Shown here piece after piece: positions 1 to 64,000 of a DNA stretch of 64,000 nt. The stretch is taken from IMG/VR virus record IMGVR_UViG_3300045988_112558, positions 28,997 to 92,996 of that record, one strand, 5' to 3'. The position numbers and the translations under genes are program-made. The stretch's first letter is position 1. Every line of letters begins with the position of its first letter. Source of the stretch: a virus. The notes beneath the pieces were generated by a model. The model made no database searches and was not told the DNA's origin. It saw nothing but the letters and a program-made list of their open reading frames with translations.

Positions 1-3000
1 GCTTGGAAGTTATTCTAATCCTACTAATCCTGTCCCTATATTCGATGAACAGTATATTACTCAAAAAGATGGCAAATGGGGAGAACGTACTAATTTAGGT
101 ATTAGATTCGTCGTATCTAACATAGATCGTCAAGTTGAATATTTTAAGGTTGTTGTCATTCAAAATACAGTAGGATACAACGGAGAAACTCAACCGGTTG
201 TTGATTACTTTGTAGAAGGTATCCATCCTGTATCAGAAAAGACTATATTGTATTATTCGGATCTTAATAACAAACGTACTACATTCGAACACATATCCTT
301 GAAAAAACCTGTGTATAACACATCAAGGGGGATTGTGGCTGTCGGGAATCGTCTTCTTCAATATGGTCTTACGGCGGAAAAAGAATGGAATTTACAGCCT
401 GTAGTTTCCCTCATGGGACACTTCCTTCAATGGCAGGCATCGGTAGCCCACGAAGATCTGTATAAGGATGGTAATGCCTGTTCATTGTATGTGGGGTATA
501 TGAGAAATGAAGTGTATCCGTTTGCTATTTCTTTTAAGTGCTCCAACGGTTATAAAACTCCGGCATTTGTGTTAATACCTCCCCCTTATAAAGATGCTGC
601 GGCAGAAATAGAAAATAAGGATACCGATAGGGTATATAAGTCCATAAACCAATATGCTCCACCTTGTTCAGGGCAAGAGCGTAAATTCAAGTGGCAGTAT
701 TATAATACGGCAGGAGATCCGAAGGATTTTGATGATGAAGAAACCGGACAAGAAGAATGTAAAAATCCGGCTACTATCGGTCAAACTATAACATTGCAAA
801 ATGATTTTAAAACTTATACGAACGTTAGTTTTACATTCAGAAGTCAGATTATAATAGATGAGGTGATTAATTATTTTTCATCTAATATAAAAGACATCGC
901 ATGTAATACCGCTACAGAAGAACCTAATAATGCTGCTGCCAACGAAATATGCGATATATTCAACAGCTACGGAGACTCTGACGATCCTAATACGGAGGAA
1001 CAAAAAGAAGCTATAGATGGTATCGAGGCTCCTGAGTTTGGAGCCGAGTGTACTGATGCGCACCGCCAGTATTCGCTTATTACAGCTCCGGTAGATCGTA
1101 TTGTAGGTTTCCGTGAAGAATATACGTATAAGGATCTTGAGGATATGGAGCACGTATCCACCGACTACCTATATACTACCGGCGGTGAAAAGCAAGACAA
1201 GTATTCTGTGCTATTTAACTGGGAACTACAGGAACAGATGATAGAGTTCATGGATAAGTATTTCTTTGCCGATGACGAAGATGGCGGTCATTGGGCTGGA
1301 TACTGGTCGGGTGATGACGGGACCAAGGCGTGCGCTGTGTACGATTCTCTGTTACAACCGTCTGTTATATTACAGTCTATAGCCGAAGCTATTTATGTTC
1401 TGGATTCTATGCCGTGTACTTGCGGATGTTTTATAGAAGAGCCTTGTCTTAATCCTACTGTTGCCAGAAGCGATTATAACTCATTCCAGTCATCTTCTAC
1501 ACTTCTTGGAGCATACCTTCTTATGAATGATGTGTGGAATGATGATAAAGGAGAAAGTAAGGTTTGTTTCCCAGATAGCAACCACTGTCTTCCGGACTGG
1601 AGGGCCGGACGTTCTTCGAGTACTATCCACAACGACGCCTACAGGTCAAGGATAGCGCCTGGAGCCCTGATAAGGGACACCTGGCCTGAGATAGAGAAGA
1701 AGATAGATGATTATTCATATAATTTCCTTGATACCGGTTACGTTCCAGAAGGAGATTACGGAGATGGATGGACCTGGGACTCTTATGCTAATTCAGCTGA
1801 CAATAACGTAGGCGCTCTTATTCCTGAAAATGTTAAAGGTTCTACGATGTTTACATCAGAGTTGTTGGTATGGAGGTTTACGAAATGCGTGCTTCGTAAC
1901 GCCCGTTTCCTTCATATTACAAGACCTAAAGAATGGGATGATCCTGATTTCCTGGCCAAGGACAAAGTTCTTTATCTGGAATCTTTGGGTAAAATAGATG
2001 GTCTTATGGATGCTGTGTCCACACAATATGTCCGTCTTTCTTTCTGGAAATCATTAGATCCAAGATACAAGGGAAGCAATAGGAAGATAGATAAGGATGA
2101 TCTCAACTTTGATTGGAAGAAGGTCATGGATGAAGGCGATAATTATGTTATTGTTGGAGCATCCCGTCCTTATTTTGGGCACATAGGCGAATCTTTCTTC
2201 GATAAGTACCCTGATGGATTGTATGTAGCCATAGACTGCCCTATCGTATCATGCCCTTGGATTTTTACCGTCCGACAAATTGATTTCTGTAAGGTCAAAG
2301 ACGATGGAGAAGAGGATAAAAGTAAGAATCCGTCAAGAGGTTTGGTAGGCACATCTTACGTCCTTGGTAAAACTATATACCCCTATATTTTTGGTATCAG
2401 AGAAAAGGAAATAGACAGGATAAATGTACGGGCAAAAGAAATATCGTTAAGGGCCACAGTGGAATACGCCAGCCAGTGTACAATATGCGGGGATCGTCCC
2501 ATAAACTGTGCTCCAAGGAAATACAAGTACGGTGATTTCGCTTACTGGGAATCGTCTGAGAAGTATCCTGCTAATTTTGAACTGTATGACAGCAGTAAGG
2601 TTAAGATAAGTGATCATGGTTATGAAGGCAATTCCAAGAAAGCTTACGACAATATCGTATCCAAGCTTACTGAATACTACGGTTCCCCTTCTACGGATGA
2701 CAAGGGAATGATGTCTTTTAAAGGTCATAAATATGGTACGGTAGATACCAGTACCGTCTTTTGCCAACAACCTATCCGGCATTATAAGTTCCCGGACAAC
2801 GATCATATGCTTTTCATGAACCGGGATGTTAGGTCTTATGATGTTCCTTCCGATATTTATCCTATAGGAATATTAGTAGACGAGGATATGATTAACGTCT
2901 TCCTTGATTTTGCTGTAGATTCCGGATTGATAACCAAAGAGCAGCGAGATATGGTTACAGGCTATGAGATATATAGAGGTGACAGACGTCTTAATCGTTC

Positions 3001-6000
3001 TGTTATAGCTACCGGAATAGCTTACGATATGTACAGGTATTCAGGTCAAAACTCGAATCTTAATCTGTATCCTAATTATCCGTATAATGATTTATCGGAT
3101 GACTCTTTTAATTACGCAACTGAAAAAAGGGTATCGTTTATAACCCACCCATTTTTCAGAAGAGGAAACGTTTGGTATGCATTTAGTTCTCCTGATATTT
3201 ATTTCAATAAACCTGAAACCCCTACGGAGGTAGCTATAGAAGGTTTTATAAGGGGAATGTCTGTAGGAAACTTTGATGAGGTTGAAGATCATCCCAAATG
3301 GACGATATTAGGAAAACAATCATATAAGATGGCGGCCACATTAGCCAACATCGAATCCACGGCCACCATAGCTTCTCAGATAGCAGAAGAGCTTATGAAC
3401 CGTTCTACGTCTGCGTATATAGGTGTGATAGGAAATATCAATATGGCAATGATCTTTGCTTCAATGATTGCCACCATATCTGATACGCTTGCCAAAAGAC
3501 CGGTATTGTATGGTAAGTACAGATATGATTGGCTTACGACATTCATAAACAATGGCCCAAGAAGGAATCATGCTTTTTATTATACATCTGTAGGTTACTA
3601 TAATAGCATGATGGGCTTTGATGATACGGCTCCATACGAACAAAACAGATTAAGAGGATTGGCTAACACCAAGAGTCTTAAATCAGGTATGTACCCCATA
3701 TCCGATCCGTCTACTACATCATCTTGGGTTACTGGAGAAGATGTAGATGATGATAACCAAAACGCTTCAAAAGATTTTTTGTTTATAAATAACATAGATA
3801 GGGAATCTTCCATGTTCTTATCTTTTGGAGATCCGGGAGAAAAGGATCCTGATACAAGCATCTTAAATTCAAAGTATCTTGTATCGTATCCTATGCAGGC
3901 CCAGGTATATGATACAAGTCGTATCCATGACCCTGTTATCATGGCTTCTGATGCCGGATCTAAAGAGTCTTTTGAAAGGACGAAGATGTTGTCTTATATC
4001 TGTTCTCCGTATATGAAGCTTATGCGATACAGGCCCGATCAGTATGGAGCTATAGAAGATATAAAATGGATATCAGTAGGAGGGTGTGGATTCTTCCAAG
4101 GAGGGAAGCAACCTTTGTTTGGCGGTGACACCTACATATCGAGGTTTTCCATGAAGCGAAAATTCCCATTTTTTTATAATACTGCTTTTGGTATAGGGGA
4201 TATGATACCATTTGCTTACAATGATTACCGGAATGTTGGATTCCCTAAGTATTTCGTTAATTACGATACTGGAGAAGATATGCTTGAGCATACTGACAAC
4301 GAACGTTTTAATAGCTGGACATCATCAAGCAAAGGAACGTATTCTTTTTATCCAAATAGAAAAAGTTTGTATAATTTAAATGGTGAAAATGAGGCTAAGA
4401 AATATGTGGATGGTAGATTTTATCTGTGGTCTTATGGTATTCCTCAATTCCTTGTAGAATCGGAAATAAACTGCAATTTCCGATTAGAAGGAGTAGAGCC
4501 TCATGAATGGTTTTATCCGGCTCATGGTGATTTTGCTTGGTGGACACAAGAAAAGAACGTGTCTATCCATAGGGACAATGATTACAAGATAAGTCCTATC
4601 TACTCATCAAGAATGACGTTGACACCTAATGTATTGCCGGCGACATACGAACGTCGTTTTTATGATTGTGCTTACCAGCGACCTAATGGTGTTATATGGA
4701 GTAGGGCTGACGTATCTGAAAACAGTCAAACAGATCCGTGGCTGACATACAAACCTATGGACTATCATGAGTTCCCAACCAGCAACGGTAAGCTTATTCA
4801 CATGAAGCGTATTGAATCCGATCAGATTCTTGTCAGGTTTGAGGACCAGGTTTCACTCCATAACGCCATAGACGTAATCAAGGAGCGCACCTCCCCAGGG
4901 CAGGCCGAGATGGGCACCGGCGGTCTGTTCGCGTCCCGGCCTCTGGAGTACAACACGACCGACCTTGGTTATTCTGGAACCCAGAGTACTGAAATAATTA
5001 GTTCAGAATTTGGTCATTTCTGGGTAGATACTAAAAGAGCACAGGTGTTTATGACCGATCCGAACGGACGTAATCTTAAGGAACTTAGTGTAGGTATCAG
5101 ACATTGGCTTAAGCGTCATCTTCCGTTTAAGATTCTTAGATACGGAATAACTAATATCTTGACCGGTGCAGAAATGACAGAAGAAGATACGGATAACAAA
5201 TTTATCGGTCTTGGTCTGTCTCTTGGATGGGATAATAGGTATAAGAGGGTACTTATCACGAAAAAAGATTATATACCTGTTAAGAACCCGGCATATTATA
5301 AATATGATGGTGGAAGGTTCTTGTATAATGAAACAGAGGTGTTGTCAAACGATAAGGAAATATCCTTAAAAGACGAACAGTATTTCAAGGACGTGTCGTT
5401 CACTATCGGATATTCGTGTCTGAAGCAAGAATGGATATCGTATTACTCATTCTGCCCTGACTATTATATAGAGCAGCAGCAATATTTCCAGACAGGAATA
5501 AACTTCCCGGCATCAGATGAAGAAGGTGGTCTATGGAGCCATTTGCTGACGAATAAAAGCTTCCAAACATTTTATGGAACAACATATCCATTTATATTAG
5601 AAGTGCCGATAAAAGAGAAATATAACGGTTCTACGTTGGCTTCTGTAGAATACGAGCTTGATGCAAGGAAATACGTCGATGATGTGAATTACACTCTTGA
5701 CAGGAAAGTAGGTTTAGATACGATAACTATCTACAACGACACAAACAACTCAGGTGAAATTCATCTTGTTCCAGAAGAAAAGAATAATTTAGCGCAACGT
5801 ATATCGTATCCGAAGATCGTAGGCGACTATACTGAGGTCCTGGATACTGAGGTATATAGAAGACATAAGTTAAATGACTTCTTCAACAGGGTTGACGATG
5901 ACCGGTCAGAGACCCCTATTTGGATCAAGGACGATAACGATATAAATAAGTCAGTTAATCCTGATTCTCTTAATTTCAGACGGTCATGGCTGGATAGGTT

Positions 6001-6100
6001 GCGTGGTAGCTGGATGCTGATGAGGATAAAGAAAGTAATTAGCAACCGAAAGATTATATTCCAGTGGTTGATTTCTGAAGATAAGATTAAGAATAGATAA
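1..6100 (+). CDS. Giant virion/structural-module protein, 5'-truncated at the window edge (at least 2032 aa). Function unknown.
   Basis: The frame is open from nt 2 (no stop before the listed TTG at 248), so the gene starts upstream of the window. Stop at 6098-6100. Y/W/D/N-rich, no recognisable catalytic motif. Followed by terminator hairpin 6107-6140. Confidence 0.7.
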   Translation, partial: LGSYSNPTNPVPIFDEQYITQKDGKWGERTNLGIRFVVSNIDRQVEYFKVVVIQNTVGYNGETQPVVDYFVEGIHPVSEKTILYYSDLNNKRTTFEHISLKKPVYNTSRGIVAVGNRLLQYGLTAEKEWNLQPVVSLMGHFLQWQASVAHEDLYKDGNACSLYVGYMRNEVYPFAISFKCSNGYKTPAFVLIPPPYKDAAAEIENKDTDRVYKSINQYAPPCSGQERKFKWQYYNTAGDPKDFDDEETGQEECKNPATIGQTITLQNDFKTYTNVSFTFRSQIIIDEVINYFSSNIKDIACNTATEEPNNAAANEICDIFNSYGDSDDPNTEEQKEAIDGIEAPEFGAECTDAHRQYSLITAPVDRIVGFREEYTYKDLEDMEHVSTDYLYTTGGEKQDKYSVLFNWELQEQMIEFMDKYFFADDEDGGHWAGYWSGDDGTKACAVYDSLLQPSVILQSIAEAIYVLDSMPCTCGCFIEEPCLNPTVARSDYNSFQSSSTLLGAYLLMNDVWNDDKGESKVCFPDSNHCLPDWRAGRSSSTIHNDAYRSRIAPGALIRDTWPEIEKKIDDYSYNFLDTGYVPEGDYGDGWTWDSYANSADNNVGALIPENVKGSTMFTSELLVWRFTKCVLRNARFLHITRPKEWDDPDFLAKDKVLYLESLGKIDGLMDAVSTQYVRLSFWKSLDPRYKGSNRKIDKDDLNFDWKKVMDEGDNYVIVGASRPYFGHIGESFFDKYPDGLYVAIDCPIVSCPWIFTVRQIDFCKVKDDGEEDKSKNPSRGLVGTSYVLGKTIYPYIFGIREKEIDRINVRAKEISLRATVEYASQCTICGDRPINCAPRKYKYGDFAYWESSEKYPANFELYDSSKVKISDHGYEGNSKKAYDNIVSKLTEYYGSPSTDDKGMMSFKGHKYGTVDTSTVFCQQPIRHYKFPDNDHMLFMNRDVRSYDVPSDIYPIGILVDEDMINVFLDFAVDSGLITKEQRDMVTGYEIYRGDRRLNRSVIATGIAYDMYRYSGQNSNLNLYPNYPYNDLSDDSFNYATEKRVSFITHPFFRRGNVWYAFSSPDIYFNKPETPTEVAIEGFIRGMSVGNFDEVEDHPKWTILGKQSYKMAATLANIESTATIASQIAEELMNRSTSAYIGVIGNINMAMIFASMIATISDTLAKRPVLYGKYRYDWLTTFINNGPRRNHAFYYTSVGYYNSMMGFDDTAPYEQNRLRGLANTKSLKSGMYPISDPSTTSSWVTGEDVDDDNQNASKDFLFINNIDRESSMFLSFGDPGEKDPDTSILNSKYLVSYPMQAQVYDTSRIHDPVIMASDAGSKESFERTKMLSYICSPYMKLMRYRPDQYGAIEDIKWISVGGCGFFQGGKQPLFGGDTYISRFSMKRKFPFFYNTAFGIGDMIPFAYNDYRNVGFPKYFVNYDTGEDMLEHTDNERFNSWTSSSKGTYSFYPNRKSLYNLNGENEAKKYVDGRFYLWSYGIPQFLVESEINCNFRLEGVEPHEWFYPAHGDFAWWTQEKNVSIHRDNDYKISPIYSSRMTLTPNVLPATYERRFYDCAYQRPNGVIWSRADVSENSQTDPWLTYKPMDYHEFPTSNGKLIHMKRIESDQILVRFEDQVSLHNAIDVIKERTSPGQAEMGTGGLFASRPLEYNTTDLGYSGTQSTEIISSEFGHFWVDTKRAQVFMTDPNGRNLKELSVGIRHWLKRHLPFKILRYGITNILTGAEMTEEDTDNKFIGLGLSLGWDNRYKRVLITKKDYIPVKNPAYYKYDGGRFLYNETEVLSNDKEISLKDEQYFKDVSFTIGYSCLKQEWISYYSFCPDYYIEQQQYFQTGINFPASDEEGGLWSHLLTNKSFQTFYGTTYPFILEVPIKEKYNGSTLASVEYELDARKYVDDVNYTLDRKVGLDTITIYNDTNNSGEIHLVPEEKNNLAQRISYPKIVGDYTEVLDTEVYRRHKLNDFFNRVDDDRSETPIWIKDDNDINKSVNPDSLNFRRSWLDRLRGSWMLMRIKKVISNRKIIFQWLISEDKIKNR

Positions 6101-6106
6101 TATCGT

Positions 6107-6146
6107 ATTACCCTCTGCCTATTAGCAAGTAGAGGGTAATACTTTT
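6107..6146 (+). terminator. Stem-loop terminator after the giant gene.
   Basis: Perfect 10-bp stem ATTACCCTCT/AGAGGGTAAT (6107-6116 / 6131-6140), 14-nt loop, then ACTTTT. Confidence 0.5.
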
Positions 6147-6226
6147 AAGTGCAAGGCTGTGTATAACCACTTTATATTATTCACTACATTTATTTATCCA
6201 AATTAATACATTTTAAATCATTTTAA

Positions 6227-6257
6227 TTTGTAAATCATATTTTAGTGTCTATATTTG
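6227..6257 (+). promoter_or_regulatory. Bacteroidetes-type sigma-A promoter (-33 TTTG, -7 TAnnTTTG) driving the tRNA-like array.
   Basis: TTTG at 6227-6230 and TATATTTG at 6250-6257, 19-nt spacing. This matches the published Bacteroides consensus TTTG-N19-21-TAnnTTTG. Confidence 0.55.
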
Positions 6258-6288
6258 CATCGTAATCAAGAGAGATTATGATATAAAA

Positions 6289-6349
6289 CAGTGGTGATGG
6301 AAGGTGATACTTCGGTTTGTGTCATAGGTTCGAGTCCTATATTTTTCAT
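6289..6349 (+). ncRNA. tRNA-like element 1: a degenerate copy with a 5' box GTGGTGATGG, an anticodon-like hairpin and an intact T-arm, but no D-arm or acceptor stem.
   Basis: T-arm ATAGG-TTCGAGT-CCTAT (6324-6340) followed by ATTTTTCAT. Hairpin GATAC/GTGTC (6306-6323) with an 8-nt loop. The 5' box GTGGTGATGG (6291-6300) is shared with unit 3. Confidence 0.4.
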
Positions 6350-6460
6350 GTAAGAAAAATTAGATCAGTTGGTAGATCAAAACCTCCTTTCATATCAAAA
6401 CACATTTCAGGTTTTCCCTGTTTTAATAAAATATATAGATGGTGAGGAGTTCGGTTACTT

Positions 6461-6533
6461 CGAAAATTAGCGTAGTGGATAACGCGGTATTCTGTAAAAA
6501 TACTTTTCATTGGTTCGAATCCAATATTTTCAT
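6461..6533 (+). tRNA. tRNA-Tyr (anticodon GUA), 73 nt, with a C1·A72 mismatch at the top of the acceptor stem.
   Basis: Hand-folded cloverleaf. Acceptor CGAAAAT/ATTTTCA (6 of 7 pairs). D-stem GCGT/ACGC with loop AGTGGATA. Anticodon stem GTATT/AATAC with loop CTGTAAA (U33, GUA, A37). Variable loop TTTTC. T-arm ATTGG-TTCGAAT-CCAAT. Discriminator T, no encoded CCA. Confidence 0.65.
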
Positions 6534-6589
6534 TTTAATTATCCGGCTCCGTTTTTCCTCTGTTTGAAATACATAAAAACTAATGAGTG

Positions 6590-6681
6590 GTGATGGGGTT
6601 AGTTACTTCGAATTTAGCTCAGATGGATAGAGCGATACTCAGTTAAAGTATAGGTCGATGGTTCAAATCCATTATTTCATT
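6590..6681 (+). ncRNA. tRNA-like element 3: well-formed D, anticodon (GUU, Asn-like) and T arms but a non-pairing acceptor stem and A33 in the loop, preceded by the 5' box GTGGTGATGG...TTACTTCGAA. Either a degenerate tRNA-Asn or a tRNA-mimic ncRNA.
   Basis: D-arm GCTC-AGATGGATA-GAGC (6617-6633). Anticodon stem ATACT/AGTAT with loop CAGTTAA (6635-6651). T-arm GATGG-TTCAAAT-CCATT (6657-6673). The flanks TCGAATT / ATTTCAT pair at only 4 of 7 positions. The 5' box at 6592-6611 is shared with units 1 and 2. Confidence 0.4.
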
Positions 6682-6740
6682 GTTTACACTAACTTCAGGT
6701 TTTCCCTCATTGAGTATTCATTTTGATATATTTTTTTTTA

Positions 6741-6771
6741 AGCAGTGGTAGTAATATCACTGCTTTTTTTT
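6741..6771 (+). terminator. Rho-independent terminator closing the tRNA-like array.
   Basis: 7-bp stem AGCAGTG/CACTGCT, 10-nt loop, then a T7-8 tract (6765-6772). Confidence 0.7.
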
Positions 6772-6800
6772 GTATAACACTTTAAAGAAAACAACAACAA

Positions 6801-8435
6801 ATGGGAAAGTTTAACAAAAAGGATGAAGGTGTTAAACCTACGATCGTGAATCACATGGGAGAGAAGGCGTATAAGCCTAACGCAGAAGAAGAGTTGGTAT
6901 CTACGGTAATGACTACCATGTTGTCTGATTCTTATTATGAGAAAGAAAAAGACAAGGTGAACAGGATTAAGGACCTTATGGATCAAGTAGATCCATATTT
7001 CGCAGCACAAACAGCATTGTATGTCAGGAAAGAAGGAAAGCTTAGGTCGGTAACGCATCTTATGGCTTCTGTCCTTGCCAGCAAAGCATCGGGTAAGGAA
7101 TGGGCTTCAAGGTTCTATAATAAGATCGTTATGCGTCCTGATGATATGAGCGAAATCCTTGGCTGCTATGCGGCTCTTAACGACAAAAATCCAAAGAAGT
7201 TAAGAGGAATATCCAGCGCTATTAAGAAAGGATTTAAGACGGCTTTGGAAGGTCTTGATCCGTATCGGATTGATAAGTATAAGATGGACAGTAGGGTCAT
7301 TACTATGGTTGACTTAGTAAACTTATTTCACCCTAAAGGCAATCAGGCTAACAAAACGGCTTTCCAGTACCTTATAGAAGGTCGGTCTTTGTCTGGATTA
7401 TACGAAAGCAAGATTCTTGAAAAAGAAATGTCTAAAGCCGGACAGGACAAGAAAGACAATAAGGAAAAGAAAGAAGCTTTAGGTGACGCTATTCGGGACG
7501 TGGTTTCTAATGTAAAAGGTATGCCTATTTTTAATATGGTTCGTAACCTTGTAAACATAATCAAATACGCGCCTGATCAAATAGATGAAGTTTGTAGGCA
7601 GCTTACAATAGAAGAGAAGGTGCTTAATTCGAAGATGCTTCCTTTCCGTTTTGCTTCAGCTTTCAAAGAGGTTGAAAATATAGGCACTGATGATTCCGAA
7701 AATGATATTGTATTTGAGTCGGATAAAAAACGTGCTAAATTAACAGCGCGTAATAAACATAAGATTTTAGATGCGTTGGAGAAAGCCATAACCATCTCCT
7801 GCAAGAACCTTCCGGTATTGGAGGGGCGGTCGGCTATCCTGATTGACCACTCTGGCTCTGTACGTGGAGATATGGGAGGATCTTCTGAGGTGTCTGCCTT
7901 TAGCAAAACAAGTACGGCTGTCATTGGTAACTTATTTGGCTGTATGATTGCTTCTGTGCTTCCTGACGTATTTATTGGTATGTTTGGTGACGAACTTATC
8001 AATTACGAATATGATAGAAGTAAAGGTGTTTTATGGAATAACAAAAAATCTTTTACTGCCGGAGAAGAATGCGGTGGTGCCACTGAAAACGGTCTTTTTG
8101 CATTCTTGTATAAGTGCGTTAAAGATAAGATCAAAGTAGATAACTTGTACGTTATTTCAGATATGCAGATAGGAGACGGTGAATCTGTTGTATGGGAGAA
8201 AAGTTCCAGTTATGGATATGGTAAATTCGCTGAACTTTTGAAAGGGTTTAAAAAAGTGAATCCAAATTGCAAAATCGTTTCTATTTCTATTAAAGGATAT
8301 GGAAGTGAGATGTTTTACAGAGGATCTAATATCTTGAACATAGCTGGCTGGTCAGAATCTATTTTCGATGTTATTAACAGCAAATTCTGCGGATATAAGA
8401 ATATGATTGAAGAAATTAAGAAAATAAAAATATAA
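6801..8435 (+). CDS. rsr: Ro60/Rsr ortholog: TROVE domain plus a C-terminal von Willebrand A domain with a MIDAS motif.
   Basis: N-terminus VNHMGEKAYKPNAEEELVSTVMTTMLSDSYY matches the Ro60 signature NxxGxxAY...YY. MIDAS DxSGS is present as ILIDHSGSVRGD. Length 544 aa is typical of Ro60. Flanked by terminators 6741-6771 and 8495-8532. Confidence 0.8.
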   Translation: MGKFNKKDEGVKPTIVNHMGEKAYKPNAEEELVSTVMTTMLSDSYYEKEKDKVNRIKDLMDQVDPYFAAQTALYVRKEGKLRSVTHLMASVLASKASGKEWASRFYNKIVMRPDDMSEILGCYAALNDKNPKKLRGISSAIKKGFKTALEGLDPYRIDKYKMDSRVITMVDLVNLFHPKGNQANKTAFQYLIEGRSLSGLYESKILEKEMSKAGQDKKDNKEKKEALGDAIRDVVSNVKGMPIFNMVRNLVNIIKYAPDQIDEVCRQLTIEEKVLNSKMLPFRFASAFKEVENIGTDDSENDIVFESDKKRAKLTARNKHKILDALEKAITISCKNLPVLEGRSAILIDHSGSVRGDMGGSSEVSAFSKTSTAVIGNLFGCMIASVLPDVFIGMFGDELINYEYDRSKGVLWNNKKSFTAGEECGGATENGLFAFLYKCVKDKIKVDNLYVISDMQIGDGESVVWEKSSSYGYGKFAELLKGFKKVNPNCKIVSISIKGYGSEMFYRGSNILNIAGWSESIFDVINSKFCGYKNMIEEIKKIKI

Positions 8436-8494
8436 TCATTGATTTTGCTTCAATTGTAATTTCCATAGTAAACAAGTTTTAGCTTTAAAGGTAT

Positions 8495-8532
8495 AGCCGA
8501 AGAAGTACGTGAGTATATCTTCGGCTTTTTTG
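8495..8532 (+). terminator. Rho-independent terminator after the Ro60 gene.
   Basis: 9-bp stem AGCCGAAGA/TCTTCGGCT (8495-8503 / 8518-8526), 14-nt loop, T6 tract. Confidence 0.7.
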
Positions 8533-8559
8533 TTTATCTTTGTTGAAAAACAGTTTGTT

Positions 8560-8958
8560 ATGAAACAAGTATTATATAAAAATGACATATACCCCTATAA
8601 TGTAAGGGTATTACTTGGAGCAGATGAAGAGTATATAGTTAAGACGTTCGCTAACCTGGAAGTAGAAAATCAGAGCTGGGATGGGTGGACTGATAATTAT
8701 GGTGGCAGAACTATTTTCGTAGGAAACCGAACCAATCACAGGAAAGAAATATGTTTCTTGTTTCATTCACTGTCTGATATGGATGTTAGAACCATAGGAC
8801 ACGAATGTCTGCACGGTCTTTCCCTTTATTGTAAGTATCTTAATATTAACTACAGTTTTGACGCCGGAGAAGATGAGCACGCTGCCTATCTAATGGGATG
8901 GTTGGTTGACAAGGTTTGTGATGCTTACCACAAATTTAAGAAGGAGGAAGAAAAATGA
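8560..8958 (+). CDS. Small HExxH zinc-metallopeptidase-like protein (paralog 1).
   Basis: HECLH followed by EDEHAAYLMGW. The start was moved to the ATG at 8560 (MKQVLYKND) because the listed upstream start overlaps the terminator. A TAnnTTTG box lies at 8535-8542. Confidence 0.6.
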   Translation: MKQVLYKNDIYPYNVRVLLGADEEYIVKTFANLEVENQSWDGWTDNYGGRTIFVGNRTNHRKEICFLFHSLSDMDVRTIGHECLHGLSLYCKYLNINYSFDAGEDEHAAYLMGWLVDKVCDAYHKFKKEEEK

Positions 8959-9374
8959 AAGAAAAAGAATTTGATTTTGTGATATATCCACTAAAGTTGA
9001 TTATCACCGTAGGGTTAGATTACAAAACATTGTGTGATCGTTTTGAGAATGCAGAATTGGATCATGAAGGAGAGTGGGGAGATGAAGGCGATTTAGATTC
9101 AGAAGTCTCTTTTATGAATCTTGTTCGTGATAAGGGGGATGATAGAGCTTTTAAGTTATTATGGAACTTTCAAAGTGAGAATGATATGACTATACAAAAC
9201 ATATGTCATGAATCATTTCATGCAGCTATGTCGGTATGCCAACATTGTAATATGTTTCTTGGTTTTAAGGTGGGAGAAGATGAACACGCAGCTTACATAG
9301 CTGGATTTGTTGGTAACTGCGCAGGTGAAATGTTTGGATTCTTAGAGGAAGAAAAAGATGGCAAAGAAGAATAA
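8955..9374 (+). CDS. Small HExxH zinc-metallopeptidase-like protein (paralog 2).
   Basis: HESFH followed by EDEHAAYIAGF. Its start overlaps the upstream stop in an ATGA arrangement (translational coupling). Confidence 0.6.
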   Translation: MKEKEFDFVIYPLKLIITVGLDYKTLCDRFENAELDHEGEWGDEGDLDSEVSFMNLVRDKGDDRAFKLLWNFQSENDMTIQNICHESFHAAMSVCQHCNMFLGFKVGEDEHAAYIAGFVGNCAGEMFGFLEEEKDGKEE

Positions 9375-12339
9375 ATCAGATTGGAAGCCCTCAGAAAATA
9401 TCCTAAAATATTTGAAATCGTGGGAAAAGTTTGAGCCTGAATTATATGACGATAAGAAGGGAAATATAACAATCGGGTACGGATTTCATCTTCCTCATCT
9501 TCTTAAAAAATACAAGAATGGTATAACAGTAGAAGAGGCCGATAAGGAATTTGAAGGTGTAGTTAATACGTTTGTTCCGGAATTTATACGAAGAACTCCT
9601 AATTTCAAGAATCTAAACAATAATCAGCGAGATGCTTTGTTTAGTTTGTTTTACAATACAGGAGGACCAGAGTATTCTAAAAGCCCAATGCTTTTCAAAT
9701 ACCTTAAAGAAGGTGATTATGATAAGGCAGTGAAAGAAATAAATCACAATAAAAACGAGAAAGGTATGGGCGGCCAGAAGAAGCGCCGTGCCTTCGAGCG
9801 CCTGGTGTTCACTACGCCGACAGACCAGCCCTGGACGGTGGATGATGACAGTAACTATGTCTTGATTGAAGATAAGCCTGTAGAGAACGAATCTATAGAA
9901 AAAAATATTAATGATTCAAAGTATGAAGACGCTCGTCATGTAGCCGCAAAATACGGTTATACAGGTTATATAGGTGGAAGATATGACGGAAATAAGGTCA
10001 GGGTATCTGATTCGAATATGAAATCAGTTGGCATATCCAATAACGCTGATCCTGATAAGTGGTATGAATCCGTTAATCCAATATTAGACACTGATCCTAT
10101 TAGTTTAATTGCCGATTTTATTCCTACTGTGAAACGAATGTTGGATCCTAATAGGGAGCGATCCGGAGAAGATACAGCCACAGATTTTGAAGAAAAAATG
10201 TGGAAGGCTTACACGGATGGAGATATAAGTAGATTACCGGCAAGCAAGTATCGTTTTGATGACGATGATGATAATGCTCAGTACGTGGGATTGCCTCAAG
10301 AACAAGCCATTTTGATACAATCTTTATTAGATAAAGAATATATAAACAACATGCTTGACGAGGCATATAAGAATGCTGATGAAAAAAGTAAACTAAAAAT
10401 AAGAGATTACAAGAAGGTCCTTGATAAACTAAATAAAAATATATTTGAAAATCCAGGAAAATGGATTTTAGTAAATGAAGGCGTAAGTCCATTTAGAGAA
10501 GAAGTATATGGTGACAATTTTGAAAAAGTGAACGAAGCTTCCGGATTAGGTGCGTTGAAGAATTTCAGTGTAAGATGGGATCCTGATGCCGGTATGTTAG
10601 ATGTGAAGGATGATTATGATTTTAGTCGAAAGAAGATAGCGGAAGACATCATACCGGAAAGGGATGTCCCTCTTAGAATAAGGGAACGTATCAAATACGA
10701 TCCTAAGAAAGGTAGTGTGCTTCGAAATAATGACAAGGCTTTACCTAAAAGGTTTGTAAGGAAATACGAAGAAGGTGGAGAAGCTAAGTATTGGTGGAGC
10801 AATCCAGACAAGAGAGATGAGGTTATAAAAAGACAAGATGACAATGGGGAGTGGCAAGAAAAGAGGAGGAGATTACTTGAACAAGCTCATTCAGATCTTG
10901 AAAAAGGTGAAATTGATGAGGACGAATTTAGAAGAATAGCCGGGTTTTCAAATAGTGAAATAGGAAATTTGATAATATCCAAAGATGGAAACGGGGAAGA
11001 AATAGGAGCTATTATAAATAATCTTTTAGATTCCATAGATATAGATAAGGTAAAAGAGGGAATTGATGATGCTAAAGAAGAGAGGGAGAACAAGAGCAGG
11101 GAGGATGCTTACCCTTATAAGTTAATGGCCGAATCTTTGCTTACACTTGCGGACGTTGCTTCTTCTACACCAGGAATGCTCAGATTATATAACAAAATGG
11201 GATTAAGGTTGATGCCGATTCTTAAGACAATAGCAGAAAGTAGCAAAATACAAACCATAGCTGGATTGTCTAATGTGGGTGTTGACGGAAGCCAGATTGC
11301 CTTAGATCCAGAAGGAGATAATACTTTTAACTACGCCGGCATACTTGGTGGAGCCGCCGAGGCAATAGGAGGAACGAATGTGATAAGGAATATGTCTTTT
11401 ATGGGAAGATATGGGAATAGGGTAGATGATGTACTTGATATTGCAAATCCTATTATATCAACATTAGGTGTAGTAGATGATGTAAGTAAGATGAAAGAAG
11501 GTGGAGTAATTGGCAAGCAGCGTGAAGCATATGAATACTTTACTAATAAGAGAGGTATGTCCAAGATACAGGCGCTTGCTATCATAGGTAATCTCATGGC
11601 TGAATCCGGTCTTAAAGATGACATATATGGAGACAATAGAACATCATACGGCATACAGCAATGGCATAATGAACGCATGGATAAGTTATTCAAGCATGCC
11701 AAAAAGAAAGGTCATTCTACACCCACATTCAAAGACCAACTTGAGTTCTTGGCTGACGAATACGAAGGGAAAACCGGATATTCTAATTTCTTATACACAA
11801 GAAAAGGAAAAGAAGGACCAGGGTATTACAACTACAGCCGGCAGGATTTTATGAACGCCGATAACCTTAAAGATGCTGTAGTAGCTTGGAACCAAGGAGC
11901 AGGACGTCCTCATAAGAGTGTTATAAGAAATGATGACCGTTATAACTATGCTATGGAAGTTGCTAAAAATCTTGGTTTGGAAATTGAAGAAAATTCCGTA
12001 TCTTCGTATGGCCAAATGGGATTCGGAGATGATGGTGAAATAGCAGCATCGGTAACACTTCCAGAGGTAGAAGTGGCAGCCGCCCTCCCTAACCCAGAAG
12101 CCCCGTCCCAGGAGGGACAGTCCGAGGAAGAGAGATTCCGTACATGGACTGAAACGTATGGTAAGGACATCATAAATCATTTACTGACGTTAGACGGGAA
12201 AAAGGATGGTGATGACAGTGATTATAATATGATGTATAGACAGAATCAAAAAGAAAGCGAAGAGGATAAGAAAATGGCTTTGATTAATGCCGTGCTTCCC
12301 AATATTCAGCTTCGCATTAAAGGCGTCACTGACAATTAG
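9358..12339 (+). CDS. 993-aa lysin with two peptidoglycan-hydrolase domains: an N-terminal GH24 (T4-type) lysozyme domain and a C-terminal lysozyme-like/lytic-transglycosylase-like domain. Probably virion-associated.
   Basis: N-terminus EPELYDDKKGNITIGYGF with NQRDALFSLFYNTG matches the GH24 catalytic E-D-T region. C-terminus IQALAIIGNLMAESGL...SYGIQQWH matches a GNxxxES...GxxQW lysozyme-like motif. The start overlaps the preceding gene by 17 nt. Confidence 0.7.
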   Translation: MAKKNKSDWKPSENILKYLKSWEKFEPELYDDKKGNITIGYGFHLPHLLKKYKNGITVEEADKEFEGVVNTFVPEFIRRTPNFKNLNNNQRDALFSLFYNTGGPEYSKSPMLFKYLKEGDYDKAVKEINHNKNEKGMGGQKKRRAFERLVFTTPTDQPWTVDDDSNYVLIEDKPVENESIEKNINDSKYEDARHVAAKYGYTGYIGGRYDGNKVRVSDSNMKSVGISNNADPDKWYESVNPILDTDPISLIADFIPTVKRMLDPNRERSGEDTATDFEEKMWKAYTDGDISRLPASKYRFDDDDDNAQYVGLPQEQAILIQSLLDKEYINNMLDEAYKNADEKSKLKIRDYKKVLDKLNKNIFENPGKWILVNEGVSPFREEVYGDNFEKVNEASGLGALKNFSVRWDPDAGMLDVKDDYDFSRKKIAEDIIPERDVPLRIRERIKYDPKKGSVLRNNDKALPKRFVRKYEEGGEAKYWWSNPDKRDEVIKRQDDNGEWQEKRRRLLEQAHSDLEKGEIDEDEFRRIAGFSNSEIGNLIISKDGNGEEIGAIINNLLDSIDIDKVKEGIDDAKEERENKSREDAYPYKLMAESLLTLADVASSTPGMLRLYNKMGLRLMPILKTIAESSKIQTIAGLSNVGVDGSQIALDPEGDNTFNYAGILGGAAEAIGGTNVIRNMSFMGRYGNRVDDVLDIANPIISTLGVVDDVSKMKEGGVIGKQREAYEYFTNKRGMSKIQALAIIGNLMAESGLKDDIYGDNRTSYGIQQWHNERMDKLFKHAKKKGHSTPTFKDQLEFLADEYEGKTGYSNFLYTRKGKEGPGYYNYSRQDFMNADNLKDAVVAWNQGAGRPHKSVIRNDDRYNYAMEVAKNLGLEIEENSVSSYGQMGFGDDGEIAASVTLPEVEVAAALPNPEAPSQEGQSEEERFRTWTETYGKDIINHLLTLDGKKDGDDSDYNMMYRQNQKESEEDKKMALINAVLPNIQLRIKGVTDN

Positions 12340-12373
12340 AACAATTATTTTATTTCTCATATTAATAAAGCGA

Positions 12374-12443
12374 AGCCGGATTTGAGACTCGTTATGCGGA
12401 TACCGAAGGTTGAAGAACGATATCAAGATAATCCGGCTTTTTT
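12374..12443 (+). terminator. Terminator-like structure after the lysin gene: a 9-bp stem AGCCGGATT/AATCCGGCT enclosing a 47-nt insert, then a T6 tract.
   Basis: Stem 12374-12382 / 12430-12438, TTTTTT at 12439-12444. The long insert may form internal sub-helices. Confidence 0.5.
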
Positions 12444-12600
12444 GTGCGATTTCGTGAAGGATGGAACTATCATCGCCTTGGTTTAACAGAACAGACCTAC
12501 GTACCTCCACTGTCCTGACGGGCATGGGAGCCCGTCTCGCCTACCAGCCTGCCTAATTCTCCACTGGCTACCTAATATAACTATTAACGTCACTCCATCG

Positions 12601-12623
12601 CCTATCTCCTTTCAGTCGATAGG
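12601..12623 (+). repeat. Hairpin repeat copy 1 (stem CCTATC/GATAGG, loop TCCTTTCAGTC).
   Basis: Hand alignment. The 11-nt loop is near-identical to copies 2 and 3, while the stem differs but still pairs (covariation). Confidence 0.55.
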
Positions 12624-12658
12624 TTCAGTCGTTTTTTAAATGTTATATGTTCTTTCGC

Positions 12659-12679
12659 ATCGTTCCCTTCGGTCACGAT
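12659..12679 (+). repeat. Hairpin repeat copy 2 (stem ATCGT/ACGAT, loop TCCCTTCGGTC).
   Basis: Same loop as copy 3. Stem sequence unrelated but complementary. Confidence 0.55.
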
Positions 12680-12750
12680 ACTCAATCCTTTAACACAATT
12701 AGGCAAACAATACAATAGACGGAAAAAGTAATTTGTTAATCTGTTCACTC

Positions 12751-12775
12751 ACTTAACTCCCTTCGGTCGTTAAGT
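12751..12775 (+). repeat. Hairpin repeat copy 3 (stem ACTTAAC/GTTAAGT, loop TCCCTTCGGTC).
   Basis: 7-bp stem with a loop identical to copy 2. Confidence 0.55.
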
Positions 12776-12999
12776 TCATTCACTGTAAACAATTATATGA
12801 ATAAATGGTAAAGTATATAAAATAATATAAATGATATAATGGGTAAGATCATTGAAAATGGTCTTAATATTAAGGAAAACGGAGACTATTCATAGGCGTA
12901 GTTTTAATTCAAGATTTGTTGTCCCACCACTGACGGTCAGGAGGTTACGTTCAGAGTCGTTTTCCCGTCTCTTATCCAAACCGTCATAAAACAAAAAAA

Positions 13000-13034
13000 C
13001 CTTGTATCCTATTTCTCTCAAACCGGATACAAGG
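13000..13034 (+). promoter_or_regulatory. Perfect 10-bp hairpin (CCTTGTATCC/GGATACAAGG, 15-nt loop) immediately upstream of a promoter. Either a terminator or an operator-like element.
   Basis: Seen directly in the sequence. Followed by CTGTGCATTTTCTTC and the -33 box. Confidence 0.4.
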
Positions 13035-13049
13035 CTGTGCATTTTCTTC

Positions 13050-13080
13050 TTTGAGCGTATGATAAAAAACCATATCTTTG
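13050..13080 (+). promoter_or_regulatory. Bacteroidetes-type promoter (-33 TTTG, -7 TATCTTTG) for the gene at 13100.
   Basis: TTTG at 13050-13053 and TATCTTTG at 13073-13080, 19-nt spacing. An A10 tract lies in the 5' UTR. Confidence 0.55.
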
Positions 13081-13099
13081 CACTAAAAAAAAAACCAAT

Positions 13100-14119
13100 A
13101 TGGACACAAAGTTAAAAGAAATAACAGATCCTCACAAGTTACACGACAAGCTCTTTAAGAAAGAGCAGGTCTCTCCGATAGAAGTTATATACAATAGCTT
13201 CAGCAACTTAGGGTATAATGTAGTACGCCGTCCAGCCGGTCAGTGTTTAGGCAATTTGAGATATTTTAATCTATTTTATGACAAACATACTCATCATTTT
13301 TATCAGAAAGACAGGAAGTTGAGATATTGTAGCAATTTTCTCATATCTGATTATTGGAAAGATAGAGTGCGATGTTTCATAGTTTGGAACTTTGGTTTTG
13401 GAAGATTCTTCCCATACAATGACTTCATAGAGGCTATGGTTTATGACTATCTTCGATATGGGAGAAAGTCAGTTCCTTATTTTAAAAGCGTGCAAGAAGC
13501 TGAAGAAAAGTGTGTAAGGTTCTATATCCGGTCTCAGATAGATATGCTCCGTAAGGAAGGATATGCTGCATACCGGGCTAAGTTTAAGGAAGAACGTCCT
13601 CAGTATTTCATCGGAGACGATAGGACAGTGTTTAGATGCCTTGATAGCTCTTTAAAAAGAGAAGAGAAGATTGCTGCATGCGTAGCTCACAAAAGGGCTT
13701 TAAAAGAAGGGATAATGGCTTCCTTCATCAATCACCTTAAGAAATATCCTACCACCTTGTATTCGTGGTTCTCGTCAGAGGTAGACAGCGAAGGAAAGAA
13801 TAGGATTTGTCTATCTGAAAAAGCCATTAATTATCTTAATAAGAGACTGGTTCGCAATGGATTAAAGGCTCTTTCTGCATCATATCTTTTTAGAACGTTT
13901 AGAAAAATGGTGAAGACCTTGTTCGGTTTCAATGTCAGGTCGTTCTTGAATAGATGTCTGATGTCTGTTTCAACAGAAGAGGTTTTAACCAAATCTATGA
14001 AGAAAGTAGTTTCCAAGACAGTGCTGTTTTTGTACAAGAGAGCGCTTAAGAACTATCGCCGGGCATGCGGTTTTAAGTACGACCCTGATTCGGGCGGTTT
14101 GTCTGTCATACGTCCCTGA
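13100..14119 (+). CDS. Basic, aromatic-rich hypothetical protein (339 aa), possibly nucleic-acid binding.
   Basis: ATG start with an upstream consensus promoter. K/R/F/Y-rich, no recognised motif. Confidence 0.55.
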   Translation: MDTKLKEITDPHKLHDKLFKKEQVSPIEVIYNSFSNLGYNVVRRPAGQCLGNLRYFNLFYDKHTHHFYQKDRKLRYCSNFLISDYWKDRVRCFIVWNFGFGRFFPYNDFIEAMVYDYLRYGRKSVPYFKSVQEAEEKCVRFYIRSQIDMLRKEGYAAYRAKFKEERPQYFIGDDRTVFRCLDSSLKREEKIAACVAHKRALKEGIMASFINHLKKYPTTLYSWFSSEVDSEGKNRICLSEKAINYLNKRLVRNGLKALSASYLFRTFRKMVKTLFGFNVRSFLNRCLMSVSTEEVLTKSMKKVVSKTVLFLYKRALKNYRRACGFKYDPDSGGLSVIRP

Positions 14120-14165
14120 TTTTTAAACGTATCCCATAACGTTGGATTTTCTCGTTCGTTTCTCT

Positions 14166-14173
14166 TATCTTTG
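14166..14173 (+). promoter_or_regulatory. -7 box TATCTTTG upstream of the large-protein operon.
   Basis: TAnnTTTG lies 14 nt before the ATG at 14188. No clean -33 TTTG. Confidence 0.35.
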
Positions 14174-14187
14174 TGAAAAAAGATAGT

Positions 14188-17019
14188 ATGAAATTACGAA
14201 TCATAAAAAATCGTCCGATATTCGCTCCTGGCGGTAGTGTTCAGGATAAGAAACAGGATATTAATGTATCCTCTACTCAGCCTATTCTTGATTATGGAAC
14301 GCCTGTTAATAAATGGGGTGAATCTGATATTCAGAATATATATATGCCTTCTGATGTGACTTTAGAAACAGAGGAGGGTGAGATAAATCCATTTAGCAGT
14401 ATGCTTACATCCGATTCGTTTTTTGAAAACAATGATGCAGGGTATGCAGGATATCTCGCTGATAATAGGGGCATGGTTAAAAACGTAGAGAAATCAGTCG
14501 TTGATAATGCAATGAATGTAGGTGATGCGGATGCTGATTCCTCTAAAGAAAAACGTTCCCAAGATGGTAATCCTCTGGATCCTATGACTACCCCATATTA
14601 TTCACCCGATCTAACCGGCAGAGCTCAAATGTTCGGTACAAGTCTTGGCCGGATAAGAGCCGGTAATAAGGTCGGTGCTAATGTGGCTCAAGCTGCCCTG
14701 TCTGGTGTTAGTTTAGGATTAGGTCTTACCCGTAATATCATGGGAGCTTCATCTGCTGCGTATGCAGCCAGCAGAGACGAGCAGGCAGCGAGGGAAAAAC
14801 TTGCCAAGGAGCGTCGTCAGCAATTCATCAAGTGGGAACGTGAAGGTGGTGGCGTTAACCTTGGAAATGGACAGAGAATAGATACGTCTGATATGACAGG
14901 AGAATACATTTACCCTCTTCCTAAATCTATAGAGGGTAATGCTAATGTTGAGATAGAAAAAGGAGAATACGTTTTGACTCCGGATGATGTTGGTCCTATG
15001 GAGGCAAAAGGTAACAGGCATGAAGACGGCGGCACTTCCGTTGATTTGCCAGAAGCTCATATTATTTCAGATTACCGTACTATCGATGATGATTTCGCTT
15101 CTTACGTAAGGGAAAATTATGGCATTAGAGCTACGGAAAAAGATACGTATGCTACGCTTCTTGATAGGTACAAGAAAAAAATAGGATTGTCCGAAAAGTA
15201 TGATGATCAGGAACGTGTTTTCAAGAGATTGGAAAAGAATAAGGATGTTAAGGATAAAAATACTTCTGAGTTGAATAAGTCCATTCTTTCCAAGTACGTA
15301 AATGATAATCAAAAGGAAATAGACGAACTTGAGGTGCAATTCAGGTCTTTTGCTGATATTGTCTATAACAAACAAGAGGAATCCAAACGCCAAGAAAAGA
15401 TAGATGCTTTCTTTAGAGATGGCGGAAAGGTTGATTTAAATGCCGTAAGAAAGCAGGCTAAGGCTCTTAACGTATCTGAATCTGATGCTAAAAATTGGAT
15501 ATACGATGAGTATGTAAAGAGAGTTAGGAAAATGGCTGAAGGCGGCCCTACCAAAGAGCAAATAGAGTGGGGTAAGAAAGTACAGCAGCTTTTAATGAAG
15601 CAGTTTGGACGTGCTCTTAATATGTCTATAGTGGATGTTGCGGACAGAGAACAGATCCTTAATCCTGATTCTGGTGTAAATTCTAATCAAAATCTGCAAC
15701 ACAGAAGTAGCGCCGGTTATGGTAGGGTAAATAACAAGGCTATTTCTAATTTGCTTGATATTAACCGTTGGGCTAATAAATACAATACGGATGGAGATTT
15801 TAATACAGAAGGATTCCAGACTGGATACAATAGCCAACTAAACAACCTATGGGCTTTGGCAGAATCAGGTGCTATAGCCAATGCCGAAAAAGCCAAGAAA
15901 TTTAGAGACGAATACGGATTTTGGGGAGAAGATGCTGGTAAGTACGACCAAGGAAGTAAATCGGCATATAACTCATTTGCCGTAGATGACAAATTTGGGC
16001 AAACTACGGCAACCAGATCATTTTATGGATTGGATGTAGTTACTCCTGAACAAAAGAGATTGTTGAACGAAAAAGGGATAAAGAATTATGTTGACTTATT
16101 TGGTGATAAATCTGATGCAGCTAAGAAGATTCTGGGTGCCGATTATAATAAGTTTGCTGCTTTAAAAGATAGCGGTTTGATGTCAGAAACAGACTTTATT
16201 TTAGAAGCCGTAAATCCGGCATCAAAACCTATAGAAGCTGAACCTGTAGGAACCGGCGCTAAATCTCCCAACCCAGGTTCTCCAGGCAGGATAGAAGTGA
16301 AGAAAGAAAATCCTGTTGTTAATACTACTGTAGAAACGGAAGCCGAGGAAGAAGATGATACAAACGGAAGAAAAGGTGTCAGTCCTGCTTTATCAGGCCC
16401 TATATTCCCTGAGATGTTGAGGATGCTTGATACTGGATTAGAGATAGAGGGATTGGAAAGGCATCAGGCTCCGAGAATAGATCCTGTTTTGCAATCTGCT
16501 GATCAGTATATCAACGAGCTCAACCGCGCGACATCGGCTCAGTTGGACGCAGTAGGTGACGTGCCCGACTCCCAGCGCTCCGCTATTCTGGCTAATATGA
16601 ACGCCATAGCTGGAAGCAATATAGCCAAGTACATTAACGAAGTAAATTTCAATAACGCAAGGCAAATAAACGAAGCTGATAGATTCAATGAAATGGCTTA
16701 TGTTCAGACAGACGATAAGAACATAGCGGAAAGGCAACGTTATGAATCTGGGTTATTGAAGGCTATGGCTATAAGGGATGAAAATCTTGCTCGTTATTAT
16801 GACAGCATAAACAGTGAGATACAGAATAAGTTCAATGTTCGTACATCATTGAATACCATAGCTTCCATAGCTCCAAATATGAGAATGCTTCCAAGTGGTC
16901 AAATTATTTACGTTCAAGGTAATCAGGATGTGATGAATATGGGTGATTATTCCACACCTTACTTGAGAAGTTTAAATGAAGAAGATGATGAAATTAAAAG
17001 AAGAAGGAGGACCAAATAG
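14188..17019 (+). CDS. Large virion-module protein (about 943 aa), function unknown.
   Basis: Long ORF. The start was moved to the ATG at 14188, because the listed start is a GTG at 14173 that overlaps the -7 box. It is the first gene of an overlapping operon. Confidence 0.6.
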   Translation: MKLRIIKNRPIFAPGGSVQDKKQDINVSSTQPILDYGTPVNKWGESDIQNIYMPSDVTLETEEGEINPFSSMLTSDSFFENNDAGYAGYLADNRGMVKNVEKSVVDNAMNVGDADADSSKEKRSQDGNPLDPMTTPYYSPDLTGRAQMFGTSLGRIRAGNKVGANVAQAALSGVSLGLGLTRNIMGASSAAYAASRDEQAAREKLAKERRQQFIKWEREGGGVNLGNGQRIDTSDMTGEYIYPLPKSIEGNANVEIEKGEYVLTPDDVGPMEAKGNRHEDGGTSVDLPEAHIISDYRTIDDDFASYVRENYGIRATEKDTYATLLDRYKKKIGLSEKYDDQERVFKRLEKNKDVKDKNTSELNKSILSKYVNDNQKEIDELEVQFRSFADIVYNKQEESKRQEKIDAFFRDGGKVDLNAVRKQAKALNVSESDAKNWIYDEYVKRVRKMAEGGPTKEQIEWGKKVQQLLMKQFGRALNMSIVDVADREQILNPDSGVNSNQNLQHRSSAGYGRVNNKAISNLLDINRWANKYNTDGDFNTEGFQTGYNSQLNNLWALAESGAIANAEKAKKFRDEYGFWGEDAGKYDQGSKSAYNSFAVDDKFGQTTATRSFYGLDVVTPEQKRLLNEKGIKNYVDLFGDKSDAAKKILGADYNKFAALKDSGLMSETDFILEAVNPASKPIEAEPVGTGAKSPNPGSPGRIEVKKENPVVNTTVETEAEEEDDTNGRKGVSPALSGPIFPEMLRMLDTGLEIEGLERHQAPRIDPVLQSADQYINELNRATSAQLDAVGDVPDSQRSAILANMNAIAGSNIAKYINEVNFNNARQINEADRFNEMAYVQTDDKNIAERQRYESGLLKAMAIRDENLARYYDSINSEIQNKFNVRTSLNTIASIAPNMRMLPSGQIIYVQGNQDVMNMGDYSTPYLRSLNEEDDEIKRRRRTK

Positions 17020-20000
17020 TGGCTTCACAGTATAGTATTTTAAGGCAATATGCCCCGTATGTTAGTCCTTACAACATAGATCTTGTTAAGGACGTCATGA
17101 TGTACAAACAGCAGAAGGTTGATGCTGCTCGTGAAAAGATCTATACCCAGGTAGATTATCTTATGGGTCAAGAGATAGATAAGCCTGAAGCCCGCGCTTA
17201 TATGGAAGATAAGATGTCAGGTGTGATTGCTAACATCAATCAAAAATTCAAAGGCGTGGATCTTTCTTCTGATGGTGTTACGAGAGCCATACAAGGAGAG
17301 ATAAGTTCGGTGTTAGATGATACGGTCATTAACGCGATTGCCGGCACAAAAGAAGGCAAGAGGGTTATGAAGGAAATAGAATCTATAAAACAGAATCATC
17401 CTGAACTTTATTCTCCTATTAATGAATGGCATGCTTTGGACCCTTATTACAAATGGAGGTCAGATGGTAAAGCAGGATCAAGGTTGGGAGGTCTTCATTA
17501 TTCTCCTTATGTCGATTATACTAAGGAGATAAATAAGCTGGTCAGTGATTTTAGGAAAAACAACGAAGGCAAGAAGATTCAGACAACAGAATATGATGTT
17601 AAAGGTAATCCTACTGGTGGAATCATAGAAGTCAACGTAGATGAGCTTACTGATTCCCAGATAAGGAATTTTGTGTCTGCTAACTTATCTGAAAACATGA
17701 GGAATCAGATGAGAATAGAAGCATCATACATGGCAGCTACCAATCCGGTGTTCAGTAATCCGGATTTGGTTAGTCAATACATTGGGTCTTATGTCGAAAG
17801 ATACGATAGGCACATAGGAGCATTGGAAGCAAAAAAGAAATCAGTAGGGGATAATAAGGATATTATTGATCGTATTGACAGTCAGATACAGGAAGCTAAA
17901 AATCAGAAAGCAGAAGCCAAGAGGGAGGCAGATATGATAATAGCTTCATCAGATCCGGTAGCGGCTGCTAATTTTGTTGTTACCAATAATCTTTTCGATA
18001 AGATGACTGATGCATGGAGATACGACAATACAAGTTTTGAAAGGAAGAAAGATGATCTTTATTTTGCAAGGTTGGCAGAGGATAGGGCTCAGCAAAAGTT
18101 TTTGACTGATAATGCTAAGTCTATGGTTGAAATATCGTTGGCAAAAGAGCAACTTGCACAGGCTAAGATTGAAACCGAATACATGCGTACTTACGGTTCC
18201 AAGATGGGCACTGAAAGCTCATCCGGAGGCACAAGAGGAGCAGGCGGTGTAGGAGTGCCGATGGCTCCTATGGACGGGCCTACGGCTATCAATTCTGGAA
18301 CGGGTAAGATAGGATCTGTTAATTTGGCTAATATCCCTTATGAACAACTCACATCTTCTTCCACAGAGCGTAGAGCAAATTTATTGAAATTATATAATTC
18401 ATTATCTCCTACAGACAGAAGTAATATCGTTGCAGCATCATACGAAGAAGAAAAAACTGACCCAGGATTGTATGCTAATATGACTCCTGAAGAACGGATA
18501 TATTCTTATTTAAAAAATAATGGAGGTCAGAAAAACGGATATTTTGGACAAGGAAATAACAGACTGTCTGAAGCTTATGATGCTTTACTTCTTTCTGATT
18601 CTAAGGCAAATGGAGCTACAAAGGCTATAAATAACATAACTGATTATCAAATAGATAATATAGTTACTAAAAAAAATAAGGATATTATCAGTAAAGTTCG
18701 TAATGCTAAGTTTATGAAAGGAAATTCTTTTATAAATCTTACCGATACAGATGATAAGGCTGGAGCCTTCCTGCTCGCCACAGCCATAACAACTGGTGTA
18801 TCTGATGCCGTAGGGTTCAGAGAATACATGATGGACCCTTCAAGAGGAATAGATATTCTTAGTGCTATATCTCCGTCATTAGGAGCTAAGGCGAGTGCCG
18901 GCAAGTTGGGGAAAAACATATCTGATGCTATTACAAGCGAGAATAATGGTTCTTCTACTGGTACATTGGCTCTTATTAATGGAATGAAGAAACTCAACGG
19001 CGATCCTGATTTTAATATATCAGATTATATGACCATAGATAAGGATGGTGATATAGATTTAAAAGATTATCAGGAAGGTGAACCATTAACTATTACCCAG
19101 CTAAGATATGCTGAGAAAAACAGTAGAGTGTCTGATATGATAGCAGGTCAGATGCAGGATGAGATAAAAATGTCTGTATCTCCTGATCAGATTTCTGATA
19201 AGTTATCTCAGTATCATTACCTTGATTCTTACAAAAGATACAATTGGAATGCCGATTCACCGGAAAAGTCTTTGCAGAAGGCTCAGTTTAGAAGATTGTC
19301 TGGTTACATGGCAGGAAAGGTAAATAATCTGGATCCTACTGCTATTAATGCCATTAATATGGATGCCGAGATAGATAATGGCACTGTTAGAAGATTCTTG
19401 ACTGCTCAAGTAGGTTCCGGTGAAAATTCTTATGTTACAGAAAGGGTTGAGATTACGAATGACGAGCTTCTTAAGGCGGGTATAGATCCTTCGGTCGAGG
19501 AGCGTAATTATCCGGTGGATGGTTACAAATCAAGTTTTGGAACCTGTGATTTTGTAGATACCGGAAAGAAGGAAGGTTATTCTTATGATAAGTATCTTAT
19601 ACGTAATGGTCTTCCCCGTTTGGCTTCTAAGGCTGATGTTAAGAATGATCTTTATGATATAGTAAAGGTTCATGGTTCTTACCTTAAGCCAGAAGAAATG
19701 AATGTTGTTAAAACCCTTGTTGATAATTTTATTGACATGTCTGATAACATATCAGTTCAGTTGGAGGGAATGGATGACAGGGGTTCAAGAGAGGTAGCGG
19801 TCAATTTCTATGACAAAAGGACTAAAAATTCTAAAAATCCTGCATTGTTGTTCTCGGATTTTGTTCCTTTGGATCCAGGTAATGATGAGTATGCGGATTA
19901 CTGGAATAGCATTCACCAGAAGTGTCCTCAGTACTTCTTTGTAAAATACGTGAAGGAGGCTGTTCAAGAACGTCTTGATCAGATGAGGGATCCGTATATG

Positions 20001-20078
20001 AGAGGAATAAATATCACGCCCAATATGAATGACAAGTTTAGTAAGTTGAACGATTTTTTGCAGAAAATTTATGGCTGA
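17019..20078 (+). CDS. Large virion-module protein (1019 aa), function unknown.
   Basis: GTG start overlapping the upstream stop. Contains a DKDGD pentapeptide at aa 674-678 (nt 19038-19052) of uncertain significance. Confidence 0.55.
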   Translation: MASQYSILRQYAPYVSPYNIDLVKDVMMYKQQKVDAAREKIYTQVDYLMGQEIDKPEARAYMEDKMSGVIANINQKFKGVDLSSDGVTRAIQGEISSVLDDTVINAIAGTKEGKRVMKEIESIKQNHPELYSPINEWHALDPYYKWRSDGKAGSRLGGLHYSPYVDYTKEINKLVSDFRKNNEGKKIQTTEYDVKGNPTGGIIEVNVDELTDSQIRNFVSANLSENMRNQMRIEASYMAATNPVFSNPDLVSQYIGSYVERYDRHIGALEAKKKSVGDNKDIIDRIDSQIQEAKNQKAEAKREADMIIASSDPVAAANFVVTNNLFDKMTDAWRYDNTSFERKKDDLYFARLAEDRAQQKFLTDNAKSMVEISLAKEQLAQAKIETEYMRTYGSKMGTESSSGGTRGAGGVGVPMAPMDGPTAINSGTGKIGSVNLANIPYEQLTSSSTERRANLLKLYNSLSPTDRSNIVAASYEEEKTDPGLYANMTPEERIYSYLKNNGGQKNGYFGQGNNRLSEAYDALLLSDSKANGATKAINNITDYQIDNIVTKKNKDIISKVRNAKFMKGNSFINLTDTDDKAGAFLLATAITTGVSDAVGFREYMMDPSRGIDILSAISPSLGAKASAGKLGKNISDAITSENNGSSTGTLALINGMKKLNGDPDFNISDYMTIDKDGDIDLKDYQEGEPLTITQLRYAEKNSRVSDMIAGQMQDEIKMSVSPDQISDKLSQYHYLDSYKRYNWNADSPEKSLQKAQFRRLSGYMAGKVNNLDPTAINAINMDAEIDNGTVRRFLTAQVGSGENSYVTERVEITNDELLKAGIDPSVEERNYPVDGYKSSFGTCDFVDTGKKEGYSYDKYLIRNGLPRLASKADVKNDLYDIVKVHGSYLKPEEMNVVKTLVDNFIDMSDNISVQLEGMDDRGSREVAVNFYDKRTKNSKNPALLFSDFVPLDPGNDEYADYWNSIHQKCPQYFFVKYVKEAVQERLDQMRDPYMRGINITPNMNDKFSKLNDFLQKIYG

Positions 20079-23000
20079 CAATAATATAGATAGATATAAT
20101 CCTGCTGCTAAAACCACTTACGAAGATGTGGCAAGGCAAAGGAAATTAGCCGAAGAAGAGAATTACACTCCGGCTACATTACCAGAGACGACAACACCTC
20201 TGGTTCCTAATTATATGCCTGGTGAAGGTGTGTATGCCCAACCTAAATTTCCGGATTACGCATCAAGGATAGCTGCTGCCGAATACGAAGAACCGTATAT
20301 AGCCAAGGAGATAAGCAACAGCTACTCGGAGGCACTGGCTCGTAACAGCTACAGGGGGGCTACACCTGTCCCGCCGCCTCTTAATCCCTATGGACCGAAG
20401 GTAAGTATCCGTGAAAGTCATCAGATGGGTAATGATGGGGTATGGCGTACAAAATATCCCAACTATATTCCGGGTATAAATAATGAGGATTATTATGCCA
20501 GGAGACAGAGCGGGTGGAGTAAGTTTTGGAATGGTGTAGGTAAATTCGCTTTAAAGTCTGCATTGTACGGTGCGCAAGGAGTTGTGTCATTGCCTGACAA
20601 ACTTATCAATATGGCATCTGAGGGAAGTTACAAAGCTGCGTTAAACACTAACATGGATAAGTTTGTAGGTGATCTTGACCAGCAAATAGACATGCTTCTT
20701 CCCCATTATTACAAGAAAGAGGTAGAAGATTATAATTTCGGTCAGAAGCTTTTTAAGGATACCGGTAATTTCTTGTGGAATGATGTCCTTGGTAATGGTA
20801 TGTCTTTTACCGTAGGAGCCATGATATCAGCGTACATGACCGGAGGACTTGGAGTTGGATCATTGGGTAATATAGGCGCTAAATTAGGTGGAAGAATCGG
20901 AGCTAAGTTAGCAGCAAGGCAAGCTGCCAATAGGGGCATAGGAAGCCTTAAAAGCGTGTTTAACGACTATGTAAGAAAAGGAGTTGCTACCGGAAGAAAT
21001 GTAGGGGAGGCGGCTAAGACCATGACGTTGTTGGCTACCAGTGCCGGATTCGAGTCATCGGTTGAAGCAAATTCTTTTATGAAGCAATCTGAGTCTGATT
21101 TCAAGGATTATTATCGTAAGATTTATGGTCGTGATCCCAATGCAGAGGAAATGGCTGTTTTTCGTAATTCTAATGCTGATGTAGGTAGTGCTATATTTGC
21201 CGCCAATATGGGTATCATAGGATTATCTAACTGGCTTCTTTTTGGTAAGTATATAGGGTTAGGAGGCAAGGCTATACCAGGGTTGGAAAAGAGGCTCAAC
21301 AAGCATTTATTTGGATTAGGGACGGAAGTTGCGAAGCCGGGAGAGATGGCTATTAAAATAACCAATCCCAATATAGGACAGAAGATAGCAGGCAATGTTT
21401 TCAATATCATGAAAAGACCGGTATCTGAAGGCTTATGGGAAGAAGGATCTCAAGGTGCTGTTCAGAATACGGCTGAGGAATATGTTAAGTCAAGATATGA
21501 TAATGTCGCCATGAACGGAGCCGTTGATGTTCTTGATGCTATTTCTGAAGGATTTAAAAAGCAATATACGTCTAAAGAAGGATGGACTGAAATAGGAATC
21601 GGTGCTATTATCGGTTCTTTGTTTGGTATGAGAGAAGGCTTCTTTGGGGTGAAAGAGTATAGTAATAGTCAGATCTTGCTGGAAAGGCAAGTGAATGAAT
21701 ATAACAAAGCATCTTCTAATCTTAACACGGCGGCTTTGAATACGTTGAAAAAATCAATGAGTTTAGGGCCTCAAGTTCGTTCCGATGCCCAGTCTATGAC
21801 TGGTAAGGAGCTTGATGATGCTATGTTTGAAAAGATGTCTATTGACAACCAAATGGGAACCTTAGAGGATTCGGCTGAAAATTTCCGGCAGATGATTGAT
21901 ATGATGCCTATTTCGGAAATAGCCGAAGCTAATGGAATGTCTTTGGAAGAGGCAAAGAAATACAAGGACTCTATTATTGATAATTATAATAATCGTCTTT
22001 CGGATTTCAGATCTGCCCAGAGTTTTGCCGAAGATCTTATAGGTGATGATTCTAAGATTGAGTTTAGGAAATACGTGGCTCGTAATGCTTTTCTTGGTCT
22101 TCAATCGGAATCAAGAATGAAAGACATAGCTTCTGTCATAGAAACGCTTTCGGGGCAGCCTCGCGTGGCGGATGCTCTAAGTACGTTCTCCCGGCTGTCG
22201 GACAGGGCAAGGGAGCGGGCGATGGCTATCCGTGGCATACGGTCAAGAATAGAAGAACTTGAATCCGAAATAGAAGATCTTGCTACCCGCCCTCGCAACG
22301 TAGAAGGGAAAGATCCACAAGCTGAATCCATACAACGAAAAACCAAAGAATTGGAAAGCCTTAGAACCAATTACAACAATTCGTTGTCTGAGTTATCAAC
22401 GTTAATAGGAAAAGAGTTTTCGATAGAAGAGCTGGTAAGTAAAACCGAATCTGTTTTATCATCTCCTCTTTCTCCCATAAGTTCACAAGATGTGATAGAA
22501 GCCTATGATACGCTTGTGGCTTTTGATGATTATTTTAATGTAAAATCAAGACAGGAAAAGAAGTTTACAGCCAAAGACAAAGCCATGAGATCCTTGGTAA
22601 ATGAATACCGAAGAAGTTTGATGGACTATAGGAATATGAATAACTTCTTGTCTAAGATGCTTGATAAAAGATTCTTAGCTGAGGAAAACAGGGGGTTTTC
22701 AAAAGCGCTGTCTTCTCTATGGTCTACTCCTTATAAAGGGGATGACAAGGTTCCTGATTTTGCAGAGTCTAATAAAGTTGGTGAATATGACACTGATGAG
22801 GTAGTAGATCAAGCTGTGTCAGAAGGTAAGATTTCGGAAGACGAAGCTTGGACTATCAAGGCTTTTATGCATGCTCTTGATAAAGTAAGGGAAGATAGGA
22901 TGAAGGAAGCAGAAGATGATATAAAAGAGTCACCGCTTACGGAGTCTGTATCGGATGAAGATTATGAGGCTGCTATGGATAATCCTATTATGGTTCCGGT

Positions 23001-26000
23001 AGTAAGGCAGTCTATAATTGATAAACTATATACAGGTAATGCCGATCTTCTTACTGCGAGAGAAAAAGATGTGTATGATAAATACAAACAAGATTTTGAT
23101 GATTATGTATCGTCTTTAGGTGATAGTCCTGTTAATCTCATTAAATCATTATCTGAAAAGGCTGACAGGCTTACAAGTCCGAGATCAGTATATGAGGAAA
23201 ATAAAGCTATTATTGATATGGCTAAGTCTAATTTGGAGCCAGATCAAAGAAGGGAGCTTGATGATGCTATTTCTTCGTATGTTGATATAATGAACAGGCG
23301 GGACAAAGGAGAGAAAGTTGACGAAGATAAACTTGCAGATTCGGTATTTACCATAGAAGATCTTGGCCAGGTTGGAAATATCACGGACCTCCTTCCTTAT
23401 ATCGAGCAAAACAGGATTATTGATAAAGGTCGTATCTCTGAATCTACGTTAAGTAATTTCGGGGAGGATGATGCTAATATAGATTCTCTTGTAAATGAAT
23501 TAGACGAATCTGATAATACGCCGGGAGCCAATATAGATAGCGCCCAGAATCCAGAGACGTTGATGGTTAGAAGAATCTCTAATGATGGCAATGAAAGGTA
23601 TGAAATTGCGGGTCTTAGAGCCGATAAATTTATATCTTCCATAAAATCATTGGTTCCTATTCAAATAAGCTCTGAAACGAACGCTAATGGCACTAAAAGG
23701 TATTCTCTTAACATAGGTGGAGAAACGGCTACTATAATTGAACTTCCTTATCATGCGAGATGGTCTATAGATAAAGAATCGGCTCGTGTTCTTAACCGTT
23801 ACACAGATGTGTCTATTCAGGACGTGGGTAATTCCTATTCTTTGGTTTATAAGCGTCTTGATTCAGATGAGTTGGTTCCGTACAGAACAGGTGTCGGATT
23901 CGGAGAGAATGAAGTAGATAAAATAGATCAGGAAGCATTATCTTCTTTGAAAAAAGGAGATAAGGTTAATCTCGAAATAGATGTAAATGATACTTATAAT
24001 CAGTCTCTTTTTACCGAATACAATGACGCTGTTCAGTCAGGCGATAAAAAAAGAATAGAATCTGCTGAGAATAAACTGGTGTCCAATATGGTTATCAAGG
24101 TCATGAGTGGGAACAGATTCGTTTCTGTTGTAAAAGCTGATACAGGAGGCATAGATGGTATAAGTAAAATAAGAAGAACGGCTTTTAACAAGTGGAAGAA
24201 AGATGCTGGTCGGTCGGCTACCATCAGCGTCGGCACGCATGTTGTTGCCCAGACTCTTCCCGGAAGACCGGTATTTAACATGAGGGTGAACGGTCAAGGA
24301 TATGGCCAGGTAGAAAATCTCCCTATTACCGAAAAAGGTGCTGAAAAAGTATCTGATGTCGGATATGTATTAAATGGCAAAGTCGTGCTTAAGAACGGCT
24401 CTAAATACACAGGCTTCCCATTTGCTTATTCTATATTAAATGACAAGGGGAATAATTACAAAAATGTAAGAGTTCCGGTAGTTGTCATCAAAGGTAAAAA
24501 CGGTCTTAATTATCTTTTCCCTGTTAGTCTACGTTCTGTAGAATCAGAGGAAGGAAAGAAATGGATTTCTTTTATAGATATGCTGCTTGAATCCGGTGAC
24601 TCTGAATTGTTGCAGATGGGTCAAGATGACATACAAGATCTTAATGCGTATCTGACCAAGTTAGGTCTTGATCCGGCTTCGTATCAAGTATCGTATTTGA
24701 ATCCTATTTCAGGGCTTATAAAAGCTCGTGAGGCTATAGAAAAATTATCTACGGTTCCTGATGTTGTTAAGTGGGTAGAGGATGGAAGTAGGAGCGTTAA
24801 AGACATTGTGACATCTGAAGTAGAATCTGGAATAGATTTCGAAGGTGAGATGTTTGTCGCTCCTAAGATCAGGATTCAGTTTGGTAAATCATCTTCCAGC
24901 CCTAAGTCGCTTATAGAGGATGATCTTCCTTTCTCTGATGAGGGTAAGACCGTTACTTCTAAAGAATACGTGGATGTTTATGAAGAGGAAATGCCAGAGG
25001 AAGGAGCTGTCAGGGGGACTCAGCCGGCGCCATTAGCTCAGCCGGCTCCTGCGGCACAAGCTATGCAGTCTTTACCTGGCAAGAAGCGTACCTCCAGGAA
25101 AAACTTCTCTCTTATGTTAAACGAAATAGAATCTCATATAGAAAAAGAAGGATTGCCGCCTTATGCTAATATTTTTGATTTTATAGCAAGGAAGATTGTA
25201 GGAGGTGACTTGAGGTTTCTTCGTGAGAGAGGTAATCCTAAAAGTCTTAAGGAGGAAATGGGATTAGAACCTAAAGGAACAGTAGGTGATAAAATATCCA
25301 CTCCTTCCAGTAAAGGTGGTAAGACCTTAAATGAATACGTTTCTTGGCTTCGTTCTCAAACAGATCAGGTGGTGGTTGATTATGTTGGGCCAAGATCTGA
25401 CGAACAAATTATATCAGAGTTGAAAAACTTTTTGAAATATATTAATTTTGTTCCGAGTAAGGCTTTGAATTATTCTCTTAGAGTCAATGGCATGGATACC
25501 CTAAAAGAATATGGCACAAAAGAGGAAGTAGAAAAAATGGAATCTGATATCAATAGTTTGGTTTCTAAAGTTTTGCCTACGGTGGATAATAAAACTGTAG
25601 AAGATGTTTCTACTGCAATAAAATCAAACAACTTGCCTGCCATATGGGAGCCCGTGGAAAGCCTTGATATGACAAACGAGGAAAAAATAGAGTTTTTGAA
25701 TAACGTAGCAGATTTCCTTAGCGGCATACCAGAGTATGATGCTGTCGTGGAGTCTATAGAGTCAGAATCAGATAATATTTTAAATGATGGAAAAGAAGGA
25801 AGTGCAGAAGGCGGTGCAGTACGCACTGAGGAAGATGGCGATAAAAAGGGAGATGGAGAAGGCAAAGGACAATCCAGAACAAATGTCGAAGTTAAAGGAA
25901 ATGTCGAATTACCTGGATATGAAGAAGGAAGAGTAGATAACTATAGGAAGAACGGAGATAAGTTCTCTGACATTGCTGAAGTCACTTTATGGCTACTTAG

Positions 26001-26712
26001 AAGGGCTGCCGGCATAACCTCTATCCCGGAAGGAGAAGAGGTTTATGTAGAGGGAGATGAGGTTAATAGTATTATGACCGATATGGAATCAAGGTATGGT
26101 ATAGACACCATCAGTCACTCGCATACGACTAAGGCTATAAGGGATCTTAACGGCGTATCAGGTTATAAAGTAGAATACGGCTTAACCTTTTTGACATACG
26201 ATCCTTTTATTAGGATATCCAATCCAAGGGAAGAATATAAGGCTGCGAAAGACGAGCCTCGTATATCCGAAGAACCGCTTACTCACATATCGAGGGTGAC
26301 AACCCCTTATTTCCTGTACGGCGGCGATGAAGCATATACATCTGTTCCGGCTAAGGTAGAACCTATACCGGAGGAGATAATGGGTCGTAATGGCATTAAA
26401 TTTGGTATGAGTGTAGTCGAGTTAACCAAATTAGGGTACAAAAAAGCTGGTGGAAACTGGATATATAAATTCTATATGAACTCAGGTGTGTATGATTTGT
26501 ATAATATCAGTACCGGTGAAGCGTTTAGGGCAAAACCGGATCTTGGAGTTAAGATAAGTTCCAGTGCATTCATTCGCTCTTTGTCTCAATCTGGTAGAAA
26601 AATACAAAATATGATGAGTAACATGAGTCAGGAAGAGATAGATAGGAATAAGAATCTCGTAGAAGGTTCTGATAATTCGGATTCGATAAATGAGTTAAAT
26701 AAGGAGTGTTGA
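20071..26712 (+). CDS. Giant virion-module protein (2213 aa) with Gly-rich and coiled-coil segments. Possibly an internal/ejected protein.
   Basis: ATG overlaps the upstream stop (ATGGCTGA). Carries a GGLGVGSLGNIGAKLGGRIGAKL glycine-zipper-like stretch and long E/R/L-rich coiled coils. Confidence 0.6.
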   Translation: MADNNIDRYNPAAKTTYEDVARQRKLAEEENYTPATLPETTTPLVPNYMPGEGVYAQPKFPDYASRIAAAEYEEPYIAKEISNSYSEALARNSYRGATPVPPPLNPYGPKVSIRESHQMGNDGVWRTKYPNYIPGINNEDYYARRQSGWSKFWNGVGKFALKSALYGAQGVVSLPDKLINMASEGSYKAALNTNMDKFVGDLDQQIDMLLPHYYKKEVEDYNFGQKLFKDTGNFLWNDVLGNGMSFTVGAMISAYMTGGLGVGSLGNIGAKLGGRIGAKLAARQAANRGIGSLKSVFNDYVRKGVATGRNVGEAAKTMTLLATSAGFESSVEANSFMKQSESDFKDYYRKIYGRDPNAEEMAVFRNSNADVGSAIFAANMGIIGLSNWLLFGKYIGLGGKAIPGLEKRLNKHLFGLGTEVAKPGEMAIKITNPNIGQKIAGNVFNIMKRPVSEGLWEEGSQGAVQNTAEEYVKSRYDNVAMNGAVDVLDAISEGFKKQYTSKEGWTEIGIGAIIGSLFGMREGFFGVKEYSNSQILLERQVNEYNKASSNLNTAALNTLKKSMSLGPQVRSDAQSMTGKELDDAMFEKMSIDNQMGTLEDSAENFRQMIDMMPISEIAEANGMSLEEAKKYKDSIIDNYNNRLSDFRSAQSFAEDLIGDDSKIEFRKYVARNAFLGLQSESRMKDIASVIETLSGQPRVADALSTFSRLSDRARERAMAIRGIRSRIEELESEIEDLATRPRNVEGKDPQAESIQRKTKELESLRTNYNNSLSELSTLIGKEFSIEELVSKTESVLSSPLSPISSQDVIEAYDTLVAFDDYFNVKSRQEKKFTAKDKAMRSLVNEYRRSLMDYRNMNNFLSKMLDKRFLAEENRGFSKALSSLWSTPYKGDDKVPDFAESNKVGEYDTDEVVDQAVSEGKISEDEAWTIKAFMHALDKVREDRMKEAEDDIKESPLTESVSDEDYEAAMDNPIMVPVVRQSIIDKLYTGNADLLTAREKDVYDKYKQDFDDYVSSLGDSPVNLIKSLSEKADRLTSPRSVYEENKAIIDMAKSNLEPDQRRELDDAISSYVDIMNRRDKGEKVDEDKLADSVFTIEDLGQVGNITDLLPYIEQNRIIDKGRISESTLSNFGEDDANIDSLVNELDESDNTPGANIDSAQNPETLMVRRISNDGNERYEIAGLRADKFISSIKSLVPIQISSETNANGTKRYSLNIGGETATIIELPYHARWSIDKESARVLNRYTDVSIQDVGNSYSLVYKRLDSDELVPYRTGVGFGENEVDKIDQEALSSLKKGDKVNLEIDVNDTYNQSLFTEYNDAVQSGDKKRIESAENKLVSNMVIKVMSGNRFVSVVKADTGGIDGISKIRRTAFNKWKKDAGRSATISVGTHVVAQTLPGRPVFNMRVNGQGYGQVENLPITEKGAEKVSDVGYVLNGKVVLKNGSKYTGFPFAYSILNDKGNNYKNVRVPVVVIKGKNGLNYLFPVSLRSVESEEGKKWISFIDMLLESGDSELLQMGQDDIQDLNAYLTKLGLDPASYQVSYLNPISGLIKAREAIEKLSTVPDVVKWVEDGSRSVKDIVTSEVESGIDFEGEMFVAPKIRIQFGKSSSSPKSLIEDDLPFSDEGKTVTSKEYVDVYEEEMPEEGAVRGTQPAPLAQPAPAAQAMQSLPGKKRTSRKNFSLMLNEIESHIEKEGLPPYANIFDFIARKIVGGDLRFLRERGNPKSLKEEMGLEPKGTVGDKISTPSSKGGKTLNEYVSWLRSQTDQVVVDYVGPRSDEQIISELKNFLKYINFVPSKALNYSLRVNGMDTLKEYGTKEEVEKMESDINSLVSKVLPTVDNKTVEDVSTAIKSNNLPAIWEPVESLDMTNEEKIEFLNNVADFLSGIPEYDAVVESIESESDNILNDGKEGSAEGGAVRTEEDGDKKGDGEGKGQSRTNVEVKGNVELPGYEEGRVDNYRKNGDKFSDIAEVTLWLLRRAAGITSIPEGEEVYVEGDEVNSIMTDMESRYGIDTISHSHTTKAIRDLNGVSGYKVEYGLTFLTYDPFIRISNPREEYKAAKDEPRISEEPLTHISRVTTPYFLYGGDEAYTSVPAKVEPIPEEIMGRNGIKFGMSVVELTKLGYKKAGGNWIYKFYMNSGVYDLYNISTGEAFRAKPDLGVKISSSAFIRSLSQSGRKIQNMMSNMSQEEIDRNKNLVEGSDNSDSINELNKEC

Positions 26713-26714
26713 GT

Positions 26715-27293
26715 ATGAGAAGGAGATACGAAGATGTTTCAAGTTTTGTTCAGTATCAGTTGAAGACCAATCAGCAGGGGAATATAGAGGTTTATGTTGA
26801 TGACAGGTTTGTTGGAAACGTAAGTGAAGGAGTCTGTAATTGGAAGGATATTGAATACAAGAGTAAGGTTACTATATCTTTGAAAGGAGTCGAGGGTAAG
26901 GCTAAAACTTCAAGTAAAAGAGTCGGTCCTTATTGTCACATTTATAGCATATTTGGAGGAAATGAATCTTATCATGCAGGTCCGGATAGTAATATAAAAA
27001 AGAGTCCGGTTACCACCTTTATAATGTATTGTTATAAAAATGGGGATATTACAACTACCACTACTTATACTAAAAATTTATCTGAAACTCTTCAGATAGG
27101 TAAAACACAATTGACTATCAATTACAAACAAAGTAAAAGTCAGTCTTTCTCCGGTGGTTCTAGAGATTATGTAACATCCGTATCTGATTTCCCTTTTGTT
27201 ACTGGTCCAGGAAATGATAGCGTTGAGTTCGAAGGAGAGGGAAGATTGATAGTTGAGACAGAGGCTTCGCATTATGAAATAGAAGTCTCATAA
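26715..27293 (+). CDS. Hypothetical protein (192 aa).
   Basis: ATG at 26715, 2 nt after the upstream stop. An AAGGAG motif lies 9 nt upstream. Confidence 0.55.
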   Translation: MRRRYEDVSSFVQYQLKTNQQGNIEVYVDDRFVGNVSEGVCNWKDIEYKSKVTISLKGVEGKAKTSSKRVGPYCHIYSIFGGNESYHAGPDSNIKKSPVTTFIMYCYKNGDITTTTTYTKNLSETLQIGKTQLTINYKQSKSQSFSGGSRDYVTSVSDFPFVTGPGNDSVEFEGEGRLIVETEASHYEIEVS

Positions 27294-27334
27294 TTTCTAT
27301 TTTTATACTATCTTTGTCTAAAATATTTATCACT

Positions 27335-29593
27335 ATGGGTGTCAAATGTCAGATAGAAAAAAAGGAAAATGAAATAAAACGGGTTAAGGCTCCTAACGGG
27401 GAGCCTTCCGTTCTTTACGAAAGTGCTTTAAAAGTATTAGGAAACAGCGAGCGGGCTCTTCAGGTATGGGCTAAGGCTTACACTCCTGGTTTTTCGTCGT
27501 ATTACGGTCATTGGAATAACCCGGCTCCAGGGGAGATGTTTAACACCGATCCCAATGGCGAACCTCTTTTAGAAGATGTGCTGTCGTATATGAAGCGTCA
27601 GACTTATTTTGCTGATCCTTTAACGGCTCAGGATGTTAAGGATGTAAGGGATTTCCTTTTGTCTACTCATTATTTTTTCAATGCGTCTTCATTGTCTAAT
27701 GCTATTCTCTTCGATTTTTATGTAGATGGCAGTTTGATACTGAATGAGCAGAAATTAAGGAGATCCGGTTTGTATGATGAAACAGAAATAAGTCGTATTT
27801 TATCCGATCCTTCTGTTTTAAACGAGGTTTCGACTTCCATGAGAAAGTTAATAGATTCTTCTATTAACGAACATGATAGGGAAAAAGATAATTATTTTAT
27901 GTCTATTGACTATCAGTATGGTCCTATTGTTTACAAGGAGGGAGTGTTTAACCAATTTGGTAAAAAAGTACCATATAATCCTTCTGAGCTTTATTATGCT
28001 ATGCGTAAAACAGTAGCCGGCATAAAAAACTTTTCTGAATTTTCATCTGCTTTTGAATCGTTGAGAAATTCATATCCTGAACTGGTTGAGAAATTCGTTT
28101 CTGATAAAGAATTTGCCGAATCTATGTTTGATGAGTTCTCATCTACGAATAAGATTCCGGTAATAAACATAGAAGGGGATGATGTGGTGGAAGGCAAGAG
28201 AAGATCTTTGTCTAAGCTACAAGATCTTTCTTATTACAATTCCGGCAAAATAGAGTTCCTAAGAGCTCGTATATCAGCTTATTTACATAGGGCTAATGCC
28301 GACACCGAATCCGATTTAAGAAGCATGATATGGGATATAGAAGAGGCTTGTACGTGGTTTGGCATAGATATAATAGGGACATCGGAAACTTATGATGGCA
28401 CAGAAGAATCTTTGAATAAGATAGATAATTTGATGCTGGATCTTGATATTTATGTGGCCAGGCATAATGATGTAAATTATGCTCCAACGCTGGCATCTTC
28501 TATAGATGATGTTCTTGGTGATAGTACAGACTATTATTTTGGATTATTGCCGGAGTATATGGATAATTTGAATATCGTTTATTCTGAATCCGATATAGAC
28601 CCAGTAGAGGCATTTGAGAAACATTCATTGCTTAAGGTAGGAGATAATCTATATCAAAGGATCAGCAAAGATGATCTTAACGAGATGTATCAAATATCAA
28701 CAGTATTAGCCAAGCACAACCTAACTCATTTTTCTACTAAAATATATCCTGAATCTTGTTTTAAGAACGGCGTTTTGGATAAAGAGAAAGTACGGAACGT
28801 AGATAATAATACGCTCATGGCTTCCATTAAAAAATACGTCAGATCGTTCATGGATTCTCAGAACACAGAGGACATGATAATGACCAGGATGGCGTTTGGG
28901 CACCCTGCGGTACTTGACGTTCCTTACGTGGATGTGGATCGGGAGTATAGTCGATACATGAACAAAAAACAAGATAGCGAAAACCCATTATCCTTATTCG
29001 ATTTATACCAATCTTACCTTGACAACAAACTCCATAAAACAAAATTATATGATAATGCCTATAAGTATCTTGACTTCAAACCTGGTCCATCTTTGGGTCT
29101 TATTTCTGATGATCCTGATATTTTGAAATCAATAGAATTATCTTTATCTGGAAAAGACAGGTTGATGTTGTTTGATTATAGCATGACCAGTACCGACCCT
29201 TCTTTATCAGAATTGTTTTATTTGGAGAGGTATGACCCTTCGTATGCTGGGAATGATTTTGAACACTATTTTTACACCAGGCACCCGTATTTGTTAAAAG
29301 AAAAATCGGGTTCTAATATCGTAGAGCAAGATGGTGTTATAACAGCAGAAGGTATTTATGATAATTTTATAAGAGTAGGTAATAAGATATGGTCTAAAGT
29401 AAGCGAGAGTAGTTCCGGCTCTATCTACCAAAATCTGACAGGAACCGAATCGGAGGTGAAATACGATTCTACTCAGAAGGCTAAGACGGTAGAAACTGAT
29501 TACGCTCCATACCAAAACAGATCTGGCTTGACGCAAGACATGACCGTAAGCAAGTCTGAATTGGATGATCTTAACAAATTAGAATGCAGGTAA
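27335..29593 (+). CDS. Large hypothetical protein (about 752 aa), last gene of the plus-strand operon.
   Basis: The listed ORF begins at a TTG (27314). The first ATG is at 27335. Followed by a terminator at 29636. Confidence 0.55.
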   Translation: MGVKCQIEKKENEIKRVKAPNGEPSVLYESALKVLGNSERALQVWAKAYTPGFSSYYGHWNNPAPGEMFNTDPNGEPLLEDVLSYMKRQTYFADPLTAQDVKDVRDFLLSTHYFFNASSLSNAILFDFYVDGSLILNEQKLRRSGLYDETEISRILSDPSVLNEVSTSMRKLIDSSINEHDREKDNYFMSIDYQYGPIVYKEGVFNQFGKKVPYNPSELYYAMRKTVAGIKNFSEFSSAFESLRNSYPELVEKFVSDKEFAESMFDEFSSTNKIPVINIEGDDVVEGKRRSLSKLQDLSYYNSGKIEFLRARISAYLHRANADTESDLRSMIWDIEEACTWFGIDIIGTSETYDGTEESLNKIDNLMLDLDIYVARHNDVNYAPTLASSIDDVLGDSTDYYFGLLPEYMDNLNIVYSESDIDPVEAFEKHSLLKVGDNLYQRISKDDLNEMYQISTVLAKHNLTHFSTKIYPESCFKNGVLDKEKVRNVDNNTLMASIKKYVRSFMDSQNTEDMIMTRMAFGHPAVLDVPYVDVDREYSRYMNKKQDSENPLSLFDLYQSYLDNKLHKTKLYDNAYKYLDFKPGPSLGLISDDPDILKSIELSLSGKDRLMLFDYSMTSTDPSLSELFYLERYDPSYAGNDFEHYFYTRHPYLLKEKSGSNIVEQDGVITAEGIYDNFIRVGNKIWSKVSESSSGSIYQNLTGTESEVKYDSTQKAKTVETDYAPYQNRSGLTQDMTVSKSELDDLNKLECR

Positions 29594-29635
29594 TTTTTGT
29601 ACATATATATAGTTTTTTCATAGTTATAATTTGGG

Positions 29636-29664
29636 AAGTGAGGCTTGTGAAAGTCTCACTTTTC
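29636..29664 (+). terminator. Terminator hairpin (7-bp stem AAGTGAG/CTCACTT, 12-nt loop) with a downstream TTTC.
   Basis: Seen directly in the sequence, at the end of the large operon. Confidence 0.45.
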
Positions 29665-29815
29665 TCATATATGTACGTATATCAATAACATACAAGAAAA
29701 GTTAGATTTTCATTGTTTATGAATTATTTTTATTAAGTTTGCAATATTAGTTTCAGGAAGGGATTATGGAAATAAGGAAAAAGTAAGAACCGAACGTAAC
29801 TAATAACAGTAGGAA

Positions 29816-30013
29816 ATGAGAATCAGTACCATCAAACGTAACAACAGCATTCATCTTATGTATAAAAACATTATGAATGATTTAGGTCAATTAAGAACTG
29901 TAGTTTCAAAATCCTATATTTATAATCTGATACAAAATCAAACCGGATTAAGTATCAGAACTATATCCCATGTCTTGAATCACACAAAAGAACAGGATAC
30001 AGATTCTTTGTGA
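29816..30013 (+). CDS. Small HTH DNA-binding protein (65 aa), a candidate transcriptional regulator.
   Basis: QTGLSIRTISHVLNH resembles the LacI/Xre-type helix-turn-helix motif (S..TVSRVLN). The gene stands alone between terminators. A TAAGTTTG -7 box lies at 29744-29751. Confidence 0.45.
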   Translation: MRISTIKRNNSIHLMYKNIMNDLGQLRTVVSKSYIYNLIQNQTGLSIRTISHVLNHTKEQDTDSL

Positions 30014-30088
30014 AAAGCATACATTTTCATACATTTGTGTGTTCTTTAGTTTCTAGATTTAAGTTTTTCATGGTATTAGTTTAGAGAT

Positions 30089-30120
30089 CAGGGCTCGCAG
30101 TGATGCGGGCCCTGGTTTGA
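30089..30120 (+). terminator. GC-rich hairpin terminator (CAGGGC...GCCCTG with an internal CGCA-GTGA-TGCG helix) followed by GTTTGATTT.
   Basis: Seen directly in the sequence. The GTGA apical loop fits a GNRA tetraloop. Confidence 0.5.
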
Positions 30121-30337
30121 TTTACAGCGCTTTACCCAAAATGGGAAAAGCGTAAGTTATTGATTGTAAAGTTTTCCACTTAAATGGGGAAAATTGCTCA
30201 TTGTGTATTATTTTTCTATCTTTTCTGAAAATACTTCTCTTCTATAGGAAATAAACACACCTATATTCCACCTTACAATCATGATCTTTGTTACGTGCTT
30301 CATGCACGTATGTTTAACAATTAAATACTATAAAATT

Positions 30338-31345
30338 ATGGGTGGTGATAAAATCGTCCTTTTAGATGGAGCCGGGGCTAACGGTGGTGGTGCAGCCACT
30401 AACGGTCTTCTTTCAATGATTCCCGGCATGTTTGCTAATTTGATAGGTGGTAATAAAATGGATCCGAATCTGGTGGCGGCTTTGATGAACGGTCGTAACA
30501 ACCAGGACGGTTTCGGTGGGGCTAACGGTTGGTGGCTCTGGATAATTGTTTTGTTCTGGCTGTGGGGTGGACGCGGCTTCGGTAACGGTTTTGGAAATGG
30601 CGGTGATTGTTGTGCCAATGGTTTGCCGGCTCAGTTGAATAACGATTACGGTCGTGAACTTTTGATGCAGGCAATTCAAGGTAATCGTAGCGCCATAGAT
30701 CAGATTGCTTCTGCTTTGAACTGTTCTACTACTCAACTTCAGAACGCTATCTGCAACGTACAGGGTGCTATTGATAAAGTAGCTGGTCAGGTAGGTATGA
30801 CTTCTCAGGCTGTTATCAACGCAGTTCAACAACAAGGTTGTGAAATAGGAAATCAAATCAGCTCTTGCTGCTGCAATCTGAGTTCGTTGATCAATCAAAG
30901 CACTTGCCAGACTCAGGGAATGATTACTCAGCAAGGTTTTGATAACCAGCTTCGCACGTTGGAACAAACCAATGTCTTGCAGAACGGTCTCAACCAAGGT
31001 CTGGCTAACAATCGTGAGCAAGCTACAAGCCAATTCAATATCTTGTCTGCGAAACTTGACGCCCAAACCGTTATGATCAACGACAAATTCTGTCAGTTGG
31101 AAATGAGGGAAATGCAGAACACTATTGCTCAACTTCGTGAAGAAAAAGCGGCTTTGACAGCTTCGGCATTATCTCAGCAACAAACCCAGAATATCGTTGG
31201 TCAATTACGCCCGACGGCCGTCCCGGCCTACCCCTCTTGTTCTCCTTACCAGGCTTATACTTGGGGACAGGTATTCGGAGGAGGTTGCTGTAATAACGGA
31301 TGCGGATGTAACAACGGATGTTGCAATAACAACGCTGCTGTCTGA
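30338..31345 (+). CDS. Low-complexity Gly/Asn/Gln/Cys-rich protein with one hydrophobic helix (WWLWIIVLFWLWGG) and a C-terminal tail GGGCCNNGCGCNNGCCNNNAAV.
   Basis: The ATG at 30338 (MGGDKIV) is preferred over the listed 30281. There are recurrent CC dipeptides. Plus-strand orientation is supported by the flanking plus-strand terminators. Confidence 0.55.
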   Translation: MGGDKIVLLDGAGANGGGAATNGLLSMIPGMFANLIGGNKMDPNLVAALMNGRNNQDGFGGANGWWLWIIVLFWLWGGRGFGNGFGNGGDCCANGLPAQLNNDYGRELLMQAIQGNRSAIDQIASALNCSTTQLQNAICNVQGAIDKVAGQVGMTSQAVINAVQQQGCEIGNQISSCCCNLSSLINQSTCQTQGMITQQGFDNQLRTLEQTNVLQNGLNQGLANNREQATSQFNILSAKLDAQTVMINDKFCQLEMREMQNTIAQLREEKAALTASALSQQQTQNIVGQLRPTAVPAYPSCSPYQAYTWGQVFGGGCCNNGCGCNNGCCNNNAAV

Positions 31346-31368
31346 TTTTATTAAGAAAGGAGGCTAAT

Positions 31369-31782
31369 ATGGCTTGTGTTTCTAAAATAGGATCGTTGTA
31401 TGAGATGGTTACGAAGAATGTTATTGTCAGTACGACAAATACAGTCTTCGGTATTAACCCACGGGCTTGGATCGCCCTTCCGTGTGAGGGTCTTATCCTT
31501 CTTAAGATAAGGCAAGTAGTCCCCACAGCCGGAAGTGCTCTACCGGTACAGATTGCGGTCCCGGCAAACAGTACAGTTTCAACAGTAGGAGCCGACACCT
31601 GTTGCCCGGTTACGGGAGTGAATGTCGTGAACCCTATTAACGTAGCTGTCACGGGTGCTGCTATGGTAAATGGCACAGAACGCCTTCTGTACTTCAATAA
31701 AGTTCGTGGCGTGTTAAGATTAATGGATTGTTGTGTTCCGACAACAACAGCCCAGGCGTCTGAAGTTAAAGCAGGTAAATGA
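31369..31782 (+). CDS. Hypothetical protein (137 aa) with CC dipeptide motifs (TCCPV, DCCVP).
   Basis: ATG preceded by AAGGAGG. The stop lies just before a strong terminator. Confidence 0.55.
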   Translation: MACVSKIGSLYEMVTKNVIVSTTNTVFGINPRAWIALPCEGLILLKIRQVVPTAGSALPVQIAVPANSTVSTVGADTCCPVTGVNVVNPINVAVTGAAMVNGTERLLYFNKVRGVLRLMDCCVPTTTAQASEVKAGK

Positions 31783-31789
31783 TTTCAGT

Positions 31790-31818
31790 AGGGTGATGGA
31801 GACCATCACCCTATTTTC
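31790..31818 (+). terminator. Rho-independent terminator (10-bp stem AGGGTGATGG/CCATCACCCT, 3-nt loop, then ATTTTC).
   Basis: Seen directly in the sequence. Confidence 0.65.
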
Positions 31819-31838
31819 ACCTAACTAATATTTTGATC

Positions 31839-32327
31839 ATGTTTTCAGATTTGAAGAAAGGGTTTCAGGTACATACCCTTGATACTAATACAGTACCTAA
31901 ATACGAATTGGGAAAGGTAGTAGCCGTATCCGAACCCAGGTATCTTCCTCCTCAGCCAGGTCAGTATCAGGCGATGCAGACCCGCGTGGTGGATCTGACG
32001 GTAGAGCTCACTGGCGAAACCAAGACCTATACGGTCCCGGAATCCCAGAATGTGGCTAAGGCTATGGGCATAACATTATCTACCAGCATAGATCCGATTA
32101 TGAACGAGCTGAATGCCATAAAAAGCACCAGTCAGGAAATAATAGACAGCGTAGATGCCCATCGTGCCAAGATAGAGGCTTGTGAATCTATATTAGAAGA
32201 TATCAATCCGGCATTCAAGCAAACGAGAGAGCAGGATCGTAAAATAGCTGGTATAGAAAATAAGGTGAATGACCTTACTGATTCATTCGAAGATTTAAAG
32301 AAGTTAATTGTAGAACGTTTGAAATAA
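31839..32327 (+). CDS. Hypothetical protein (about 162 aa).
   Basis: The listed start is a TTG at 31833. The first ATG is at 31839. Confidence 0.5.
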   Translation: MFSDLKKGFQVHTLDTNTVPKYELGKVVAVSEPRYLPPQPGQYQAMQTRVVDLTVELTGETKTYTVPESQNVAKAMGITLSTSIDPIMNELNAIKSTSQEIIDSVDAHRAKIEACESILEDINPAFKQTREQDRKIAGIENKVNDLTDSFEDLKKLIVERLK

Positions 32328-32334
32328 GTATAAT

Positions 32335-32703
32335 ATGATAGTATATGATTTAAATTCAGGACACAGAGAATATCCTGGATATGACGAGATAGAAGACAGA
32401 CGAGGTGGAGGCAGAGGCAGAAGCCGGCGTTCTGATGGGACGTACATGGGGTATGGTGGTGGTATTTACGACCATTACGGTATGCATGAGAAGATGAAAG
32501 AAATGGAAGAGCGCGAAAACGAGCTGGAAGAAAGGGAAAGAAGGCTCGAAGAGCGCGAACGTCGTCATGAAATGGAGGACCGGGAATACCGGAGGATGGG
32601 TTACGAATCCTACCCGACCGATTACTATGGAGACGACAGATACTACGGTGACGGACCTCAGATGCGTAGAGGTCGCGGACGTGGCAGAGGTCGTTCTTAT
32701 TGA
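32335..32703 (+). CDS. Low-complexity protein with RGG/RG-rich and Tyr-Gly-rich termini flanking a Glu/Arg-rich coiled coil. Candidate RNA-binding or condensate-forming protein.
   Basis: GGGRGRSRRS, then EERENELEERERRLEERERRHE, then YYGDDRYYGDG and RRGRGRGRGRSY. Confidence 0.55.
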   Translation: MIVYDLNSGHREYPGYDEIEDRRGGGRGRSRRSDGTYMGYGGGIYDHYGMHEKMKEMEERENELEERERRLEERERRHEMEDREYRRMGYESYPTDYYGDDRYYGDGPQMRRGRGRGRGRSY

Positions 32704-32796
32704 GGAGCAGACGCAGAGGATCCAGCTTATCAGAAATATGTAGATACTTACGGTTACCATTTTTCTAATGCTCTCGCTGATGAGGCGGTAAAGAAG

Positions 32797-33090
32797 ATGG
32801 TCAACGTCGATGGATCCAAGAGGATCTGGAAGCAGCCGGAAATAAAAGATATTTTTGAAAAGTGCGGAGCGAAGAAGCCGGATAAAGCGACATGGGGCGA
32901 TGTCCAATATGTCTTTGCAATGTACTATTCGGATGGTTTTCCGAAGGTCTTCAAATGTGAGAACGAGTTGGTGAAAGCTACGTTAATGTATTTGGATGAT
33001 CCGGATGCTCCCGAAGGAGTAGCCTTTATAAGATGGCTTGCCGTGCAAGATTACCTCGGCGAAAAAATAAACTGGAAGGATCTGACCTGA
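32797..33090 (+). CDS. Hypothetical protein (97 aa).
   Basis: ORF followed by a GC-rich hairpin terminator. Confidence 0.45.
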   Translation: MVNVDGSKRIWKQPEIKDIFEKCGAKKPDKATWGDVQYVFAMYYSDGFPKVFKCENELVKATLMYLDDPDAPEGVAFIRWLAVQDYLGEKINWKDLT

Positions 33091-33193
33091 GATCCAGATC
33101 CAGGTCCTTCCGGTGGTGCGGGAGCCATAGTAAAAAATATGATTCCCGCATTCCCGTTTTTCCCGTTTGAAAAAAAAGGAATAAAAATATTAT

Positions 33194-33234
33194 ACCGGTC
33201 GGCGGGCAATAGAATACCCGTGGCCGGTTTGTTT
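33194..33234 (+). terminator. GC-rich bulged hairpin ACCGGTCGGCGGG...CCCGTGGCCGGT followed by TTGTTT.
   Basis: Seen directly in the sequence. Confidence 0.45.
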
Positions 33235-33248
33235 CACATAACTTTTTT

Positions 33249-33431
33249 TTGGATATGAATATAGCACACGAATCTAAATCGAATAAAACCCCATTGTATT
33301 TAATAGGAGAGTTGATTGGCGTACCGAATACGGTTATGGACTCAGCATTGCATGAACTGAAAGATAGAATAGACAAAGACCCTAAATATAAAGATGTTAA
33401 AAATTGGCTCGAATCTTTACCCAAGATCTGA
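33249..33431 (+). CDS. Small hypothetical protein (60 aa).
   Basis: ORF flanked by two terminators. Confidence 0.4.
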   Translation: MDMNIAHESKSNKTPLYLIGELIGVPNTVMDSALHELKDRIDKDPKYKDVKNWLESLPKI

Positions 33432-33456
33432 ACCTATTTTTTTTTTCAATACCAGG

Positions 33457-33490
33457 CCCGATGCGATTTTAACGTATCGGGTTTTTATTT
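33457..33490 (+). terminator. Terminator (6-bp stem CCCGAT/ATCGGG, 13-nt loop, T5 tract).
   Basis: Seen directly in the sequence. Confidence 0.5.
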
Positions 33491-33561
33491 TAATTCATAT
33501 TGTTTTATTTTAAATCTAATTAATTCATGAATGTCATACTTTTGTTGAAAAAGTATTTTTT

Positions 33562-33789
33562 ATGGAAAATAAGGAAGATTGCGTTGGTTACGAAGATCAA
33601 GAACTGTGTAACCGGTATTACAAAGAGGCTGAAGTCATGAGGCAAAAGCAGGACTGGTCTCGGCTTAGGGCTGTCCCTGCTCCGGCTAAGGGAACGCCAT
33701 CGCCCGGCTGGGGTCAGCTTGGACGTGGAAATGATGTCCGTGTCAAGTATGTTAGCATCAATTCAGGATTAGGAGGGGACAGATTATGA
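33562..33789 (+). CDS. Small hypothetical protein (75 aa).
   Basis: ORF. Its ATGA overlap with the next gene indicates coupling. Confidence 0.45.
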   Translation: MENKEDCVGYEDQELCNRYYKEAEVMRQKQDWSRLRAVPAPAKGTPSPGWGQLGRGNDVRVKYVSINSGLGGDRL

Positions 33790-34001
33790 CCGTAGAAGAA
33801 TTGGCTAATAAAAGATACGGTGGCGAATTTGTTTTCATGTTTGGTCATCTTGAAGGTAGAACAAGATTCGTTTTTGAATGCTTTGATCCCAGACCTGATC
33901 ACGAAGGTAAAAATACTTATATGGTTTCCTATTTTGATAAGGGACTTCGTAGAAGAGATGTGGTAGATGTGCCATGTTATATGAATGTTTTAGCAAAATA
34001 A
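33786..34001 (+). CDS. Small hypothetical protein (71 aa).
   Basis: ATGA start/stop overlap with the upstream ORF. Confidence 0.45.
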   Translation: MTVEELANKRYGGEFVFMFGHLEGRTRFVFECFDPRPDHEGKNTYMVSYFDKGLRRRDVVDVPCYMNVLAK

Positions 34002-34021
34002 ATTAAAATATTGTAAATATC

Positions 34022-34657
34022 GTGGTTAGAATCGCATATTTAGGAACCGATGGCTGTCCTGGTCATCACGTTATTCCAATACGAGGTAAATTTACGGAAG
34101 AGGATATTAAGGTAATAGAATCTATAGATTGTGATGATTTCTATAAGGTGTTTGATGTCATGCGTTTTAAGATAGCTGAGTTTAAAGGATGGACGATATT
34201 GGGAATCCCGGCAAGCTTAGACGATCATAGACCTGGAAGCAAAACCGTTATCTTCATAGAGGGTAAAGCTAACGAAGCTGATTTTATAGAAGTCATACAA
34301 GAGTATTATTTTCTTAAAAATAAGGTAAAGAAACTTGCCGAATTGTATCATGATGGAGAATGGCTTGCGACTGGTAAATTGAATCAAGATCAGCCTACTA
34401 ACAAGGAGCGGTTTCAATTTACGTTAGACAAGGATGATATTATTAATATGATTAGGGGAGTCGATTTAGATCCTTATTCTGATGTAGCGAATGAAATAGA
34501 GAAAATCGGATTGGGATCATCATCTGATTCTTCATATGAGGGTCCCACATGGTCTTGGTTTATTAACAAAGTAGAACTTTGGCAGAAGAATAATGTATGG
34601 GATGGTTTTTCTGCTGAGTTCTTATGGGGTTTGTATTGTAGGATAAAGAAAGTATAG
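34022..34657 (+). CDS. Hypothetical protein (211 aa).
   Basis: ORF in a same-strand gene series. Confidence 0.5.
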   Translation: MVRIAYLGTDGCPGHHVIPIRGKFTEEDIKVIESIDCDDFYKVFDVMRFKIAEFKGWTILGIPASLDDHRPGSKTVIFIEGKANEADFIEVIQEYYFLKNKVKKLAELYHDGEWLATGKLNQDQPTNKERFQFTLDKDDIINMIRGVDLDPYSDVANEIEKIGLGSSSDSSYEGPTWSWFINKVELWQKNNVWDGFSAEFLWGLYCRIKKV

Positions 34658-34680
34658 TAACAATTAATTAAAAACAAATC

Positions 34681-34899
34681 ATGGAATTAAAAGATTTTAA
34701 AGATGTGGTTAGAGTAATGACAAAAGAAGAGTTCGAATCAACAATCGAAGAAGATATTAAATTCGTTGAGGGATTCAAGAATTTCTTAAAACATGATGAT
34801 GCCACGAGAATAGTAGAGCATATCAAGTCTGTGTTAGAAGCATCAGTAGATTACTACTATCCTAATCATCCTGAAGTAGAATTTGAAAAAAGATTTTAA
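34681..34899 (+). CDS. Small acidic hypothetical protein (72 aa).
   Basis: ORF. Confidence 0.45.
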   Translation: MELKDFKDVVRVMTKEEFESTIEEDIKFVEGFKNFLKHDDATRIVEHIKSVLEASVDYYYPNHPEVEFEKRF

Positions 34900-35545
34900 T
34901 ATACAATACGATGTCAATAATATCTTGAACAAATACGGCCACACCGAAATGGGTATGTATAAAATACAGCTCTATATAGAGAATATTTTGGGTAGTATTC
35001 AAAACAAGAAGCCTGTAGACGTGGGAGAAGTCTCTGACGGATACCACACTTTCAATGAATTGTATCGGTATCGCATGTTGTATAACGCTGCCTTCTTTAA
35101 TCTATTAGCCAGAAACGGACAGGTTGAAGTTTGCAAATCAAGGAGACACAGCGATGGAGAAAAATGCTTCGGTTCTGATGATTGGTTTATTGTGATGGCG
35201 ATCCTACCTACCGGTCAGGTATCTAATCACTATGAAAGCAAATACTGGGATTTGTTTGATGTTCCTGAAAGAGAAACCGCTTTCGAATACGATGGCCATA
35301 CACCAAATGAAGCCGCCGACAGACTTAAAAAGTATCTCAAACTGCCTCGTCGTGGCATGACATTCGAACAGGCTTTAGAACGGCTTAAATTAGGTCGTAA
35401 GATAAAAAGAATCGATTGGGGTAAAAAGTATATCTGTATGTTTGACGTAAATATATTGATGGTAGATACAGGTCAAAAAGTAGCATCAAATTGGAATCCA
35501 ACCGAACATGATATTATGTCTAATGACTGGGAGATTGCGGGATGA
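34883..35545 (+). CDS. Two-part protein whose C-terminal 63 aa (nt 35357-35545) is a DUF2829 (Tad2-like) module. Candidate immune-signal sponge (anti-Thoeris type) fused to an unknown N-terminal domain.
   Basis: MTFEQALERLKLGRKIKRIDWGKKY...SNDWEIAG matches the DUF2829/Tad2 pattern M-x-F-x-EAL-x-x-LK-x-G-K/R-K-h-x-R-x-x-W ... DWEI(V). An internal ATG at 35357 could alternatively start a stand-alone module. Confidence 0.6.
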   Translation: MKKDFNIQYDVNNILNKYGHTEMGMYKIQLYIENILGSIQNKKPVDVGEVSDGYHTFNELYRYRMLYNAAFFNLLARNGQVEVCKSRRHSDGEKCFGSDDWFIVMAILPTGQVSNHYESKYWDLFDVPERETAFEYDGHTPNEAADRLKKYLKLPRRGMTFEQALERLKLGRKIKRIDWGKKYICMFDVNILMVDTGQKVASNWNPTEHDIMSNDWEIAG

Positions 35546-35751
35546 GTTTGTTTGTATGTTCAAAATGTGGCTGTATAGATAATACAGCCACATCATATTA
35601 CTGGGCTCTTATAAGACCTTGTAAGAATCGTATTTACGATAAGTCGCTAAAGGGATATGAAGGCAAGCCTCTTTGTTCTGAATGTGCCGCTATTGAATAT
35701 AGTAAGGGGGGGGGGAGAAGTGGTGGTAGTTCCTGGAACGTGGCATGGTAA
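35542..35751 (+). CDS. Small zinc-ribbon protein (69 aa) with an internal G9 homopolymer tract.
   Basis: CSKCGC...CSEC. Nine consecutive G at 35706-35714 encode KGGG. ATGA overlap with the upstream gene. Confidence 0.45.
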   Translation: MSLFVCSKCGCIDNTATSYYWALIRPCKNRIYDKSLKGYEGKPLCSECAAIEYSKGGGRSGGSSWNVAW

Positions 35752-35824
35752 GTTCAAGAAAGAATGGCCTACTGAAGAAGAAAAGAAGCATATTGGTAAA
35801 AACGGTATTTTAAATATGTAAATT

Positions 35825-36130
35825 ATGTGTGATAAGGAAATTGTTGTATGCGCAGCTATATGGGTTCAAGATCACAAGAACAAGCCTCACGGTCCAGTAA
35901 ATATACCATCCGGAACCGTATTTTGTGGATTGAGGCATTGTTCCATAATATCGCAACTTGCGGCATACGGTATAGCCCATAAAAACCGCAGTGTTCAAGG
36001 ATTTTTGACAAGCAAGAATCGGTTTTTAACAAGAGAGGAAGCGTCTGAACTTGTTAGAAACAATAATCAGGAGATGGTGGTAGATAGGAATGCCATTAGA
36101 GAACAGTTGTATTCAGAAGATTTGTATTAA
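35825..36130 (+). CDS. Hypothetical protein (101 aa).
   Basis: ORF. Confidence 0.45.
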   Translation: MCDKEIVVCAAIWVQDHKNKPHGPVNIPSGTVFCGLRHCSIISQLAAYGIAHKNRSVQGFLTSKNRFLTREEASELVRNNNQEMVVDRNAIREQLYSEDLY

Positions 36131-36147
36131 CTAAAAAATAAAACAAT

Positions 36148-36498
36148 ATGGGATTTATAATCAGAAAGTCAATATTTTATGATATGATGGACGGCAATCA
36201 ATTAAAGTATGAATTTGACAACAGGGATTTAGATTATATCACATTTAAAGGTGATGGTAAAGAATCTTTTTCATTTAACAGAGCACTTGTTGAAAATTTA
36301 ATTGAGACATTTGAAACCATGCAGAATATATACTCCGATAATTATAGGCTTAAGGTTTATACTGGTAATTGCATAATTCAATTGAACGTAAATCCAAAGG
36401 ACCCCAGTGAATCCTTTTTTGACGTATATGATAGAGATGAGATGAAATTGATATACGGAATAAAGATCAGTATTCTGAAAGAAATGTTTATCATATGA
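36148..36498 (+). CDS. Hypothetical protein (116 aa).
   Basis: ORF. Confidence 0.45.
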   Translation: MGFIIRKSIFYDMMDGNQLKYEFDNRDLDYITFKGDGKESFSFNRALVENLIETFETMQNIYSDNYRLKVYTGNCIIQLNVNPKDPSESFFDVYDRDEMKLIYGIKISILKEMFII

Positions 36499-36812
36499 TT
36501 ACCAAGCAGGACATACAAGCAGCAGCATCGTATATTTTCCGAAGCAGTTTTGTCTCGGAGGACCAGGCAAGGAAAGCAATAGTAAGAGTCGGCAATAACG
36601 CTACCAAGATCCTCGTCAAGACCTTTAGAGGCAAGTTGTTCAAGAAAGCTTTTGAAAGAGCCCGTAGAGGAAAGGATATCAGTTCTTTTGAAAGACAGGA
36701 AAAAGAAAGTGGTTTCAATTTTCTACACAATCCTAATAATGGTCGTATGCAAAGCGGTCATATTATAATAGATGGAATTGGTCTGTTTAAACAAATAATT
36801 CATGAAAGGTAA
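36495..36812 (+). CDS. Basic hypothetical protein (105 aa).
   Basis: Overlapping start with the upstream ORF. Confidence 0.45.
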   Translation: MITKQDIQAAASYIFRSSFVSEDQARKAIVRVGNNATKILVKTFRGKLFKKAFERARRGKDISSFERQEKESGFNFLHNPNNGRMQSGHIIIDGIGLFKQIIHER

Positions 36813-36972
36813 AAAAGTTGATATTCGTTTAGGTAGAGGTCTGGCGAATCAGATTAAGATAAACAAAACCATTCCAGTGTCTCATAAACCAAAAGAAGAA
36901 CGTCGAATGATGTTTATTTGTGGTGATGATATTGCTTCTATTATAAAGCGGTTTGAAAACGAATCAAAGTAA
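36802..36972 (+). CDS. Possible 56-aa ORF (MKGKKVDIRLGRG...) not in the supplied track (under 60 aa).
   Basis: ATG at 36802 overlaps the upstream stop region. Ends at TAA immediately before the terminator 36978-37009. Confidence 0.3.
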   Translation: MKGKKVDIRLGRGLANQIKINKTIPVSHKPKEERRMMFICGDDIASIIKRFENESK

Positions 36973-36977
36973 TATAA

Positions 36978-37009
36978 AGTCGGACATATATCTTGTCCGA
37001 CTTTTTTTA
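36978..37009 (+). terminator. Rho-independent terminator (9-bp stem AGTCGGACA/TGTCCGACT, 7-nt loop, T7 tract).
   Basis: Seen directly in the sequence. It lies inside the listed ORF 36953-37345, arguing for the later start at 37022. Confidence 0.7.
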
Positions 37010-37021
37010 TATATTTGTGGC

Positions 37022-37345
37022 ATGGCAAGAGGTTATTATTGGATACCACAAACAGATGAAACGTTAAATGGCAGAAGCTATTACGTGGCTAAGATAGTAG
37101 GAGATATCACGTTTGATACTAAACGAAAAAGAATCGTATTTCAAGCTGATAGGTATTTCCCTGTAGGATCTGTTTTCCATTTTACGCACAATTGCTTCAA
37201 TTATATCATAACTTGCCTAATTCGTAAGCCGGGGCTTTGGTTTGAAGCCAGGAGAGAGGATTCGGGCTCTATTTGCCCTGAAGATATTGAGCGCTTTGAA
37301 TCGGGAAGGTTTATACACCGAGATGGGTACATGCATTACATATAA
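37022..37345 (+). CDS. Hypothetical protein (107 aa, MARGYYWIP...).
   Basis: Internal ATG downstream of the terminator. The listed N-terminal extension is rejected. Confidence 0.45.
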   Translation: MARGYYWIPQTDETLNGRSYYVAKIVGDITFDTKRKRIVFQADRYFPVGSVFHFTHNCFNYIITCLIRKPGLWFEARREDSGSICPEDIERFESGRFIHRDGYMHYI

Positions 37346-37396
37346 GCCGGACTTGACGATTTTCGTCAGATTATAATTTTTTTTCATATTATTTTT

Positions 37397-37432
37397 AAGC
37401 CATCAGACTGAGAAGTTAGATGGCTTTGTTTT
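37397..37432 (+). terminator. Terminator (8-bp stem AAGCCATC/GATGGCTT, 14-nt loop, TGTTTT). A second mini-hairpin TGACGA-TTT-TCGTCA lies at 37354-37368.
   Basis: Seen directly in the sequence. Confidence 0.5.
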
Positions 37433-37461
37433 ATCATATGCTTGATTTTTAACTACCTTTG
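37424..37461 (+). promoter_or_regulatory. Bacteroidetes-type promoter (-33 TTTG, -7 TACCTTTG) for the third giant gene.
   Basis: TTTG at 37424-37427, TACCTTTG at 37454-37461, ATG at 37485. Confidence 0.5.
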
Positions 37462-37484
37462 TCTCATAACAAAAATGTTTTATC

Positions 37485-40400
37485 ATGGTATCAACGTGTA
37501 TTATTAAAAGAGATAATAAAAAGAAAGTTGTTTCTGTCTCTACCAGATCAGGGGACAGGTCTATGTTATTTGATAAAATAGCATCTATTCCTCTTATGGA
37601 GAACAGGGAACGGGCTACTACTGTTTTTAAAACCGTATTTTCTAATAAGTTCTTAAAGGCTTTTGGCGACTGGAGAAAGAAAGTACCTGTTAATAAACAG
37701 GCCTACAATAAGGTGAAATCCAACATCGATCTTATTCCGGAAGCTTATAGAGAAAGGGTGCTGGATAAGGCTTCTAAGATGAGTAATCCTGTTCTTGTAT
37801 CAAAATCAGATGCACCTTATGAAATCCGAGAATCGGGCTTTGGATTTTACAGCCAAGATCTGGGTGATAATATTATGTTGGTAGATGCTATGGTCCCGTC
37901 AAGTATTTCCGTACCGGAAGGACCGGGAATAGACGCCGGGCAGTATTTACAAGATGCTATATCTTCGGACTTCACTCCCGTATCTATGGTACAGGATAAG
38001 GGTGTTAATTATATGGTTATAAAAGACGGTCTTAAGATATTTAGCCCAGAAGAGTTACCACAGACAGATTCTAATCCTGTGGGTGTAACGTATCAGACCG
38101 GAGAGCCTCGTTTGTTTTTCATAAACGATCGTAATCAATTATTTGAAGATTACGGAGAAGCTCTTCGCTCTGGCGGAAATGATATTAGAATAGGATTCTT
38201 ATCAGGCACCGTTCAAGAATCTACCGTGGATGGCGTGGCAGACATTACTTACAAGGCTGGAAAGTATGTTCTTAATAATCCCAAATCTTTTATACCGGTC
38301 ATGACCGCTTCTGCTTCTACTTCTTTATCAACAAAAGGTGGTATAATTAACTACCTTATAAAGAAAGGTCTTTTGTCAGGATCTAAGATATTCGATCCTG
38401 AAACAAGAAGCTATTATCTTACAGGAGAAGGTCATACAGGACAAATTAGACTTTTCAATTCAGCCTTATCCTACACCGAGCTCCGTAATCATTTTGGTTC
38501 AGATGTTTCCATGAACGACCAAGGTATGATAACCATAAGCTCGTTGGATAATAGTAAGGTAACTATGAGGCTCGCCACCGGAGGAACGGAAAGGGTTAGC
38601 AAAGAGCAGATAAAGAACGATCTTAAGTCAGGAAGATACAATGAATTGGACGCCAAGTACGATCATTTTGATGCGCTTGTAGTTTCATTCATATTAGAAG
38701 ACAACGATCTTTATGCTGATACTAAAGCTAAGATCGTATCAGATTATAGCAGGCAGGAACGTGATCAACGAAATTCTATTGTCGAGATACTGAAAACGTT
38801 GGGCGTTAGTGTCATAGGTATGACCGATTATATAGAGAAGTATCAAACCAAATACGGGCACGAACCTTCTGCTAAGGCATTGGCGGATATTGCCAATAAC
38901 GTAATAGCAGTTGGTGAAGATGCTACTTTATCTGATTTAGTAGAAGAAACAGCCCACTTCCTTGTAGAGGCATACAGAGATCAGAATGCTGTTGAGGCTG
39001 TTCTGCAAGATGTAGAAGGCACAGAAGAGTGGAACCAGTATGCAGGTCAGTATTATAATACATACGGTAAAGTATATGAAGGAGCCGAGCTTGATAATGC
39101 TGTTAGGAGGGAAATTCTTGGAAAGATCCTCGCCAGGGAGATGCAGACCGGCACAGCACAGGCGCCGGTAGAGCCCACCTCCTTCCTGGGGCGCGTCCGG
39201 CAGCTTCTCTCTGGAATAGTAAGCTGGCTTAAATCAGCTTTATCTACTCAAAGACAAGATTTGAATAACGTTATTAAAAACATTCGTGATCTTGCCATTA
39301 CTGACATAGATAAAGGATTTGATACCTCTCTGTTAAAGGATAATGACTTTACATTATACTCCCTTTCTTCTATGAACAAGAACAAGTTTCTTGAGTCTAA
39401 GATCCGGGCATTAAGAAAAACCTTAAGAGACTTGCGTCAGATAAGCTCTGATAGGGCTGTAACTACGTCTATGACCCTTGCTCAGCTTAAGACCATAGAA
39501 GATAAGATAAATAAAGTAGAGACCGAAATAGACAAGAATGAGATGGCGGCTGCCATGAACAGCATGATCTCCACAGCCGAAGCTCAGGTCAGATACTTAA
39601 GCAATGTGGTGAACACCATCCTTCATGGTGATACCAAAGACGGTAAGCTTCACTTCAATACCAATGATCGAAAGAACGTAGATATTATCAACAATCAGGT
39701 TCTTCCGATCATGAACGATCTTCGAGGATATATCCGTAACAGAAGTACCGAATTTGATGAACGTGAAAAGCAGGATTATACAAATAGGATCAACACCGTC
39801 ATTGCCGACATCAATGGTATTCAGTCTGATATTAAATCAGTACAAGACCTTGATGAAAGTACGTTGCTTGATAAGTTAATGAACGAACTTCATGTGCCGG
39901 CAGATAAGGTAAAGAGAGTAAAAGAATTTTTTGACAAAGTTCAACATGATGTCTCTTGGATAAGTAGGTGGTTTGGTATATTAGAGCATTCTTCCAGCCC
40001 GTTCAATAACGCTCTTGGAGCTATGATTGCCAAAGACAATTACAATGCGATGGTGAATGCTCAGCCCGCTATATCCGACTTCCTGGCATATGCTAAAAAG
40101 CATGGTTTTAACAAATCTGAATTTGAAAAACTGCTTCAGAAAGTAGACGGCAAAACTTCTAATTACCTTCGTAGTGCTCTTGATATGGCTAAATACGATC
40201 GTAATAAGAAGCTGGCGCAGATGCGAGCGTTTGCGACTGCCATGAACATAGAGATATCAGAAGAAGAAATTGGTGATGTGGTTGACAATAATCGTAATTA
40301 CGTATTTAAAAGAGAAGTAGTTGACAAGGACGGAAATACGGTTACTGAAAACGCTAAATTTAAACCATCGTCCGATAGGGTTAATACTGATATTTTCACC

Positions 40401-43400
40401 ATCGAGCAGGAAAAGATCTATACAGAACAGATGGAAAAGTGGGATGCTGAAAATTCAGAATTGGAATTTAGTGAAAGTTATGCCACAAGAATGGAATCCA
40501 TATACAAAAAGGCTGAAGAAGAATTAGGGCATCCAGTTTCTCAAACAACCAAAGAATACCTTAATGCTCTATCCAGGCAAAAACGGATATTGAGGCAGCC
40601 TTTTATTGATAGCGGTGGTAATTTTGATGAAGTTGCCTATTTTAAAAGCAGCAATTACGAAGAAGAAGGACTGCTTCGTAAACAACGTAAGGAAGCAGCT
40701 TCAGAATACATATATGTAGGAACCAGGAGAGTGGAAAAAACCGGCGACCAACTTAAGATGGCTAAAGAAATACAAGCCATAAATGAAGTTTGGAGAAAAG
40801 AATCAGATAAGGTTTCCAATGCCGTATCAGAATCGTTTTTGCAAAAATTGAGAACGATTCAAAGCAAGTCGGGAGGAGAAGCTGCGCTGAAGACACTTAT
40901 GCTAGGAGGGCACCTGTCATTTAACGATCGGTTTTGGAATGACATAGAATCGGAGCAGTCGGCACGTACCGAATCAAATAACAAGGCTTCGTATCTTAAA
41001 ATGGCGCATGATATCATTAGTTCTACGACAAGTGATAGAGATGCGACTGACGTGGATTCGATTGTAAAAGATATAGAAAAAAATAAGGCCATTATCAAGG
41101 AAATAATCGGAAACAACCGAGATGTGGCTGATATCGGAGAGATTAACGAAGCGACATTTACCTCATCTGAAAGAGATGCTTTTAGGGCTGCATCTGAAGC
41201 TATTGAAGCCGATTACGCTATCTTAATAGATTATGCTAAGATGGTGGGTCTTGAAGATATTGATAAGTACCTTACTAAAAGCAGTAAGGCCGAAAACGAA
41301 GTAAATCAGTCTTATTTAAATGCTCTTGCTGACTCCAAGGAAGTAGAATGGAAGTTCGTACAACGTCATACTACGGCGAAGAAAGCAAAAAGGATTCAGG
41401 CTTTAAGGGATAAGCTGTTTAAGGCTGCTGATAACCGATATCTGTTTACCGTATCTGAAACCAACTACCTGTCAGAAAAGCTTGGTATAAGCAAAGAATT
41501 AGACGGTAGAGATTTTAGGAATGCTGTTAATGCTAAGATGGCCAGCTTATTTTTAAATAATACAAGGGAAGAGGGTATAGAAGCTGACATAAAAGCGGGC
41601 ATAGAAGAAGCTAATGCTATTGTTAATGAATTTGCCAGGAGCCAGGTCTTTTCGTACTATAAACGCATGGCGCCTACCGGATATGCGGCTATGATCGACA
41701 AAATCGGTCGAGGTGAGATAGATGTAGCGCAGATGGTTAAGGACGTACAAAACGGTACATCCACCCAAGATTATGGCATGGACATATCATACCTGTCTTT
41801 CGATCCTGCAAGGGCATGGGTGGCTGAATCTGAAGCCGAAAATAGCGGCCGTAATCCTGATTATGTAAAAGATCATGGGTATGGTCATCGCATGCCTAAG
41901 AAAAGCCTGTATCGTGATGAATCGTATTTCAATGACTTTGGTATCAAGTATGATGCTGACGGTAATGAAGTTGCTACTAAAAACGTAGAGCAGTGGAATA
42001 TGATTCAAAAACTCAAGGAAATAAAAAGACAATCCCTTGATCTATACAAAGAGCAGAGCCCGAACCTGTATGCTATTCCACAGATATCAAAACAAGATAT
42101 AGAACGTATAGAAGGATTGGGTATTAACTTCAAAAATACGGTTCGTAATTTTGTATCAGATCTGTGCCTGGACAGAGTAGACGATTCTCTATACGGTAAA
42201 ACCAGACAAGGGGAAGTGTATGATCCGGAAGACAGACTTAGGTCTATACCTAAATACTACATATATGAATTGGAGAACCAAGATGATGTATCTCACGATT
42301 TTGGCTACTCTTATTCGATGCTTATGATGCAGTCATCGTTATACAACGAAAAGCAGAAGTCTATAGAGCTCGCTCAAGGACTGGAGCAGATGTTGCTGAG
42401 CAAACAATTTGAAGGCGGTAAGAAGGCTGAAGCAACCCAAGCATATCAGATGTTCAGGGACTTCTTCAACGATCATTATTATGGCATTAGGATGAATACC
42501 AAAAAACTGACGGTAAACATCGGTGGATACACAGTAGACCTTACCAGGATAATGATGGCCGTTGAAAGATTTATGTCGGTCATGAACCTGGCGCTGTCCC
42601 CGTTTGTGGCAGCTACCGGCGCCTTAACAGGTCATATTAACCTCATCATGGAATCTGCCGTAGGACAGTATATAAGCAAAGATTCCCTTAAATACGCATC
42701 GGCTGAGTTTTCACGTCTTGCGCCATCTTGTATAGCAGAAACCGGAGACATAGATAGGAAAAGCAAATTATATGTCATAGGTGAGAGAATGGGGATATTC
42801 AATATCCGAAATCGTATGTATGGTGCCGGATACAATAGAGTGGCCAGGACCTTAATGCGTTCACCTATGTATGCTTTTATGGAAATCCTGAACTACCCTC
42901 TTGATCCGCAGGTTATGATTGCTACTATGGACAATGTTCGTTATTACAAAGGTCGGTTCTACACGTTCCAAGATTTCAAGATGGAAAAAGAACGCAATAA
43001 AGAACAGAGTACCATAAAAAGAGAATGGAACGCATTAAAAGATCGTACTTTATGGAGTATGGTAGACGTCGTGGATGGGAAGGTGGTTGTAAAGCCCAGA
43101 TCGGGTGTTACTGTTGAGGAAGTTGAAACCCAGATGGCTATAACCAGAAATCAAGTTCGTAGCTTGTCGCAGATATGTAACGGATCTTTGAATGAAGAAA
43201 ACCGGACTGCCGCATCGCGCAACTGGATAGCCAGGTTCATGACCGCCCACCGAGGATGGTTGGTGCTGGCGGCTCAACGCCTGTGGAAAAGACGTGGCTT
43301 CAATTTCCAAACAATGCAAGAAGAGGAAGGGTTGTCAATTACGTTAAAGAATATGATAGCCAAAACATTTAGCCTGGCTTCCGAGTCTGGTATGAAAAAC

Positions 43401-43931
43401 ATCATAGATGCCTGGAACGAAAATAAAGACAATATGAATGAGGTAGAAAAAACCAATCTCAAACGTCTTAGTGTCTATGCCGGCACGTTCCTTATCATGC
43501 AGGCCGTATCTATGCTTCTTGCCGGATGGCGTGATGATGATGAAAACGAAGAAAGTTGGCTTACTCAATTCGGATCCTATGTCGGATTCAGAACCATAAA
43601 CGAAATAGCTTCACAGATGCCGTTTATTATGGAGCTTAACGTGGTAGATATCATTAACGATCCGTTTGTTATGGGGCGGAAACTGAAGGATCTTACCGAT
43701 CTTAGGAATTACTCACTTGATAAAGTAACATCCGGCACATACAAAGGAGAGTTTAAGTTATTTAGGCAACTCGCCAAACAGACGTTTATCAAACAATGGT
43801 ATAATATCAAGACGCCGGAAGATATAGCGCGCGCCTATAATTGGTGGCAGCAGACAAACAACAAGTCAATGATGTTCTTCATCGGCGCCACTCCTGATTC
43901 GGAAGGAGACGATGATGTTAGTTACAAATAG
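37485..43931 (+). CDS. Giant protein (2148 aa), function unknown. It is a stand-alone transcription unit between a promoter/terminator pair and the bidirectional terminator.
   Basis: ATG start and continuous ORF. Coiled-coil-rich, no confident catalytic motif. Confidence 0.65.
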   Translation: MVSTCIIKRDNKKKVVSVSTRSGDRSMLFDKIASIPLMENRERATTVFKTVFSNKFLKAFGDWRKKVPVNKQAYNKVKSNIDLIPEAYRERVLDKASKMSNPVLVSKSDAPYEIRESGFGFYSQDLGDNIMLVDAMVPSSISVPEGPGIDAGQYLQDAISSDFTPVSMVQDKGVNYMVIKDGLKIFSPEELPQTDSNPVGVTYQTGEPRLFFINDRNQLFEDYGEALRSGGNDIRIGFLSGTVQESTVDGVADITYKAGKYVLNNPKSFIPVMTASASTSLSTKGGIINYLIKKGLLSGSKIFDPETRSYYLTGEGHTGQIRLFNSALSYTELRNHFGSDVSMNDQGMITISSLDNSKVTMRLATGGTERVSKEQIKNDLKSGRYNELDAKYDHFDALVVSFILEDNDLYADTKAKIVSDYSRQERDQRNSIVEILKTLGVSVIGMTDYIEKYQTKYGHEPSAKALADIANNVIAVGEDATLSDLVEETAHFLVEAYRDQNAVEAVLQDVEGTEEWNQYAGQYYNTYGKVYEGAELDNAVRREILGKILAREMQTGTAQAPVEPTSFLGRVRQLLSGIVSWLKSALSTQRQDLNNVIKNIRDLAITDIDKGFDTSLLKDNDFTLYSLSSMNKNKFLESKIRALRKTLRDLRQISSDRAVTTSMTLAQLKTIEDKINKVETEIDKNEMAAAMNSMISTAEAQVRYLSNVVNTILHGDTKDGKLHFNTNDRKNVDIINNQVLPIMNDLRGYIRNRSTEFDEREKQDYTNRINTVIADINGIQSDIKSVQDLDESTLLDKLMNELHVPADKVKRVKEFFDKVQHDVSWISRWFGILEHSSSPFNNALGAMIAKDNYNAMVNAQPAISDFLAYAKKHGFNKSEFEKLLQKVDGKTSNYLRSALDMAKYDRNKKLAQMRAFATAMNIEISEEEIGDVVDNNRNYVFKREVVDKDGNTVTENAKFKPSSDRVNTDIFTIEQEKIYTEQMEKWDAENSELEFSESYATRMESIYKKAEEELGHPVSQTTKEYLNALSRQKRILRQPFIDSGGNFDEVAYFKSSNYEEEGLLRKQRKEAASEYIYVGTRRVEKTGDQLKMAKEIQAINEVWRKESDKVSNAVSESFLQKLRTIQSKSGGEAALKTLMLGGHLSFNDRFWNDIESEQSARTESNNKASYLKMAHDIISSTTSDRDATDVDSIVKDIEKNKAIIKEIIGNNRDVADIGEINEATFTSSERDAFRAASEAIEADYAILIDYAKMVGLEDIDKYLTKSSKAENEVNQSYLNALADSKEVEWKFVQRHTTAKKAKRIQALRDKLFKAADNRYLFTVSETNYLSEKLGISKELDGRDFRNAVNAKMASLFLNNTREEGIEADIKAGIEEANAIVNEFARSQVFSYYKRMAPTGYAAMIDKIGRGEIDVAQMVKDVQNGTSTQDYGMDISYLSFDPARAWVAESEAENSGRNPDYVKDHGYGHRMPKKSLYRDESYFNDFGIKYDADGNEVATKNVEQWNMIQKLKEIKRQSLDLYKEQSPNLYAIPQISKQDIERIEGLGINFKNTVRNFVSDLCLDRVDDSLYGKTRQGEVYDPEDRLRSIPKYYIYELENQDDVSHDFGYSYSMLMMQSSLYNEKQKSIELAQGLEQMLLSKQFEGGKKAEATQAYQMFRDFFNDHYYGIRMNTKKLTVNIGGYTVDLTRIMMAVERFMSVMNLALSPFVAATGALTGHINLIMESAVGQYISKDSLKYASAEFSRLAPSCIAETGDIDRKSKLYVIGERMGIFNIRNRMYGAGYNRVARTLMRSPMYAFMEILNYPLDPQVMIATMDNVRYYKGRFYTFQDFKMEKERNKEQSTIKREWNALKDRTLWSMVDVVDGKVVVKPRSGVTVEEVETQMAITRNQVRSLSQICNGSLNEENRTAASRNWIARFMTAHRGWLVLAAQRLWKRRGFNFQTMQEEEGLSITLKNMIAKTFSLASESGMKNIIDAWNENKDNMNEVEKTNLKRLSVYAGTFLIMQAVSMLLAGWRDDDENEESWLTQFGSYVGFRTINEIASQMPFIMELNVVDIINDPFVMGRKLKDLTDLRNYSLDKVTSGTYKGEFKLFRQLAKQTFIKQWYNIKTPEDIARAYNWWQQTNNKSMMFFIGATPDSEGDDDVSYK

Positions 43932-44068
43932 ACGAAGAATATCGGACTTGCATTGTTTTTGTATGATTCCAATATGCTATATTAGTATCGTCAAAGAGTA
44001 GATTGTACGTTTTTTTGTTCTTACTTGAAAGATTATGTAGGTTTAATTTTTTCTGAAATTGTTTTCTT

Positions 44069-44108
44069 ACCGGTTCTCAGTCAGAGATGATAGAGAACCG
44101 GTTTCTTT
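44069..44108. terminator. Bidirectional terminator between the convergent plus and minus gene blocks.
   Basis: Perfect 10-bp stem ACCGGTTCTC/GAGAACCGGT with a 14-nt loop, flanked by T-rich runs on both strands. Confidence 0.7.
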
Positions 44109-44143
44109 TGTTATGAAAAAAAGGTATATAATTACCTAAGTTT

Positions 44144-44632
44144 TTAAGCATTAACTTCATGACCTTCCCTATCTGTTAAAGCCAAACCAACACCTTCTAT
44201 AACGTATCCTACTACAGGAGCCTTATCAAATTCTTCCTTCGTAGCCCAAGTAGCATTATCAGGCATCAGATCCTTAAATGCATCCGAAACATCACCTTGG
44301 CACCAGCAGTTATTTGATGTAACAATACCCTTCCCTTCGATATTGATATACATTTTTCTTCCACCACATCCAAGGCTATTCCATCCTCTTGGCACGTTTT
44401 CCACCATAGGCTTAAGCACCCAGCTTTCACCGTCTATCCTAACCCATCCAGGATCGTCTTTGTGCTTGTCGTACATATTTTGCCAAAAAGAGCATTCGTA
44501 GCACCATCCCTTGTCTTCCATGATAGTTCTTATCTCACACCTTTCAAATCCATCTGCATCCAACGTGTGCGGAGAATGAGGCTGGTGAGGGGTGCCACAT
44601 TTTGGACATACGAGTTTTAAATTATCTTTCAT
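44144..44632 (-). CDS. Cys/Trp-rich hypothetical protein (162 aa) with an N-terminal CPKC zinc-ribbon-like motif.
   Basis: ORF. Last gene of the minus-strand block. Confidence 0.5.
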   Translation of the reverse strand: MKDNLKLVCPKCGTPHQPHSPHTLDADGFERCEIRTIMEDKGWCYECSFWQNMYDKHKDDPGWVRIDGESWVLKPMVENVPRGWNSLGCGGRKMYINIEGKGIVTSNNCWCQGDVSDAFKDLMPDNATWATKEEFDKAPVVGYVIEGVGLALTDREGHEVNA

Positions 44633-44867
44633 ATTGCTTTACTTTTACGATTTTAATAGAATCACCAATATTGTATTCTCCTTGGTATCCAACGAATTTT
44701 ATAATTTTATTATTTTTAAATATTGAAACTCTTTCGTCTTCACCATAATATATCACACGTCCACCATCTAAAGGAAGTAGATCATATATAACCCATCCTT
44801 CATTAACCTGATCATCATTCGAACATGATGATAATACTAATGTTATCAATAAAATAAAATACCTCAT
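44622..44867 (-). CDS. Small secreted lipoprotein (81 aa). Candidate superinfection-exclusion or receptor-masking factor.
   Basis: N-terminus MRYFILLITLVLSSCSNDD carries a signal peptide and a lipobox L-S-S-C. Size is similar to known phage exclusion lipoproteins such as T5 Llp (77 aa). Confidence 0.5.
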   Translation of the reverse strand: MRYFILLITLVLSSCSNDDQVNEGWVIYDLLPLDGGRVIYYGEDERVSIFKNNKIIKFVGYQGEYNIGDSIKIVKVKQYER

Positions 44868-44874
44868 ATTATTT

Positions 44875-45066
44875 TCAACATAAAAATTTGTAACCTGGTT
44901 TTACTGCTTCCGCTTCTTCTCTCGTATCAAACATTAAGGTAGTGACAGCTCCTATGCCTTCACAAACGTAAGATACTTTTACCCACCACCTAAAAATACC
45001 AGAGCCGTAATCATCATAGTACGGCTCGGAAAGGACCTCTTCTACGTACCCATCTAAGTAATTCAT
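44875..45066 (-). CDS. Small hypothetical protein (63 aa).
   Basis: ORF with an overlapping start/stop. Confidence 0.4.
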   Translation of the reverse strand: MNYLDGYVEEVLSEPYYDDYGSGIFRWWVKVSYVCEGIGAVTTLMFDTREEAEAVKPGYKFLC

Positions 45067-45776
45067 GATCGCTCCTCCTTATTTTCAGATTCTGCCTCTT
45101 CGAGTATGCTGATCACCTTATCAACAATATCCGAATCAGACATTTTCTCAATAAAAACATCCATTGCCTTAGTTATGTCATTGGCTTCTTTTTCTTCAAG
45201 AGCAATCTCTCCACCGGTAATAGCATCAGATAATGATGTAGATAAGTGTCTTATATTATCAATGCTCATAAACGTAAATGGATTACCACCTTGACCTCCA
45301 CCCATTTCTTTCATGATCTGATATCCACCTGAAATAAGTCTGCCTGATATCGTGGCCAAGGAGGATACGATTAGGGACAGTACCGCCACCTCCGTCCGCT
45401 CCTCGGATACACCCCTCGACCACACGGCTGCCCTTATAGCGCCGGCCAGGTCGTCTATGTATGGCATGAGGTAATCTTCCATCGCTTGTGTTATATCAGC
45501 TATAACCTCACTACGCTCTTTATTTATGTAGTAGATAGAAGCATTGTACTTCTTTATCCCTTTGTCCATATCATTTAAAAGACGCTTGATATTGTGCTTA
45601 TACATAGGACTGGTTTTAATTACTTCCTTTAGCTTAAGAATGTAATTATAAGCCTGGTCATTTACGAACAACGTCATGGTTTCAACCGTTGAATGAAGCG
45701 TGTTGAGGCTGTTAAGAATCTTATCGAAATTGTTTATCAAATAAGCTTTTCTGGCTTTTGCTGCATAGTTAATCAT
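45063..45776 (-). CDS. Hypothetical protein (237 aa).
   Basis: ORF in the operon. Confidence 0.5.
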   Translation of the reverse strand: MINYAAKARKAYLINNFDKILNSLNTLHSTVETMTLFVNDQAYNYILKLKEVIKTSPMYKHNIKRLLNDMDKGIKKYNASIYYINKERSEVIADITQAMEDYLMPYIDDLAGAIRAAVWSRGVSEERTEVAVLSLIVSSLATISGRLISGGYQIMKEMGGGQGGNPFTFMSIDNIRHLSTSLSDAITGGEIALEEKEANDITKAMDVFIEKMSDSDIVDKVISILEEAESENKEERS

Positions 45777-46311
45777 CGCATTCGAATTTTAGATTTTCAA
45801 GTTCATGTATTTGTAACCTAAGAGACTTAATTAAATTCGTTCTCTGTTCCTCTGCATGTTTTAAAGCCTCTTCCTTGCTTTCAAAAGCACAATCCCCTAT
45901 CTGATAAGGGGTGTAACGACCAGGAGTGTCGGCTAATAAAAGACCACCACAATCTTCTATTCTGGCTTTTACCTTTCTTATTTTCCCATCTTTTAGACAC
46001 ATGTCTGTAACCCATACGAATTTACCATATAATTTATCATACTCTTCTGATTTCTCTTCTTGCAATTCATACCATTTAGGCTTAGGAAATCTTAATGTGA
46101 ATTTAACCTCAGTATCTTTTTCTAAGACATTAATATCGTATGCTTCCGGCCACAGCTCTTTTATGCTGTCTTCGTCTTCGGCATACGCTACAAGTATGAA
46201 TGAATCATCGGATTCACCACTACACCAATATGGATATTTTATAGGCCATTTGACTGGACGGTAGTCGTTACCGCAGTCGGATTTTTTAATGTAAAATCTT
46301 GCTCTAATCAT
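45769..46311 (-). CDS. Hypothetical protein (180 aa).
   Basis: ORF in the operon. Confidence 0.5.
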   Translation of the reverse strand: MIRARFYIKKSDCGNDYRPVKWPIKYPYWCSGESDDSFILVAYAEDEDSIKELWPEAYDINVLEKDTEVKFTLRFPKPKWYELQEEKSEEYDKLYGKFVWVTDMCLKDGKIRKVKARIEDCGGLLLADTPGRYTPYQIGDCAFESKEEALKHAEEQRTNLIKSLRLQIHELENLKFECDD

Positions 46312-46318
46312 ATCGTTA

Positions 46319-46630
46319 TTAATCTGATAATTTTTCTATTTTAATTAATTTTGATGATAGATACATATTCCATTTCCCTCTGCCTCTGTCACCTTTTTCG
46401 TTTTGTTTTTGGATTGTCAAGTACAGATCTCCGTCTTCACATACTTCAACTTTTTTCAAGAAGCCTATCATTTCATCTCCTGCTTCGTGTAAAATACGGA
46501 TCTTATCTCCTTCTTTTAACCCATAATTGGAATCAAAGTATTCTTTTTTGATTCTATCAATGTTGTCTTTATGGTTTTTTATAGCATAAAGCTCTTTTCT
46601 TAATAAATAATTTAGTTGTTCTATTGTCAT
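46319..46630 (-). CDS. Hypothetical protein (103 aa).
   Basis: ORF. Confidence 0.45.
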   Translation of the reverse strand: MTIEQLNYLLRKELYAIKNHKDNIDRIKKEYFDSNYGLKEGDKIRILHEAGDEMIGFLKKVEVCEDGDLYLTIQKQNEKGDRGRGKWNMYLSSKLIKIEKLSD

Positions 46631-47184
46631 TTCTTTTCCTCCTTATTTAATGGTATTAATCCTTTCCCGTGCTTATCATACCACAGCATAGCTATACAAT
46701 TCCATGCACATTGTGCAAGATGAAAAGCTCCTGTATCTGAGTCTATTCTTTCCCCTTTCATGTATTCCATCAGGTGTCGAAACATCGCAGCACGGTACCG
46801 TTCAAATCCGTTGTCAAGGTTCTGCCAAGTATTAGGATCGTACTTTTTGGCTCCGGCATGATAGACTTTTACAATGTCCTCAATCTCTTCCATTGGAAGC
46901 AAATCCCATCGTAGTTTATCATCAATGATGTCATTTTTCACCGATTTGTTTTCTATGGGGTCTTTGGTAAGAATAATATCCATAATATCCGTTTCTATGA
47001 CGAACGTCTCCCCATTGCAACAAACCTCAGCATATTTATCATTTACTTCTATGTCTGATACTGCCTCCGCTATAGCTCCTTTGACGATTTTAAATTCGGC
47101 ACTGATTATATCATCTTTTAATATGCGAAAAATAGATCCTTTTGGATAAAGGATATTTTTAGTATTATCATCCATCTTTTCCAT
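46627..47184 (-). CDS. Protein with a phage dATP/dGTP-diphosphohydrolase N-terminal-like domain (DUF5664-type). Candidate nucleotide-pool sanitising or modifying enzyme.
   Basis: KLRWDLLPMEEIEDIVKVYHAGAKKYDPNTWQNL...RYRAAMFRHLMEY...GAFHLAQCAWNCIAML matches the conserved K-x-R-x-x-L-x-P...GA-x-KY...W...RH...G-x-x-HLA pattern of that family. Confidence 0.55.
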   Translation of the reverse strand: MEKMDDNTKNILYPKGSIFRILKDDIISAEFKIVKGAIAEAVSDIEVNDKYAEVCCNGETFVIETDIMDIILTKDPIENKSVKNDIIDDKLRWDLLPMEEIEDIVKVYHAGAKKYDPNTWQNLDNGFERYRAAMFRHLMEYMKGERIDSDTGAFHLAQCAWNCIAMLWYDKHGKGLIPLNKEEKK

Positions 47185-47236
47185 TGCTTTATCGTTGTTT
47201 TACCTCATTTCGATAGTAATATAATCCATCTTCGTC

Positions 47237-47524
47237 TTATACCCTATCATTCCTGTTATTCTCAAAATATTGTCTTACGGCTTCAATCGCCTTATCGTCA
47301 TCAAAAGCCTCTACAAACCCCTCATAGAATCTATTTCGCTCCATAGAGAACGTATTGCTTCCATCCGGAATGGTTCTGAACACAACTACCTTCTCTCCAT
47401 CTACGTTCGTTCCTATGATGTTGTTATGGAGAATAATAGAATACCGCCCAGAGTTTTTGTTCTGGACGACACTATGTTCGAGATTGTAGAGTCTAAGTAG
47501 TTCTCTTATTTCTTTTACTCCCAT
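47237..47524 (-). CDS. Hypothetical protein (95 aa).
   Basis: ORF. Confidence 0.45.
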   Translation of the reverse strand: MGVKEIRELLRLYNLEHSVVQNKNSGRYSIILHNNIIGTNVDGEKVVVFRTIPDGSNTFSMERNRFYEGFVEAFDDDKAIEAVRQYFENNRNDRV

Positions 47525-47525
47525 A

Positions 47526-48242
47526 TTATTTTACGTTTTTAGAAGTTACAGCCTCTTCTCCCCATTTCTTTACATATATAGATCTCATCATGTTCATTAA
47601 ATTAGAGAAAGAAGAGATGGTTCCCATTTCTATACAAAATGCAAGATTAGATTGAAGCATTTCAAGTTCTTTTAACTGCTCTTGAGTTGCTCTGTTATCT
47701 AAAACATATTTATGTTTATTGAATACAATCCAGTTTAACTTATCAGCCATTTCTATATAATCAACATCTTCAAATTTTGATACAGACCTTGAAAGAGTAT
47801 TGTATTTATCCCCTATCTCTATTCTATCCAAAATAAGTTTATCATTTAACCATCCAGTAACTTCTGCATACAGCATAGGATTTAATTCTATAGCGACTAA
47901 TACCCATATGTAGGGATCACACATAACATTTCTGTTTGTTCCTCTTCCTGTAGTCTTATAGGCATTATACCACTTCATTACTTTTATCAAAGAGTTGTTT
48001 TCCACTATATCCATAAACTCTTTCAAGGTTTCACTTTTTATGTATTTCTGTTTTTTAAGAATATAAAATATCCTTTCTGCACTCTCCTTGTTCGAAAGAA
48101 TATTTTCTATTCTCTTATCATTCCACCCCATCTCCACTCTTTTTCTTGTATATGCCTCTTGTAATCCAGTTAATGACATAAAGGAAGTTTTAATGTCCTG
48201 TCTGATTACCACTCCATACAATAACCTGTATTTAGAAATCAT
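47526..48242 (-). CDS. Hypothetical protein (238 aa), possibly DNA-binding.
   Basis: ORF with no confident motif. Confidence 0.45.
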   Translation of the reverse strand: MISKYRLLYGVVIRQDIKTSFMSLTGLQEAYTRKRVEMGWNDKRIENILSNKESAERIFYILKKQKYIKSETLKEFMDIVENNSLIKVMKWYNAYKTTGRGTNRNVMCDPYIWVLVAIELNPMLYAEVTGWLNDKLILDRIEIGDKYNTLSRSVSKFEDVDYIEMADKLNWIVFNKHKYVLDNRATQEQLKELEMLQSNLAFCIEMGTISSFSNLMNMMRSIYVKKWGEEAVTSKNVK

Positions 48243-48362
48243 AACTTTTAAATTATTTAATAAAATACGCTTGTATTAAAATTACACGACGTAAAAATAT
48301 AGATTGTGTAACTTTAATATAAGCGTATTGTGTTAAATTTTACTTATAGTGTTTTTATAGAC

Positions 48363-48719
48363 TCACATTATTCCTTCTAAATTTACTTTTATAGAACCAT
48401 TTATGGTTTTAATGCTCCCATCTATGGTTGAAATCACATCATCTATATCATTTATAATGCCTTCCATGTCATCAACCACCTCCTCCATATCAGTTACAGC
48501 CCGATCTGATTCCCAATATCTTTCTGAGTCTTGTAACGATTCCGGTATATTATCTCTCGCCTCCGTCTCTTCATCTAAAATCATATCAATATCATCTTTG
48601 GCTGAATTTATGTTGTGCTTTAACTCCGATAACTTTGATTTGATGTATTCAAAATCTGTTTTATACTTATTTGCGTTTTTGATAACATCTGATATTTTTT
48701 TTCTTCTCTTGTTGTTCAT
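48363..48719 (-). CDS. Acidic hypothetical protein (118 aa).
   Basis: ORF whose stop overlaps the helicase gene start. Confidence 0.45.
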   Translation of the reverse strand: MNNKRRKKISDVIKNANKYKTDFEYIKSKLSELKHNINSAKDDIDMILDEETEARDNIPESLQDSERYWESDRAVTDMEEVVDDMEGIINDIDDVISTIDGSIKTINGSIKVNLEGIM

Positions 48720-50146
48720 GCTTTTATCCTATTATAATATTCGATAATCTTTTCTTTCCTATCTCCCGGTTTTACTGCCATATTCTCAGCCAAGAACCTA
48801 AAATACGACACCGGTATGTCCTTGAATCTAATTCCTTCATATTTTCCAAACCACATTATTATACTGTCAAGATCGTCTTCTCTCCTACCATCTCCATTCA
48901 CAGATTTAAGAGAAGCTGCCCGGCGAAGGATTTCGTCTTTGGTAATAATATCCCCCATCCTTATATTGGATAGAAGCTGATTGCCGGCAAACATACACCA
49001 GCCCTTAGAAGGAAATTGTTCGATCGTTAAATCTTCTATCCGGCCGAAACGCCTCATGTTGTCGCAGCAATCAACTATCAGTGCCTCTTTCTTGTCAGGA
49101 TGAATACGAACGCACCTGCCGAGCACCTGGTAATATGTTGAATATGAGAATGTTGGGCGCCCAAACATCACACAATCAAGTTCGGGAAAATCAAATCCGG
49201 TAGCAAGCGTTGAATAATTAAACACGACCTTCAACTTACCTTCTTTGAAATCGGATATGATTTGTTCTCTTTTCTTTTTGGTTGTTAGCGATGTTACGAC
49301 GCCGGTTATGGCTCCCATCCTGGCATTCATGAACTCTGATATTCTATTACATGATTCGATAGAATCCATGCAAACCAAAATGGCTTTACGCTCGTTCATA
49401 AGCTGAAGAAGACGCTTATAGATAGAGTTGTTTAAGCCATTTCGTACAATACTTTCTTTAATAGATTCGTTGGTGTATTCGGCCCCGGTACTGTTTAACA
49501 TCAGAGCCGATTCATCAAAAGACCATCGTTCGTACTTAAGTGGGCACCAAAACCCTTGAGAAGTTAGCTCTTGTATTTGAGTTACGTGAACTATCTTCTT
49601 AAAGAAGTTATGTTCGTCTTTCGTCAGCATATTGAGCTTGCTATAGTTCCCTTCCAGCATGGAGCTGTAGGTCCGGAGGCGGCAGGGCGTGGCAGTGAAG
49701 CCCAGCACCTTCGCCTCTGGGAACTCGTTCATAAACTCCATAAATTCAGAACCTTCTTCTGGGGAATATCCTGAATGACATTCGTCTATCAATAAGGTAT
49801 CTATCCCTATATCCTTCAACTTCGCTACATCTTTCTTTATGCTCTTTAATGTTGCATAAGTCATAGCCGACAGTTCTTTTACACCACATGAAGCAGAATA
49901 TATAGTAGGCTCAGAGCCGAATGATATAGCCTTCGCATAATTCTGCTCCAGAATCTCTTTAGATGGTTGCAATACAAGAATAGGTCTTTTTAATTCATGA
50001 GCTATCTTGCTAATTATTAAAGACTTCCCCGCTGCACACGGCAAGACTTCTATGCCAGGCTTCTTAGATCTTCCTGTAAGAAACTTAAGCCCGGCATCTA
50101 CTGCCTCTTTTTGGTAAGGTCTAAGTTCAAAGCCCACTGCAATCAA
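48716..50146 (-). CDS. Superfamily-2 DEAH-box DNA helicase (476 aa).
   Basis: LRPYQ Q-motif region, Walker A PCAAGKS, motif II DECH, motif III TATP. Confidence 0.7.
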   Translation of the reverse strand: MIAVGFELRPYQKEAVDAGLKFLTGRSKKPGIEVLPCAAGKSLIISKIAHELKRPILVLQPSKEILEQNYAKAISFGSEPTIYSASCGVKELSAMTYATLKSIKKDVAKLKDIGIDTLLIDECHSGYSPEEGSEFMEFMNEFPEAKVLGFTATPCRLRTYSSMLEGNYSKLNMLTKDEHNFFKKIVHVTQIQELTSQGFWCPLKYERWSFDESALMLNSTGAEYTNESIKESIVRNGLNNSIYKRLLQLMNERKAILVCMDSIESCNRISEFMNARMGAITGVVTSLTTKKKREQIISDFKEGKLKVVFNYSTLATGFDFPELDCVMFGRPTFSYSTYYQVLGRCVRIHPDKKEALIVDCCDNMRRFGRIEDLTIEQFPSKGWCMFAGNQLLSNIRMGDIITKDEILRRAASLKSVNGDGRREDDLDSIIMWFGKYEGIRFKDIPVSYFRFLAENMAVKPGDRKEKIIEYYNRIKA

Positions 50147-50525
50147 TATTATAATTCTGTGCGTAAAATCTTATTTCTTCTACCATTATTTTCCTTGCTA
50201 TTTCTATATCGTCTTCATCCAAGCATATATTACATTCTACATAATCGGGATACGATATAGTATTTGCATCTCCTATCGTGTATGCGCAACAATAATCAAA
50301 CTCTGGTTCTTTGGCTACAGGAATAAAATCTTTGTCATCTGCCTCTGACAAAGCGCAGTACTCAACATCTGTTTCACACAATACAGTCAATTTTTCGACT
50401 TTTATAGTCAGATTATTATCTTCATAATGACCACTATAAAGCCATAATTCCTTCCCCTTGTTTTTGTAGAAGTCATCCAGTCTTTCCTTGATACTTTTCG
50501 CTTTTTTGATTTCAATCTTTTCCAT
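50127..50525 (-). CDS. Hypothetical protein (132 aa).
   Basis: ORF. Confidence 0.45.
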   Translation of the reverse strand: MEKIEIKKAKSIKERLDDFYKNKGKELWLYSGHYEDNNLTIKVEKLTVLCETDVEYCALSEADDKDFIPVAKEPEFDYCCAYTIGDANTISYPDYVECNICLDEDDIEIARKIMVEEIRFYAQNYNIDCSGL

Positions 50526-50535
50526 GACATTTTTT

Positions 50536-50844
50536 TTAATTAGTTATTAAAATATATCTTTTAACAATATCTTCAAGCTCCATAGAAAATAACAAACCTG
50601 GGCTTTTTTCGTACTCGTACAGAGTGTACCCTTCCTTTATGTCTAATATCTTAATCACATGCTTGCCTCTTTCAAATGGATCCGTGAAGTAGCCTTTGTA
50701 TTCGTATCTTTGACCTACTTTTATTTTGTCGGTTTTCTTCTTCATCTTATACCGATCTATCGCCCTGCTTATTTTTATAAGAGCCGTTACAAACAGGTAT
50801 GATAATAAAAAGACTGCCGCTCCTGTTATCAATGCTTCTTTCAT
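50536..50844 (-). CDS. Small membrane protein (102 aa, one N-terminal transmembrane helix).
   Basis: N-terminus ITGAAVFLLSYLFVTALI is hydrophobic. Confidence 0.45.
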   Translation of the reverse strand: MKEALITGAAVFLLSYLFVTALIKISRAIDRYKMKKKTDKIKVGQRYEYKGYFTDPFERGKHVIKILDIKEGYTLYEYEKSPGLLFSMELEDIVKRYILITN

Positions 50845-51010
50845 TGCACCTCTTTTAAGTAGTTAAACCATATATCCTCCAGTCTTTCCTGAAGCTCAAA
50901 TGCTTTCTTAAAATTCCCGCTTCTTACAGCAACGTCTCTCATGTATTCTACGTTTATAACCTCCGGATCTTGCCGGTATTTTGTTCTTAACTTTTGAACA
51001 TCCTCGTATT

Positions 51011-52030
51011 TCATCGCTTTATTTTTTTAGACGGATCCCAATCTGAAGAGAAAGGGCATTCGTTTTTGTTATGTAATCCAAAGTCACAATAATAACACAG
51101 TGCTGACGGGCAGGGTAGCTTGTTTTGCGAAACAGGCTGGCTTAGGGTGGCACGCCGCTTGCTATATCTGGCTCCTTCTGCTCCCTGGATGTACGCTTGA
51201 AATGATTTTACACTATTATCTTCAAAATCATACATTTTAGATAAAGTGTCATTTAGCATTTCTATAGATTTTGTTTTACGCTCTTCATCCACCTTAACCT
51301 TTTGGTACTGTCTGGTCCTGGTAAAGAAATAGATGTTCATATCTGGCAGAACTCCACCATATTTTCTATAGATGTAAAACGAATATATAGGATGCTGTAA
51401 ATTCGTTTCCAACTTCTTAGAATCAAAAACCTTATTCCCTGATTTCCAATCTATGACATAATGGTGAATTACGTTCTTGCTCTTTATAGCCAGATGAAGG
51501 TCTACTGATCCTACTATGTACACATGGGTATGAATTACCCCATTTATGTCAACTGGCTTAGGAAGGCGGTACGGCAGCACAAAATCTTCTTCGACTCCAA
51601 CTATAGCGCCGTGTCTGATAAGTTTCTCACAAGGATTAAGATCACTATCAGCTATCATAAACCTATTGCCGTCTTTTTTAAACAGATCCACAATCCAAGC
51701 AAGAAGTTCCCCAGATTGTTTCATGGCTATCATCATATTTTCCGGTGATTGCCAAGGTATGTCTTCTTGGTAAGCATAGTAACTTATTGCTTCTCCAAGG
51801 TCTTTGCTAGAAGGCTGCCTTCCGTTCTTGAAGAAGTATTCCAGTGTCTTATGAATAACCGTACCATAAGACGTAGCTTCTTGTTTTTCTGTAGACCTTT
51901 TGCCCTCTACGTAAGTCTTATACCATTTCATTGGACAAGTAAGAAACGTATCTATCTGGGAATAAGAAATGGCAAGACGTTTCACACCATTAAACTCCTT
52001 ATATAGCAAATGCGTTTCTGGGACCATCAT
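51011..52030 (-). CDS. RecB-family PD-(D/E)xK nuclease with terminal cysteine clusters (Cas4-like, probable Fe-S).
   Basis: GSVDLH (motif II Asp), VIDWKSGN (hhDYKTG-type motif III), QHPIY (QhxxY), an N-terminal Cys (LTCP) and a C-terminal CPSALCYYC...ECP cluster. Confidence 0.6.
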   Translation of the reverse strand: MMVPETHLLYKEFNGVKRLAISYSQIDTFLTCPMKWYKTYVEGKRSTEKQEATSYGTVIHKTLEYFFKNGRQPSSKDLGEAISYYAYQEDIPWQSPENMMIAMKQSGELLAWIVDLFKKDGNRFMIADSDLNPCEKLIRHGAIVGVEEDFVLPYRLPKPVDINGVIHTHVYIVGSVDLHLAIKSKNVIHHYVIDWKSGNKVFDSKKLETNLQHPIYSFYIYRKYGGVLPDMNIYFFTRTRQYQKVKVDEERKTKSIEMLNDTLSKMYDFEDNSVKSFQAYIQGAEGARYSKRRATLSQPVSQNKLPCPSALCYYCDFGLHNKNECPFSSDWDPSKKIKR

Positions 52031-52386
52031 AAGTCATTGTCTTTAAATCCTTCCGGGTAATATATGACATACTTCTTACCGTCTTCTGGTGTCATGGCAA
52101 ACTGCATGTAGTTATTACGATTACGATGTTTGCCATCTAATCCTCGCTTCCAATACAGTATCCCGTCTATATCCACATAAGATCGGCCCCGGTCGGCTCT
52201 AACTACGTCCGTGTGTAGTAGATACCCGTCGGAAGACACGATCCACACTTTATCACCTTTGCTTAAATAAGATATTCTTTTTCTTACAACAACCTTTTTC
52301 TTATTATCCAATACAAATTCCTCATCAGTCATACTCTTCATCCTCCTCTTCTTCTGTTTCAAAATCAATTCCATAACACTGATCAT
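52027..52386 (-). CDS. Hypothetical protein (119 aa).
   Basis: ORF. Confidence 0.45.
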   Translation of the reverse strand: MISVMELILKQKKRRMKSMTDEEFVLDNKKKVVVRKRISYLSKGDKVWIVSSDGYLLHTDVVRADRGRSYVDIDGILYWKRGLDGKHRNRNNYMQFAMTPEDGKKYVIYYPEGFKDNDL

Positions 52387-52520
52387 AATGCTTGGTCAGT
52401 TCTTCTGGTTCTAAATCTTGTCCAAAATCCATGTTAAAAATATCGTAATTAGTAAAGCACTTAAAATCACTGTTCCCGCAGGCAGGAAATCTATGAATGC
52501 TGCTTTTATTTCTTCAATTA

Positions 52521-52542
52521 GGCCCAAGTGTAACCTTGGGCC
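52521..52542. other. Perfect 8-bp hairpin GGCCCAAG-TGTAAC-CTTGGGCC just downstream of the flotillin gene stop.
   Basis: The T-tract is on the plus-strand side only. For the minus-strand operon the downstream tract is A/U-poor. The role is unclear (terminator or protein-binding site). Confidence 0.3.
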
Positions 52543-52549
52543 ATTGTAT

Positions 52550-54250
52550 TTATTTTTTGTCATCTCCTTTTAATTTCTTTAAAGTATCTGCAATCGGAAG
52601 CTGATCAATGACTCCCAATGCCGGAGCGACGGTCTTGACAACATTGTTAAGGAAATTACCGGTGCTGTTTTGACCACCGTCAAATACCGTGATATTTCCG
52701 AGATTGATGTGCTCGAACGCCTTAACCTGTTCTCCAGCAATTTCTTTCCACTGATTAACCATCTTGTACTGAATGGCGATCTGAGGATTGGATTCTGCTG
52801 CTTCCACCATAGCCTTAAATCCGTCGGCTTCTGCCATTAACGACTTTTTCTTACCTTCGGCTTCTGCCTCCAGCTTCATCTGAATAGCCTTTGCCTCTGC
52901 CTCAGCTTTTGCCAAATGTGCTGCTGCCTCAGCCTCAGCCCGGCGTTTGATCTTCTCGGCCTCAGCATCAGCTTGTAATATAGCCTCTTCCTTCTGGGTT
53001 TCAGCCGGCACAATCTTTTCAGCCTTAAGCGCAGCCTGAACTTTCTTAGCCTTAGCTTCTTCCACTTCTTTATCAGCAAGCTCTTTTGCCGTTTTTACAG
53101 CCGCTTCCGATTTAACTTTTTCTTCTCCGGCCTTCTTTTCTGATTGAGCTTTGATAATCTGTAGTTCTGATACTGACACAGCAACCTCCTTCTGGGCATT
53201 GTTGTATCCTATAGACGCATTTTTCTCAGCCTCAGCCTTCTTAATCTGAGCTTCAGAGTCTTGTATTGCTATAGCTGCTTCCTTGTCAGCTTCAGCCTTA
53301 TTCTTTCCGACTTCTTCCATCCTTTCAGCCTCGGCTTTATTTACTTCAAGTTCTGCCTTAGATCTTACGATCGCCGATTCCTTGTCGGTTAAAGTTTTTG
53401 CGATAACCGCAGCCCTGTCTCTATCTGCTTGAGCTACACCGATCTGTTTCTCCTTATCGGTTAAAGCTAAAGCTATTTCTTTTTCTTTCTTCGTTTCAGC
53501 TACTATCGTTTCCTTTTCTTTTTCAGTACAAGCAATTTGAATCTCTTGTTCTTTTTTGGTATTAGCCACAGCCGTTTCTTTCTCCTTCTGCTGTACAGCA
53601 ATCTTAATAGCACCCAGCTTCTCCTGTTCTTCGATATTAGCCTGTGCCTCGTTCAGAGCCCTACTTTCAGCTTCCTTACCAAGGTTCATAATATAACCGG
53701 CTTCGTCTCTGATGTCACTGATGTTGATGTTCAGGAGGTAAAGACCTAACTTGTTAAGCTCGTTATCAATGTTCTTTCTCGCCTTATCCAAAAACTCATC
53801 CCTGTCAGAATTAAGTTTTTCGATCGTCATTTCAGCAATAATCAAACGCATCTGACCGTAAACGATGTCCGTAATAAGATTTTCAGTAGATTCGGTATCC
53901 ATCCCCAAAAGTCTTTCTGCCGCATTTTGCATGATTTCGGGATTTGTACTGATAGCTACTGTAATGGTCGTAGGTACATCTACTCTAATATTCTGAGATG
54001 ACAAAGCACCGGTAAGCTTGCAATCTATTTGCATAGGCTCCATTGACAAAACATCATAGCTTTGAATAATAGGCAAGACAAATGCCGCTCCACCATGATA
54101 TAATTTCGCCGATTTCTTTTCCCCACCTGTCTTACCATAAACGACCAAGACCTGATTAGGCTTACATCTACGATACCTTGATAAGACTCCGATGATTGTC
54201 AAAATAATCACTACAGCTAAGATAGCTGACACGTACATGATTGTTGTCAT
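52550..54250 (-). CDS. Flotillin-like SPFH/band-7 domain protein (566 aa) with an N-terminal membrane anchor and a long Ala/Glu/Lys-rich coiled coil.
   Basis: RYRRCKPNQVLVVYGK...GGAAFVLPIIQSYDVLSMEPMQID matches the start of the flotillin SPFH domain (compare B. subtilis FloT/YuaG). EA-repeat coiled coil at about aa 190-460. Confidence 0.8.
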   Translation of the reverse strand: MTTIMYVSAILAVVIILTIIGVLSRYRRCKPNQVLVVYGKTGGEKKSAKLYHGGAAFVLPIIQSYDVLSMEPMQIDCKLTGALSSQNIRVDVPTTITVAISTNPEIMQNAAERLLGMDTESTENLITDIVYGQMRLIIAEMTIEKLNSDRDEFLDKARKNIDNELNKLGLYLLNINISDIRDEAGYIMNLGKEAESRALNEAQANIEEQEKLGAIKIAVQQKEKETAVANTKKEQEIQIACTEKEKETIVAETKKEKEIALALTDKEKQIGVAQADRDRAAVIAKTLTDKESAIVRSKAELEVNKAEAERMEEVGKNKAEADKEAAIAIQDSEAQIKKAEAEKNASIGYNNAQKEVAVSVSELQIIKAQSEKKAGEEKVKSEAAVKTAKELADKEVEEAKAKKVQAALKAEKIVPAETQKEEAILQADAEAEKIKRRAEAEAAAHLAKAEAEAKAIQMKLEAEAEGKKKSLMAEADGFKAMVEAAESNPQIAIQYKMVNQWKEIAGEQVKAFEHINLGNITVFDGGQNSTGNFLNNVVKTVAPALGVIDQLPIADTLKKLKGDDKK

Positions 54251-54281
54251 AACTTTTAAAATCTAATTGTTGATAAAAAAA

Positions 54282-54776
54282 TTAGATACTTAATTCTCCT
54301 TCTTCATATTTTATATTCGCCTTGTCGCCGTTTTTGTAGGTTTTTCCAGACAAGCATTTTACTCTCATTTGCTCTTGTCTTCCATTTTTCGAAATATTTA
54401 CCATATAATGATTCTTCCCTGATCTAAATACTATCTCCACTTCTCTTCCGTTTAAATCTTCCGGACATTCGTACACCATTTCTTGCTTTAACTTAAGAAG
54501 TAACTTATATACGTAAAACAAAACGATAAAGAAAAACGACCCTATCACAACCCCTACTAAATGGGAACCCGAAAAGTAGGTAGTCCAGCTATATCCAAGA
54601 ATAAAATGTGTTATGCCCTTGAATGATATAATGTCCGACAAAGACATACTTAAATCAGAAGCACTGTCAATGTCAATATCCGTATCCAGATCAGATCCTA
54701 ATATCGATAACAAAAACTGTATAACAAAAGCAAATGACGCTATTAAAGCCATGCATAAAATTATGTCACTTCCCAT
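54282..54776 (-). CDS. NfeD-like membrane protein (164 aa), the usual operon partner of SPFH/flotillin proteins.
   Basis: Three hydrophobic helices followed by a beta-rich C-terminal domain (REVEIVFRSGKNHYMVNISKNGRQEQMRVKCLSGKTYKNGDKANIKYEEG). Synteny immediately upstream of flotillin, as in yuaF-yuaG. Confidence 0.55.
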   Translation of the reverse strand: MGSDIILCMALIASFAFVIQFLLSILGSDLDTDIDIDSASDLSMSLSDIISFKGITHFILGYSWTTYFSGSHLVGVVIGSFFFIVLFYVYKLLLKLKQEMVYECPEDLNGREVEIVFRSGKNHYMVNISKNGRQEQMRVKCLSGKTYKNGDKANIKYEEGELSI

Positions 54777-55017
54777 ACCCTTCTGTTATTATTTTGTAAA
54801 CAAGATCAGTCATATCTTTGATGGTCTCCATATCATAATCAATAATAACAATATTGAATTTTTGTTCCACCATCACATCAAGCTCAATTCGATCAATAGA
54901 ATCTAATCCAAGTTCTTTAAACGTCACATCTTCTTCATGAACTATATCTATTTCCGAATTAAGAAACTGAGTAATAATTATATCCTCTATTATCTTTCTG
55001 ATTCTTACTTTTTCCAT
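54766..55017 (-). CDS. Acyl carrier protein (83 aa).
   Basis: FKELGLDSIDRIELDVMVEQKF carries the phosphopantetheine-attachment DSL/DSI serine motif and helix II. Acidic, and the size is typical of an ACP. Confidence 0.75.
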   Translation of the reverse strand: MEKVRIRKIIEDIIITQFLNSEIDIVHEEDVTFKELGLDSIDRIELDVMVEQKFNIVIIDYDMETIKDMTDLVYKIITEGYGK

Positions 55018-55718
55018 TGCTTTCTAATTTTGTTAAATAAATACGTTTTTATGTTTTTCAATCGCTCTTTGTCTGTTTCAGAACTTCCGGTAAACAAATA
55101 ATCCGGATTGCCTTTAGCCGGCGGCGTAGGCAATTTAGATACGGCAAACAACCAATCCATTTCCTTATTCTTCTTAGACTCCAAATAAGGCTCGGTAGCG
55201 ATCTTAAATTTTTCAGCTATTAAGTCAAAGAGCTTTGAATTTTTAAGGTTCATATGTACTGAAAAAGCCTGAGAAGGTGGTTTCCATATGAAGTTGCATA
55301 AGCTCATTGTATAATCTCCTGACTCTGCTATATAAGATTCCGTTACCTGAAGTATGACCTCTTTCTTGAATGAGGTGTTACCCATAAACCAACACAATCT
55401 GGATTCTGCTTCTTTTCTGCTGACACCTATGTCTTTTGAATATGATTCGTACATTCCTATCATAATCCTCAACGTTTCCAGAACCTCGTCTGTCATTTCC
55501 GGTGTCTCTATATAATTTACAAAAGACGTTCCTTTGTTGGTTAATCTCATCACGCCTGATTTTAATTTCTCAACCAGGCCAAGCTCTATATACCTCCCAG
55601 CATCTTCTTCCGGCATGGCTTCGATCATAACCGAATCCTTCTGTCTTATGGCAAGAAGATTAGCAAGATCATTAGGAGTCATGTCTGATGCTGCAAGTTG
55701 TCTGAAATTGATGTACAT
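55005..55718 (-). CDS. Hypothetical protein (237 aa), first gene of the ACP/NfeD/flotillin operon.
   Basis: ORF overlapping the ACP start by 13 nt. Confidence 0.5.
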   Translation of the reverse strand: MYINFRQLAASDMTPNDLANLLAIRQKDSVMIEAMPEEDAGRYIELGLVEKLKSGVMRLTNKGTSFVNYIETPEMTDEVLETLRIMIGMYESYSKDIGVSRKEAESRLCWFMGNTSFKKEVILQVTESYIAESGDYTMSLCNFIWKPPSQAFSVHMNLKNSKLFDLIAEKFKIATEPYLESKKNKEMDWLFAVSKLPTPPAKGNPDYLFTGSSETDKERLKNIKTYLFNKIRKQWKK

Positions 55719-55720
55719 TC

Positions 55721-55918
55721 TTAATCAGCTTTAATGAAAATAACATTCTTGTTATCTTGTCTATCAACATGTTCACATGGATCAATAATTATGTCTATAC
55801 ATGAACAATAATTGTAATTTTCGAATATACACCTATCGCATGTATCACCTTCCACACATTTTAATCTTACAAGTCCGGCAGTAAACACTTCTCCTACTTT
55901 AAATTCCTTCTTTTCCAT
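55721..55918 (-). CDS. Small Cys-rich protein (65 aa).
   Basis: CVEGDTCDRCIFENYNYCSCIDIIIDPCEH. Confidence 0.4.
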   Translation of the reverse strand: MEKKEFKVGEVFTAGLVRLKCVEGDTCDRCIFENYNYCSCIDIIIDPCEHVDRQDNKNVIFIKAD

Positions 55919-55933
55919 ATTCCCTCCTTGTTT

Positions 55934-56536
55934 TTAACTGTTGTACCCTTCTTTAATAATCGAATTTCTACCGGTAGATACTGACTGTCGAAGATCGTCA
56001 TGTACAGAATCTACCGTAGAATACTTGTTTCTGGTTGTAAAAATCACTTCCAGCATCTCCTTATAATCACCTAAAGCTACTTCATATCTCGGATCTACTT
56101 TGGCTTTTCTTTCGGCCTCGGCATTACTCTTAGCCAGCTCTCGGTCAAGAAGATCTTCTTTGATTCGGTCAGCAATCATATCAAGCTCTTTCTTGATTAC
56201 TTCGCCGGCTGCCCGAAGTTGACCTTCTACGTCGCCAAGCTGATCTTGGACGGTTCCTATTTCTTTCTTTAGACGATCGTATTCGTTAATCATACCCATA
56301 TCACCTGCATAGCCGGAAAAGTCCTTGATTATTCTGGTTCCTTCTTTAAGGAGCTCAATGACTCGTCTTTTGCGTTCTCTGCTTATTAAAGACGGAAGAC
56401 GATAATTCATATCCGCCACCGCCTTGTCGTGTATGGAGTTGATTAAAAACATCTCTCTTTCATCCCCTGCAAATTCGGTAAGAACCAAAAGGAACTTACT
56501 TATCAGGTATTCGTTTTCTTCTACAGTAAGTCTCAT
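55934..56536 (-). CDS. Coiled-coil hypothetical protein (200 aa).
   Basis: ORF. Confidence 0.5.
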   Translation of the reverse strand: MRLTVEENEYLISKFLLVLTEFAGDEREMFLINSIHDKAVADMNYRLPSLISRERKRRVIELLKEGTRIIKDFSGYAGDMGMINEYDRLKKEIGTVQDQLGDVEGQLRAAGEVIKKELDMIADRIKEDLLDRELAKSNAEAERKAKVDPRYEVALGDYKEMLEVIFTTRNKYSTVDSVHDDLRQSVSTGRNSIIKEGYNS

Positions 56537-56549
56537 ACGTTTCTTTTTT

Positions 56550-57677
56550 TTAATATACTGACTGTTCTTCCTTTGTCTCTTGTTCTTGATTGTCCGTAAC
56601 GTCTTCCACAGTATAGAGCTTGGGCGGCGTCGGCGGCTGGTTGGGGTTCACGAACTTCGTACCTCCCTCCCCGTACATCCATCCATGCCCCGGCAGAATC
56701 TCTGGGTGGATTGTGTTAGTAAGCTCTTCCATACTAACCTGCCTTACCTTCAGTATATGATGAAACACCAGTCCGGCTGTCCTGAATGATGTTTTGTTTT
56801 CAGTTTTAAACCTATCAAGAGTCTGATACCAATCTTTCCCAAATATCATATACTTATCCAGTCCGTACCGACGAGGATTATGCAAACCTATCATTAACGT
56901 ACATAACTGACCCAGCGTATCAGACTGGTAAAAATCAGAAAGACGCGGAGGTTGCTCTTGTGGGCTTTTTATCCTTCCTTCTATCTCTCTGTTGAATTGG
57001 GATATAATGAGGAAAAATATGTTTTTATATACTAATTTAGCCTCATTCATAACCGCCACCAAATCATCTATAGCCGACTTAGGATCTAACCCCATTCTTT
57101 TTATTAAAGCAATATGATCGACTTTAAATATTATAAGACGTTTGTCTTTGTGTTTGGTAGCTATATGATACACAGCCGCCTCAAACTCTTTTACCGTACA
57201 CGGAGCATCGATGTATATTATATTATTTCTGATTTCACCTTGAAGGATTTCAAACATCCTCATCTCTTCTACTGTATTAGAATCTTGCCTTCTTAATATT
57301 TCAGGAGCCCTCTTTTTCATATCCTGGCTCATTCTACGAAGAAGAAGATCTTGAGGATTCATTTCGAACTCGCAATTGACAAGAAAATAATCTTCTGCTT
57401 GCGGGTTGATCATCGGATTCATCACATTTTCCAATATCTTTTGGGCCACATACGATTTACCCACAGATGGCCGGGCTCCTATGGCAATAGCATGCTGAGG
57501 AAAAATACCTCCAAGCAAAGCCTCATCAATATAATCGTATCCGGTTTTAGCGGGGATAAGCTCTCCCCGCCTGTATTTTAAGATATTCTCATACGCCTCT
57601 TCCATAACCTGTTTAGAGGTCTTGAATATCCTTCTTATATCTATCCTATTTGCTATCTCCTCTTGCATTTTTGTCAC
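56550..57677 (-). CDS. DnaB-family replicative helicase (RecA-like C-terminal domain only, 375 aa).
   Basis: TGYDYIDEALLGGIFPQHAIAIGARPSVGKSYVA contains the DnaB loader-contact region and Walker A motif. Walker B-like IFKVDHIAL. Confidence 0.7.
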   Translation of the reverse strand: MTKMQEEIANRIDIRRIFKTSKQVMEEAYENILKYRRGELIPAKTGYDYIDEALLGGIFPQHAIAIGARPSVGKSYVAQKILENVMNPMINPQAEDYFLVNCEFEMNPQDLLLRRMSQDMKKRAPEILRRQDSNTVEEMRMFEILQGEIRNNIIYIDAPCTVKEFEAAVYHIATKHKDKRLIIFKVDHIALIKRMGLDPKSAIDDLVAVMNEAKLVYKNIFFLIISQFNREIEGRIKSPQEQPPRLSDFYQSDTLGQLCTLMIGLHNPRRYGLDKYMIFGKDWYQTLDRFKTENKTSFRTAGLVFHHILKVRQVSMEELTNTIHPEILPGHGWMYGEGGTKFVNPNQPPTPPKLYTVEDVTDNQEQETKEEQSVY

Positions 57678-57924
57678 CTTTTGTATCCGATTTGGACCCC
57701 CTATTAGCTTTTACTGATTTATACCTAAGACCGTTCTTGGTATGAGAACAATCTTTACCTTTCCTCCAGCCCTTGCCTTTCTTTTTGTCCGTTTCGTAGT
57801 TTTTACGACCAAGCTCCCGGCGTTTGGCTTTCTGTTCTGGTCTGGCATTTATCTCCTTATCTTTTTTAGCCTTTTTTTTCCTGGCTTCAGAATGAGTCCT
57901 GTAGTACTCTGTTGAACGTCCCAT
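57646..57924 (-). CDS. Highly basic Lys/Arg-rich small protein (92 aa), possibly DNA-binding.
   Basis: KKKAKKDKEINARPEQKAKRRELGRKNYETDKKKGKGWRKGKD. Confidence 0.45.
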   Translation of the reverse strand: MGRSTEYYRTHSEARKKKAKKDKEINARPEQKAKRRELGRKNYETDKKKGKGWRKGKDCSHTKNGLRYKSVKANRGSKSDTKGDKNARGDSK

Positions 57925-57974
57925 TTCTTTGTATTTTAAAAGTTAATGATACAAAGATAAGTATTAACAGATTC

Positions 57975-58541
57975 CTACTTTAAAAAGCCGTAACTCATAT
58001 CTGGGTCACACCAAACATACCCATCTTTGTCATGATGTAAGTACGATGGGCAGCCATGACAGGCACTACTTCCACATACGATCTTACTGTTTTTGTTCTG
58101 ACATTCATCACCCGGCTTATGCCATTCAATGTTAGAACCGGACCGGCTTTTATTTACATGACAGAACTGAAATACTTTCCCCATCGTCTTTTCTCCGAAC
58201 ATACCGATGTGTGTATATTCAGGAGGTAAATTTAGAAACTCAGATAGGTCTTCGTACATCTTCTTCCTTTCTTCCGGTGTAACCCATAACCTATCTAATT
58301 CAGCATGAACCCTCATCTTAAGAGATCGGAGCGAAGCATCTGCCAACCTGCCCAGCGCCTTACCTTTATTAGGACCGGTACCATGTACACCTACATAAGC
58401 ATTGCACGGCTTACACATCATTACCATGCCTAATCCTTTTCTTTTATATATTTCGTCGGCATTAACCAGCTTCGTTTCCCTACCACAATAAGGGCATATT
58501 TCTCCGGCTAAAACCCGTTGTTGCTTTTCAGAGAGTTCCAT
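57975..58541 (-). CDS. Cys-rich zinc-binding protein (188 aa).
   Basis: CPYCG...CKPC and several further Cys/His. Confidence 0.45.
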   Translation of the reverse strand: MELSEKQQRVLAGEICPYCGRETKLVNADEIYKRKGLGMVMMCKPCNAYVGVHGTGPNKGKALGRLADASLRSLKMRVHAELDRLWVTPEERKKMYEDLSEFLNLPPEYTHIGMFGEKTMGKVFQFCHVNKSRSGSNIEWHKPGDECQNKNSKIVCGSSACHGCPSYLHHDKDGYVWCDPDMSYGFLK

Positions 58542-58783
58542 ACTTTATCTTTTTGAGCTTCTTTAAACTTATCATATAGGCTTTTTTCGGTTTCCACTTC
58601 GGAAATCTCAATCTCCACCCCTTCTCTTTTTAATATTACTTTCTTGGCAGTAGGATACGCACATTTAGAGATACGAATAGCATTACGAATAGCGTAAACA
58701 AAATACGTTTCTGGTGATGATTCGATCACCACTACCTCGTTTAAAGTGTTTTTGTAATTTTCCATGTTATCTACTTGCTTCAA
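58508..58783 (-). CDS. Hypothetical protein (91 aa).
   Basis: ORF. Confidence 0.45.
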   Translation of the reverse strand: MKQVDNMENYKNTLNEVVVIESSPETYFVYAIRNAIRISKCAYPTAKKVILKREGVEIEISEVETEKSLYDKFKEAQKDKVWNSLKSNNGF

Positions 58784-59120
58784 TTATATAACCCGGATGA
58801 TCTTCACACGCCTTTTTATATTCGATAAGAAACTTAAGAAATGAATCATAAGACCCCCATCCGTTTTTCGGCTCGTATCTCAAAAGACTTTTTCTCTTGG
58901 AGATCATAATACATATACCTTTTGTAAGTACATTCTTCATCTCATTGGTATATATTTCTCTATACAATTCTTCTGGTCTCCAAACATAATCGTACAGCGT
59001 TTCTTTATTTTCTGATACGAATATTCTTTGTGCCATCTTGTTCATGTTGTGGGTGATGTTTGCAACCCATTCACGATCCTCTTCCTTCTTCTTACTCTTA
59101 ATATAAACATCCAGGCTCAT
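58767..59120 (-). CDS. Hypothetical protein (117 aa).
   Basis: ORF. Confidence 0.45.
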   Translation of the reverse strand: MSLDVYIKSKKKEEDREWVANITHNMNKMAQRIFVSENKETLYDYVWRPEELYREIYTNEMKNVLTKGICIMISKRKSLLRYEPKNGWGSYDSFLKFLIEYKKACEDHPGYIIEASR

Positions 59121-60111
59121 GATATTTTTCCTTTACCTTGTTACTAATTATTAAATCTGCCACATCATCTCCATCTCCTACATTTTCAACATTTTGAAGA
59201 TAGTCCGATACTTTTATCCTTGACTTCATCATCATTCCATCTATCTTTTTACTCCATGTATCAAATGCTTGTCCTTTGTCCGGAAAAGCTACAGTCTTTC
59301 TATCTTTTAAAACATCTATCACTTCCGGCCTTAGATTCTGCAACCCTCCGGTGGCCACAAATAATTCATCTGGTTTATTCACAGCGCATATAATAGCCGT
59401 CTTTTCTGATTCCACCAGATTAACCACCTTATCCGGATACTGGCTTAGAAGATGCTCTCCGAACAGGCATTGTCTAAACAAGAAGTCCCTTGCATGCAAC
59501 GAGTGATAAAACATGATATGAGGCCGCTCATTGTCACCGTCTTTTTCTTTCACTCTTTTTACATCAATCTCATTCCCCTGGCTGTCGGTCTTTATATAAA
59601 AGTCCATGATCTTGCCGGTTCTACATACAAAGTCCTTATCTATCTGCCAGAATATACAACACCCTTTCCATCCCCATAAGTCCATTGTTCCGACATGATA
59701 TCTTCTAAATACGTCAGATACCCTTTCTTTTCCCCATAGAGACGATAAAAATCTAAATACAGTATTTCTATCATCTGGAACCACAGTCCTCTCAAACTCG
59801 CTAAAAGGTATGTAATTTACGACATCAGGGTTTACAGGAGGACGATAAGCTCTTATACACTTATTCCCAGAAATCCAAAGATCTTTGTCACCTACATCCT
59901 TGCCGGTAGGTCGTTTATCGTAACCGCAAGTCCGTTCATGATCGCATCTTCCGAACTCGTTTCCAACAATCTGACCTGTTGCCACATCAATATAAGGAGT
60001 AAGGCACCGGCCTTTCCCGCAGGCCGGGCAGGTTAGCTTCAGTCGGCTCCTGCCGGGTCTGCGGTCAAGTTGAAACCGGGGTACGTTTTCGTATTTTCTA
60101 AAATCAAGCAT
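59098..60111 (-). CDS. Putative DNA primase (N-terminal zinc finger plus a TOPRIM-like C-terminal domain).
   Basis: CPACGKGRC...GRCDHERTCGY zinc-binding. C-terminal LVESEKTAIICAV...ATGG...VAFPDKGQAFD resembles the TOPRIM Glu and acidic motifs. Lies near the DnaB-like helicase. Confidence 0.4.
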   Translation of the reverse strand: MLDFRKYENVPRFQLDRRPGRSRLKLTCPACGKGRCLTPYIDVATGQIVGNEFGRCDHERTCGYDKRPTGKDVGDKDLWISGNKCIRAYRPPVNPDVVNYIPFSEFERTVVPDDRNTVFRFLSSLWGKERVSDVFRRYHVGTMDLWGWKGCCIFWQIDKDFVCRTGKIMDFYIKTDSQGNEIDVKRVKEKDGDNERPHIMFYHSLHARDFLFRQCLFGEHLLSQYPDKVVNLVESEKTAIICAVNKPDELFVATGGLQNLRPEVIDVLKDRKTVAFPDKGQAFDTWSKKIDGMMMKSRIKVSDYLQNVENVGDGDDVADLIISNKVKEKYHEPGCLY

Positions 60112-60454
60112 TTTTAACTCCTCTCATTGCCTCTATGACTCTATCTGCTATAGTTATAGACCATGACACCACATCTGGTACATATACTCCGCAATCTATT
60201 TCACCTTTTCTATTTTGTGCTTTAACAAACTCAATAGAATAAGCCTTAATAAGATCGAATCTACGTTGCTCCCAGTCTACATCTTTGTTTTCGTCATTTA
60301 CAGGAAGGGTATCGAGATAAAAATTTAAACTCTCACTTATCACATTCCCATTATTATCATAGAACTGTATTCTGTCATGGTCGCTTCTTGTAGTTGAGCT
60401 ACTGAAAGTGATTACTTCTATTATCTCTCCTGTTCTTCTAATTTTTCTTTTCAT
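60104..60454 (-). CDS. Hypothetical protein (116 aa).
   Basis: ORF. Confidence 0.45.
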   Translation of the reverse strand: MKRKIRRTGEIIEVITFSSSTTRSDHDRIQFYDNNGNVISESLNFYLDTLPVNDENKDVDWEQRRFDLIKAYSIEFVKAQNRKGEIDCGVYVPDVVSWSITIADRVIEAMRGVKNA

Positions 60455-60684
60455 ACTCTTCTTGTATTTCTGACCAATATAGGCATTATTATTTCGATGG
60501 TCTTGCCATATTTCTTATGAGATGCAAGTACACATATTGCATATTTATCTCCTATTTTCAAATCTTTCGATAATCTTAATCTTGAACCCCTTTTGATGTT
60601 AATAAAATAATCACCAAAAGGATTGATGCATATCGGTTTTACGATTTCTATATAATCTCCTTCAGGAATAACAATATCGTTCAT
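60451..60684 (-). CDS. Hypothetical protein (77 aa).
   Basis: ORF. Confidence 0.4.
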   Translation of the reverse strand: MNDIVIPEGDYIEIVKPICINPFGDYFINIKRGSRLRLSKDLKIGDKYAICVLASHKKYGKTIEIIMPILVRNTRRV

Positions 60685-61997
60685 ATTATGAATCTTTTAG
60701 ACATTTCCTCTGCAATATCATACACGACCGTATGATCCTCTTCATTGTACGGCTTATTGATATTCAGCACTCCTTTTCTCACTTTGAACTTCTTATCTTT
60801 TCTAAGGTGATTCAACATACCTTGTTGGAACACGCAGTCCGCCTTTTCAAGTGCTATACTGTCTTCTGTCCATTCTTTCAGCGTATATCCTTTGCTGCTC
60901 GTGCTTTTTGGAGAAAAGTTCATAATACGTGCATCAATCCCATACCATGCTTTAACCATTCTTCTTTCAGCTTCTAATTGAAATGCATATGATTCCCATA
61001 TTCCCCCTGATTTAAAGTCGAGAATAACCACTTCTTCCTTCTCCACGTCTCTTACCTCCTTCTTCGGATCACCTTTTTTGAACTGCCCTGTGGCCCTTTG
61101 ATACACGGCTCCAAAATAACCTTCTTCTTTGTACTTGAATGTCATTTTAACCATCGCATCTATCGGCGTAGCTACCAAATAGTCTTCTAATGACAATATT
61201 CTTTCAATCATCATCGGCTTAACCTTATACTCCGAACAAAATTTGGCAAACCTCATAATTCTGACAATCATATCATCAAGATCATCAATACTGTTAAAGA
61301 ACCGATCAAGATTTTTCTTAGATATCTTCAGCTTACCTTCTTGCACTGTCTTAACTATAAAACTTCGATTTAAGACCATATCTCTACCTGTTAGGTACAA
61401 TCCGTATAAGTAGTGCATGATCGTTCCCTTATCAGCTTCATACTGTGCCACCTCTTCCGGATTGCGACCAAGCATCTTCATCTCTTGCTTCCATTCCTGA
61501 AGTGCGGTCTTATCATCTACATACCCATCTTTGATTAAAGTTGTTACCGAAGCATATATCTTGGCCGTCCCATCATCCATCTTCCTTACATAAAAACGAT
61601 TATCGTCTAATGTCAATCTTACGAATTTAGGAGTCTCAATCTTCTTCAACTCATCGCAGATATAAAATGGCTCTAATGTTTCCTGATTTTCTATAAACGG
61701 ATTCGAATCTTCTTCTCCAGGGTTAGGAGCGGCTTCCTCCGCCTGAGCTTCCGGTTCCTCCTTCTGGGCCTGCTCTGGCTCAGGCGCCGGCTCTTCAACT
61801 ACTGGAACCTGTCCACCTTTTTCTGCTATGTCTCTGTTCTTTATTAAAGACATAACCTCCTTCTTCAACTGCTCTGGTGTTTGGTTAGGATCTGACACCG
61901 ACATCACAACATCGTTCATTCTAAACAACGTATTTCCTTCTCCTTCTACCATAGGCGCAAACCCTAAATCTGTCAATATTTTTATCTTCTCTTTCAT
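60681..61997 (-). CDS. Protein with a C-terminal RecB-family PD-(D/E)xK nuclease-like domain and an acidic Pro/Glu-rich linker (438 aa).
   Basis: VVILDFKSGG (hhDYKTG-type) followed by QLEAE. The catalytic assignment is tentative. Confidence 0.35.
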   Translation of the reverse strand: MKEKIKILTDLGFAPMVEGEGNTLFRMNDVVMSVSDPNQTPEQLKKEVMSLIKNRDIAEKGGQVPVVEEPAPEPEQAQKEEPEAQAEEAAPNPGEEDSNPFIENQETLEPFYICDELKKIETPKFVRLTLDDNRFYVRKMDDGTAKIYASVTTLIKDGYVDDKTALQEWKQEMKMLGRNPEEVAQYEADKGTIMHYLYGLYLTGRDMVLNRSFIVKTVQEGKLKISKKNLDRFFNSIDDLDDMIVRIMRFAKFCSEYKVKPMMIERILSLEDYLVATPIDAMVKMTFKYKEEGYFGAVYQRATGQFKKGDPKKEVRDVEKEEVVILDFKSGGIWESYAFQLEAERRMVKAWYGIDARIMNFSPKSTSSKGYTLKEWTEDSIALEKADCVFQQGMLNHLRKDKKFKVRKGVLNINKPYNEEDHTVVYDIAEEMSKRFII

Positions 61998-62179
61998 GAT
62001 CTTCCTCTAATCAATTCTTCTTTAATACAATGTAACACTGTTTCCACTTCATCTTTATCTCTATCTTTCACTGCGATAGCTATATCCTTGCCATAACTCT
62101 CTCTTTGTATGTGAGCATAAAAGATAGTTTCATTGTCAGCTTCTATTCTTATTTTATAAAGCTTTCTCATATCTGTCAA
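61994..62179 (-). CDS. Small hypothetical protein (61 aa).
   Basis: ORF. Confidence 0.35.
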   Translation of the reverse strand: MTDMRKLYKIRIEADNETIFYAHIQRESYGKDIAIAVKDRDKDEVETVLHCIKEELIRGRS

Positions 62180-62678
62180 TTATTTCAATAATTAATCTAC
62201 CTCTTTCTTTAATCATCCCCCTGCTTTCCATATCCAGCACCTTCTTTACCGCATACTTCCATACAAAAGGAAATTCTGTTTCAAGTTTATCAAATTCCAT
62301 CCGGTCAAGATACATGTCGAATACCGTATGCTCCGATTCATGTAGAAAAACTATATTATCTCTGCAAGTGGCAACCGACTTATATATCCTTTTTGGAAGT
62401 ATGTGACAGACGTTACATACTGTAGGAAAATGAATAGCCTTACCAGTCATAGACATTCGAATGCTACCCAACTCCTCCAACATAAGACGAAAAAACCCAG
62501 ATAAATCCGGGTTCTCTAACTTTTTCTTCTTGCTGCTGTTTTTAATGGATGTAATTCTGTTTTTTTTCTTCGGAGTCAACTCTTTGCTCCTACAAGCCTG
62601 GCATAAGCCATGACTTCTTATCATCACTTTTCGTCCGCATCGTTCGCAGACGTATAGCTTCTTTTCCTTGCTTTCCAT
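62154..62678 (-). CDS. Zinc-ribbon protein, possibly an HNH-type nuclease (174 aa).
   Basis: CERCG...CQAC, plus a CNVCH...N...H region. Confidence 0.35.
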   Translation of the reverse strand: MESKEKKLYVCERCGRKVMIRSHGLCQACRSKELTPKKKNRITSIKNSSKKKKLENPDLSGFFRLMLEELGSIRMSMTGKAIHFPTVCNVCHILPKRIYKSVATCRDNIVFLHESEHTVFDMYLDRMEFDKLETEFPFVWKYAVKKVLDMESRGMIKERGRLIIEIIDRYEKAL

Positions 62679-62863
62679 TCGAATAATAATGATATTATTG
62701 AAAAGAGCAATCCCGCTGAAGCCAGTAGATAAGGTACGTTCATTAATAATTTAGATACCTCGTCTGTCTTAATCACTATCAGAAAGAAAGCGCCTGCTGA
62801 AAGCAATGATATTATCGCCACAACAAGCGCTATGTTGGAAACTACATCAGCCTTACTCTTCAC
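62624..62863 (-). CDS. Small two-transmembrane-helix membrane protein (79 aa).
   Basis: Two hydrophobic segments. Confidence 0.4.
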   Translation of the reverse strand: MKSKADVVSNIALVVAIISLLSAGAFFLIVIKTDEVSKLLMNVPYLLASAGLLFSIISLLFEWKARKRSYTSANDADEK

Positions 62864-63323
62864 TCTTCTTCTCGCCTAATTTTTCAGCTCCCTTCTGAAG
62901 ATCGTATTTGAATACATCAATGATCTTCGTTTCAGCAATAGCTTCGCAATTCCAGTCTCCTAACGTGCCCTGCATACCTTTAGTTAACACAGCCTCAGCG
63001 TCTTTCGGATTGCCGGCCTGGACATACATATAGCATGGCGTTTTCTTTTCTTTACCTTTCTTTTCATCCAGTGTAATGTAATTCACCTTACACTTATACC
63101 AGTACTCAGCTTCTCCGTTGAAGAAGATTTCCGACACCTTAATAGGATTTATTTTAATAATGTCGAACACTTGAAATAAATCCTTGAAAATCTCTAAAGA
63201 TCTTGATTCTGCCTCTGTATAAGACAAGGCATCTACCAAATACTTTTCAGTTACTTTCTTTTTTTTGCCGTTCTCGATATTATCAATCTCGGCTTTTACC
63301 GTAATTTCAAACCAGCGATTCAT
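62853..63323 (-). CDS. Hypothetical protein (156 aa).
   Basis: ORF. Confidence 0.45.
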   Translation of the reverse strand: MNRWFEITVKAEIDNIENGKKKKVTEKYLVDALSYTEAESRSLEIFKDLFQVFDIIKINPIKVSEIFFNGEAEYWYKCKVNYITLDEKKGKEKKTPCYMYVQAGNPKDAEAVLTKGMQGTLGDWNCEAIAETKIIDVFKYDLQKGAEKLGEKKSEE

Positions 63324-63334
63324 TGTATTAATAT

Positions 63335-63643
63335 TTAATTAGTTGATTTCTTTCCTTTCTCTATACTATTTTTAAATCTTTCAGAACACCACTGCAAAAC
63401 ATCCATCATCATCATCTCATTATTAGATAAGATGCCTTTTATAATTAACGCCAATTGATGCTGTGACATTCTTAGGCTCATATCAAATCTTCTTTCCTCT
63501 TCATTTACTATCGTGGCTACGAAATACTTACACCCCTCTAAGTGCGTCAGGGCTTCAATCATAGCTTCTTTTATCTCTTTTTCTTCCATTTTGTTTGTTT
63601 TTTTTGGACAAAGATATGTCTTTTGATAATAAAAAAGATTCAA
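63335..63643 (-). CDS. Hypothetical protein (102 aa).
   Basis: ORF. Confidence 0.45.
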   Translation of the reverse strand: MNLFYYQKTYLCPKKTNKMEEKEIKEAMIEALTHLEGCKYFVATIVNEEERRFDMSLRMSQHQLALIIKGILSNNEMMMMDVLQWCSERFKNSIEKGKKSTN

Positions 63644-63666
63644 AATGATTTAATTTAGCTTAATTA

Positions 63667-63921
63667 CTACTCTTTTGATTCGTCCGGCATAGGCATGTCA
63701 AACTTTTTCCTGATAAACGATTCTGTTTCTTCATTGAATGGATAGGCCTCCTTAATAAAATTCATAGCTACCTCCATATCACCGTCTGCTATATCTTTAT
63801 ACCTTTCAAAGATACCAACCAGGTCATTGTTATATGAACGCTCTTGTTTTATGTTGTACACGTATTTCAATACCCTGTCTTTAATTTCATTGGCATTTTT
63901 CATGGAAAAGAATAGCTCCAA
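63667..63921 (-). CDS. Hypothetical protein (84 aa).
   Basis: ORF. Confidence 0.45.
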   Translation of the reverse strand: MELFFSMKNANEIKDRVLKYVYNIKQERSYNNDLVGIFERYKDIADGDMEVAMNFIKEAYPFNEETESFIRKKFDMPMPDESKE

Positions 63922-64000
63922 ACGGAGAAGTAGTTGGTGCTTCTACCCAAGGATATGCCAATAAAAGTTACTGTAAAGAGAATGCAAGGAGAAATGGGTG

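What the first reader, a model, noticed from the sequence alone, without database searches (positions are those of the whole stretch)
6289..6690. Triplicated leader-plus-tRNA unit in which only the middle copy (tRNA-Tyr GUA, C1·A72) is canonical and two copies are arm-intact but acceptor-dead
Three consecutive units share a conserved 5' box (GTGGTGATGG...TTACTTCGAA), a T-arm with a TTCGA/TTCAA loop, and the 3' tail ATTTT(T)CAT. Unit 2 folds as a clean tRNA-Tyr with an initiator-like C1·A72 mismatch. Unit 3 keeps perfect D, anticodon (GUU) and T arms but its acceptor strands pair at only 4 of 7 positions and it has A33. Unit 1 keeps only the T-arm plus one hairpin. A further D-arm-like fragment (TAGATCAGTTGGTAGATC, 6362-6379) sits between units 1 and 2. 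Selective preservation of the D and T arms while the acceptor stem decays is the signature expected of tRNA mimics (Y-RNA-like or decoys for tRNA-targeting host nucleases), not of random pseudogenisation.
Basis: seen in the sequence. Interest (0 to 1): 0.65.

Follow-up and report, generated by a model that had tools for sequence, protein, structure and literature searches.

The report
Phage Y RNAs carrying tRNA look-alikes
The three repeats are most likely Y RNAs, small RNAs that partner the Ro60-like protein encoded immediately downstream in this crAss-like gut phage; two of them carry an almost complete tRNA look-alike that databases currently list as ordinary tRNA genes.

Summary

Each unit closes with the same stem: a 7-bp helix H1, a bulged U, a GG:CC step, a UGA/UUUU loop and a helix H2. 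In 22 homologous units from phages and bacteria, H1 plus the step is 97.5% paired and all 9 pairs covary.

This stem recurs next to rsr in crAss-like phages, jumbo phages and several bacterial phyla. It carries interchangeable inner modules:
- Unit 1 has a circularly permuted tRNA-like module (T arm, closed 7-bp stem, D arm), the YrlA type.
- Units 2 and 3 have a non-permuted, complete cloverleaf.

The cloverleaf's acceptor runs into the stem and is A/U-rich. Position 1:72 is unpaired in 20 of 22 units, and the discriminator is U73 whatever the anticodon. The anticodon differs between near-identical genomes, and some relatives lack the module while keeping the stem. This window's A33/GUU is unique among 82 relatives; the rest have U33/UUU.

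Verdict: a Y RNA array, a new variant of a known kind. Function is inferred, not shown.

The parts
6227..6257 (+). Candidate promoter for the array: TTTG (6227-6230), a 19-nt spacer, then TATATTTG (6250-6257). This matches the Bacteroidetes -33/-7 consensus TTTG...TAnnTTTG.
   Evidence: Read from the sequence. The same motif pair precedes rsr or Y-RNA arrays in L286, L287, L290, L292, L294 and L303. The sigma-70 scan gives only chance-level matches here. The consensus itself is from my own knowledge; this part is inferred.
6284..6425 (+). Unit 1: Y RNA with a circularly permuted (YrlA-type) tRNA-like module.
- H1: 6284-6291 paired with 6418-6425
- Bulged U: 6292
- GG 6293-6294 paired with CC 6416-6417
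- UGA: 6295-6297
- H2: 6297-6304 paired with 6386-6393
- CUUCG box: 6310-6314
- T arm: 6324-6340
- Closed 7-bp acceptor-like hairpin: 6341-6360
- D arm: 6363-6378
   Evidence: Full-length Rfam YrlA alignment at 29.2 bits, E 3.7e-4. Model R1 scores 38.2 bits full length. The unconstrained MFE already contains H1, the bulge and GG:CC. Compensatory changes occur in the T stem, hairpin and D stem in relatives.
6435..6563 (+). Unit 2: Y RNA stem enclosing a non-permuted, complete tRNA-like module.
- H1: 6435-6439 paired with 6559-6563
- Bulged U: 6440
- GG 6441-6442 paired with CC 6557-6558
- UGA: 6443-6445
- H2: 6446-6457 paired with 6536-6550
- CUUCG box: 6458-6462
- tRNA-like module: 6461-6533 (anticodon GUA, C1.A72, U73)
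   Evidence: RF00005 57.4 bits. R1 117.6 bits full length. The MFE shows the stem plus a cloverleaf. Across 64 genomes the stem is invariant while the anticodon arm varies. In L054, L023, L048 and L032 the module is missing but the stem is retained.
6581..6712 (+). Unit 3: Y RNA stem enclosing a non-permuted tRNA-like module.
- H1: 6581-6587 paired with 6706-6712
- Bulged U: 6588
- GG 6589-6590 paired with CC 6704-6705
- UGA: 6591-6593
- H2: 6594-6603 paired with 6688-6697
- CUUCG box: 6606-6610
- tRNA-like module: 6608-6681 (loop CAGUUAA here, CUUUUAA in all relatives; acceptor 4 of 7; U73)
   Evidence: RF00005 44.1 bits with acceptor mismatches at 1, 2 and 6. R1 112.6 bits. The unit is nearly invariant in 76 genomes, including its mismatched acceptor. 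The anticodon at this position is UUU, UUC, GUU or GUG in different relatives.
6740..6771 (+). Intrinsic-terminator-like hairpin followed by a T run, between the array and rsr.
   Evidence: Terminator scan: an 11-bp stem and T tract; 1 site found against 0.3 expected. It is conserved in relatives.
6801..8435 (+). rsr: a 544-aa TROVE-domain (Ro60-related) protein, the presumed protein partner of the three RNAs.
   Evidence: Pfam TROVE 5.2e-14. PHROG 850 'RNA-binding protein', full length, 5.4e-29. PDB TROVE-domain proteins 9l5y and 9kop, 3e-15. The 96%-identical GenBank relative annotates it as 'Ro sixty-related protein'.

Best explanation
Window 6284-6712 encodes an array of three Y RNAs that most likely work with the phage's own Ro60 orthologue (Rsr, 6801-8435).

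Shown:
- Each RNA is about 130-142 nt, and its 5' and 3' ends pair into a conserved stem: 7-bp H1, a bulged U, a GG:CC step, an asymmetric UGA/UUUU loop, helix H2 and a CUUCG box.
- The stem covaries and recurs on the rsr strand next to rsr in crAss-like phages, 280-430-kb jumbo phages and bacteria of several phyla.
- It carries interchangeable distal modules. These are a circularly permuted tRNA-like fold (unit 1, YrlA type), a non-permuted full cloverleaf with an anticodon arm (units 2 and 3), or, in relatives, only a short loop.
- In units 2 and 3 the CUUCG box supplies the 5' strand of a short, A/U-rich acceptor helix that is open at 1:72. It runs through an internal loop into H2, so the module has no free acceptor end.

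Inferred:
- Rsr binds the H1/bulge region, as Ro60 binds the bulged terminal stem of other Y RNAs.
- The array is transcribed from the Bacteroidetes-type promoter at about 6227-6257 and ends at the terminator at 6740-6771.
- The tRNA-shaped modules are the effector ends. They either present an L-shaped tRNA surface to tRNA-recognising proteins and tether them to Rsr, or compete with real tRNAs for those proteins.
- Unit 1 exposes the elbow and a closed acceptor end. Units 2 and 3 expose the elbow and a free anticodon loop, which YrlA lacks.

My preferred functional guess is that units 2 and 3 are Rsr-stabilised tRNA surrogates aimed at anticodon-loop-directed enzymes of the host, such as anticodon nucleases or modification enzymes. 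I do not think they are translated-with tRNAs.
For: Identity as Y RNAs:
- A TROVE/Ro60 gene lies 90 nt downstream on the same strand.
- Unit 1 aligns full length to Rfam YrlA. Permuted units on the same stem in Clostridia score 31-51 bits.
- A pairing scanner finds about 48 stem units on the rsr strand and 1 on the opposite strand of the same loci.
- Across 47 distinct units H1 is 96% paired, against 40-48% with the partner slid, and positions 3-4 use all four Watson-Crick pair types. GG:CC covaries to AG:CU, and to AC:GU in bacteria.
- H2 duplex z-score has a median of -2.6, and 35 of 47 units are below -2.
- A structure-blind alignment of 19 units is 85.5% paired against 38-47% slid, with 34 of 39 pairs changed on both sides.
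- The model-aligned set of 22 units gives H1 97.5%, H2 83%, and D, anticodon and T stems 98-100%.
- Model R1 finds exactly three units in the 64-kb window, while ordinary tRNAs match only model positions 28-108.

Against an ordinary decoding tRNA:
- The acceptor is 66.7% paired, and 1:72 is unpaired in 20 of 22 units.
- Acceptor G+C is 0.23 and the discriminator is U in 55 of 64, regardless of anticodon.
- The four ordinary tRNAs of the same phage lineage have 7 of 7 acceptor pairs and G+C of 0.42-0.56.
- Unit 2 relatives have a 6-nt loop, 8-nt loops, G33, a disrupted stem or no module at all, all with an intact stem.
- Anticodons differ between near-identical bodies: GAU, UUU and UCU in L295, L297 and L305; UUU, UUC, GUU and GUG at unit 3.
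- The mismatched acceptor of unit 3 is invariant in 76 genomes.

Literature:
- Y RNAs lie within 4 kb of rsr on the same strand and include phage examples. M. smegmatis YrlA is cut by RNase P. Yrn1 has the opposite D/T orientation and an 'anticodon arm' (PMC4201824).
- YrlA lacks an anticodon loop (10.1101/312249).
- YrlA has been proposed as a possible competitive inhibitor of an anticodon nuclease (PMC7790460).
Against: - There are no expression, end-mapping or binding data. Rsr binding to this stem is inferred from synteny and analogy.
- The literal GNCGAAN0-1G motif of the defining paper is absent, and Rfam's YrlA gathering score is not reached.
- Units 2 and 3 score well as tRNAs (57 and 44 bits), keep U8, G18G19, the T loop, a 15:48 pair and mostly canonical 7-nt anticodon loops. 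Unit 3's anticodon loop is conserved within its clade. All of this would also be expected of working tRNAs.
- Some relatives have near-intact acceptors: L083 has 7 of 7 pairs, and L293 has 6 of 7 with A73.
- The anticodon set (Lys, Tyr, Asn, Glu, Gln, Ile, Arg-UCU) is also the usual A/U-rich-codon repertoire of phage tRNAs.
- The phage lineage encodes a CCA-adding-type nucleotidyltransferase, and RNase P is known to cut a Y RNA with a 7-bp acceptor (PMC4201824). Release of tRNA-sized products therefore cannot be excluded.
Confidence: 0.72

Rival explanations
1. Units 2 and 3 are genuine phage tRNAs, and only unit 1 is a Y RNA. The paired leader and trailer form a precursor stem, possibly bound by Rsr as a chaperone or quality-control factor. 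RNase P and 3' processing then release the tRNAs, CCA is added, and they decode A/U-rich codons or replace host tRNAs cut by defence nucleases.
For: - RF00005 scores are 57.4 and 44.1 bits, with intact, covarying D, anticodon and T arms.
- Most units have canonical 7-nt anticodon loops.
- Unit 3 is conserved, including its anticodon loop.
- L083 and L293 have near-complete acceptors.
- The lineage encodes a CCA-adding-type enzyme and Pnkp.
- In bacteria, ordinary tRNA arrays adjoin rsr.
- RNase P cuts and CCA is added to M. smegmatis YrlA (PMC4201824).
- Phage tRNAs with altered anticodon loops escape anticodon nucleases (PMC11455837).
Against: - The acceptor is mismatched at 1:72 in 20 of 22 units and only 4 of 7 paired in unit 3, while ordinary tRNAs of the same genome are 7 of 7.
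- U73 occurs whatever the anticodon. There is no G-1 or C73 for 'His', and no long variable arm or A73 for bacterial 'Tyr' (established identity rules, from my own knowledge).
- Unit 2 relatives have 6-nt or 8-nt loops, G33, a broken stem, or have lost the module while the stem stays intact.
- The same stem carries modules that cannot be tRNAs, both permuted and simple.
- A leader paired to a trailer is a poor RNase P substrate (my own knowledge).
Confidence: 0.2
2. The conserved leader-trailer stems are RNase III-type processing stalks, or another cis-acting structure of a small-RNA/tRNA operon, and have no functional link to Rsr.
For: Long imperfect helices flanking structured RNAs are typical processing stalks (my own knowledge). 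An intrinsic terminator separates the array from rsr. L006 keeps rsr without the array.
Against: The stem is found on the rsr strand next to rsr in unrelated phages and in at least four bacterial phyla. It includes a conserved bulged U, the GG:CC step and the UGA motif, which a mere processing stalk would not need. The same stem carries YrlA-type modules that match the Rfam Y RNA model.
Confidence: 0.05
3. The region is a triplicated tRNA gene in which two copies are decaying pseudogenes with no function.
For: Acceptor mismatches, and A33 in this window's unit 3. Recombinant and deleted arrays exist in some contigs.
Against: Stems evolve by compensatory change. The stem and unit 3 are almost invariant across 64-76 genomes whose intergenic DNA is otherwise 83-99% identical. 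Unit 1 is a complete permuted fold. The architecture is conserved down to relatives with 52% Rsr identity.
Confidence: 0.03

Closest known systems
YrlA (Y RNA-like A; Rfam RF02553; Chen et al. 2014, PMC4201824; structure in Wang et al. 2018, 10.1101/312249)
   Same: It is encoded just upstream of rsr on the same strand, and its 5' and 3' ends pair into a stem. The distal module mimics tRNA in the order V/T arm, closed acceptor-like stem-loop, D arm. Unit 1 has exactly this order, with a 7-bp closed stem like M. smegmatis YrlA, plus G18G19, UUCGA and a possible G15:C48 pair. Phage examples are already known from mycobacteriophages.
   Different: Unit 1 scores 29 bits against a gathering score of 69, and the literal GNCGAAN0-1G motif is absent (the box here is CUUCG). 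Both strands of the terminal helix are conserved, with a bulged U, whereas in Salmonella and M. smegmatis YrlA only the 5' strand is recognisable. The host genome is a crAss-like phage of Bacteroidetes. Units 2 and 3 do not have the YrlA topology at all.
Deinococcus radiodurans Yrn1 (Chen et al. 2013 and 2014)
   Same: It is a Y RNA whose tRNA-like features run in the non-permuted order: D-like element, 'anticodon arm', T arm. The Y stem takes the place of the acceptor end. Both strands of the Ro-binding helix are retained, and it is co-transcribed with other Y RNAs and a tRNA upstream of rsr.
   Different: Yrn1 has only a partial D loop, a 6-nt 'anticodon loop' and no variable region, and it is not called as a tRNA. 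Units 2 and 3 have a complete cloverleaf that tRNA finders call and GenBank annotates as tRNA-Tyr and tRNA-Lys. Sequence homology to Yrn1 was not tested. The paper proposed that YrlA and Yrn1 evolved independently, whereas here both topologies sit on one shared stem in one array.
Phage-encoded tRNAs that counter tRNA-targeting defences (T5 tRNA-Lys against PARIS; summarised in PMC11455837)
   Same: They are phage-encoded tRNA-shaped RNAs whose anticodon-loop sequence differs from the host tRNA and varies between phages. Lys-UUU and Tyr-GUA are among the specificities.
   Different: Those are free, chargeable tRNAs that restore translation. The units here are embedded in a Y RNA stem next to rsr, have defective acceptors and uniform U73, and can lose the module.
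Other tRNA mimics (tmRNA, TYMV tRNA-like structure) and circularly permuted tRNA genes
   Same: They have an L-shaped fold with a T arm and a D-like element and are recognised by tRNA enzymes. The permuted order in unit 1 resembles permuted tRNA genes, as discussed in 10.1101/312249.
   Different: tmRNA and the TYMV structure have free CCA ends and are aminoacylated. Nothing here has a free acceptor end encoded, and no splicing or re-ligation pathway is implied.

Membership tests
Bacterial/phage Y RNA (Chen et al. 2014 operational definition) | Encoded within about 4 kb of a TROVE/Ro60 (rsr) gene, on the same strand | tested here: met
   The units lie at 6284-6712 (+) and rsr at 6801-8435 (+), with Pfam TROVE 5.2e-14. 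The same arrangement is seen in all relatives.
Bacterial/phage Y RNA (Chen et al. 2014 operational definition) | The 5' and 3' ends pair into a long stem that holds the Ro60-binding site | tested here: met
   The H1-bulge-GG:CC-H2 stem is part of the MFE of each unit. It is 97.5% (H1) and 83% (H2) paired, and all 18 pairs covary. Whether it is the Ro60-binding site is inferred.
Bacterial/phage Y RNA (Chen et al. 2014 operational definition) | GNCGAAN0-1G motif near the 5' end | tested here: not met
   There is no GNCGAA anywhere in 5554-7988. The conserved motifs here are U-GG-UGA and (U/A)ACUUCG; CUUCGAA shares only CGAA with the published motif.
Bacterial/phage Y RNA (Chen et al. 2014 operational definition) | Bound by Rsr, with Rsr-dependent accumulation | not testable with these tools
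   This needs immunoprecipitation or an rsr deletion in an infected host.
YrlA subfamily (Rfam RF02553) | Score at or above the curated gathering threshold (69 bits) | tested here: not met
   Unit 1 scores 29.2 bits, full length, E 3.7e-4. Units 2 and 3 have no YrlA match. Permuted units on the same stem score 31-34 bits in phages and 31-51 bits in Clostridia, and none reaches 69.
YrlA subfamily (Rfam RF02553) | Permuted order: T arm, closed acceptor-like stem-loop, D arm, with the anticodon-stem position leading to the Ro stem | tested here: met
   This holds for unit 1 only: T arm 6324-6340, 7-bp hairpin 6341-6360, D arm 6363-6378. It is not met by units 2 and 3, which have the order D, anticodon arm, T.
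YrlA subfamily (Rfam RF02553) | Nucleotides for tRNA tertiary contacts (G18G19, U54U55C56, 15:48 pair, U8/A14) | tested here: met
   Read from the sequences. D loops are AGUUGGUA, AGUGGAUA and AGAUGGAUA; T loops are UUCGAGU, UUCGAAU and UUCAAAU; each variable loop ends in C opposite G15. Whether the contacts form was not tested.
Yrn1-type Y RNA (D. radiodurans) | Non-permuted orientation of the D-like and T arms, with an 'anticodon arm' between them and the Y stem at the acceptor position | tested here: met
   This is the case in units 2 and 3. The orientation criterion is taken from PMC4201824.
Yrn1-type Y RNA (D. radiodurans) | Sequence or profile homology to Yrn1 | not tested
Canonical elongator tRNA | Cloverleaf scoring above the RF00005 gathering score | tested here: met
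   The scores are 57.4 and 44.1 bits against a gathering score of 29.
Canonical elongator tRNA | A 7-bp acceptor stem with a paired 1:72 and free ends | tested here: not met
   Unit 2 has C1.A72. Unit 3 has 4 of 7 pairs. Position 1:72 is unpaired in 20 of 22 homologous units. The flanks are paired to each other, with a duplex median of -22.3 against -14.6 kcal/mol for other tRNAs. Ordinary tRNAs of the same phage lineage have 7 of 7 pairs.
Canonical elongator tRNA | Discriminator and other identity elements that match the anticodon | tested here: not met
   U73 occurs in 55 of 64 units whether the anticodon reads Tyr, Lys, Asn, Cys, Glu or His. The expected elements (A73 and a long variable arm for bacterial Tyr, A73 for Lys, G73 for Asn, G-1 and C73 for His) come from established identity rules (my own knowledge).
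Canonical elongator tRNA | Anticodon conserved among orthologues | tested here: not met
   Unit 3 position: UUU, UUC, GUU, GUG. Unit 2 position: GUA, GCA, GUU, 6-nt or 8-nt loops, or absent. L295, L297 and L305: GAU, UUU and UCU on one tRNA body.
Canonical elongator tRNA | Processing to a CCA-ended, aminoacylated molecule | not testable with these tools
   No CCA is encoded after the discriminator in the window units. Processing and charging need experiments.

The most novel reading that the evidence does not exclude
The non-permuted units are Rsr-bound tRNA surrogates with an exposed, genuine-looking anticodon stem-loop. The phage uses them as protected decoys or sensors for host anticodon-loop-directed nucleases. 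The anticodon differences seen between near-identical phages (Lys, Glu, Asn, His; Tyr, Cys, Asn; Ile, Lys, Arg) would then record an arms race over which host tRNase is being countered. If so, this would give the tRNA-like domain of Y RNAs its first defined function. It would also show that the permuted (YrlA) and non-permuted (Yrn1-like) topologies interconvert on one Ro-binding stem, since unit 1's module reads like the 3' part of one unit-2-like copy joined to the 5' part of the next.
Probability: 0.2. Interest if true: 0.85.

Novelty: new variant of a known kind. Interest (0 to 1): 0.62.

Why it matters
Y RNAs with tRNA-like domains have been known in bacteria and mycobacteriophages since 2013-2014, but what the tRNA-like domain does is still unknown.

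This locus adds three things:
- Y RNA arrays occur in crAss-like and jumbo gut phages, some of the most abundant viruses in humans, and Rfam's curated YrlA threshold misses them.
- A class of Y RNA carries a whole, non-permuted cloverleaf with an anticodon loop, the part that YrlA lacks. Genome annotation currently lists these as tRNA-Tyr, tRNA-Lys and so on, which distorts phage tRNA censuses and codon-usage arguments.
- Both tRNA-like topologies sit on one shared, covarying stem, and the modules are gained, lost and re-targeted between close relatives. This gives natural variants for testing what the module binds.

It also links phage biology to the Ro60, RNA repair and tRNA damage pathway.

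Tried and rejected
- **Loose DNA pattern scan.** A scan of viral contigs with TGGTGAN{8,12}TTACTTCGA returned mostly chance singletons at that database size. Only the loci with two matches belonged to this clade, so I dropped the pattern as a probe.
- **Query with the 73%-identity Rsr (P0024).** It returned the same main clade again and added no depth.
- **First acceptor-pair comparison.** My comparison between stem-embedded and other tRNAs was invalid, because ARAGORN end conventions differ and the control set was contaminated. I did not use it, and replaced it with a T-loop-anchored count and same-genome controls.
- **RNAalifold on a raw MAFFT alignment.** It missed H1 because the unit ends were misaligned. 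I fixed this by trimming to 7-nt ends and realigning with the model.
- **Single-sequence folding z-scores.** With loosely chosen boundaries they were unremarkable (-1.35, 0.60, 0.02), so thermodynamic stability alone does not flag these RNAs.
- **Rfam YrlA gathering threshold.** I tried it as a way to link the stem to the curated family. No Firmicutes, Bacteroidota or phage unit reaches it.
- **NCBIfam.** It gave no name for the protein.
- **'The anticodons are those targeted by known anticodon nucleases'.** I considered this as evidence for the decoy idea and rejected it as non-discriminating, because the same set is the usual A/U-rich-codon repertoire of phage tRNAs.
- **Relaxed scanner on high-GC bacterial loci.** It gave similar hit counts on both strands (22 and 15), so bacterial units were accepted only when model R1 or inspection confirmed them.
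Full report
**What is in the sequence**

ARAGORN and Rfam both call two tRNA-like genes in the window.
- The first is at 6461-6533 (anticodon GTA, 57.4 bits). Its only non-standard pair is C1.A72.
- The second is at 6608-6681 (anticodon GTT, 44.1 bits). It has acceptor mismatches at 1:72, 2:71 and 6:67, and A33.

The stretch before them (6297-6396) aligns end to end with Rfam YrlA ('Y RNA-like'). The order is T arm, closed hairpin, D arm. The score is 29.2 bits, below the gathering score of 69, with E 3.7e-4 for the region searched.

The shared 5' box is far beyond chance, with 2 matches against 0.01 expected.

The ORF at 6801-8435 on the same strand is a TROVE-domain (Ro60-related, Rsr) protein.
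- Pfam TROVE gives 5.2e-14.
- PHROG 850, 'RNA-binding protein', matches full length at 5.4e-29.
- PDB TROVE-domain proteins match at 3e-15.

The window is 96% identical to the 151-kb human-gut phage csAssE-Sib (OR575929). That record annotates tRNA-Tyr, tRNA-Lys and 'Ro sixty-related protein' here, and leaves unit 1 unannotated.

**Real unit boundaries and the shared stem**

A 3' box (UUUUCC plus 5-8 nt) pairs with the nucleotides just before the 5' box.

The common plan is as follows:
- helix H1;
- one bulged U;
- GG paired to CC;
- an asymmetric loop, UGA on the 5' side and a U-rich run on the 3' side;
- helix H2;
- the box (U/A)ACUUCG;
- a variable module.

The exact units are 6284-6425, 6435-6563 and 6581-6712. 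With these boundaries, the unconstrained minimum-free-energy fold of each unit already contains H1, the bulge and GG:CC.

**Comparative evidence for the stem**

I collected loci from several sources:
- 80 IMG/VR loci with Rsr 96-99% identical, whose upstream RNA region is only 83-99% identical;
- relatives at 90% and 73% Rsr identity;
- a diverse phage set at about 50-57% identity to the window's Rsr, with contigs from 14 to 434 kb;
- 51 loci from bacterial genome assemblies.

A simple pairing scanner found about 48 units on the rsr strand, upstream or just downstream of rsr, and one hit on the opposite strand of the same DNA.

Over 47 distinct units:
- H1 is 96% paired, against 40-48% when the partner strand is slid;
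- positions 3-4 use all four Watson-Crick pair types;
- pairing falls to background at positions 8-9;
- GG:CC alternates with AG:CU, and in Lachnospiraceae and Chitinophagales with AC:GU.

H2 is supported by duplex energies against shuffles: the median z is -2.6, and 35 of 47 units are below -2.

On a structure-blind MAFFT alignment of 19 non-permuted units, my full structure is 85.5% paired, against 38-47% when slid. In 34 of 39 pairs both sides have changed.

After realignment of 22 units with a covariance model, the figures are as follows:
- H1 plus the step: 97.5% paired, with all 9 pairs covarying;
- H2: 83%;
- D, anticodon and T stems: 100%, 98% and 99%;
- acceptor: 66.7%, with 1:72 unpaired in 20 of 22 units.

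The model finds exactly three units in the 64-kb window: 117.6, 112.6 and 38.2 bits, all full length. Ordinary tRNAs match only its inner positions 28-108.

**The modules are interchangeable**

The same stem carries three kinds of module.
- *Permuted YrlA-type.* These include window unit 1, unit 1 of L082 and L083, L290, and the Acetivibrio/Clostridia units, which score 31-51 bits against YrlA.
- *Non-permuted whole cloverleaf.* These include window units 2 and 3, and the phage loci L288, L293, L295, L297 and L305. They also include bacteria: Lachnospiraceae (L315, L317, L319), Chitinophagales (L323), Lewinellaceae (L330) and Desulfobacteraceae (L327).
- *No module.* These include unit 2 of L054, L023, L048 and L032, the jumbo-phage units on both sides of rsr, L303 and L314.

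In every cloverleaf-bearing unit the tRNA call starts at unit position 27-31, so the CUUCG box supplies the 5' strand of the acceptor. In the bacterial versions CUUCG is followed directly by U8-A9. It pairs with CGAAG or CGAGG after the T arm, giving a 4-5-bp acceptor.

Read directly from the sequence, unit 1's module looks like the 3' part of a unit-2-like copy joined to the 5' part of the next copy.
- CAUAGGUUCGAGUCCUAUAUUUUUCAU (unit 1) matches CAUUGGUUCGAAUCCAAUAUUUUCAU (unit 2).
- GAAAAAUUAG (unit 1) matches CGAAAAUUAG (unit 2).

Recombinants through exactly these repeats exist. L072 is a U1-U2 fusion, and L029 and L061 are U2-U3 fusions.

**Are units 2 and 3 working tRNAs?**

Evidence against:
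- The complete relative has an ordinary tRNA cluster elsewhere (Cys, Arg, Gln, Met). All four have 7 of 7 acceptor pairs and G+C of 0.42-0.56.
- The rsr-linked modules have acceptor G+C of 0.23, an almost universal 1:72 mismatch, and U73 in 55 of 64, whatever the anticodon.
- Within the near-identical main clade, unit 2's stem and acceptor strands are invariant. Its anticodon arm carries most of the diversity. The variants include compensated stems, G33, a disrupted stem, 8-nt and 6-nt loops, anticodons GUA, GCA and GUU, and outright loss of the module.
- At unit 3 the anticodon is UUU in essentially all of the 81 close relatives. It is UUC in two of them, GUU in this window and in L082, and GUG in L083.
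- L295, L297 and L305 carry GAU, UUU and UCU on one otherwise near-identical body.
- Unit 3's 4-of-7 acceptor is conserved unchanged across 76 genomes. That fits neither decay nor an ordinary tRNA.

Evidence for:
- The tRNA scores are good, the loops are mostly canonical, and unit 3 is conserved as a whole.
- L083 and L293 have near-intact acceptors.
- The lineage encodes a CCA-adding-type enzyme and Pnkp.

I therefore keep 'released, chargeable tRNAs' as a live rival at about 0.2.

**Comparison with what is known**

Chen et al. 2014 (PMC4201824) defined bacterial and phage Y RNAs. They lie near rsr on the same strand and have a terminal stem, a GNCGAAN0-1G motif and a tRNA-like domain.
- They noted that D. 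radiodurans Yrn1 has the opposite D/T orientation, with a 6-nt 'anticodon loop'.
- They suggested that YrlA and Yrn1 arose independently.

Wang et al. 2018 (10.1101/312249) showed that YrlA is an L-shaped mimic lacking a CCA end and an anticodon loop. Hughes et al. 2020 (PMC7790460) raised the possibility that YrlA competitively inhibits an anticodon nuclease.

Against those definitions:
- Synteny, the terminal stem and the permuted order of unit 1 are met.
- The literal GNCGAA motif is not met.
- The Rfam gathering score is not met.

I found no paper in the searchable library describing Y RNAs in crAss-like phages, or Y RNAs with a complete non-permuted cloverleaf. That library is incomplete, so this is not proof of absence.

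**How it most likely works**

Shown:
- three tandem RNAs with a conserved, covarying, bulged terminal stem, next to rsr;
- tRNA-shaped distal modules in two topologies;
- turnover of the modules and of their anticodons.

Inferred:
- Rsr binds the H1/bulge region. The conserved [U]GGUGA resembles the GGUCCGA strand of metazoan Y RNAs, but I treat that only as a lead.
- The array is transcribed from the Bacteroidetes-type promoter at about 6227-6257 and ends at the terminator at 6740-6771.
- The modules tether Rsr to tRNA-recognising proteins, or compete with real tRNAs for them.

My preferred but unproven reading is that units 2 and 3 are Rsr-stabilised tRNA surrogates presenting an anticodon loop to host anticodon-directed enzymes. 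This fits three things: the Rsr, RtcB and tRNA-damage link (PMC7790460); phage tRNA counter-defence (PMC11455837); and the presence of Pnkp in this phage lineage.

**Verdict**

The 'Y-RNA-like tRNA mimic' guess is right in kind. The 'one good tRNA plus two decaying copies' picture is wrong.

This is a new variant of a known kind. It is of moderate-to-high interest, because it offers natural variants for working out what the tRNA-like domain of Y RNAs does, and because these RNAs are being annotated as tRNAs.

Noticed in passing
L076:2350-2578 (also L009): A HEARO RNA (the IscB-associated omega RNA, RF02033, 93.4 bits, above its gathering score) sits where most of unit 1 should be. A mobile element appears to have replaced that Y RNA in some genomes of the clade.
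   Followed up: partly
window 248-6100, 6801-8435, 8509-9374, 9358-12339: rsr lies inside the structural gene block, between a 1950-aa 'muzzle' protein and a tail lysozyme. It is followed by two small paralogous ORFs that both match phrog_1365 (unknown function). Whether Rsr or its RNAs are packaged or ejected is an open question.
   Followed up: partly
L307 (OR575929) 3537-4409 and 2615-3571; L309 37063-37725: The complete relative encodes three RNA-end-healing-type enzymes: a polynucleotide kinase/3'-phosphatase, an NrnA-like phosphodiesterase and a poly(A)-polymerase/CCA-adding-type nucleotidyltransferase. These could act on tRNA-like RNAs. All three lie outside this window.
   Followed up: no
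L330:1791-2784, L332:1144-1828, L323:1820-2962, L324:2404-2767: In several bacteria rsr sits directly downstream, on the same strand, of a long array of ordinary tRNA genes (4-10 genes). Stem-embedded tRNA-like units are interspersed among them in L323 and L330.
   Followed up: partly
L291:2320-2450: L290 has a YrlA-type unit upstream of rsr. Its relative L291 has a different, unidentified sequence with complementary ends (AGAAAGA...UCUUUCU) at the same place, and it has no Rfam match.
   Followed up: no
L286, L287, L290, L291, L292, L294, L303: about 2455-2500: A conserved rsr 5' leader (TTCTTTTAATAA...AAATTAAATAGTGA) directly precedes the start codon in otherwise divergent phages. It may be a regulatory element.
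   Followed up: no
L298-L302: about 2378-2475 and about 4166-4281: Phage contigs of up to about 430 kb (three of the five are complete jumbo-sized contigs) carry one simple stem unit just upstream of rsr and a second one just downstream. H1 and H2 covary between the genomes.
   Followed up: partly
L006:2690-2900; L050 (unit 1 D arm); L055:2480-2570: The array shows structural polymorphism. L006 keeps rsr but has unrelated sequence in place of the whole array. L050 has a 12-nt duplication in unit 1's D arm. L055 has the 5' half of unit 1 replaced. Some of these could be metagenome assembly artefacts.
   Followed up: partly
L307 45751-47816; L308 8986-10125 and 14190-15413: The relative's genome also carries a diversity-generating retroelement (VR/TR plus a reverse transcriptase) that targets a putative tail fibre, and two TnpB genes.
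   Followed up: no
window 36930-37147 (- strand): This was the only scanner hit outside the array. It has a weak 8-bp H1 with 2 G.U pairs, no U-rich 3' box and no match to model R1. I judged it a chance match.
   Followed up: yes

What the first reader, a model, noticed from the sequence alone, without database searches (positions are those of the whole stretch)
12601..12775. Three hairpins with an identical 11-nt loop (TCCYTTCRGTC) on unrelated but complementary stems
Copies at 12601-12623, 12659-12679 and 12751-12775 keep the loop sequence while the stems (CCTATC/GATAGG, ATCGT/ACGAT, ACTTAAC/GTTAAGT) differ completely yet stay base-paired. This is textbook structural covariation. It points to a selected stem-loop element such as a protein-binding RNA or ssDNA hairpin, a hairpin-type promoter, or a terminator class for a phage polymerase. 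Only the first is followed by a T-tract. The irregular spacing and differing stems argue against a CRISPR array.
Basis: seen in the sequence. Interest (0 to 1): 0.65.

Follow-up and report, generated by a model that had tools for sequence, protein, structure and literature searches.

The report
Hairpin trio in a phage noncoding cassette
The three hairpins are real and under selection; they fold best on the opposite strand and belong to a strongly conserved ~660-base noncoding region that human-gut crAss-type phages inherit and duplicate together with an uncharacterised basic protein gene, most likely as a structured RNA whose function is unknown.

Summary
TCCYTTCRGTC occurs exactly three times, at 12607, 12664 and 12758, each flanked by a different inverted repeat. 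Chance predicts 0.08 matches in 64 kb. The motif occurs nowhere else in the window or in 150 kb of the 95%-identical phage csAssE-Sib, so it is not a genome-wide promoter or terminator class.

The "11-nt loop" is itself structured. Positions 3-9 and 4-8 covary across relatives. The invariant bases read best on the minus strand: stem, GA, 2 bp, GNA triloop, 2 bp, GA, stem. That is two G·A mismatches (probably tandem sheared pairs) around a CCGAAGG or GCGAAGC-type mini-hairpin. Fold energies, G·U-type variants and local GC skew all favour the minus strand.

The hairpins lie in a ~660-nt noncoding region that varies 3-5 times less than codon third positions. This region always precedes a 339-aa basic protein from a tiny, unannotated, phage-only family. 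The leader and gene move and duplicate as one unit.

My best reading (confidence 0.4) is a minus-strand structured noncoding RNA with three repeated docking hairpins. The main rival is single-stranded DNA hairpins acting as initiation signals. No Rfam, Pfam or PDB match was found. Function is unproven.

The parts
12601..12623 (-). Hairpin module 1. Minus strand: CCUAUC-GA-CU-GAA-AG-GA-GAUAGG.
   Evidence: minus -9.2 vs plus -7.8 kcal/mol; 33.9 bits. Most relatives have CUGAAGG, which is a U.G pair on the minus strand and a C.A mismatch on the plus strand.
12657..12681 (-). Hairpin module 2. Minus strand: GUAUCGU-GA-CC-GAA-GG-GA-ACGAUGC. The stem is 7 bp on the minus strand (one U.G pair) and only 5 bp on the plus strand (12659-12679).
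   Evidence: minus -11.8 vs plus -5.0 kcal/mol; 34.5 bits.
12751..12775 (-). Hairpin module 3. Minus strand: ACUUAAC-GA-CC-GAA-GG-GA-GUUAAGU.
   Evidence: minus -10.8 vs plus -6.8 kcal/mol; 39.2 bits. Stem variants at 12754, 12757 and 12771 and the inner-pair variant at 12765 all give G.U on the minus strand and C.A on the plus strand.
12487..12600 (-). Conserved block that is G-rich on the minus strand (GUAGG / GGCAGG repeats), 54% GC. The plus-strand GC skew is -0.34, opposite to every gene of the phage.
   Evidence: conserved GUAGCCA...GGCAGG...GUAGGCGAG in clades A-C; pi 0.039.
12781..12900 (.). AT-rich (25% GC) segment that is nevertheless constrained, lying between the hairpins and the conserved block at 12911-12940.
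   Evidence: pi 0.023.
12911..12940 (-). Conserved block AAGATTTGTTGTCCCACCACTGACGGTCAG with a small 4-bp hairpin, CTGA-NNN-TCAG (12930-12940). The loop varies among clades.
12993..13034 (-). T2, an intrinsic-terminator-like hairpin on the minus strand. It has a 10-bp stem (13000-13009 / 13025-13034), an inner GUUU/AAAU helix, a short purine-rich apical loop (GAGAG here; a GNRA tetraloop in four other clades), and then U7 (12993-12999).
   Evidence: The stems covary. The apical loop is GCGA, GAGA or GUGA (GNRA) in L086, L089, L095 and L121. L089 and L092 fold only on the minus strand (-17 vs -6 kcal/mol). T2 is present even in relatives with 23-25% identical proteins. pi is 0.003.
13107..13114 (-). 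Candidate Bacteroides-type -7 box (TAACTTTG) on the minus strand, overlapping codons 3-5 of the ORF. It is the only host-type promoter box found that could feed minus-strand transcription into T2 and the hairpin region.
   Evidence: Equivalent boxes lie at +12 in L095, at +17 in L123 and at the start codon in L086. Inferred, not shown.
13050..13080 (+). Host-type promoter of the ORF: TTTG (13050-13053), 19 nt, TATCTTTG (13073-13080).
   Evidence: The -7 box is conserved in four of the five clades scanned (window, L086, L089, L095); the scan found none in L090. The Bacteroidetes sigma-A consensus TTTG / TAnnTTTG is taken from established knowledge.
13100..14119 (+). Gene for a 339-aa basic protein (pI 9.8) of unknown fold. 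It is the constant partner of the noncoding leader.
12373..12445 (+). T1, the plus-strand terminator of the lysozyme gene. Its 10-bp stem covaries in clade B and is followed by a T-run. Its long loop holds a similar module on the plus strand: GA-UACC-GAA-GGUU-GA (12399-12413). T1 is probably backbone rather than cassette, because it is absent from clades C and D.
   Evidence: -20.5 kcal/mol, z -2.85; pi 0.024.

Best explanation
The three hairpins are repeated structural modules of a roughly 0.55-0.65 kb noncoding RNA read from the minus strand, antisense to the surrounding late operon.

Each module is a 5-7 bp stem of arbitrary sequence. It is capped by a fixed unit: two G.A mismatches (probably tandem sheared pairs), two Watson-Crick pairs, and a GNA triloop (5'-GA NN GNA N'N' GA-3'). 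Such caps are compact and stable, and they suit recognition by shape together with a few fixed bases. Three of them on one RNA would give multivalent docking sites.

The most plausible ligand is the 339-aa basic protein encoded next door. Its gene is always preceded by a homologous leader and is duplicated together with it.

Transcription would start at a divergent host-type promoter overlapping the ORF start (13114-13107). It would pass the terminator/attenuator T2 and end at the bidirectional terminator T1.

Shown: the hairpins, their covariation, the strand bias, constraint over the whole region, and co-inheritance and co-duplication with the gene.

Inferred: that the region is transcribed, that the molecule acts as RNA, and that the neighbouring protein binds it.
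For: 1. Structure. Across 20 distinct module variants from three clades, GA, G..A and GA are invariant. Eight of 9 pairs show changes on both sides, 87.8% of cells are paired, and the covariation score is 0.607 against 0.258 in shuffles (0 of 500 as high); slid registers give 35-46% paired. The inner pairs occur as C-G, G-C and A-U (positions 3-9) and as C-G, U-A and U.G (positions 4-8).

2. Strand.
- RNA fold energies are -10.8, -11.8 and -9.2 kcal/mol on the minus strand and -6.8, -5.0 and -7.8 on the plus strand.
- In 74 clade-A variants, non-Watson-Crick cells are C.A on plus (G.U on minus) at 5 positions (65 cells), against 2 singleton T.G on plus.
- Over 17 distinct hairpins the minus strand has 8 G.U and 6 mismatches, and the plus strand 3 G.U and 11 mismatches.
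- In clade B the outer stem of site 3 shows GUUUCG/CGAAAC, GUUCCG/CGGAAC, and an intermediate that pairs only on the minus strand.
- Plus-strand GC skew of 12487-12780 is -0.24 to -0.34, whereas every gene has positive skew on its sense strand.

3. RNA-level signature nearby. T2 is a terminator on the minus strand, capped by a GNRA tetraloop in four clades and followed by a U-run. It has compensatory stems, and in L089/L092 three G.U pairs let it fold only on that strand.

4. Constraint. pi is 0.018-0.039 across 12373-12900 and 0.003 for T2. Codon third positions of the flanking genes give 0.10-0.15, and codon positions 1+2 of ORF339 give 0.018. The region is not coding: all frames contain stops, and most relatives carry -1 or -2 indels.

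5. Link to the protein. Homologues at 83, 60, 45, 25 and 23% identity all have a 540-1100 nt noncoding gap upstream containing T2. Clade C sits in a different gene context that is empty in csAssE-Sib. Two genomes carry both cassettes 36 kb apart.
Against: - No transcript data are available.
- No canonical Bacteroides -7 box lies inside 12340-13040 on either strand. Minus-strand expression therefore needs read-through of T2, which is itself a terminator.
- A similar module lies on the plus strand inside T1 (12399-12413).
- In the most distant relative (L123) the G-rich part and its single GA-GC-GACA-GC-GA hairpin are on the same strand as the ORF.
- Nine of 74 clade-A variants have AAA instead of GAA in module 2.
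- G.T, tandem G.A and GNA triloops are also stable in DNA, so strand preference does not prove RNA.
- Long-range helices predicted for the whole region have little support.
Confidence: 0.4

Rival explanations
1. The hairpins act as single-stranded DNA. Minus-strand hairpins are extruded or exposed during unwinding and serve as initiation signals. These could be a primase single-strand initiation site or an auxiliary origin with the neighbouring protein as initiator, or hairpin promoters of the N4 type.
For: - The minus-strand cores are textbook DNA mini-hairpins. CCGAAGG is the mini-hairpin of RSF1010 ssiA, GCGAAGC (clade C site 1) is the canonical extraordinarily stable d(GCGAAGC), and CCGGAGG (clade B) resembles the GCGGAGC of N4 virion-RNAP promoters (PMC13037366; sequences).
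- The stems of 5-7 bp and 3-nt loops match N4 promoter geometry.
- There are three sites, as in N4.
- An AT-rich constrained segment lies next to them.
- A similar module sits on the opposite strand about 200 nt away, facing outward (12399-12413).
- Epsilon-group phages encode minimal replication machinery (PMC7886860).
Against: - There is no GC-skew switch at this position; the skew changes at about 17 kb and 110 kb of csAssE-Sib, following gene orientation.
- No RepB'-like or T7/N4-like polymerase fold or domain was found in the protein or in the large ORFs of the window.
- The invariant GA/GA mismatches are not part of the described ssi or N4 hairpins.
- Several common variants introduce G.T pairs, and the cap shrinks to 1 bp plus GUGA in clade D. 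Both are easier to accept for RNA.
- The neighbouring T2 behaves as an RNA terminator.
- Constraint covers 660 nt, not only the hairpins.
- Two diverged copies coexist in one genome, which is unusual for origins.
Confidence: 0.2
2. The hairpins function on the plus strand. They would be part of a read-through 3' UTR of the lysozyme gene or a long 5' leader of the 339-aa gene, acting as a cis-regulatory RNA with C(UNCG)G-like loops. The first hairpin would act as a terminator.
For: - All neighbouring genes are on the plus strand, so the region is likely to be reached by read-through.
- Sites 2 and 3 read C-UUCG-G, and clade variants read UCCG and UACG, which belong to the UNCG family.
- Site 1 is followed by T6.
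- In L123 the equivalent G-rich element is on the ORF strand.
Against: - UNCG closure fails in TCGCTTCGCTC (C.C) and TCACTACGTTC (C.U), whereas the pairing 3-9 / 4-8 fits all variants.
- On the plus strand the invariant flanks would be U.C / C.U mismatches and the loop a UNC triloop. Energies are 1.4-6.8 kcal/mol worse.
- Common variants are C.A mismatches on plus.
- T1 is a good plus-strand terminator upstream of the region.
- The ORF has its own promoter downstream of the whole region, so the hairpins are not in its 5' UTR.
- T2 does not fold on plus in L089/L092.
Confidence: 0.12
3. The repeats are double-stranded DNA binding sites (operators, iterons or a centromere-like array) for the neighbouring protein or a host factor. 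On this view the hairpin potential is incidental.
For: There are three copies of an 11-bp core in 170 bp, upstream of a basic protein whose best structural matches are winged-helix-like fragments. Copy number varies, with 4 copies in L105.
Against: A duplex site would not need flanking inverted repeats of unrelated sequence at every copy. It would also not need compensatory changes inside the core (C-G, G-C and A-T at positions 3-9) or strand-asymmetric G.T-type variants. The three spacings (57 and 94 bp) are irregular.
Confidence: 0.07
4. The copies are a chance or neutral relic, for example local duplications of a small palindrome with no function.
For: None beyond the small number of copies in one genome.
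Against: - 0 of 100 shuffles reach 3 matches.
- The hairpins are retained in clades A-C, with a modified form in clade D, over protein divergence down to 45% identity.
- pi in the hairpins is 5-8 times lower than at codon third positions.
- Compensatory substitutions are present.
Confidence: 0.01

Closest known systems
GNA-triloop mini-hairpins in initiation signals: d(GCGAAGC), RSF1010 ssiA (CCGAAGG), N4 virion-RNAP hairpin promoters (GCGGAGC / GAA loops)
   Same: On the minus strand the cores are CCGAAGG, GCGAAGC, CCGGAGG and CCGUAGG. Each is a C-GNA-G unit closed by G-C pairs on top of a 5-7 bp stem (review PMC13037366). There are three sites in a short stretch, as for the N4 early promoters.
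   Different: An invariant GA/GA mismatch pair separates the mini-hairpin from the stem. No cognate RepB'-type primase or T7-like virion RNAP was detected. The location is mid-genome, inside a late operon, rather than at an injected end or a skew-defined origin. The variants and the neighbouring GNRA-capped terminator lean towards RNA.
Protein-sequestering or scaffold RNAs with a repeated loop motif on variable stems (CsrB / RsmY / RsmZ type)
   Same: Several hairpins in one noncoding RNA keep the apical motif while the stems differ. Copy number varies between relatives (3 or 4). This is the working analogy for multivalent binding.
   Different: The motif is a structured cap, not a single-stranded GGA loop. 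The presumed ligand is a phage protein of unknown fold, not CsrA. Nothing shows sequestration. This analogy rests on my own knowledge of these RNAs.
Lambdoid nut boxB hairpins bound by arginine-rich N proteins
   Same: Both are short phage RNA hairpins whose purine-rich GNRA-like apical fold is read by a small basic phage protein. Both lie near terminators.
   Different: boxB is a single hairpin with a pentaloop placed upstream of the terminators it overrides. Here there are three hairpins downstream of T2, there is no boxA, and the protein is 339 aa with no similarity to N. The boxB comparison rests on my own knowledge.
Type III toxin-antitoxin cassettes (ToxIN): RNA repeats, terminator, protein gene
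   Same: Both are compact mobile cassettes with a repeated RNA element, a terminator and a protein gene. Diverged paralogous cassettes coexist in one genome.
   Different: There are no tandem direct repeats. The modules are on the strand opposite to the gene. The protein is twice the size of known toxins and matches no ToxN, CptN or PADLOC model.
Kink-turn / K-loop motifs (tandem sheared G.A next to a helix, bound by L7Ae-family proteins)
   Same: Invariant GA opposite GA abuts a short helix capped by a small loop. Clade B/C modules carry a second GA/GA step (GAAUC...GUGA).
   Different: There is no 3-nt bulge, so the defining kink geometry is not encoded. No L7Ae-like protein was identified.

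Membership tests
N4-type DNA hairpin promoter | Hairpin with a 5-7 bp stem closed directly by a 3-nt purine-rich loop | tested here: inconclusive
   Stems are 5-7 bp and there is a GNA triloop on the minus strand. However, two G.A mismatches and 2 bp lie between them.
N4-type DNA hairpin promoter | A cognate virion-packaged single-subunit (T7-like) RNA polymerase encoded by the phage | tested here: not met
   No Pfam polymerase domain was found in the four largest virion ORFs of the window, and there is no DFDxD motif. None is annotated in csAssE-Sib. Only the window's ORFs were scanned directly.
N4-type DNA hairpin promoter | Sites lie just upstream of early genes near the first-injected genome end | tested here: not met
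   The sites lie between late or structural genes in mid-genome. No ORF follows on the minus strand.
Plasmid/phage single-strand initiation (ssi) signal, RSF1010 ssiA type | Hairpin containing a CCGAAGG-type mini-hairpin on the template strand | tested here: met
   The CCGAAGG core is present in modules 2 and 3 on the minus strand (PMC13037366).
Plasmid/phage single-strand initiation (ssi) signal, RSF1010 ssiA type | A dedicated primase (RepB'-like) or a demonstrated origin at the site | tested here: not met
Intrinsic (rho-independent) terminator class | GC-rich hairpin followed directly by a U-tract on the transcribed strand | tested here: not met
   Only copy 1 has a T-tract, and it starts 8 nt after the stem. 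The terminator scan found 0 sites in 12200-13200. T1 and T2 are the terminator-like elements, not the three hairpins.
CRISPR array | Identical direct repeats of 24-48 nt separated by unique spacers of similar length | tested here: not met
   Only 11 nt are shared, the stems differ, and the spacings are 57 and 94 nt.
Any Rfam family (including Y RNA / YrlA, HEARO, ROOL, GOLLD, riboswitches, ribozymes) | Covariance-model score at or near the gathering threshold | tested here: not met
   There is no hit at gathering threshold in the window except two tRNAs. In 12300-13150 at E <= 10 there are only two chance-level hits, at 22 and 16 bits. A weak YrlA hit lies elsewhere, at 6297-6396.
Type III toxin-antitoxin | Tandem direct RNA repeats upstream of, and on the same strand as, a ToxN/CptN/TenpN-family endoribonuclease | tested here: not met
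   There are no tandem repeats. The modules fold on the opposite strand. There is no Pfam or PADLOC hit.
Kink-turn | 3-nt bulge followed by tandem sheared G.A / A.G between a canonical and a non-canonical helix | tested here: not met
   GA/GA is present and invariant, but the internal loop is symmetric (2 x 2) and no 3-nt bulge occurs in any clade.
Integron attC site | R''/L''...L'/R' boxes (RYYYAAC...GTTRRRY) with extrahelical bases, next to an integron integrase | tested here: not met
   Only module 3 (ACTTAAC / GTTAAGT) fits the R-box consensus. Modules 1 and 2 do not. There are no L boxes, and no integrase is annotated nearby.
Structured noncoding RNA gene (generic) | Conserved, non-coding, with compensatory base changes and strand-specific G.U tolerance | tested here: met
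Structured noncoding RNA gene (generic) | Evidence of transcription: promoter, terminator, or reads | tested here: inconclusive
   Bidirectional terminator-like hairpins bracket the region (T1, T2). The only candidate promoter (13114-13107, minus strand) lies upstream of T2. No expression data could be consulted.

The most novel reading that the evidence does not exclude
The leader and the 339-aa protein form a previously undescribed phage ribonucleoprotein module. It would consist of a ~0.6-kb structured RNA with three GA/GNA-capped docking hairpins and a dedicated protein of new fold. The module spreads and duplicates as a cassette within abundant human-gut crAss-type phages, and diverged paralogous pairs coexist in one genome. 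That pattern is expected for cognate RNA-protein systems such as toxin-antitoxin, anti-defence or RNA-scaffolded machines.
Probability: 0.2. Interest if true: 0.8.

Novelty: new variant of a known kind. Interest (0 to 1): 0.55.

Why it matters
Epsilon-type crAss-like phages are among the most abundant viruses of the human gut, and most of their genes and all of their noncoding DNA are unexplained. This work finds about 660 nt of noncoding sequence that is as constrained as protein-coding positions. It contains a clearly defined repeated structural module and is tied to a protein family with no known relatives. The leader and gene behave as a movable, duplicable unit.

If the region is an RNA, it would add a new large structured RNA and partner protein to the short list known from phages. 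If it is a DNA signal, it would point to how phages that lack their own DNA polymerase start replication or transcription.

Either way, the finding gives a compact, testable target: three 25-nt hairpins with six invariant bases.

Tried and rejected
- **Rfam.** Gathering threshold on the whole window and E-value mode on the region found nothing relevant.
- **tRNA-like or Y-RNA idea.** I considered this because a Ro60/TROVE gene lies 4 kb upstream. I rejected it because there is no YrlA/Y_RNA signal at the hairpins, and a weak YrlA hit sits next to the Ro gene instead.
- **Recoded stop codons or a hidden ORF.** All three stops are used by long ORFs. All six frames of the gap carry stops. The in-frame continuation past the lysozyme TAG is not kept in clade B. 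The 48-aa minus-strand ORF is broken by -1/-2 indels in most relatives.
- **Genome-wide promoter or terminator class.** Rejected because the motif is unique to this locus.
- **Main replication origin.** The GC skew does not switch here.
- **IS, transposon ends or integron attC.** All hairpins lie on one side of the gene. There are no terminal repeats or target duplications at the clade-C insertion. No transposase or integrase domains were found.
- **K-turn and hammerhead-like readings of GA...GA.** No 3-nt bulge and no core motifs are present.
- **Long-range helices from single-sequence and alignment folding.** Support was weak and I did not use them.
- **Population covariation by mutual information.** It is confounded by linkage, so I used it only for the hairpin pairs.
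- **More distant loci.** Viral-contig scans for P0017 and P0018 and the bacterial-genome scan found none. One pattern scan returned two chance coding hits, L103 and L118.
- **Literature.** I found no description of this element or of csAssE-Sib.
Full report
**1.

The three hairpins are at the stated coordinates with the stated sequences. The degenerate 11-mer TCCYTTCRGTC matches exactly three times in the 64-kb window, all within 162 nt. Dinucleotide-preserving shuffles give 0.08 matches on average, and none of 100 reaches three. A script that asks for the motif plus flanking complementarity finds only these three sites in the window. It also finds only the three orthologous sites in 150 kb of the closest sequenced genome. 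A covariance model of the module gives the same picture: 34-39 bits for the three sites (which were in its training set) and at most 16 bits elsewhere.

**2. Where the window comes from**

The region is 94.9% identical to phage csAssE-Sib (OR575929.1), a 151-kb human-gut phage. The gap is unannotated there. That genome has muzzle and ring proteins of crAss-like phages, two TnpB genes, a diversity-generating retroelement, a Ro60/TROVE gene and many tRNAs. Gene starts carry the Bacteroidetes TTTG / TAnnTTTG promoter. In size and content it fits the epsilon group of crAss-like phages. That group is reported to lack both the RNA-polymerase block and a DNA polymerase (PMC7886860). I found no polymerase domain or DFDxD motif in the large virion ORFs of the window.

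**3. The setting**

The hairpins lie in a 760-nt gap between a tail-lysozyme gene (9358-12339) and a 339-aa ORF (13100-14119).
- The gap is not coding. All frames carry stops, all three stop codons are in normal use, and close relatives differ by -1/-2 indels across the only sizeable ORF.
- It is strongly constrained. Among 77 distinct close relatives, nucleotide diversity is 0.018 in the hairpins, 0.02-0.04 across 12373-12900, and 0.003 in the hairpin at 13000-13034. Codon third positions of the two flanking genes give 0.10-0.15, and codon positions 1+2 of the 339-aa ORF give 0.018.
- The functional unit is therefore the whole region of about 660 nt, not just three stem-loops.

**4. The "loop" is structured**

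Diverged relatives came from homologues of the 339-aa protein. Their motif variants are TCGCTTCGCTC, TCACTACGTTC, TCCCTACGGTC, TCCCTCCGGTC and TCCTTTCAGTC.
- Positions 3 and 9 change together (C-G, G-C, A-T), and so do positions 4 and 8 (C-G, T-A).
- Position 6 is free.
- T1, C2, T5, C7, T10 and C11 are fixed.
- In an alignment of 20 distinct modules, the invariant columns on the minus strand are GA, G.A and GA.
- For the structure stem / 2x2 loop / 2 bp / triloop, 8 of 9 pairs show double changes and 87.8% of cells pair. The covariation score is 0.607 against 0.258 +/- 0.03 in shuffles (0 of 500 as high), and slid registers give 35-46% pairing.
- In clade D (protein 45% identical) both copies have changed together to GA-C-GUGA-G-GA, which is one pair and a GNRA tetraloop.
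- In clades B and C, modules 1 and 3 lack the simple outer stem. They carry a longer irregular helix with a second GA/GA step instead (ACC-GAAUC-GA-CC-GAA-GG-GA-GUGA-GGU).

**5. Which strand**

On the minus strand the invariant bases make chemical sense. GA opposite GA gives two G.A mismatches, most likely tandem sheared pairs. The pairs CC/GG (or GC/GC, AC/GU) close a GNA triloop. On the plus strand the same bases would be U.C / C.U mismatches around a UNC triloop. Four lines of evidence point to the minus strand.
- RNA fold energies are -10.8, -11.8 and -9.2 kcal/mol on the minus strand and -6.8, -5.0 and -7.8 on the plus strand.
- In 74 clade-A variants, the non-Watson-Crick cells at paired positions are C.A on plus (G.U on minus) at five positions, four of them at appreciable frequency. 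Only two singletons go the other way. Module 2 gains two pairs on the minus strand through a U.G pair. Clade B shows GUUUCG/CGAAAC, GUUCCG/CGGAAC, and an intermediate that pairs only on the minus strand.
- Over 17 distinct hairpins, the minus strand has 8 G.U and 6 mismatches, and the plus strand 3 G.U and 11 mismatches.
- The plus-strand GC skew of 12487-12780 is -0.24 to -0.34, whereas every gene block of this phage has positive skew on its sense strand.

An alternative plus-strand reading as C(UNCG)G tetraloops fits UUCG, UCCG and UACG. It fails for the two variants whose closing pair would be C.C or C.U.

Two caveats apply. Nine of 74 variants have AAA rather than GAA in module 2. A related module (GA-UACC-GAA-GGUU-GA, with a covarying A-U / U-A pair in clade B) lies on the plus strand inside the terminator T1 at 12399-12413.

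**6. The bracketing hairpins**

T1 (12373-12445) is a plus-strand terminator for the lysozyme gene, and its stem is rebuilt by compensatory changes in clade B.

T2 (13000-13034) looked like a hairpin with a conserved loop. Folded on the minus strand it is a 10-bp stem, an inner GUUU/AAAU helix and a short purine-rich apical loop, followed by seven U. The apical loop is a GNRA tetraloop (GCGA, GAGA, GUGA) in four clades and GAGAG or GAGAA in clades A and B. The stems covary between clades. In L089/L092 three G.U pairs let it fold only on the minus strand (-17 against -6 kcal/mol). T2 is present even upstream of the 23-25% identical homologues.

T2 is therefore an RNA-level terminator for minus-strand transcription coming from the ORF side. 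A Bacteroides-type -7 box on the minus strand overlaps the first codons of the ORF in the window (TAACTTTG, 13114-13107). Equivalent boxes occur in L095, L123 and L086, and clade B has a near-consensus box. This predicts a divergent RNA of about 110 nt ending at T2 and, with read-through, a long RNA covering the hairpins. No canonical promoter box lies inside the gap on either strand. Expression of the hairpin region is therefore inferred, not shown.

**7. The link to the protein**

The 339-aa protein is basic (pI 9.8). It has no hit in Pfam, PHROGs, PADLOC or PDB sequences.

Every homologue whose upstream sequence is available has a long noncoding gap in front of it:
- 83% identity, same context (L090);
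- 45% identity, same context, 560 nt (L095);
- 23% identity, 540 nt (L121);
- 25% identity, 1096 nt (L122-124).

The 60%-identity group (clade C) sits in a different place, between a lysis-module gene (DUF6808) and a 292-aa structural gene. Compared with csAssE-Sib, which is empty at that junction, about 1845 bp (leader, ORF and a 38-nt tail) replace about 40 bp, with no repeats at the borders. Two metagenomic genomes carry both the clade-A and the clade-C cassette, 36 kb apart. One clade-B genome has a fourth module made by duplication of module 3. The leader and gene therefore travel and duplicate as a unit.

**8. Interpretation**

The best-supported reading is a structured noncoding RNA on the minus strand. 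Its three capped hairpins would be repeated docking sites, most plausibly for the co-inherited basic protein. I put this at 0.4.

The strongest rival, at 0.2, is that the same minus-strand hairpins act as single-stranded DNA.
- For it: CCGAAGG is the mini-hairpin of RSF1010 ssiA. GCGAAGC is the classic ultra-stable DNA mini-hairpin. GCGGAGC-type hairpins with 5-7 bp stems are the N4 virion-polymerase promoters (PMC13037366). An AT-rich constrained segment adjoins the hairpins.
- Against it: there is no skew inflection and no cognate primase or polymerase. The GA/GA step is absent from those systems. G.U-type variants are tolerated. T2 behaves at the RNA level. Constraint covers the whole region.

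A plus-strand cis-regulatory RNA (0.12), duplex binding sites (0.07) and chance (0.01) fit the data less well.

**9. Comparison with known systems**

No Rfam family matches. The element shares features with GNA mini-hairpin initiation signals, with multi-hairpin protein-binding RNAs of the Csr/Rsm type, with boxB/N, with type III toxin-antitoxin cassettes and with K-turn-like GA motifs. It fails at least one defining feature of each (see the membership table). I found no paper describing it. Long, abundant noncoding RNAs of unknown function have been noted in another crAss-like phage, phi14:2 (bioRxiv 10.1101/2020.03.07.982082).

I rate it a new variant of a known kind: a structured noncoding element with repeated protein-docking hairpins. 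It is tied to a new protein family, and its function is still open.

Noticed in passing
window 6297-6396 (+), next to 6461-6533, 6608-6681 and 6801-8435: There is a weak Rfam YrlA (bacterial Y RNA-like) hit of 29.2 bits, E 0.0017, below the gathering score of 69. It lies immediately upstream of tRNA-Tyr, tRNA-Asn and a 544-aa TROVE/Ro60 (Rsr) gene. A phage Ro60 with its own Y-like RNA and adjacent tRNAs inside the virion-protein block would be worth its own look.
   Followed up: partly
window 13107-13114 (-) with 12993-13034 (-): A minus-strand Bacteroides-type -7 box overlaps codons 3-5 of the 339-aa ORF. Together with the minus-strand terminator T2 about 110 nt downstream (GNRA-capped in several clades), it predicts a small divergent or antisense RNA across the ORF's promoter and 5' UTR. 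The box recurs in L095, L123 and L086, and T2 recurs in all relatives.
   Followed up: partly
L143 + L166 (ERZ824978 NODE-78) and L155 + L182 (ERZ779855 NODE-10): Two phage genomes carry two diverged copies of the whole leader-plus-gene cassette (about 68% nucleotide identity in the ORF), 36 kb apart. One copy follows the tail lysozyme gene and the other follows the lysis module. csAssE-Sib has only the first.
   Followed up: yes
L105, oriented coordinates about 4320-4520: A clade-B relative has a ~95-nt tandem duplication that adds a fourth hairpin module. The two copies differ by one base in the outer stem (GUUCCG/CGAAAC vs GUUCCG/CGGAAC).
   Followed up: partly
window 12373-12445 (+): The lysozyme gene's terminator has an unusually long (47-nt) structured loop. 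The loop contains a plus-strand copy of a GA-(4 bp)-GAA-GA module (12399-12413). Its ACCGAAGG is also exactly complementary to CCTTCGGT of hairpins 2 and 3 on the same strand.
   Followed up: partly
window 12337-12486 (+): The lysozyme ORF ends in TAG, and the frame stays open for 48 more codons to TAA at 12484, giving a protein-like sequence. Clade B has indels here and the phage uses all three stop codons, so read-through coding seems unlikely. It was not excluded.
   Followed up: partly
L123 3070-3400 and 3485-3496 (+): In the most distant relatives (protein 25% identical) the upstream gap is 1.1 kb. It is G-rich on the ORF strand, with G-quadruplex-like runs (GGGGAGGGGAAAGGGGAGAGGG) and GUAGG repeats. 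It has one GA-GC-GACA-GC-GA hairpin on that strand, which is the opposite orientation to the window, while T2 keeps its orientation.
   Followed up: partly
window 6608-6681 vs L001 3233-3306: The second tRNA is called tRNA-Asn (GTT) by ARAGORN in the window, but the orthologous gene is annotated tRNA-Lys in csAssE-Sib.
   Followed up: no
L090 / P0002 versus window ORF 13100-14119: The clade-B protein is mosaic. Its N-terminal ~130 residues resemble P0009 (59% group), while the rest is nearly identical to the window's protein. This suggests recombination inside the gene, with the leader type following the N-terminal part.
   Followed up: no
window 12751-12775: The stem of hairpin 3 (ACTTAAC / GTTAAGT) happens to fit the integron attC R''/R' consensus (RYYYAAC / GTTRRRY). 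Hairpins 1 and 2 do not and no integrase is near, so I took this as coincidence.
   Followed up: yes

Follow-up and report, generated by a model that had tools for sequence, protein, structure and literature searches.

How should a flotillin gene be understood that lies among the replication genes of a virus, next to genes for a small NfeD-like membrane protein and an acyl carrier protein (ACP)? The window analysed here comprises 64,000 nucleotides of the IMG/VR record IMGVR_UViG_3300045988_112558 and matches GenBank OR575929 (crAssE-Sib) at 97% identity; the phage is an Epsilon crAss-like phage. A reading of the window made from the sequence only had regarded the three genes, together with an upstream gene of 237 codons, as one operon with which the virus builds or remodels a lipid platform. 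The genes, their distribution in related phages and bacteria, and their selective constraint were investigated with regard to this proposal and its alternatives.

Genes and proteins of the locus

All four minus-strand ORFs, encoding proteins of 237, 83, 164 and 566 aa, were verified at exactly the coordinates given by the sequence-only reading (Table 1), and they sit inside the replication block. The helicase, nuclease and primase genes named as their neighbours were likewise recovered, as DnaB_C, PD-(D/E)XK, SF2 and Zn-ribbon/DUF6371 genes. The head-to-tail overlap ascribed to all four genes holds for the two upstream junctions, with 13 nt shared by the 237-aa gene and the ACP gene and 11 nt by the ACP and NfeD-like genes, but the NfeD-like gene and the flotillin are separated by a gap of 31 nt. 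A further ORF, 50 aa long, shares 14 nt with the flotillin gene at its stop codon. The four genes were present in 80/80 close IMG/VR relatives wherever the contig extends to them; one locus at a contig end lacked the 237-aa gene and part of the ACP gene. Reading frames were intact in 80/80 alleles of the NfeD-like gene, 76/80 of the flotillin, 79/79 of the 237-aa gene and 71/79 of the ACP gene. The flotillin was found on 164 IMG/VR contigs, and the protein clusters of these genes hold about 2,400-3,000 member sequences. The four ORFs are not a product of chance.

Table 1. Features of the locus and its flanks (positions in the window)
Feature	Position	Strand	Remark
SF2 helicase	48716-50146		flanking gene
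PD-(D/E)XK exonuclease, replication/recombination backbone	51011..52030	-	Pfam PDDEXK_1 1.5e-20; phrog_69 exonuclease 1.4e-23
p119, backbone gene	52027..52386	-	downstream edge of variable slot
Tail-anchored small ORF, 50 aa	52411..52563	-	doubtful or dispensable third cassette member
Flotillin, 566 aa	52550..54250	-	core of cassette
NfeD-like membrane protein, short, 164 aa	54282..54776	-	cassette core, flotillin partner
ACP-like gene, 83 aa	54766..55017	-	adjoins cassette, evolutionarily separate
237-aa replication-block backbone gene	55005..55718	-	outside membrane cassette
p200, backbone, upstream of 237-aa gene	55934-56536	-	synteny
DnaB-like helicase, backbone, upstream of 237-aa gene	56550-57677	-	DnaB_C 8.8e-17; phrog_37407 2.6e-40
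Zn-ribbon/DUF6371 primase-like gene	59098-60111		flanking gene

The 566-aa protein had been called an SPFH protein of flotillin type, and both corresponding Pfam models were matched: Band_7 (PF01145) at 7.6e-26 (91.7 bits against a cutoff of 23.6), with residues 30-211 spanning the full-length model, and Flot (PF15975) at 2.1e-9 (38 bits against 27) in residues 450-559. An N-terminal hydrophobic anchor (about residues 4-24) and a long coiled coil rich in Glu, Ala and Lys (about 213-449), both read directly from the sequence, complete the layout. With the NCBIfam model FloT (NF058507) the protein scored 144.5 bits, well under the equivalog cutoff of 700. Judged by its domains, the phage protein is a flotillin, though not a FloT equivalog. 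TAG stops were found in 3/80 alleles, and in-frame length variants of the coiled coil exist.

The identity of the 164-aa protein as NfeD-like rests on fold, family and synteny, and not on the Pfam model NfeD (PF01957), the check that had been suggested, which did not match the window protein even at E=10; nor did the protein itself have any Pfam or PDB sequence match. Three transmembrane helices are predicted, the first two of which (TM1 and TM2) are joined by an acidic DxDxDxD loop, and the C-terminus forms an OB-like beta-barrel domain of NfeD type of about 55 aa; the AF2 model reached a pLDDT of 72.5 overall and of 82-88 in the C-domain. An exhaustive profile search yielded 410 family representatives with lengths of about 165-175 aa, and PF01957 was matched by only 2/81 family members (best 6e-5). 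The family profile aligned in register with the soluble domain of YuaF (E=0.27), and a BFVD entry that matches the whole protein with 34% identity bears the name 'NfeD-like C-terminal domain-containing protein'. The ClpP-like serine protease domain of the long form (NfeD1a/STOPP) was not found in the protein, which at only 164 aa is therefore of the short, YuaF-like type. Its gene is co-oriented with the flotillin and directly upstream of it, so that the order expected of the canonical NfeD and SPFH pairing was confirmed.

The 83-aa protein is ACP-like, as had been proposed. It matched PP-binding (PF00550) with 28 bits against a cutoff of 20.8 and the ACP family phrog_5934 at 1.4e-8, and the serine motif GLDS[ILV]D, which reads GLDSID in the window, was kept in 78/79 strains. 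For the 237-aa protein, which belongs to no Pfam, PHROG, NCBIfam or PADLOC family, a MarR-like winged helix is predicted at the N-terminus and a helical domain at the C-terminus. Its relatives, 49 clusters with 36-98% identity and all of about 235 aa, occurred on phage-type contigs only in every context examined, and in 10/10 related contexts examined the gene was preceded by DnaB and followed by the nuclease and/or SF2 helicase. The 50-aa ORF has a counterpart of 52 aa, with the same position and architecture, in the sister clade L084; downstream of the host flotillins, no counterpart was found in the loci examined. It was shortened to 34 aa, with loss of the transmembrane segment, in 28/76 strains.

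Variable slot and origin of the pair

Related phages have in common a backbone of DnaB, p200, the 237-aa protein with its predicted winged helix, p119 and the PD-(D/E)XK nuclease. Synteny maps placed the NfeD-like and flotillin genes in a slot of this backbone, which is bounded by the 237-aa gene (plus the ACP gene) on one side and by p119 and the nuclease on the other, in two sister clades, crAssE-Sib and L084; the L084 clade has the same arrangement at 82% identity. The slot holds a C5 DNA methylase in the clades L091 and L095-L098. No flotillin, NfeD-like or recognisable ACP gene precedes the nuclease in L092, L254, L255 and L256, the cassette is missing from L093 and L094, and the ACP is absent from L254, L255, L256, L093 and L094. 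Irrespective of the content of the slot, a homologue of p119, which has no Pfam or PHROG family, comes next in the lineages L084, L091 and L095-L098, and the nuclease kept its syntenic position in every relative examined. The slot is a hotspot for cargo. A survey of related phages had been suggested for the trio of ACP, NfeD and flotillin, and as a conserved unit the trio did not survive it: the ACP occurs only in some lineages, and the pair lies in the variable slot.

The best 80 genome matches to the flotillin were all from Bacteroidales, and in 79/80 of these chromosomes an NfeD-like homologue lies directly upstream of the flotillin, without an ACP. Phage and chromosomal flotillins are about 69% (66-71%) identical over their full length, and the NfeD-like proteins 34-40%. 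Within the flotillin, identity to the host proteins was 80% in the SPFH domain, 76-80% in the Flot C-domain and 54-56% in the coiled coil, which has 33 extra residues in the phage. The host flotillins are 82-99% identical across genera, and the two phage clades form one long branch. This branch was placed outside the Bacteroidales flotillins sampled and points to no particular donor lineage. When IMG/VR was scanned with a host flotillin, the matches came essentially from this phage lineage alone. Other phage flotillins (KIT04, MT835492) are merely 25-31% identical and are therefore independent acquisitions. The pair was apparently captured once, by an ancestor of the two sister Epsilon crAss-like clades.

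Within the crAssE-Sib relatives, piN/piS was 0.041 for the flotillin and 0.063 for the NfeD-like gene, as compared with 0.050 for the 237-aa gene, 0.059 for the nuclease and 0.37 for the 50-aa ORF; between the flotillins of this clade and L084, pN was 0.11 and synonymous sites were saturated. Purifying selection on the pair matches in strength that on helicase and nuclease genes. The sequence-only reading had set a conserved phage module against a host-derived insertion. The pair is such an insertion, and it sits in a variable slot, but it is old, fixed and selectively maintained in two clades; the cassette is a host-derived accessory. This identity and evolutionary history of the pair are very probable.

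In view of the plain host character of the genes, an artefact was also considered: contamination by host DNA, chimeric assembly, or an insertion acquired from a host only very recently. This explanation was rejected and has a negligible probability: a complete GenBank genome shows the same arrangement, as do 80/80 IMG/VR contigs that were assembled independently from many samples, a second clade carries it, identity to any host is only 66-71%, the composition of the cassette is indistinguishable from that of the rest of the phage, and the NfeD-like gene overlaps the phage ACP gene.

Possible roles of the pair

In the one-operon explanation, the ACP would supply acyl chains to a platform built by the NfeD-like protein and the flotillin. 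The genes are indeed adjacent, co-oriented and partly overlapping, and the ACP serine is kept in both flotillin-carrying clades, whereas in flotillin-less sister clades the ACP is present with the serine replaced by Asp (GFDDLD). However, sister phage lineages have the ACP and the 237-aa gene but not the pair, just as the pair occurs without an ACP in almost all host operons. In contrast to the tightly constrained pair, the ACP showed relaxed constraint (piN/piS = 0.36), and 7/79 of its alleles (about 9%) carried a nonsense mutation or frameshift. With the NCBIfam ACP models it reached 28-30 bits against cutoffs of 65-106, far from the equivalog-level match of a functional holo-ACP, and neither a cognate PPTase nor an acyl-handling enzyme was encoded: the GenBank annotation lists no PPTase, acyltransferase, ketosynthase or lipid-synthesis domain, and none was detected with Pfam in 72 otherwise unannotated ORFs of the 151-kb genome. 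The phage ACP could be modified by the host AcpS, but nothing suggests that the phage makes lipids. The lipid-platform operon is largely refuted by the co-occurrence data and is now very improbable. Neither the ACP nor the 237-aa gene belongs with the pair, and their position upstream of it is coincidental. Genes may adjoin and overlap in a phage replication block without forming a functional operon; to take them for one is a tempting over-reading that is corrected here. Just as improbable is a role of the pair as an anchor for a membrane-bound replication or assembly factory. The cassette does lie between DnaB, the 237-aa protein, the nuclease and helicases, and membrane-attached phage replication is known elsewhere, e.g. 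from phi29 p16.7. However, the slot is a swap-in site that is also used by unrelated cargo such as the methylase, and since close relatives have the same replication genes without the pair, the replication machinery does not need it.

We propose that the pair acts on the host inner membrane during infection. It would be transcribed with the surrounding co-oriented and tightly packed replication-block genes. The N-terminal hydrophobic segment of the flotillin would insert into the inner membrane, and the protein would oligomerise via its SPFH domain, long coiled coil and Flot C-domain into SPFH-type assemblies, on which the three-helix NfeD-like protein may dock with its C-terminal OB domain, by analogy with YuaF and FloT (YuaG). 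The phage might in this way supplement or rewire the flotillin system of its host, so that the membrane and envelope of the infected cell would stay functional and under phage control in a long, possibly persistent, infection. A persistent lifestyle based on a repressor and an antirepressor has been proposed in the published genome paper (PMC11054128). As the host already has an operon of its own, simple supplementation is not obviously useful. Taken as a whole, identity, history and modulation of the host membrane form the best explanation of the locus, and one that is probably correct; the physiological role by itself, which is argued by analogy, is put forward only tentatively. The 30% divergence and the longer coiled coil of the phage flotillin could equally mean antagonism.

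Antagonism or hijacking would imply that the divergent phage flotillin co-assembles with the host flotillin and poisons or redirects it, or that it cages a host membrane protease, as HflK/C does with FtsH, and thereby controls the stability of phage regulators and the decision between lysis and persistence. The SPFH and Flot C-domains may be similar enough to those of the host for co-assembly, the coiled coil is diverged, lengthened and variable in length, repressor and antirepressor genes are present, and the control of lambda cII by HflKC-FtsH is an established precedent for SPFH proteins tied to phage decisions. However, no partner protease was identified, the protein belongs to the flotillin and not to the HflK/C type, and the fact that the phage brings its own NfeD-like partner, kept under selection, suggests an autonomous unit rather than a poison subunit; this explanation is unlikely. 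The same low probability is given to superinfection exclusion or defence, in which a phage scaffold in the inner membrane would block entry of rival genomes or protect the infected or carrier cell. A location in the inner membrane is common among known exclusion proteins, the pair lies amid replication-block genes and not in a lysis cassette, the slot of a sister clade holds a DNA methylase (an anti-restriction-type function), and the repressor and antirepressor genes suggest long residence in the cell. On the other hand, the genes of the cassette region gave no significant match to any PADLOC defence model (best LmuC, E=0.015, for the 237-aa protein), an SPFH-based exclusion system was not found in the literature searched, and the pair is orthologous to a housekeeping host operon and not to a dedicated defence gene. 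Slightly less improbable, though still doubtful, is a phage-specific membrane device rather than a duplicate of the host's housekeeping system: an SPFH cage with a lengthened coiled coil would sequester a host membrane protein or exclude competing phages and so help to set a persistent, non-lytic lifestyle in a phage lineage that is among the most prevalent of the human gut; candidate targets of such a cage are a protease, a transporter or a defence sensor. If true, this would be the first functional virus-encoded flotillin system.

Comparison with known systems

The closest counterpart of the cassette is the chromosomal operon of Bacteroidales, e.g. of Bacteroides thetaiotaomicron, where a 165-aa 'hypothetical/transmembrane protein' is followed by a 'flotillin family protein'. 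Both have the same two genes in the same order, a short intergenic gap and the same domain architecture; the phage copies differ in their own long branch, the longer coiled coil, the extra tail-anchored ORF and the replication-block setting. The Bacteroidales-type NfeD-like family has the acidic DxDxDxD loop among its features, and the host partner is not recognised as NfeD in NCBI or UniRef. A short membrane NfeD with an OB domain directly upstream of a flotillin is also found in yuaF-yuaG (NfeD2-FloT) of B. subtilis, and the phage flotillin resembles the yuaG type in its N-terminal anchor, SPFH domain, EA-rich coiled coil and Flot C-domain. Sequence similarity to this system is only remote (FloT 144 bits against 700; NfeD Pfam unmatched), and there is no yuaI-like third gene. 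The yqiJ-yqiK genes of E. coli have the same arrangement of a short NfeD followed by a flotillin. HflK/HflC-FtsH, the 'high frequency of lysogeny' locus of lambda, is an SPFH-family membrane complex that affects a phage life-cycle decision; unlike the present cassette, it is host-encoded, belongs to the HflK/C subfamily and has a protease partner.

Small acidic proteins with a PP-binding fold are also known from other large phages (PHROG 5934; g153 of Yersinia phage fHe-Yen9-04). In contrast to these, the present ACP diverges strongly (28 bits), evolves fast and is broken in some strains, and a related clade lacks the serine.

No characterised phage flotillin was found in the searchable literature, in agreement with the sequence-only reading; the genes of the cassette are already annotated in GenBank and have never been discussed. 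Human gut metagenomes very commonly contain Epsilon crAss-like phages of this type. A host scaffold operon under core-gene-like selection offers a testable handle on how a phage manages the envelope in long infections, and on the function of flotillin/NfeD pairs in Bacteroidales, whose NfeD-like partner still carries the label 'hypothetical protein'. Other phage-borne SPFH or flotillin genes are those of Vibrio phage KIT04 ('flotillin family protein'), with no recognisable NfeD partner beside it, of Schitoviridae GIB1 and of Xanthomonas phage X1; according to the authors of one paper, why such genes are present 'remains unclear'. Unlike any of these as so far shown, the present cassette is a whole host operon that is kept under selection in a prevalent phage lineage.

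Gene content and protein assignments

The four minus-strand ORFs lay exactly where the sequence-only reading had placed them, with helicase, nuclease and primase-like genes on their flanks. Head-to-tail overlap of the whole group was borne out for the 237-aa/ACP (13 nt) and ACP/NfeD-like (11 nt) junctions, but the NfeD-like and flotillin genes do not overlap and are separated by a 31-nt spacer. The region was 97.3% identical to GenBank OR575929.1 ('phage csAssE-Sib', 151,256 bp, human gut, Russia). This record is the genome of crAssE-Sib, an Epsilon crAss-like phage of the proposed genus Epsilonunovirus (Viruses 2024;16:513, PMC11054128). The labels of these genes in OR575929 are 'flotillin family protein', 'transmembrane protein', 'acyl carrier protein' and 'hypothetical protein', but the main text of the genome paper mentions neither flotillin, SPFH, acyl carrier nor membrane; the annotation is thus public, without analysis so far.

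Features of the window, with intact reading frames and within-clade piN/piS among the close relatives
Feature	Position	Strand	Basis or location	Intact frames	piN/piS
tRNA-Tyr (GTA)	6461-6533	plus
tRNA-Asn (GTT)	6608-6681	plus
TROVE/Ro60-like gene, 544 aa	6801-8435	plus	Pfam TROVE 5.2e-14
WDGH/Tad2-like gene, 220 aa	34883-35545	plus	WDGH 9e-37, Tad2-like 4.5e-11
SF2 helicase	48716-50146		downstream flank
PD-(D/E)XK exonuclease	51011-52030		downstream flank	77/78	0.059
p119	52027-52386
Small ORF, 50 aa	52411-52563		overlaps flotillin stop codon	46/76	0.37
Flotillin gene, 566 aa	52550-54250	minus	Band_7 + Flot	76/80	0.041
Flotillin coiled-coil region with deletion alleles	52950-53600
NfeD-like gene, 164 aa	54282-54776	minus	family, fold, context	80/80	0.063
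ACP-like gene, 83 aa	54766-55017	minus	PP-binding, PHROG 5934	71/79	0.36
237-aa gene	55005-55718	minus	ORF	79/79	0.050
p200	55934-56536
DnaB-type helicase	56550-57677		upstream flank
Zn-ribbon/DUF6371 primase-like gene	59098-60111		flank

The largest of the four products is a bona fide flotillin, as had been proposed: Pfam profiles matched Band_7 (7.6e-26, residues 30-211) and Flot (2.1e-9, residues 450-559), the N-terminus is hydrophobic and the middle is long and rich in Glu, Ala and Lys. On long contigs, some alleles (proteins P0336, P0338 and P0343) had an in-frame deletion in the coiled coil that shortens the protein from 566 to 467-487 aa; this may be a real length polymorphism, or the repetitive EA-rich stretch may have collapsed during assembly. 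Three alleles carried an in-frame TAG, at codon 405 in relative L047 and at codon 490 in L076 and L077, where other strains have Gln (CAG). These could be plain nonsense mutations or a hint of TAG-to-Gln recoding, which is known in other crAss-like phages.

The NfeD assignment of the 164-aa protein was upheld by family, fold model and context, but not by the PF01957 sequence model, which gave no match even at E=10. The protein also had no family in Pfam, NCBIfam, PHROG or PADLOC, and a shallow six-sequence profile found no match in a PDB sequence search. An exhaustive profile search recovered a family of 410 representatives of about 165-175 aa each; PF01957 was reached by two of 81 family members (best 6e-5), and the family profile aligned in register with YuaF across the whole soluble domain, although with an E-value of only 0.27. 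The AlphaFold model comprised three TM helices and a small beta-barrel (pLDDT 72.5 overall, 82-88 in the C-domain), and a full-length BFVD homologue (34% identical) is called 'NfeD-like C-terminal domain-containing protein' in UniProt. On these structural and contextual grounds the protein was accepted as a putative short (YuaF-type) NfeD-like protein.

The 83-aa protein passed the PP-binding profile (28 bits, cutoff 20.8), matched PHROG 5934 'acyl carrier protein' and carries the serine motif GLDSID, while scoring far under all NCBIfam ACP cutoffs. A speculative parallel for the ACP and the neighbouring putative winged-helix protein (237 aa) is MarR-type FabT, whose ligand is acyl-ACP.

Further features were observed elsewhere in the window. 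The TROVE/Ro60-like gene directly follows the two tRNA genes; bacterial Ro60 partners are tRNA-like Y RNAs, none of which passed the Rfam gathering score within the window. In the late/structural half, one gene encodes a fusion of a WDGH domain with a Tad2-like (Thoeris anti-defence 2) domain, which makes it an anti-defence candidate.

Slot content and selection in phage relatives

The best 80 matches of the IMG/VR scans belonged mostly to the same clade, and divergent neighbourhoods were reached via homologues of the 237-aa protein (36-98% identity). This protein had no family in Pfam, NCBIfam, PHROG or PADLOC, and its homologues lay on phage-type contigs in all contexts examined. The order DnaB, p200, 237-aa gene, (p119), PD-(D/E)XK nuclease and SF2 helicase was conserved, and the stretch from the 237-aa gene to p119/nuclease varied by lineage. 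ACP, NfeD-like gene, flotillin and small ORF occupied this slot in the crAssE-Sib clade and in the clade of locus L084 (flotillin 82% identical), the only clades with the trio among the lineages examined. The clade of L091 and L095-L098 had the ACP and a C5 DNA methylase (with an intein in one copy), and L254 and L256 had one 101-aa ORF (L256 also a 51-aa ORF) with no Pfam match, but no ACP, NfeD-like gene or flotillin. In L092 a 105-aa ORF without a Pfam match preceded a p119-like gene and flotillin was absent; the slot was empty in L255 and held unrelated small genes in the most distant loci, L093 and L094. The sequence-only reading of ACP, NfeD and flotillin as a single functional operon was thus largely refuted. 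Since slot content varies and the ACP occurs without flotillin, the ACP and the NfeD-like/flotillin pair are, as judged from these gene orders, separate acquisitions of an accessory slot.

The region around the block is, by its gene content, apparently prone to invasion by mobile elements. Inteins or homing-endonuclease domains were observed in the C5 DNA methylase of the slot and in the SF2 helicase of relatives (L097:6949-8826; L094:6142-8571; L092:9014-10837), and IS605/TnpB genes lay near the block in L084, L092, L254 and L256. The methylase-bearing clade has further lineage-specific cargo: genes for two radical-SAM proteins of 228 and 346 aa separate p119 from the nuclease (L091:8217-9946; also L095, L097 and L098).

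All four genes were present in the best 80 IMG/VR relatives (L002-L081) wherever the contig extended; one contig-end locus was without the 237-aa gene and part of the ACP. Synonymous sites were saturated between the two phage clades (pS > 0.7), so that dN/dS could not be computed between them and piN/piS was determined within the clade instead. Between clades, the pN of flotillin (0.11) was comparable to that of DnaB (0.135) and p200 (0.093), and pN was 0.42 for the ACP. The pair is maintained in the phage under strong, core-gene-like constraint. The ACP evolves fast within the clade, with nonsense (TAA/TGA) or frameshift alleles in seven of 79 strains, and in 28 of 76 strains truncation deprives the small ORF of its TM segment. 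In the flotillin-less sister clade the phosphopantetheine serine of the ACP is replaced by Asp (GFDDLD; L091:6675-6938, L097:6675-6938, L098:6675-6944), a substitution which would imply a function other than acyl carrying there.

Probable Bacteroidales origin of the pair

The matches listed for the flotillin in a 5.8-billion-protein collection were phage alleles, and bacterial homologues were obtained by scanning one genome per bacterial species with a flotillin alignment. The best 80 of the 324 matches were all on Bacteroidales chromosomes (Bacteroides, Phocaeicola, Parabacteroides, Prevotella, Leyella and Xylanibacter). In 79 of these 80 loci, the gene directly upstream of flotillin encoded a protein homologous to the 164-aa one (34-40% identity), and ACP, 237-aa gene, p119 and small ORF were absent from all of them. 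The Bacteroidales partner (loci L174-L253, e.g. L191:3471-3968) is a 165-aa protein with an acidic DxDxDxD loop, a C-terminal OB domain and nearly invariant S51, K53, G54, H57 and F58. NCBI and UniRef label it only 'hypothetical' or 'transmembrane protein', it lies outside Pfam coverage, and it apparently represents an NfeD-like family that has gone unrecognised.

Most host flotillins were 82-99% identical across genera, with a divergent Phocaeicola vulgatus copy at about 73% to the others. Both phage clades together formed one long branch with 66-71% identity to all host flotillins; identity was 76-80% in SPFH and Flot-C but just 54-56% in the coiled coil, whose phage version exceeds that of the host by 33 residues. 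The best 80 IMG/VR matches to a host flotillin were essentially this phage lineage only, and the base composition of the cassette was like that of the remaining phage genome. Assembly artefact or contamination was rejected as the source. The parsimonious reading of these comparisons is a single, old host-to-phage capture of the two-gene operon. The sequence-only reading had set a host-derived insertion against a conserved phage module; the origin is indeed in the host, but the insertion is old, fixed in its slot and strongly constrained.

Possible roles and relation to known systems

The data show a host-type NfeD-like/flotillin operon fixed in a phage accessory slot under strong constraint. 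The YuaF/FloT pair of B. subtilis and the literature on SPFH proteins in general suggest what it may do: the flotillin would be anchored in the inner membrane and then oligomerise, the OB domain of the NfeD-like protein would dock onto it, and the assembly would alter membrane organisation. Maintenance or rewiring of membrane and envelope by the pair, which might supplement the host system, is ranked first among the candidate roles. Two rivals remain live. The pair might block superinfecting phages, but no PADLOC defence model was matched; or it might hijack or antagonise the host system, or enclose a host protease in the manner of HflKC and FtsH.

The ACP-fed lipid platform of the sequence-only reading is disfavoured and ranked low, because the ACP and the pair do not co-occur consistently across relatives. 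The OR575929 annotation (206 features) contained no PPTase, acyltransferase, fatty-acid or lipid enzyme, and Pfam profiles revealed no lipid-chemistry domain in 72 ORFs (90 aa or longer) that had no other annotation. No paper on a crAss ACP was found. An anchor for a replication factory is likewise ranked low, because relatives with the same replication genes are without the pair. Membership of a lysis cassette was rejected, the M15 endopeptidase, TM and signal-peptide genes being about 80 kb away in OR575929. What is new is the capture of a complete host operon, including an NfeD-like partner previously recorded as 'hypothetical protein' (NCBI, UniRef), the core-gene-like selection on the pair in a gut phage lineage of high prevalence, and the finding that the neighbouring ACP is unrelated to the operon.

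No paper was found on the function of a phage-encoded flotillin or on Bacteroides flotillin/NfeD, in agreement with the statement that no phage flotillin system had been characterised. Two 'UNVERIFIED Bacteriophage sp.' flotillin records had no NfeD recognisable by Pfam and may be bacterial. The flotillins of Vibrio phage KIT04 and of MT835492 were only 25-31% identical to that of this phage, indicating independent acquisitions. KIT04 encodes a flotillin as crAssE-Sib does, but none of the ORFs beside it resembled the NfeD-like family. The crAss-like phage flotillin scored 144 bits with the NCBIfam FloT model (cutoff 700) and does not rank as an equivalog of the B. subtilis protein. The cassette is a host-derived accessory operon, an NfeD-SPFH pair, and not a new type of system.
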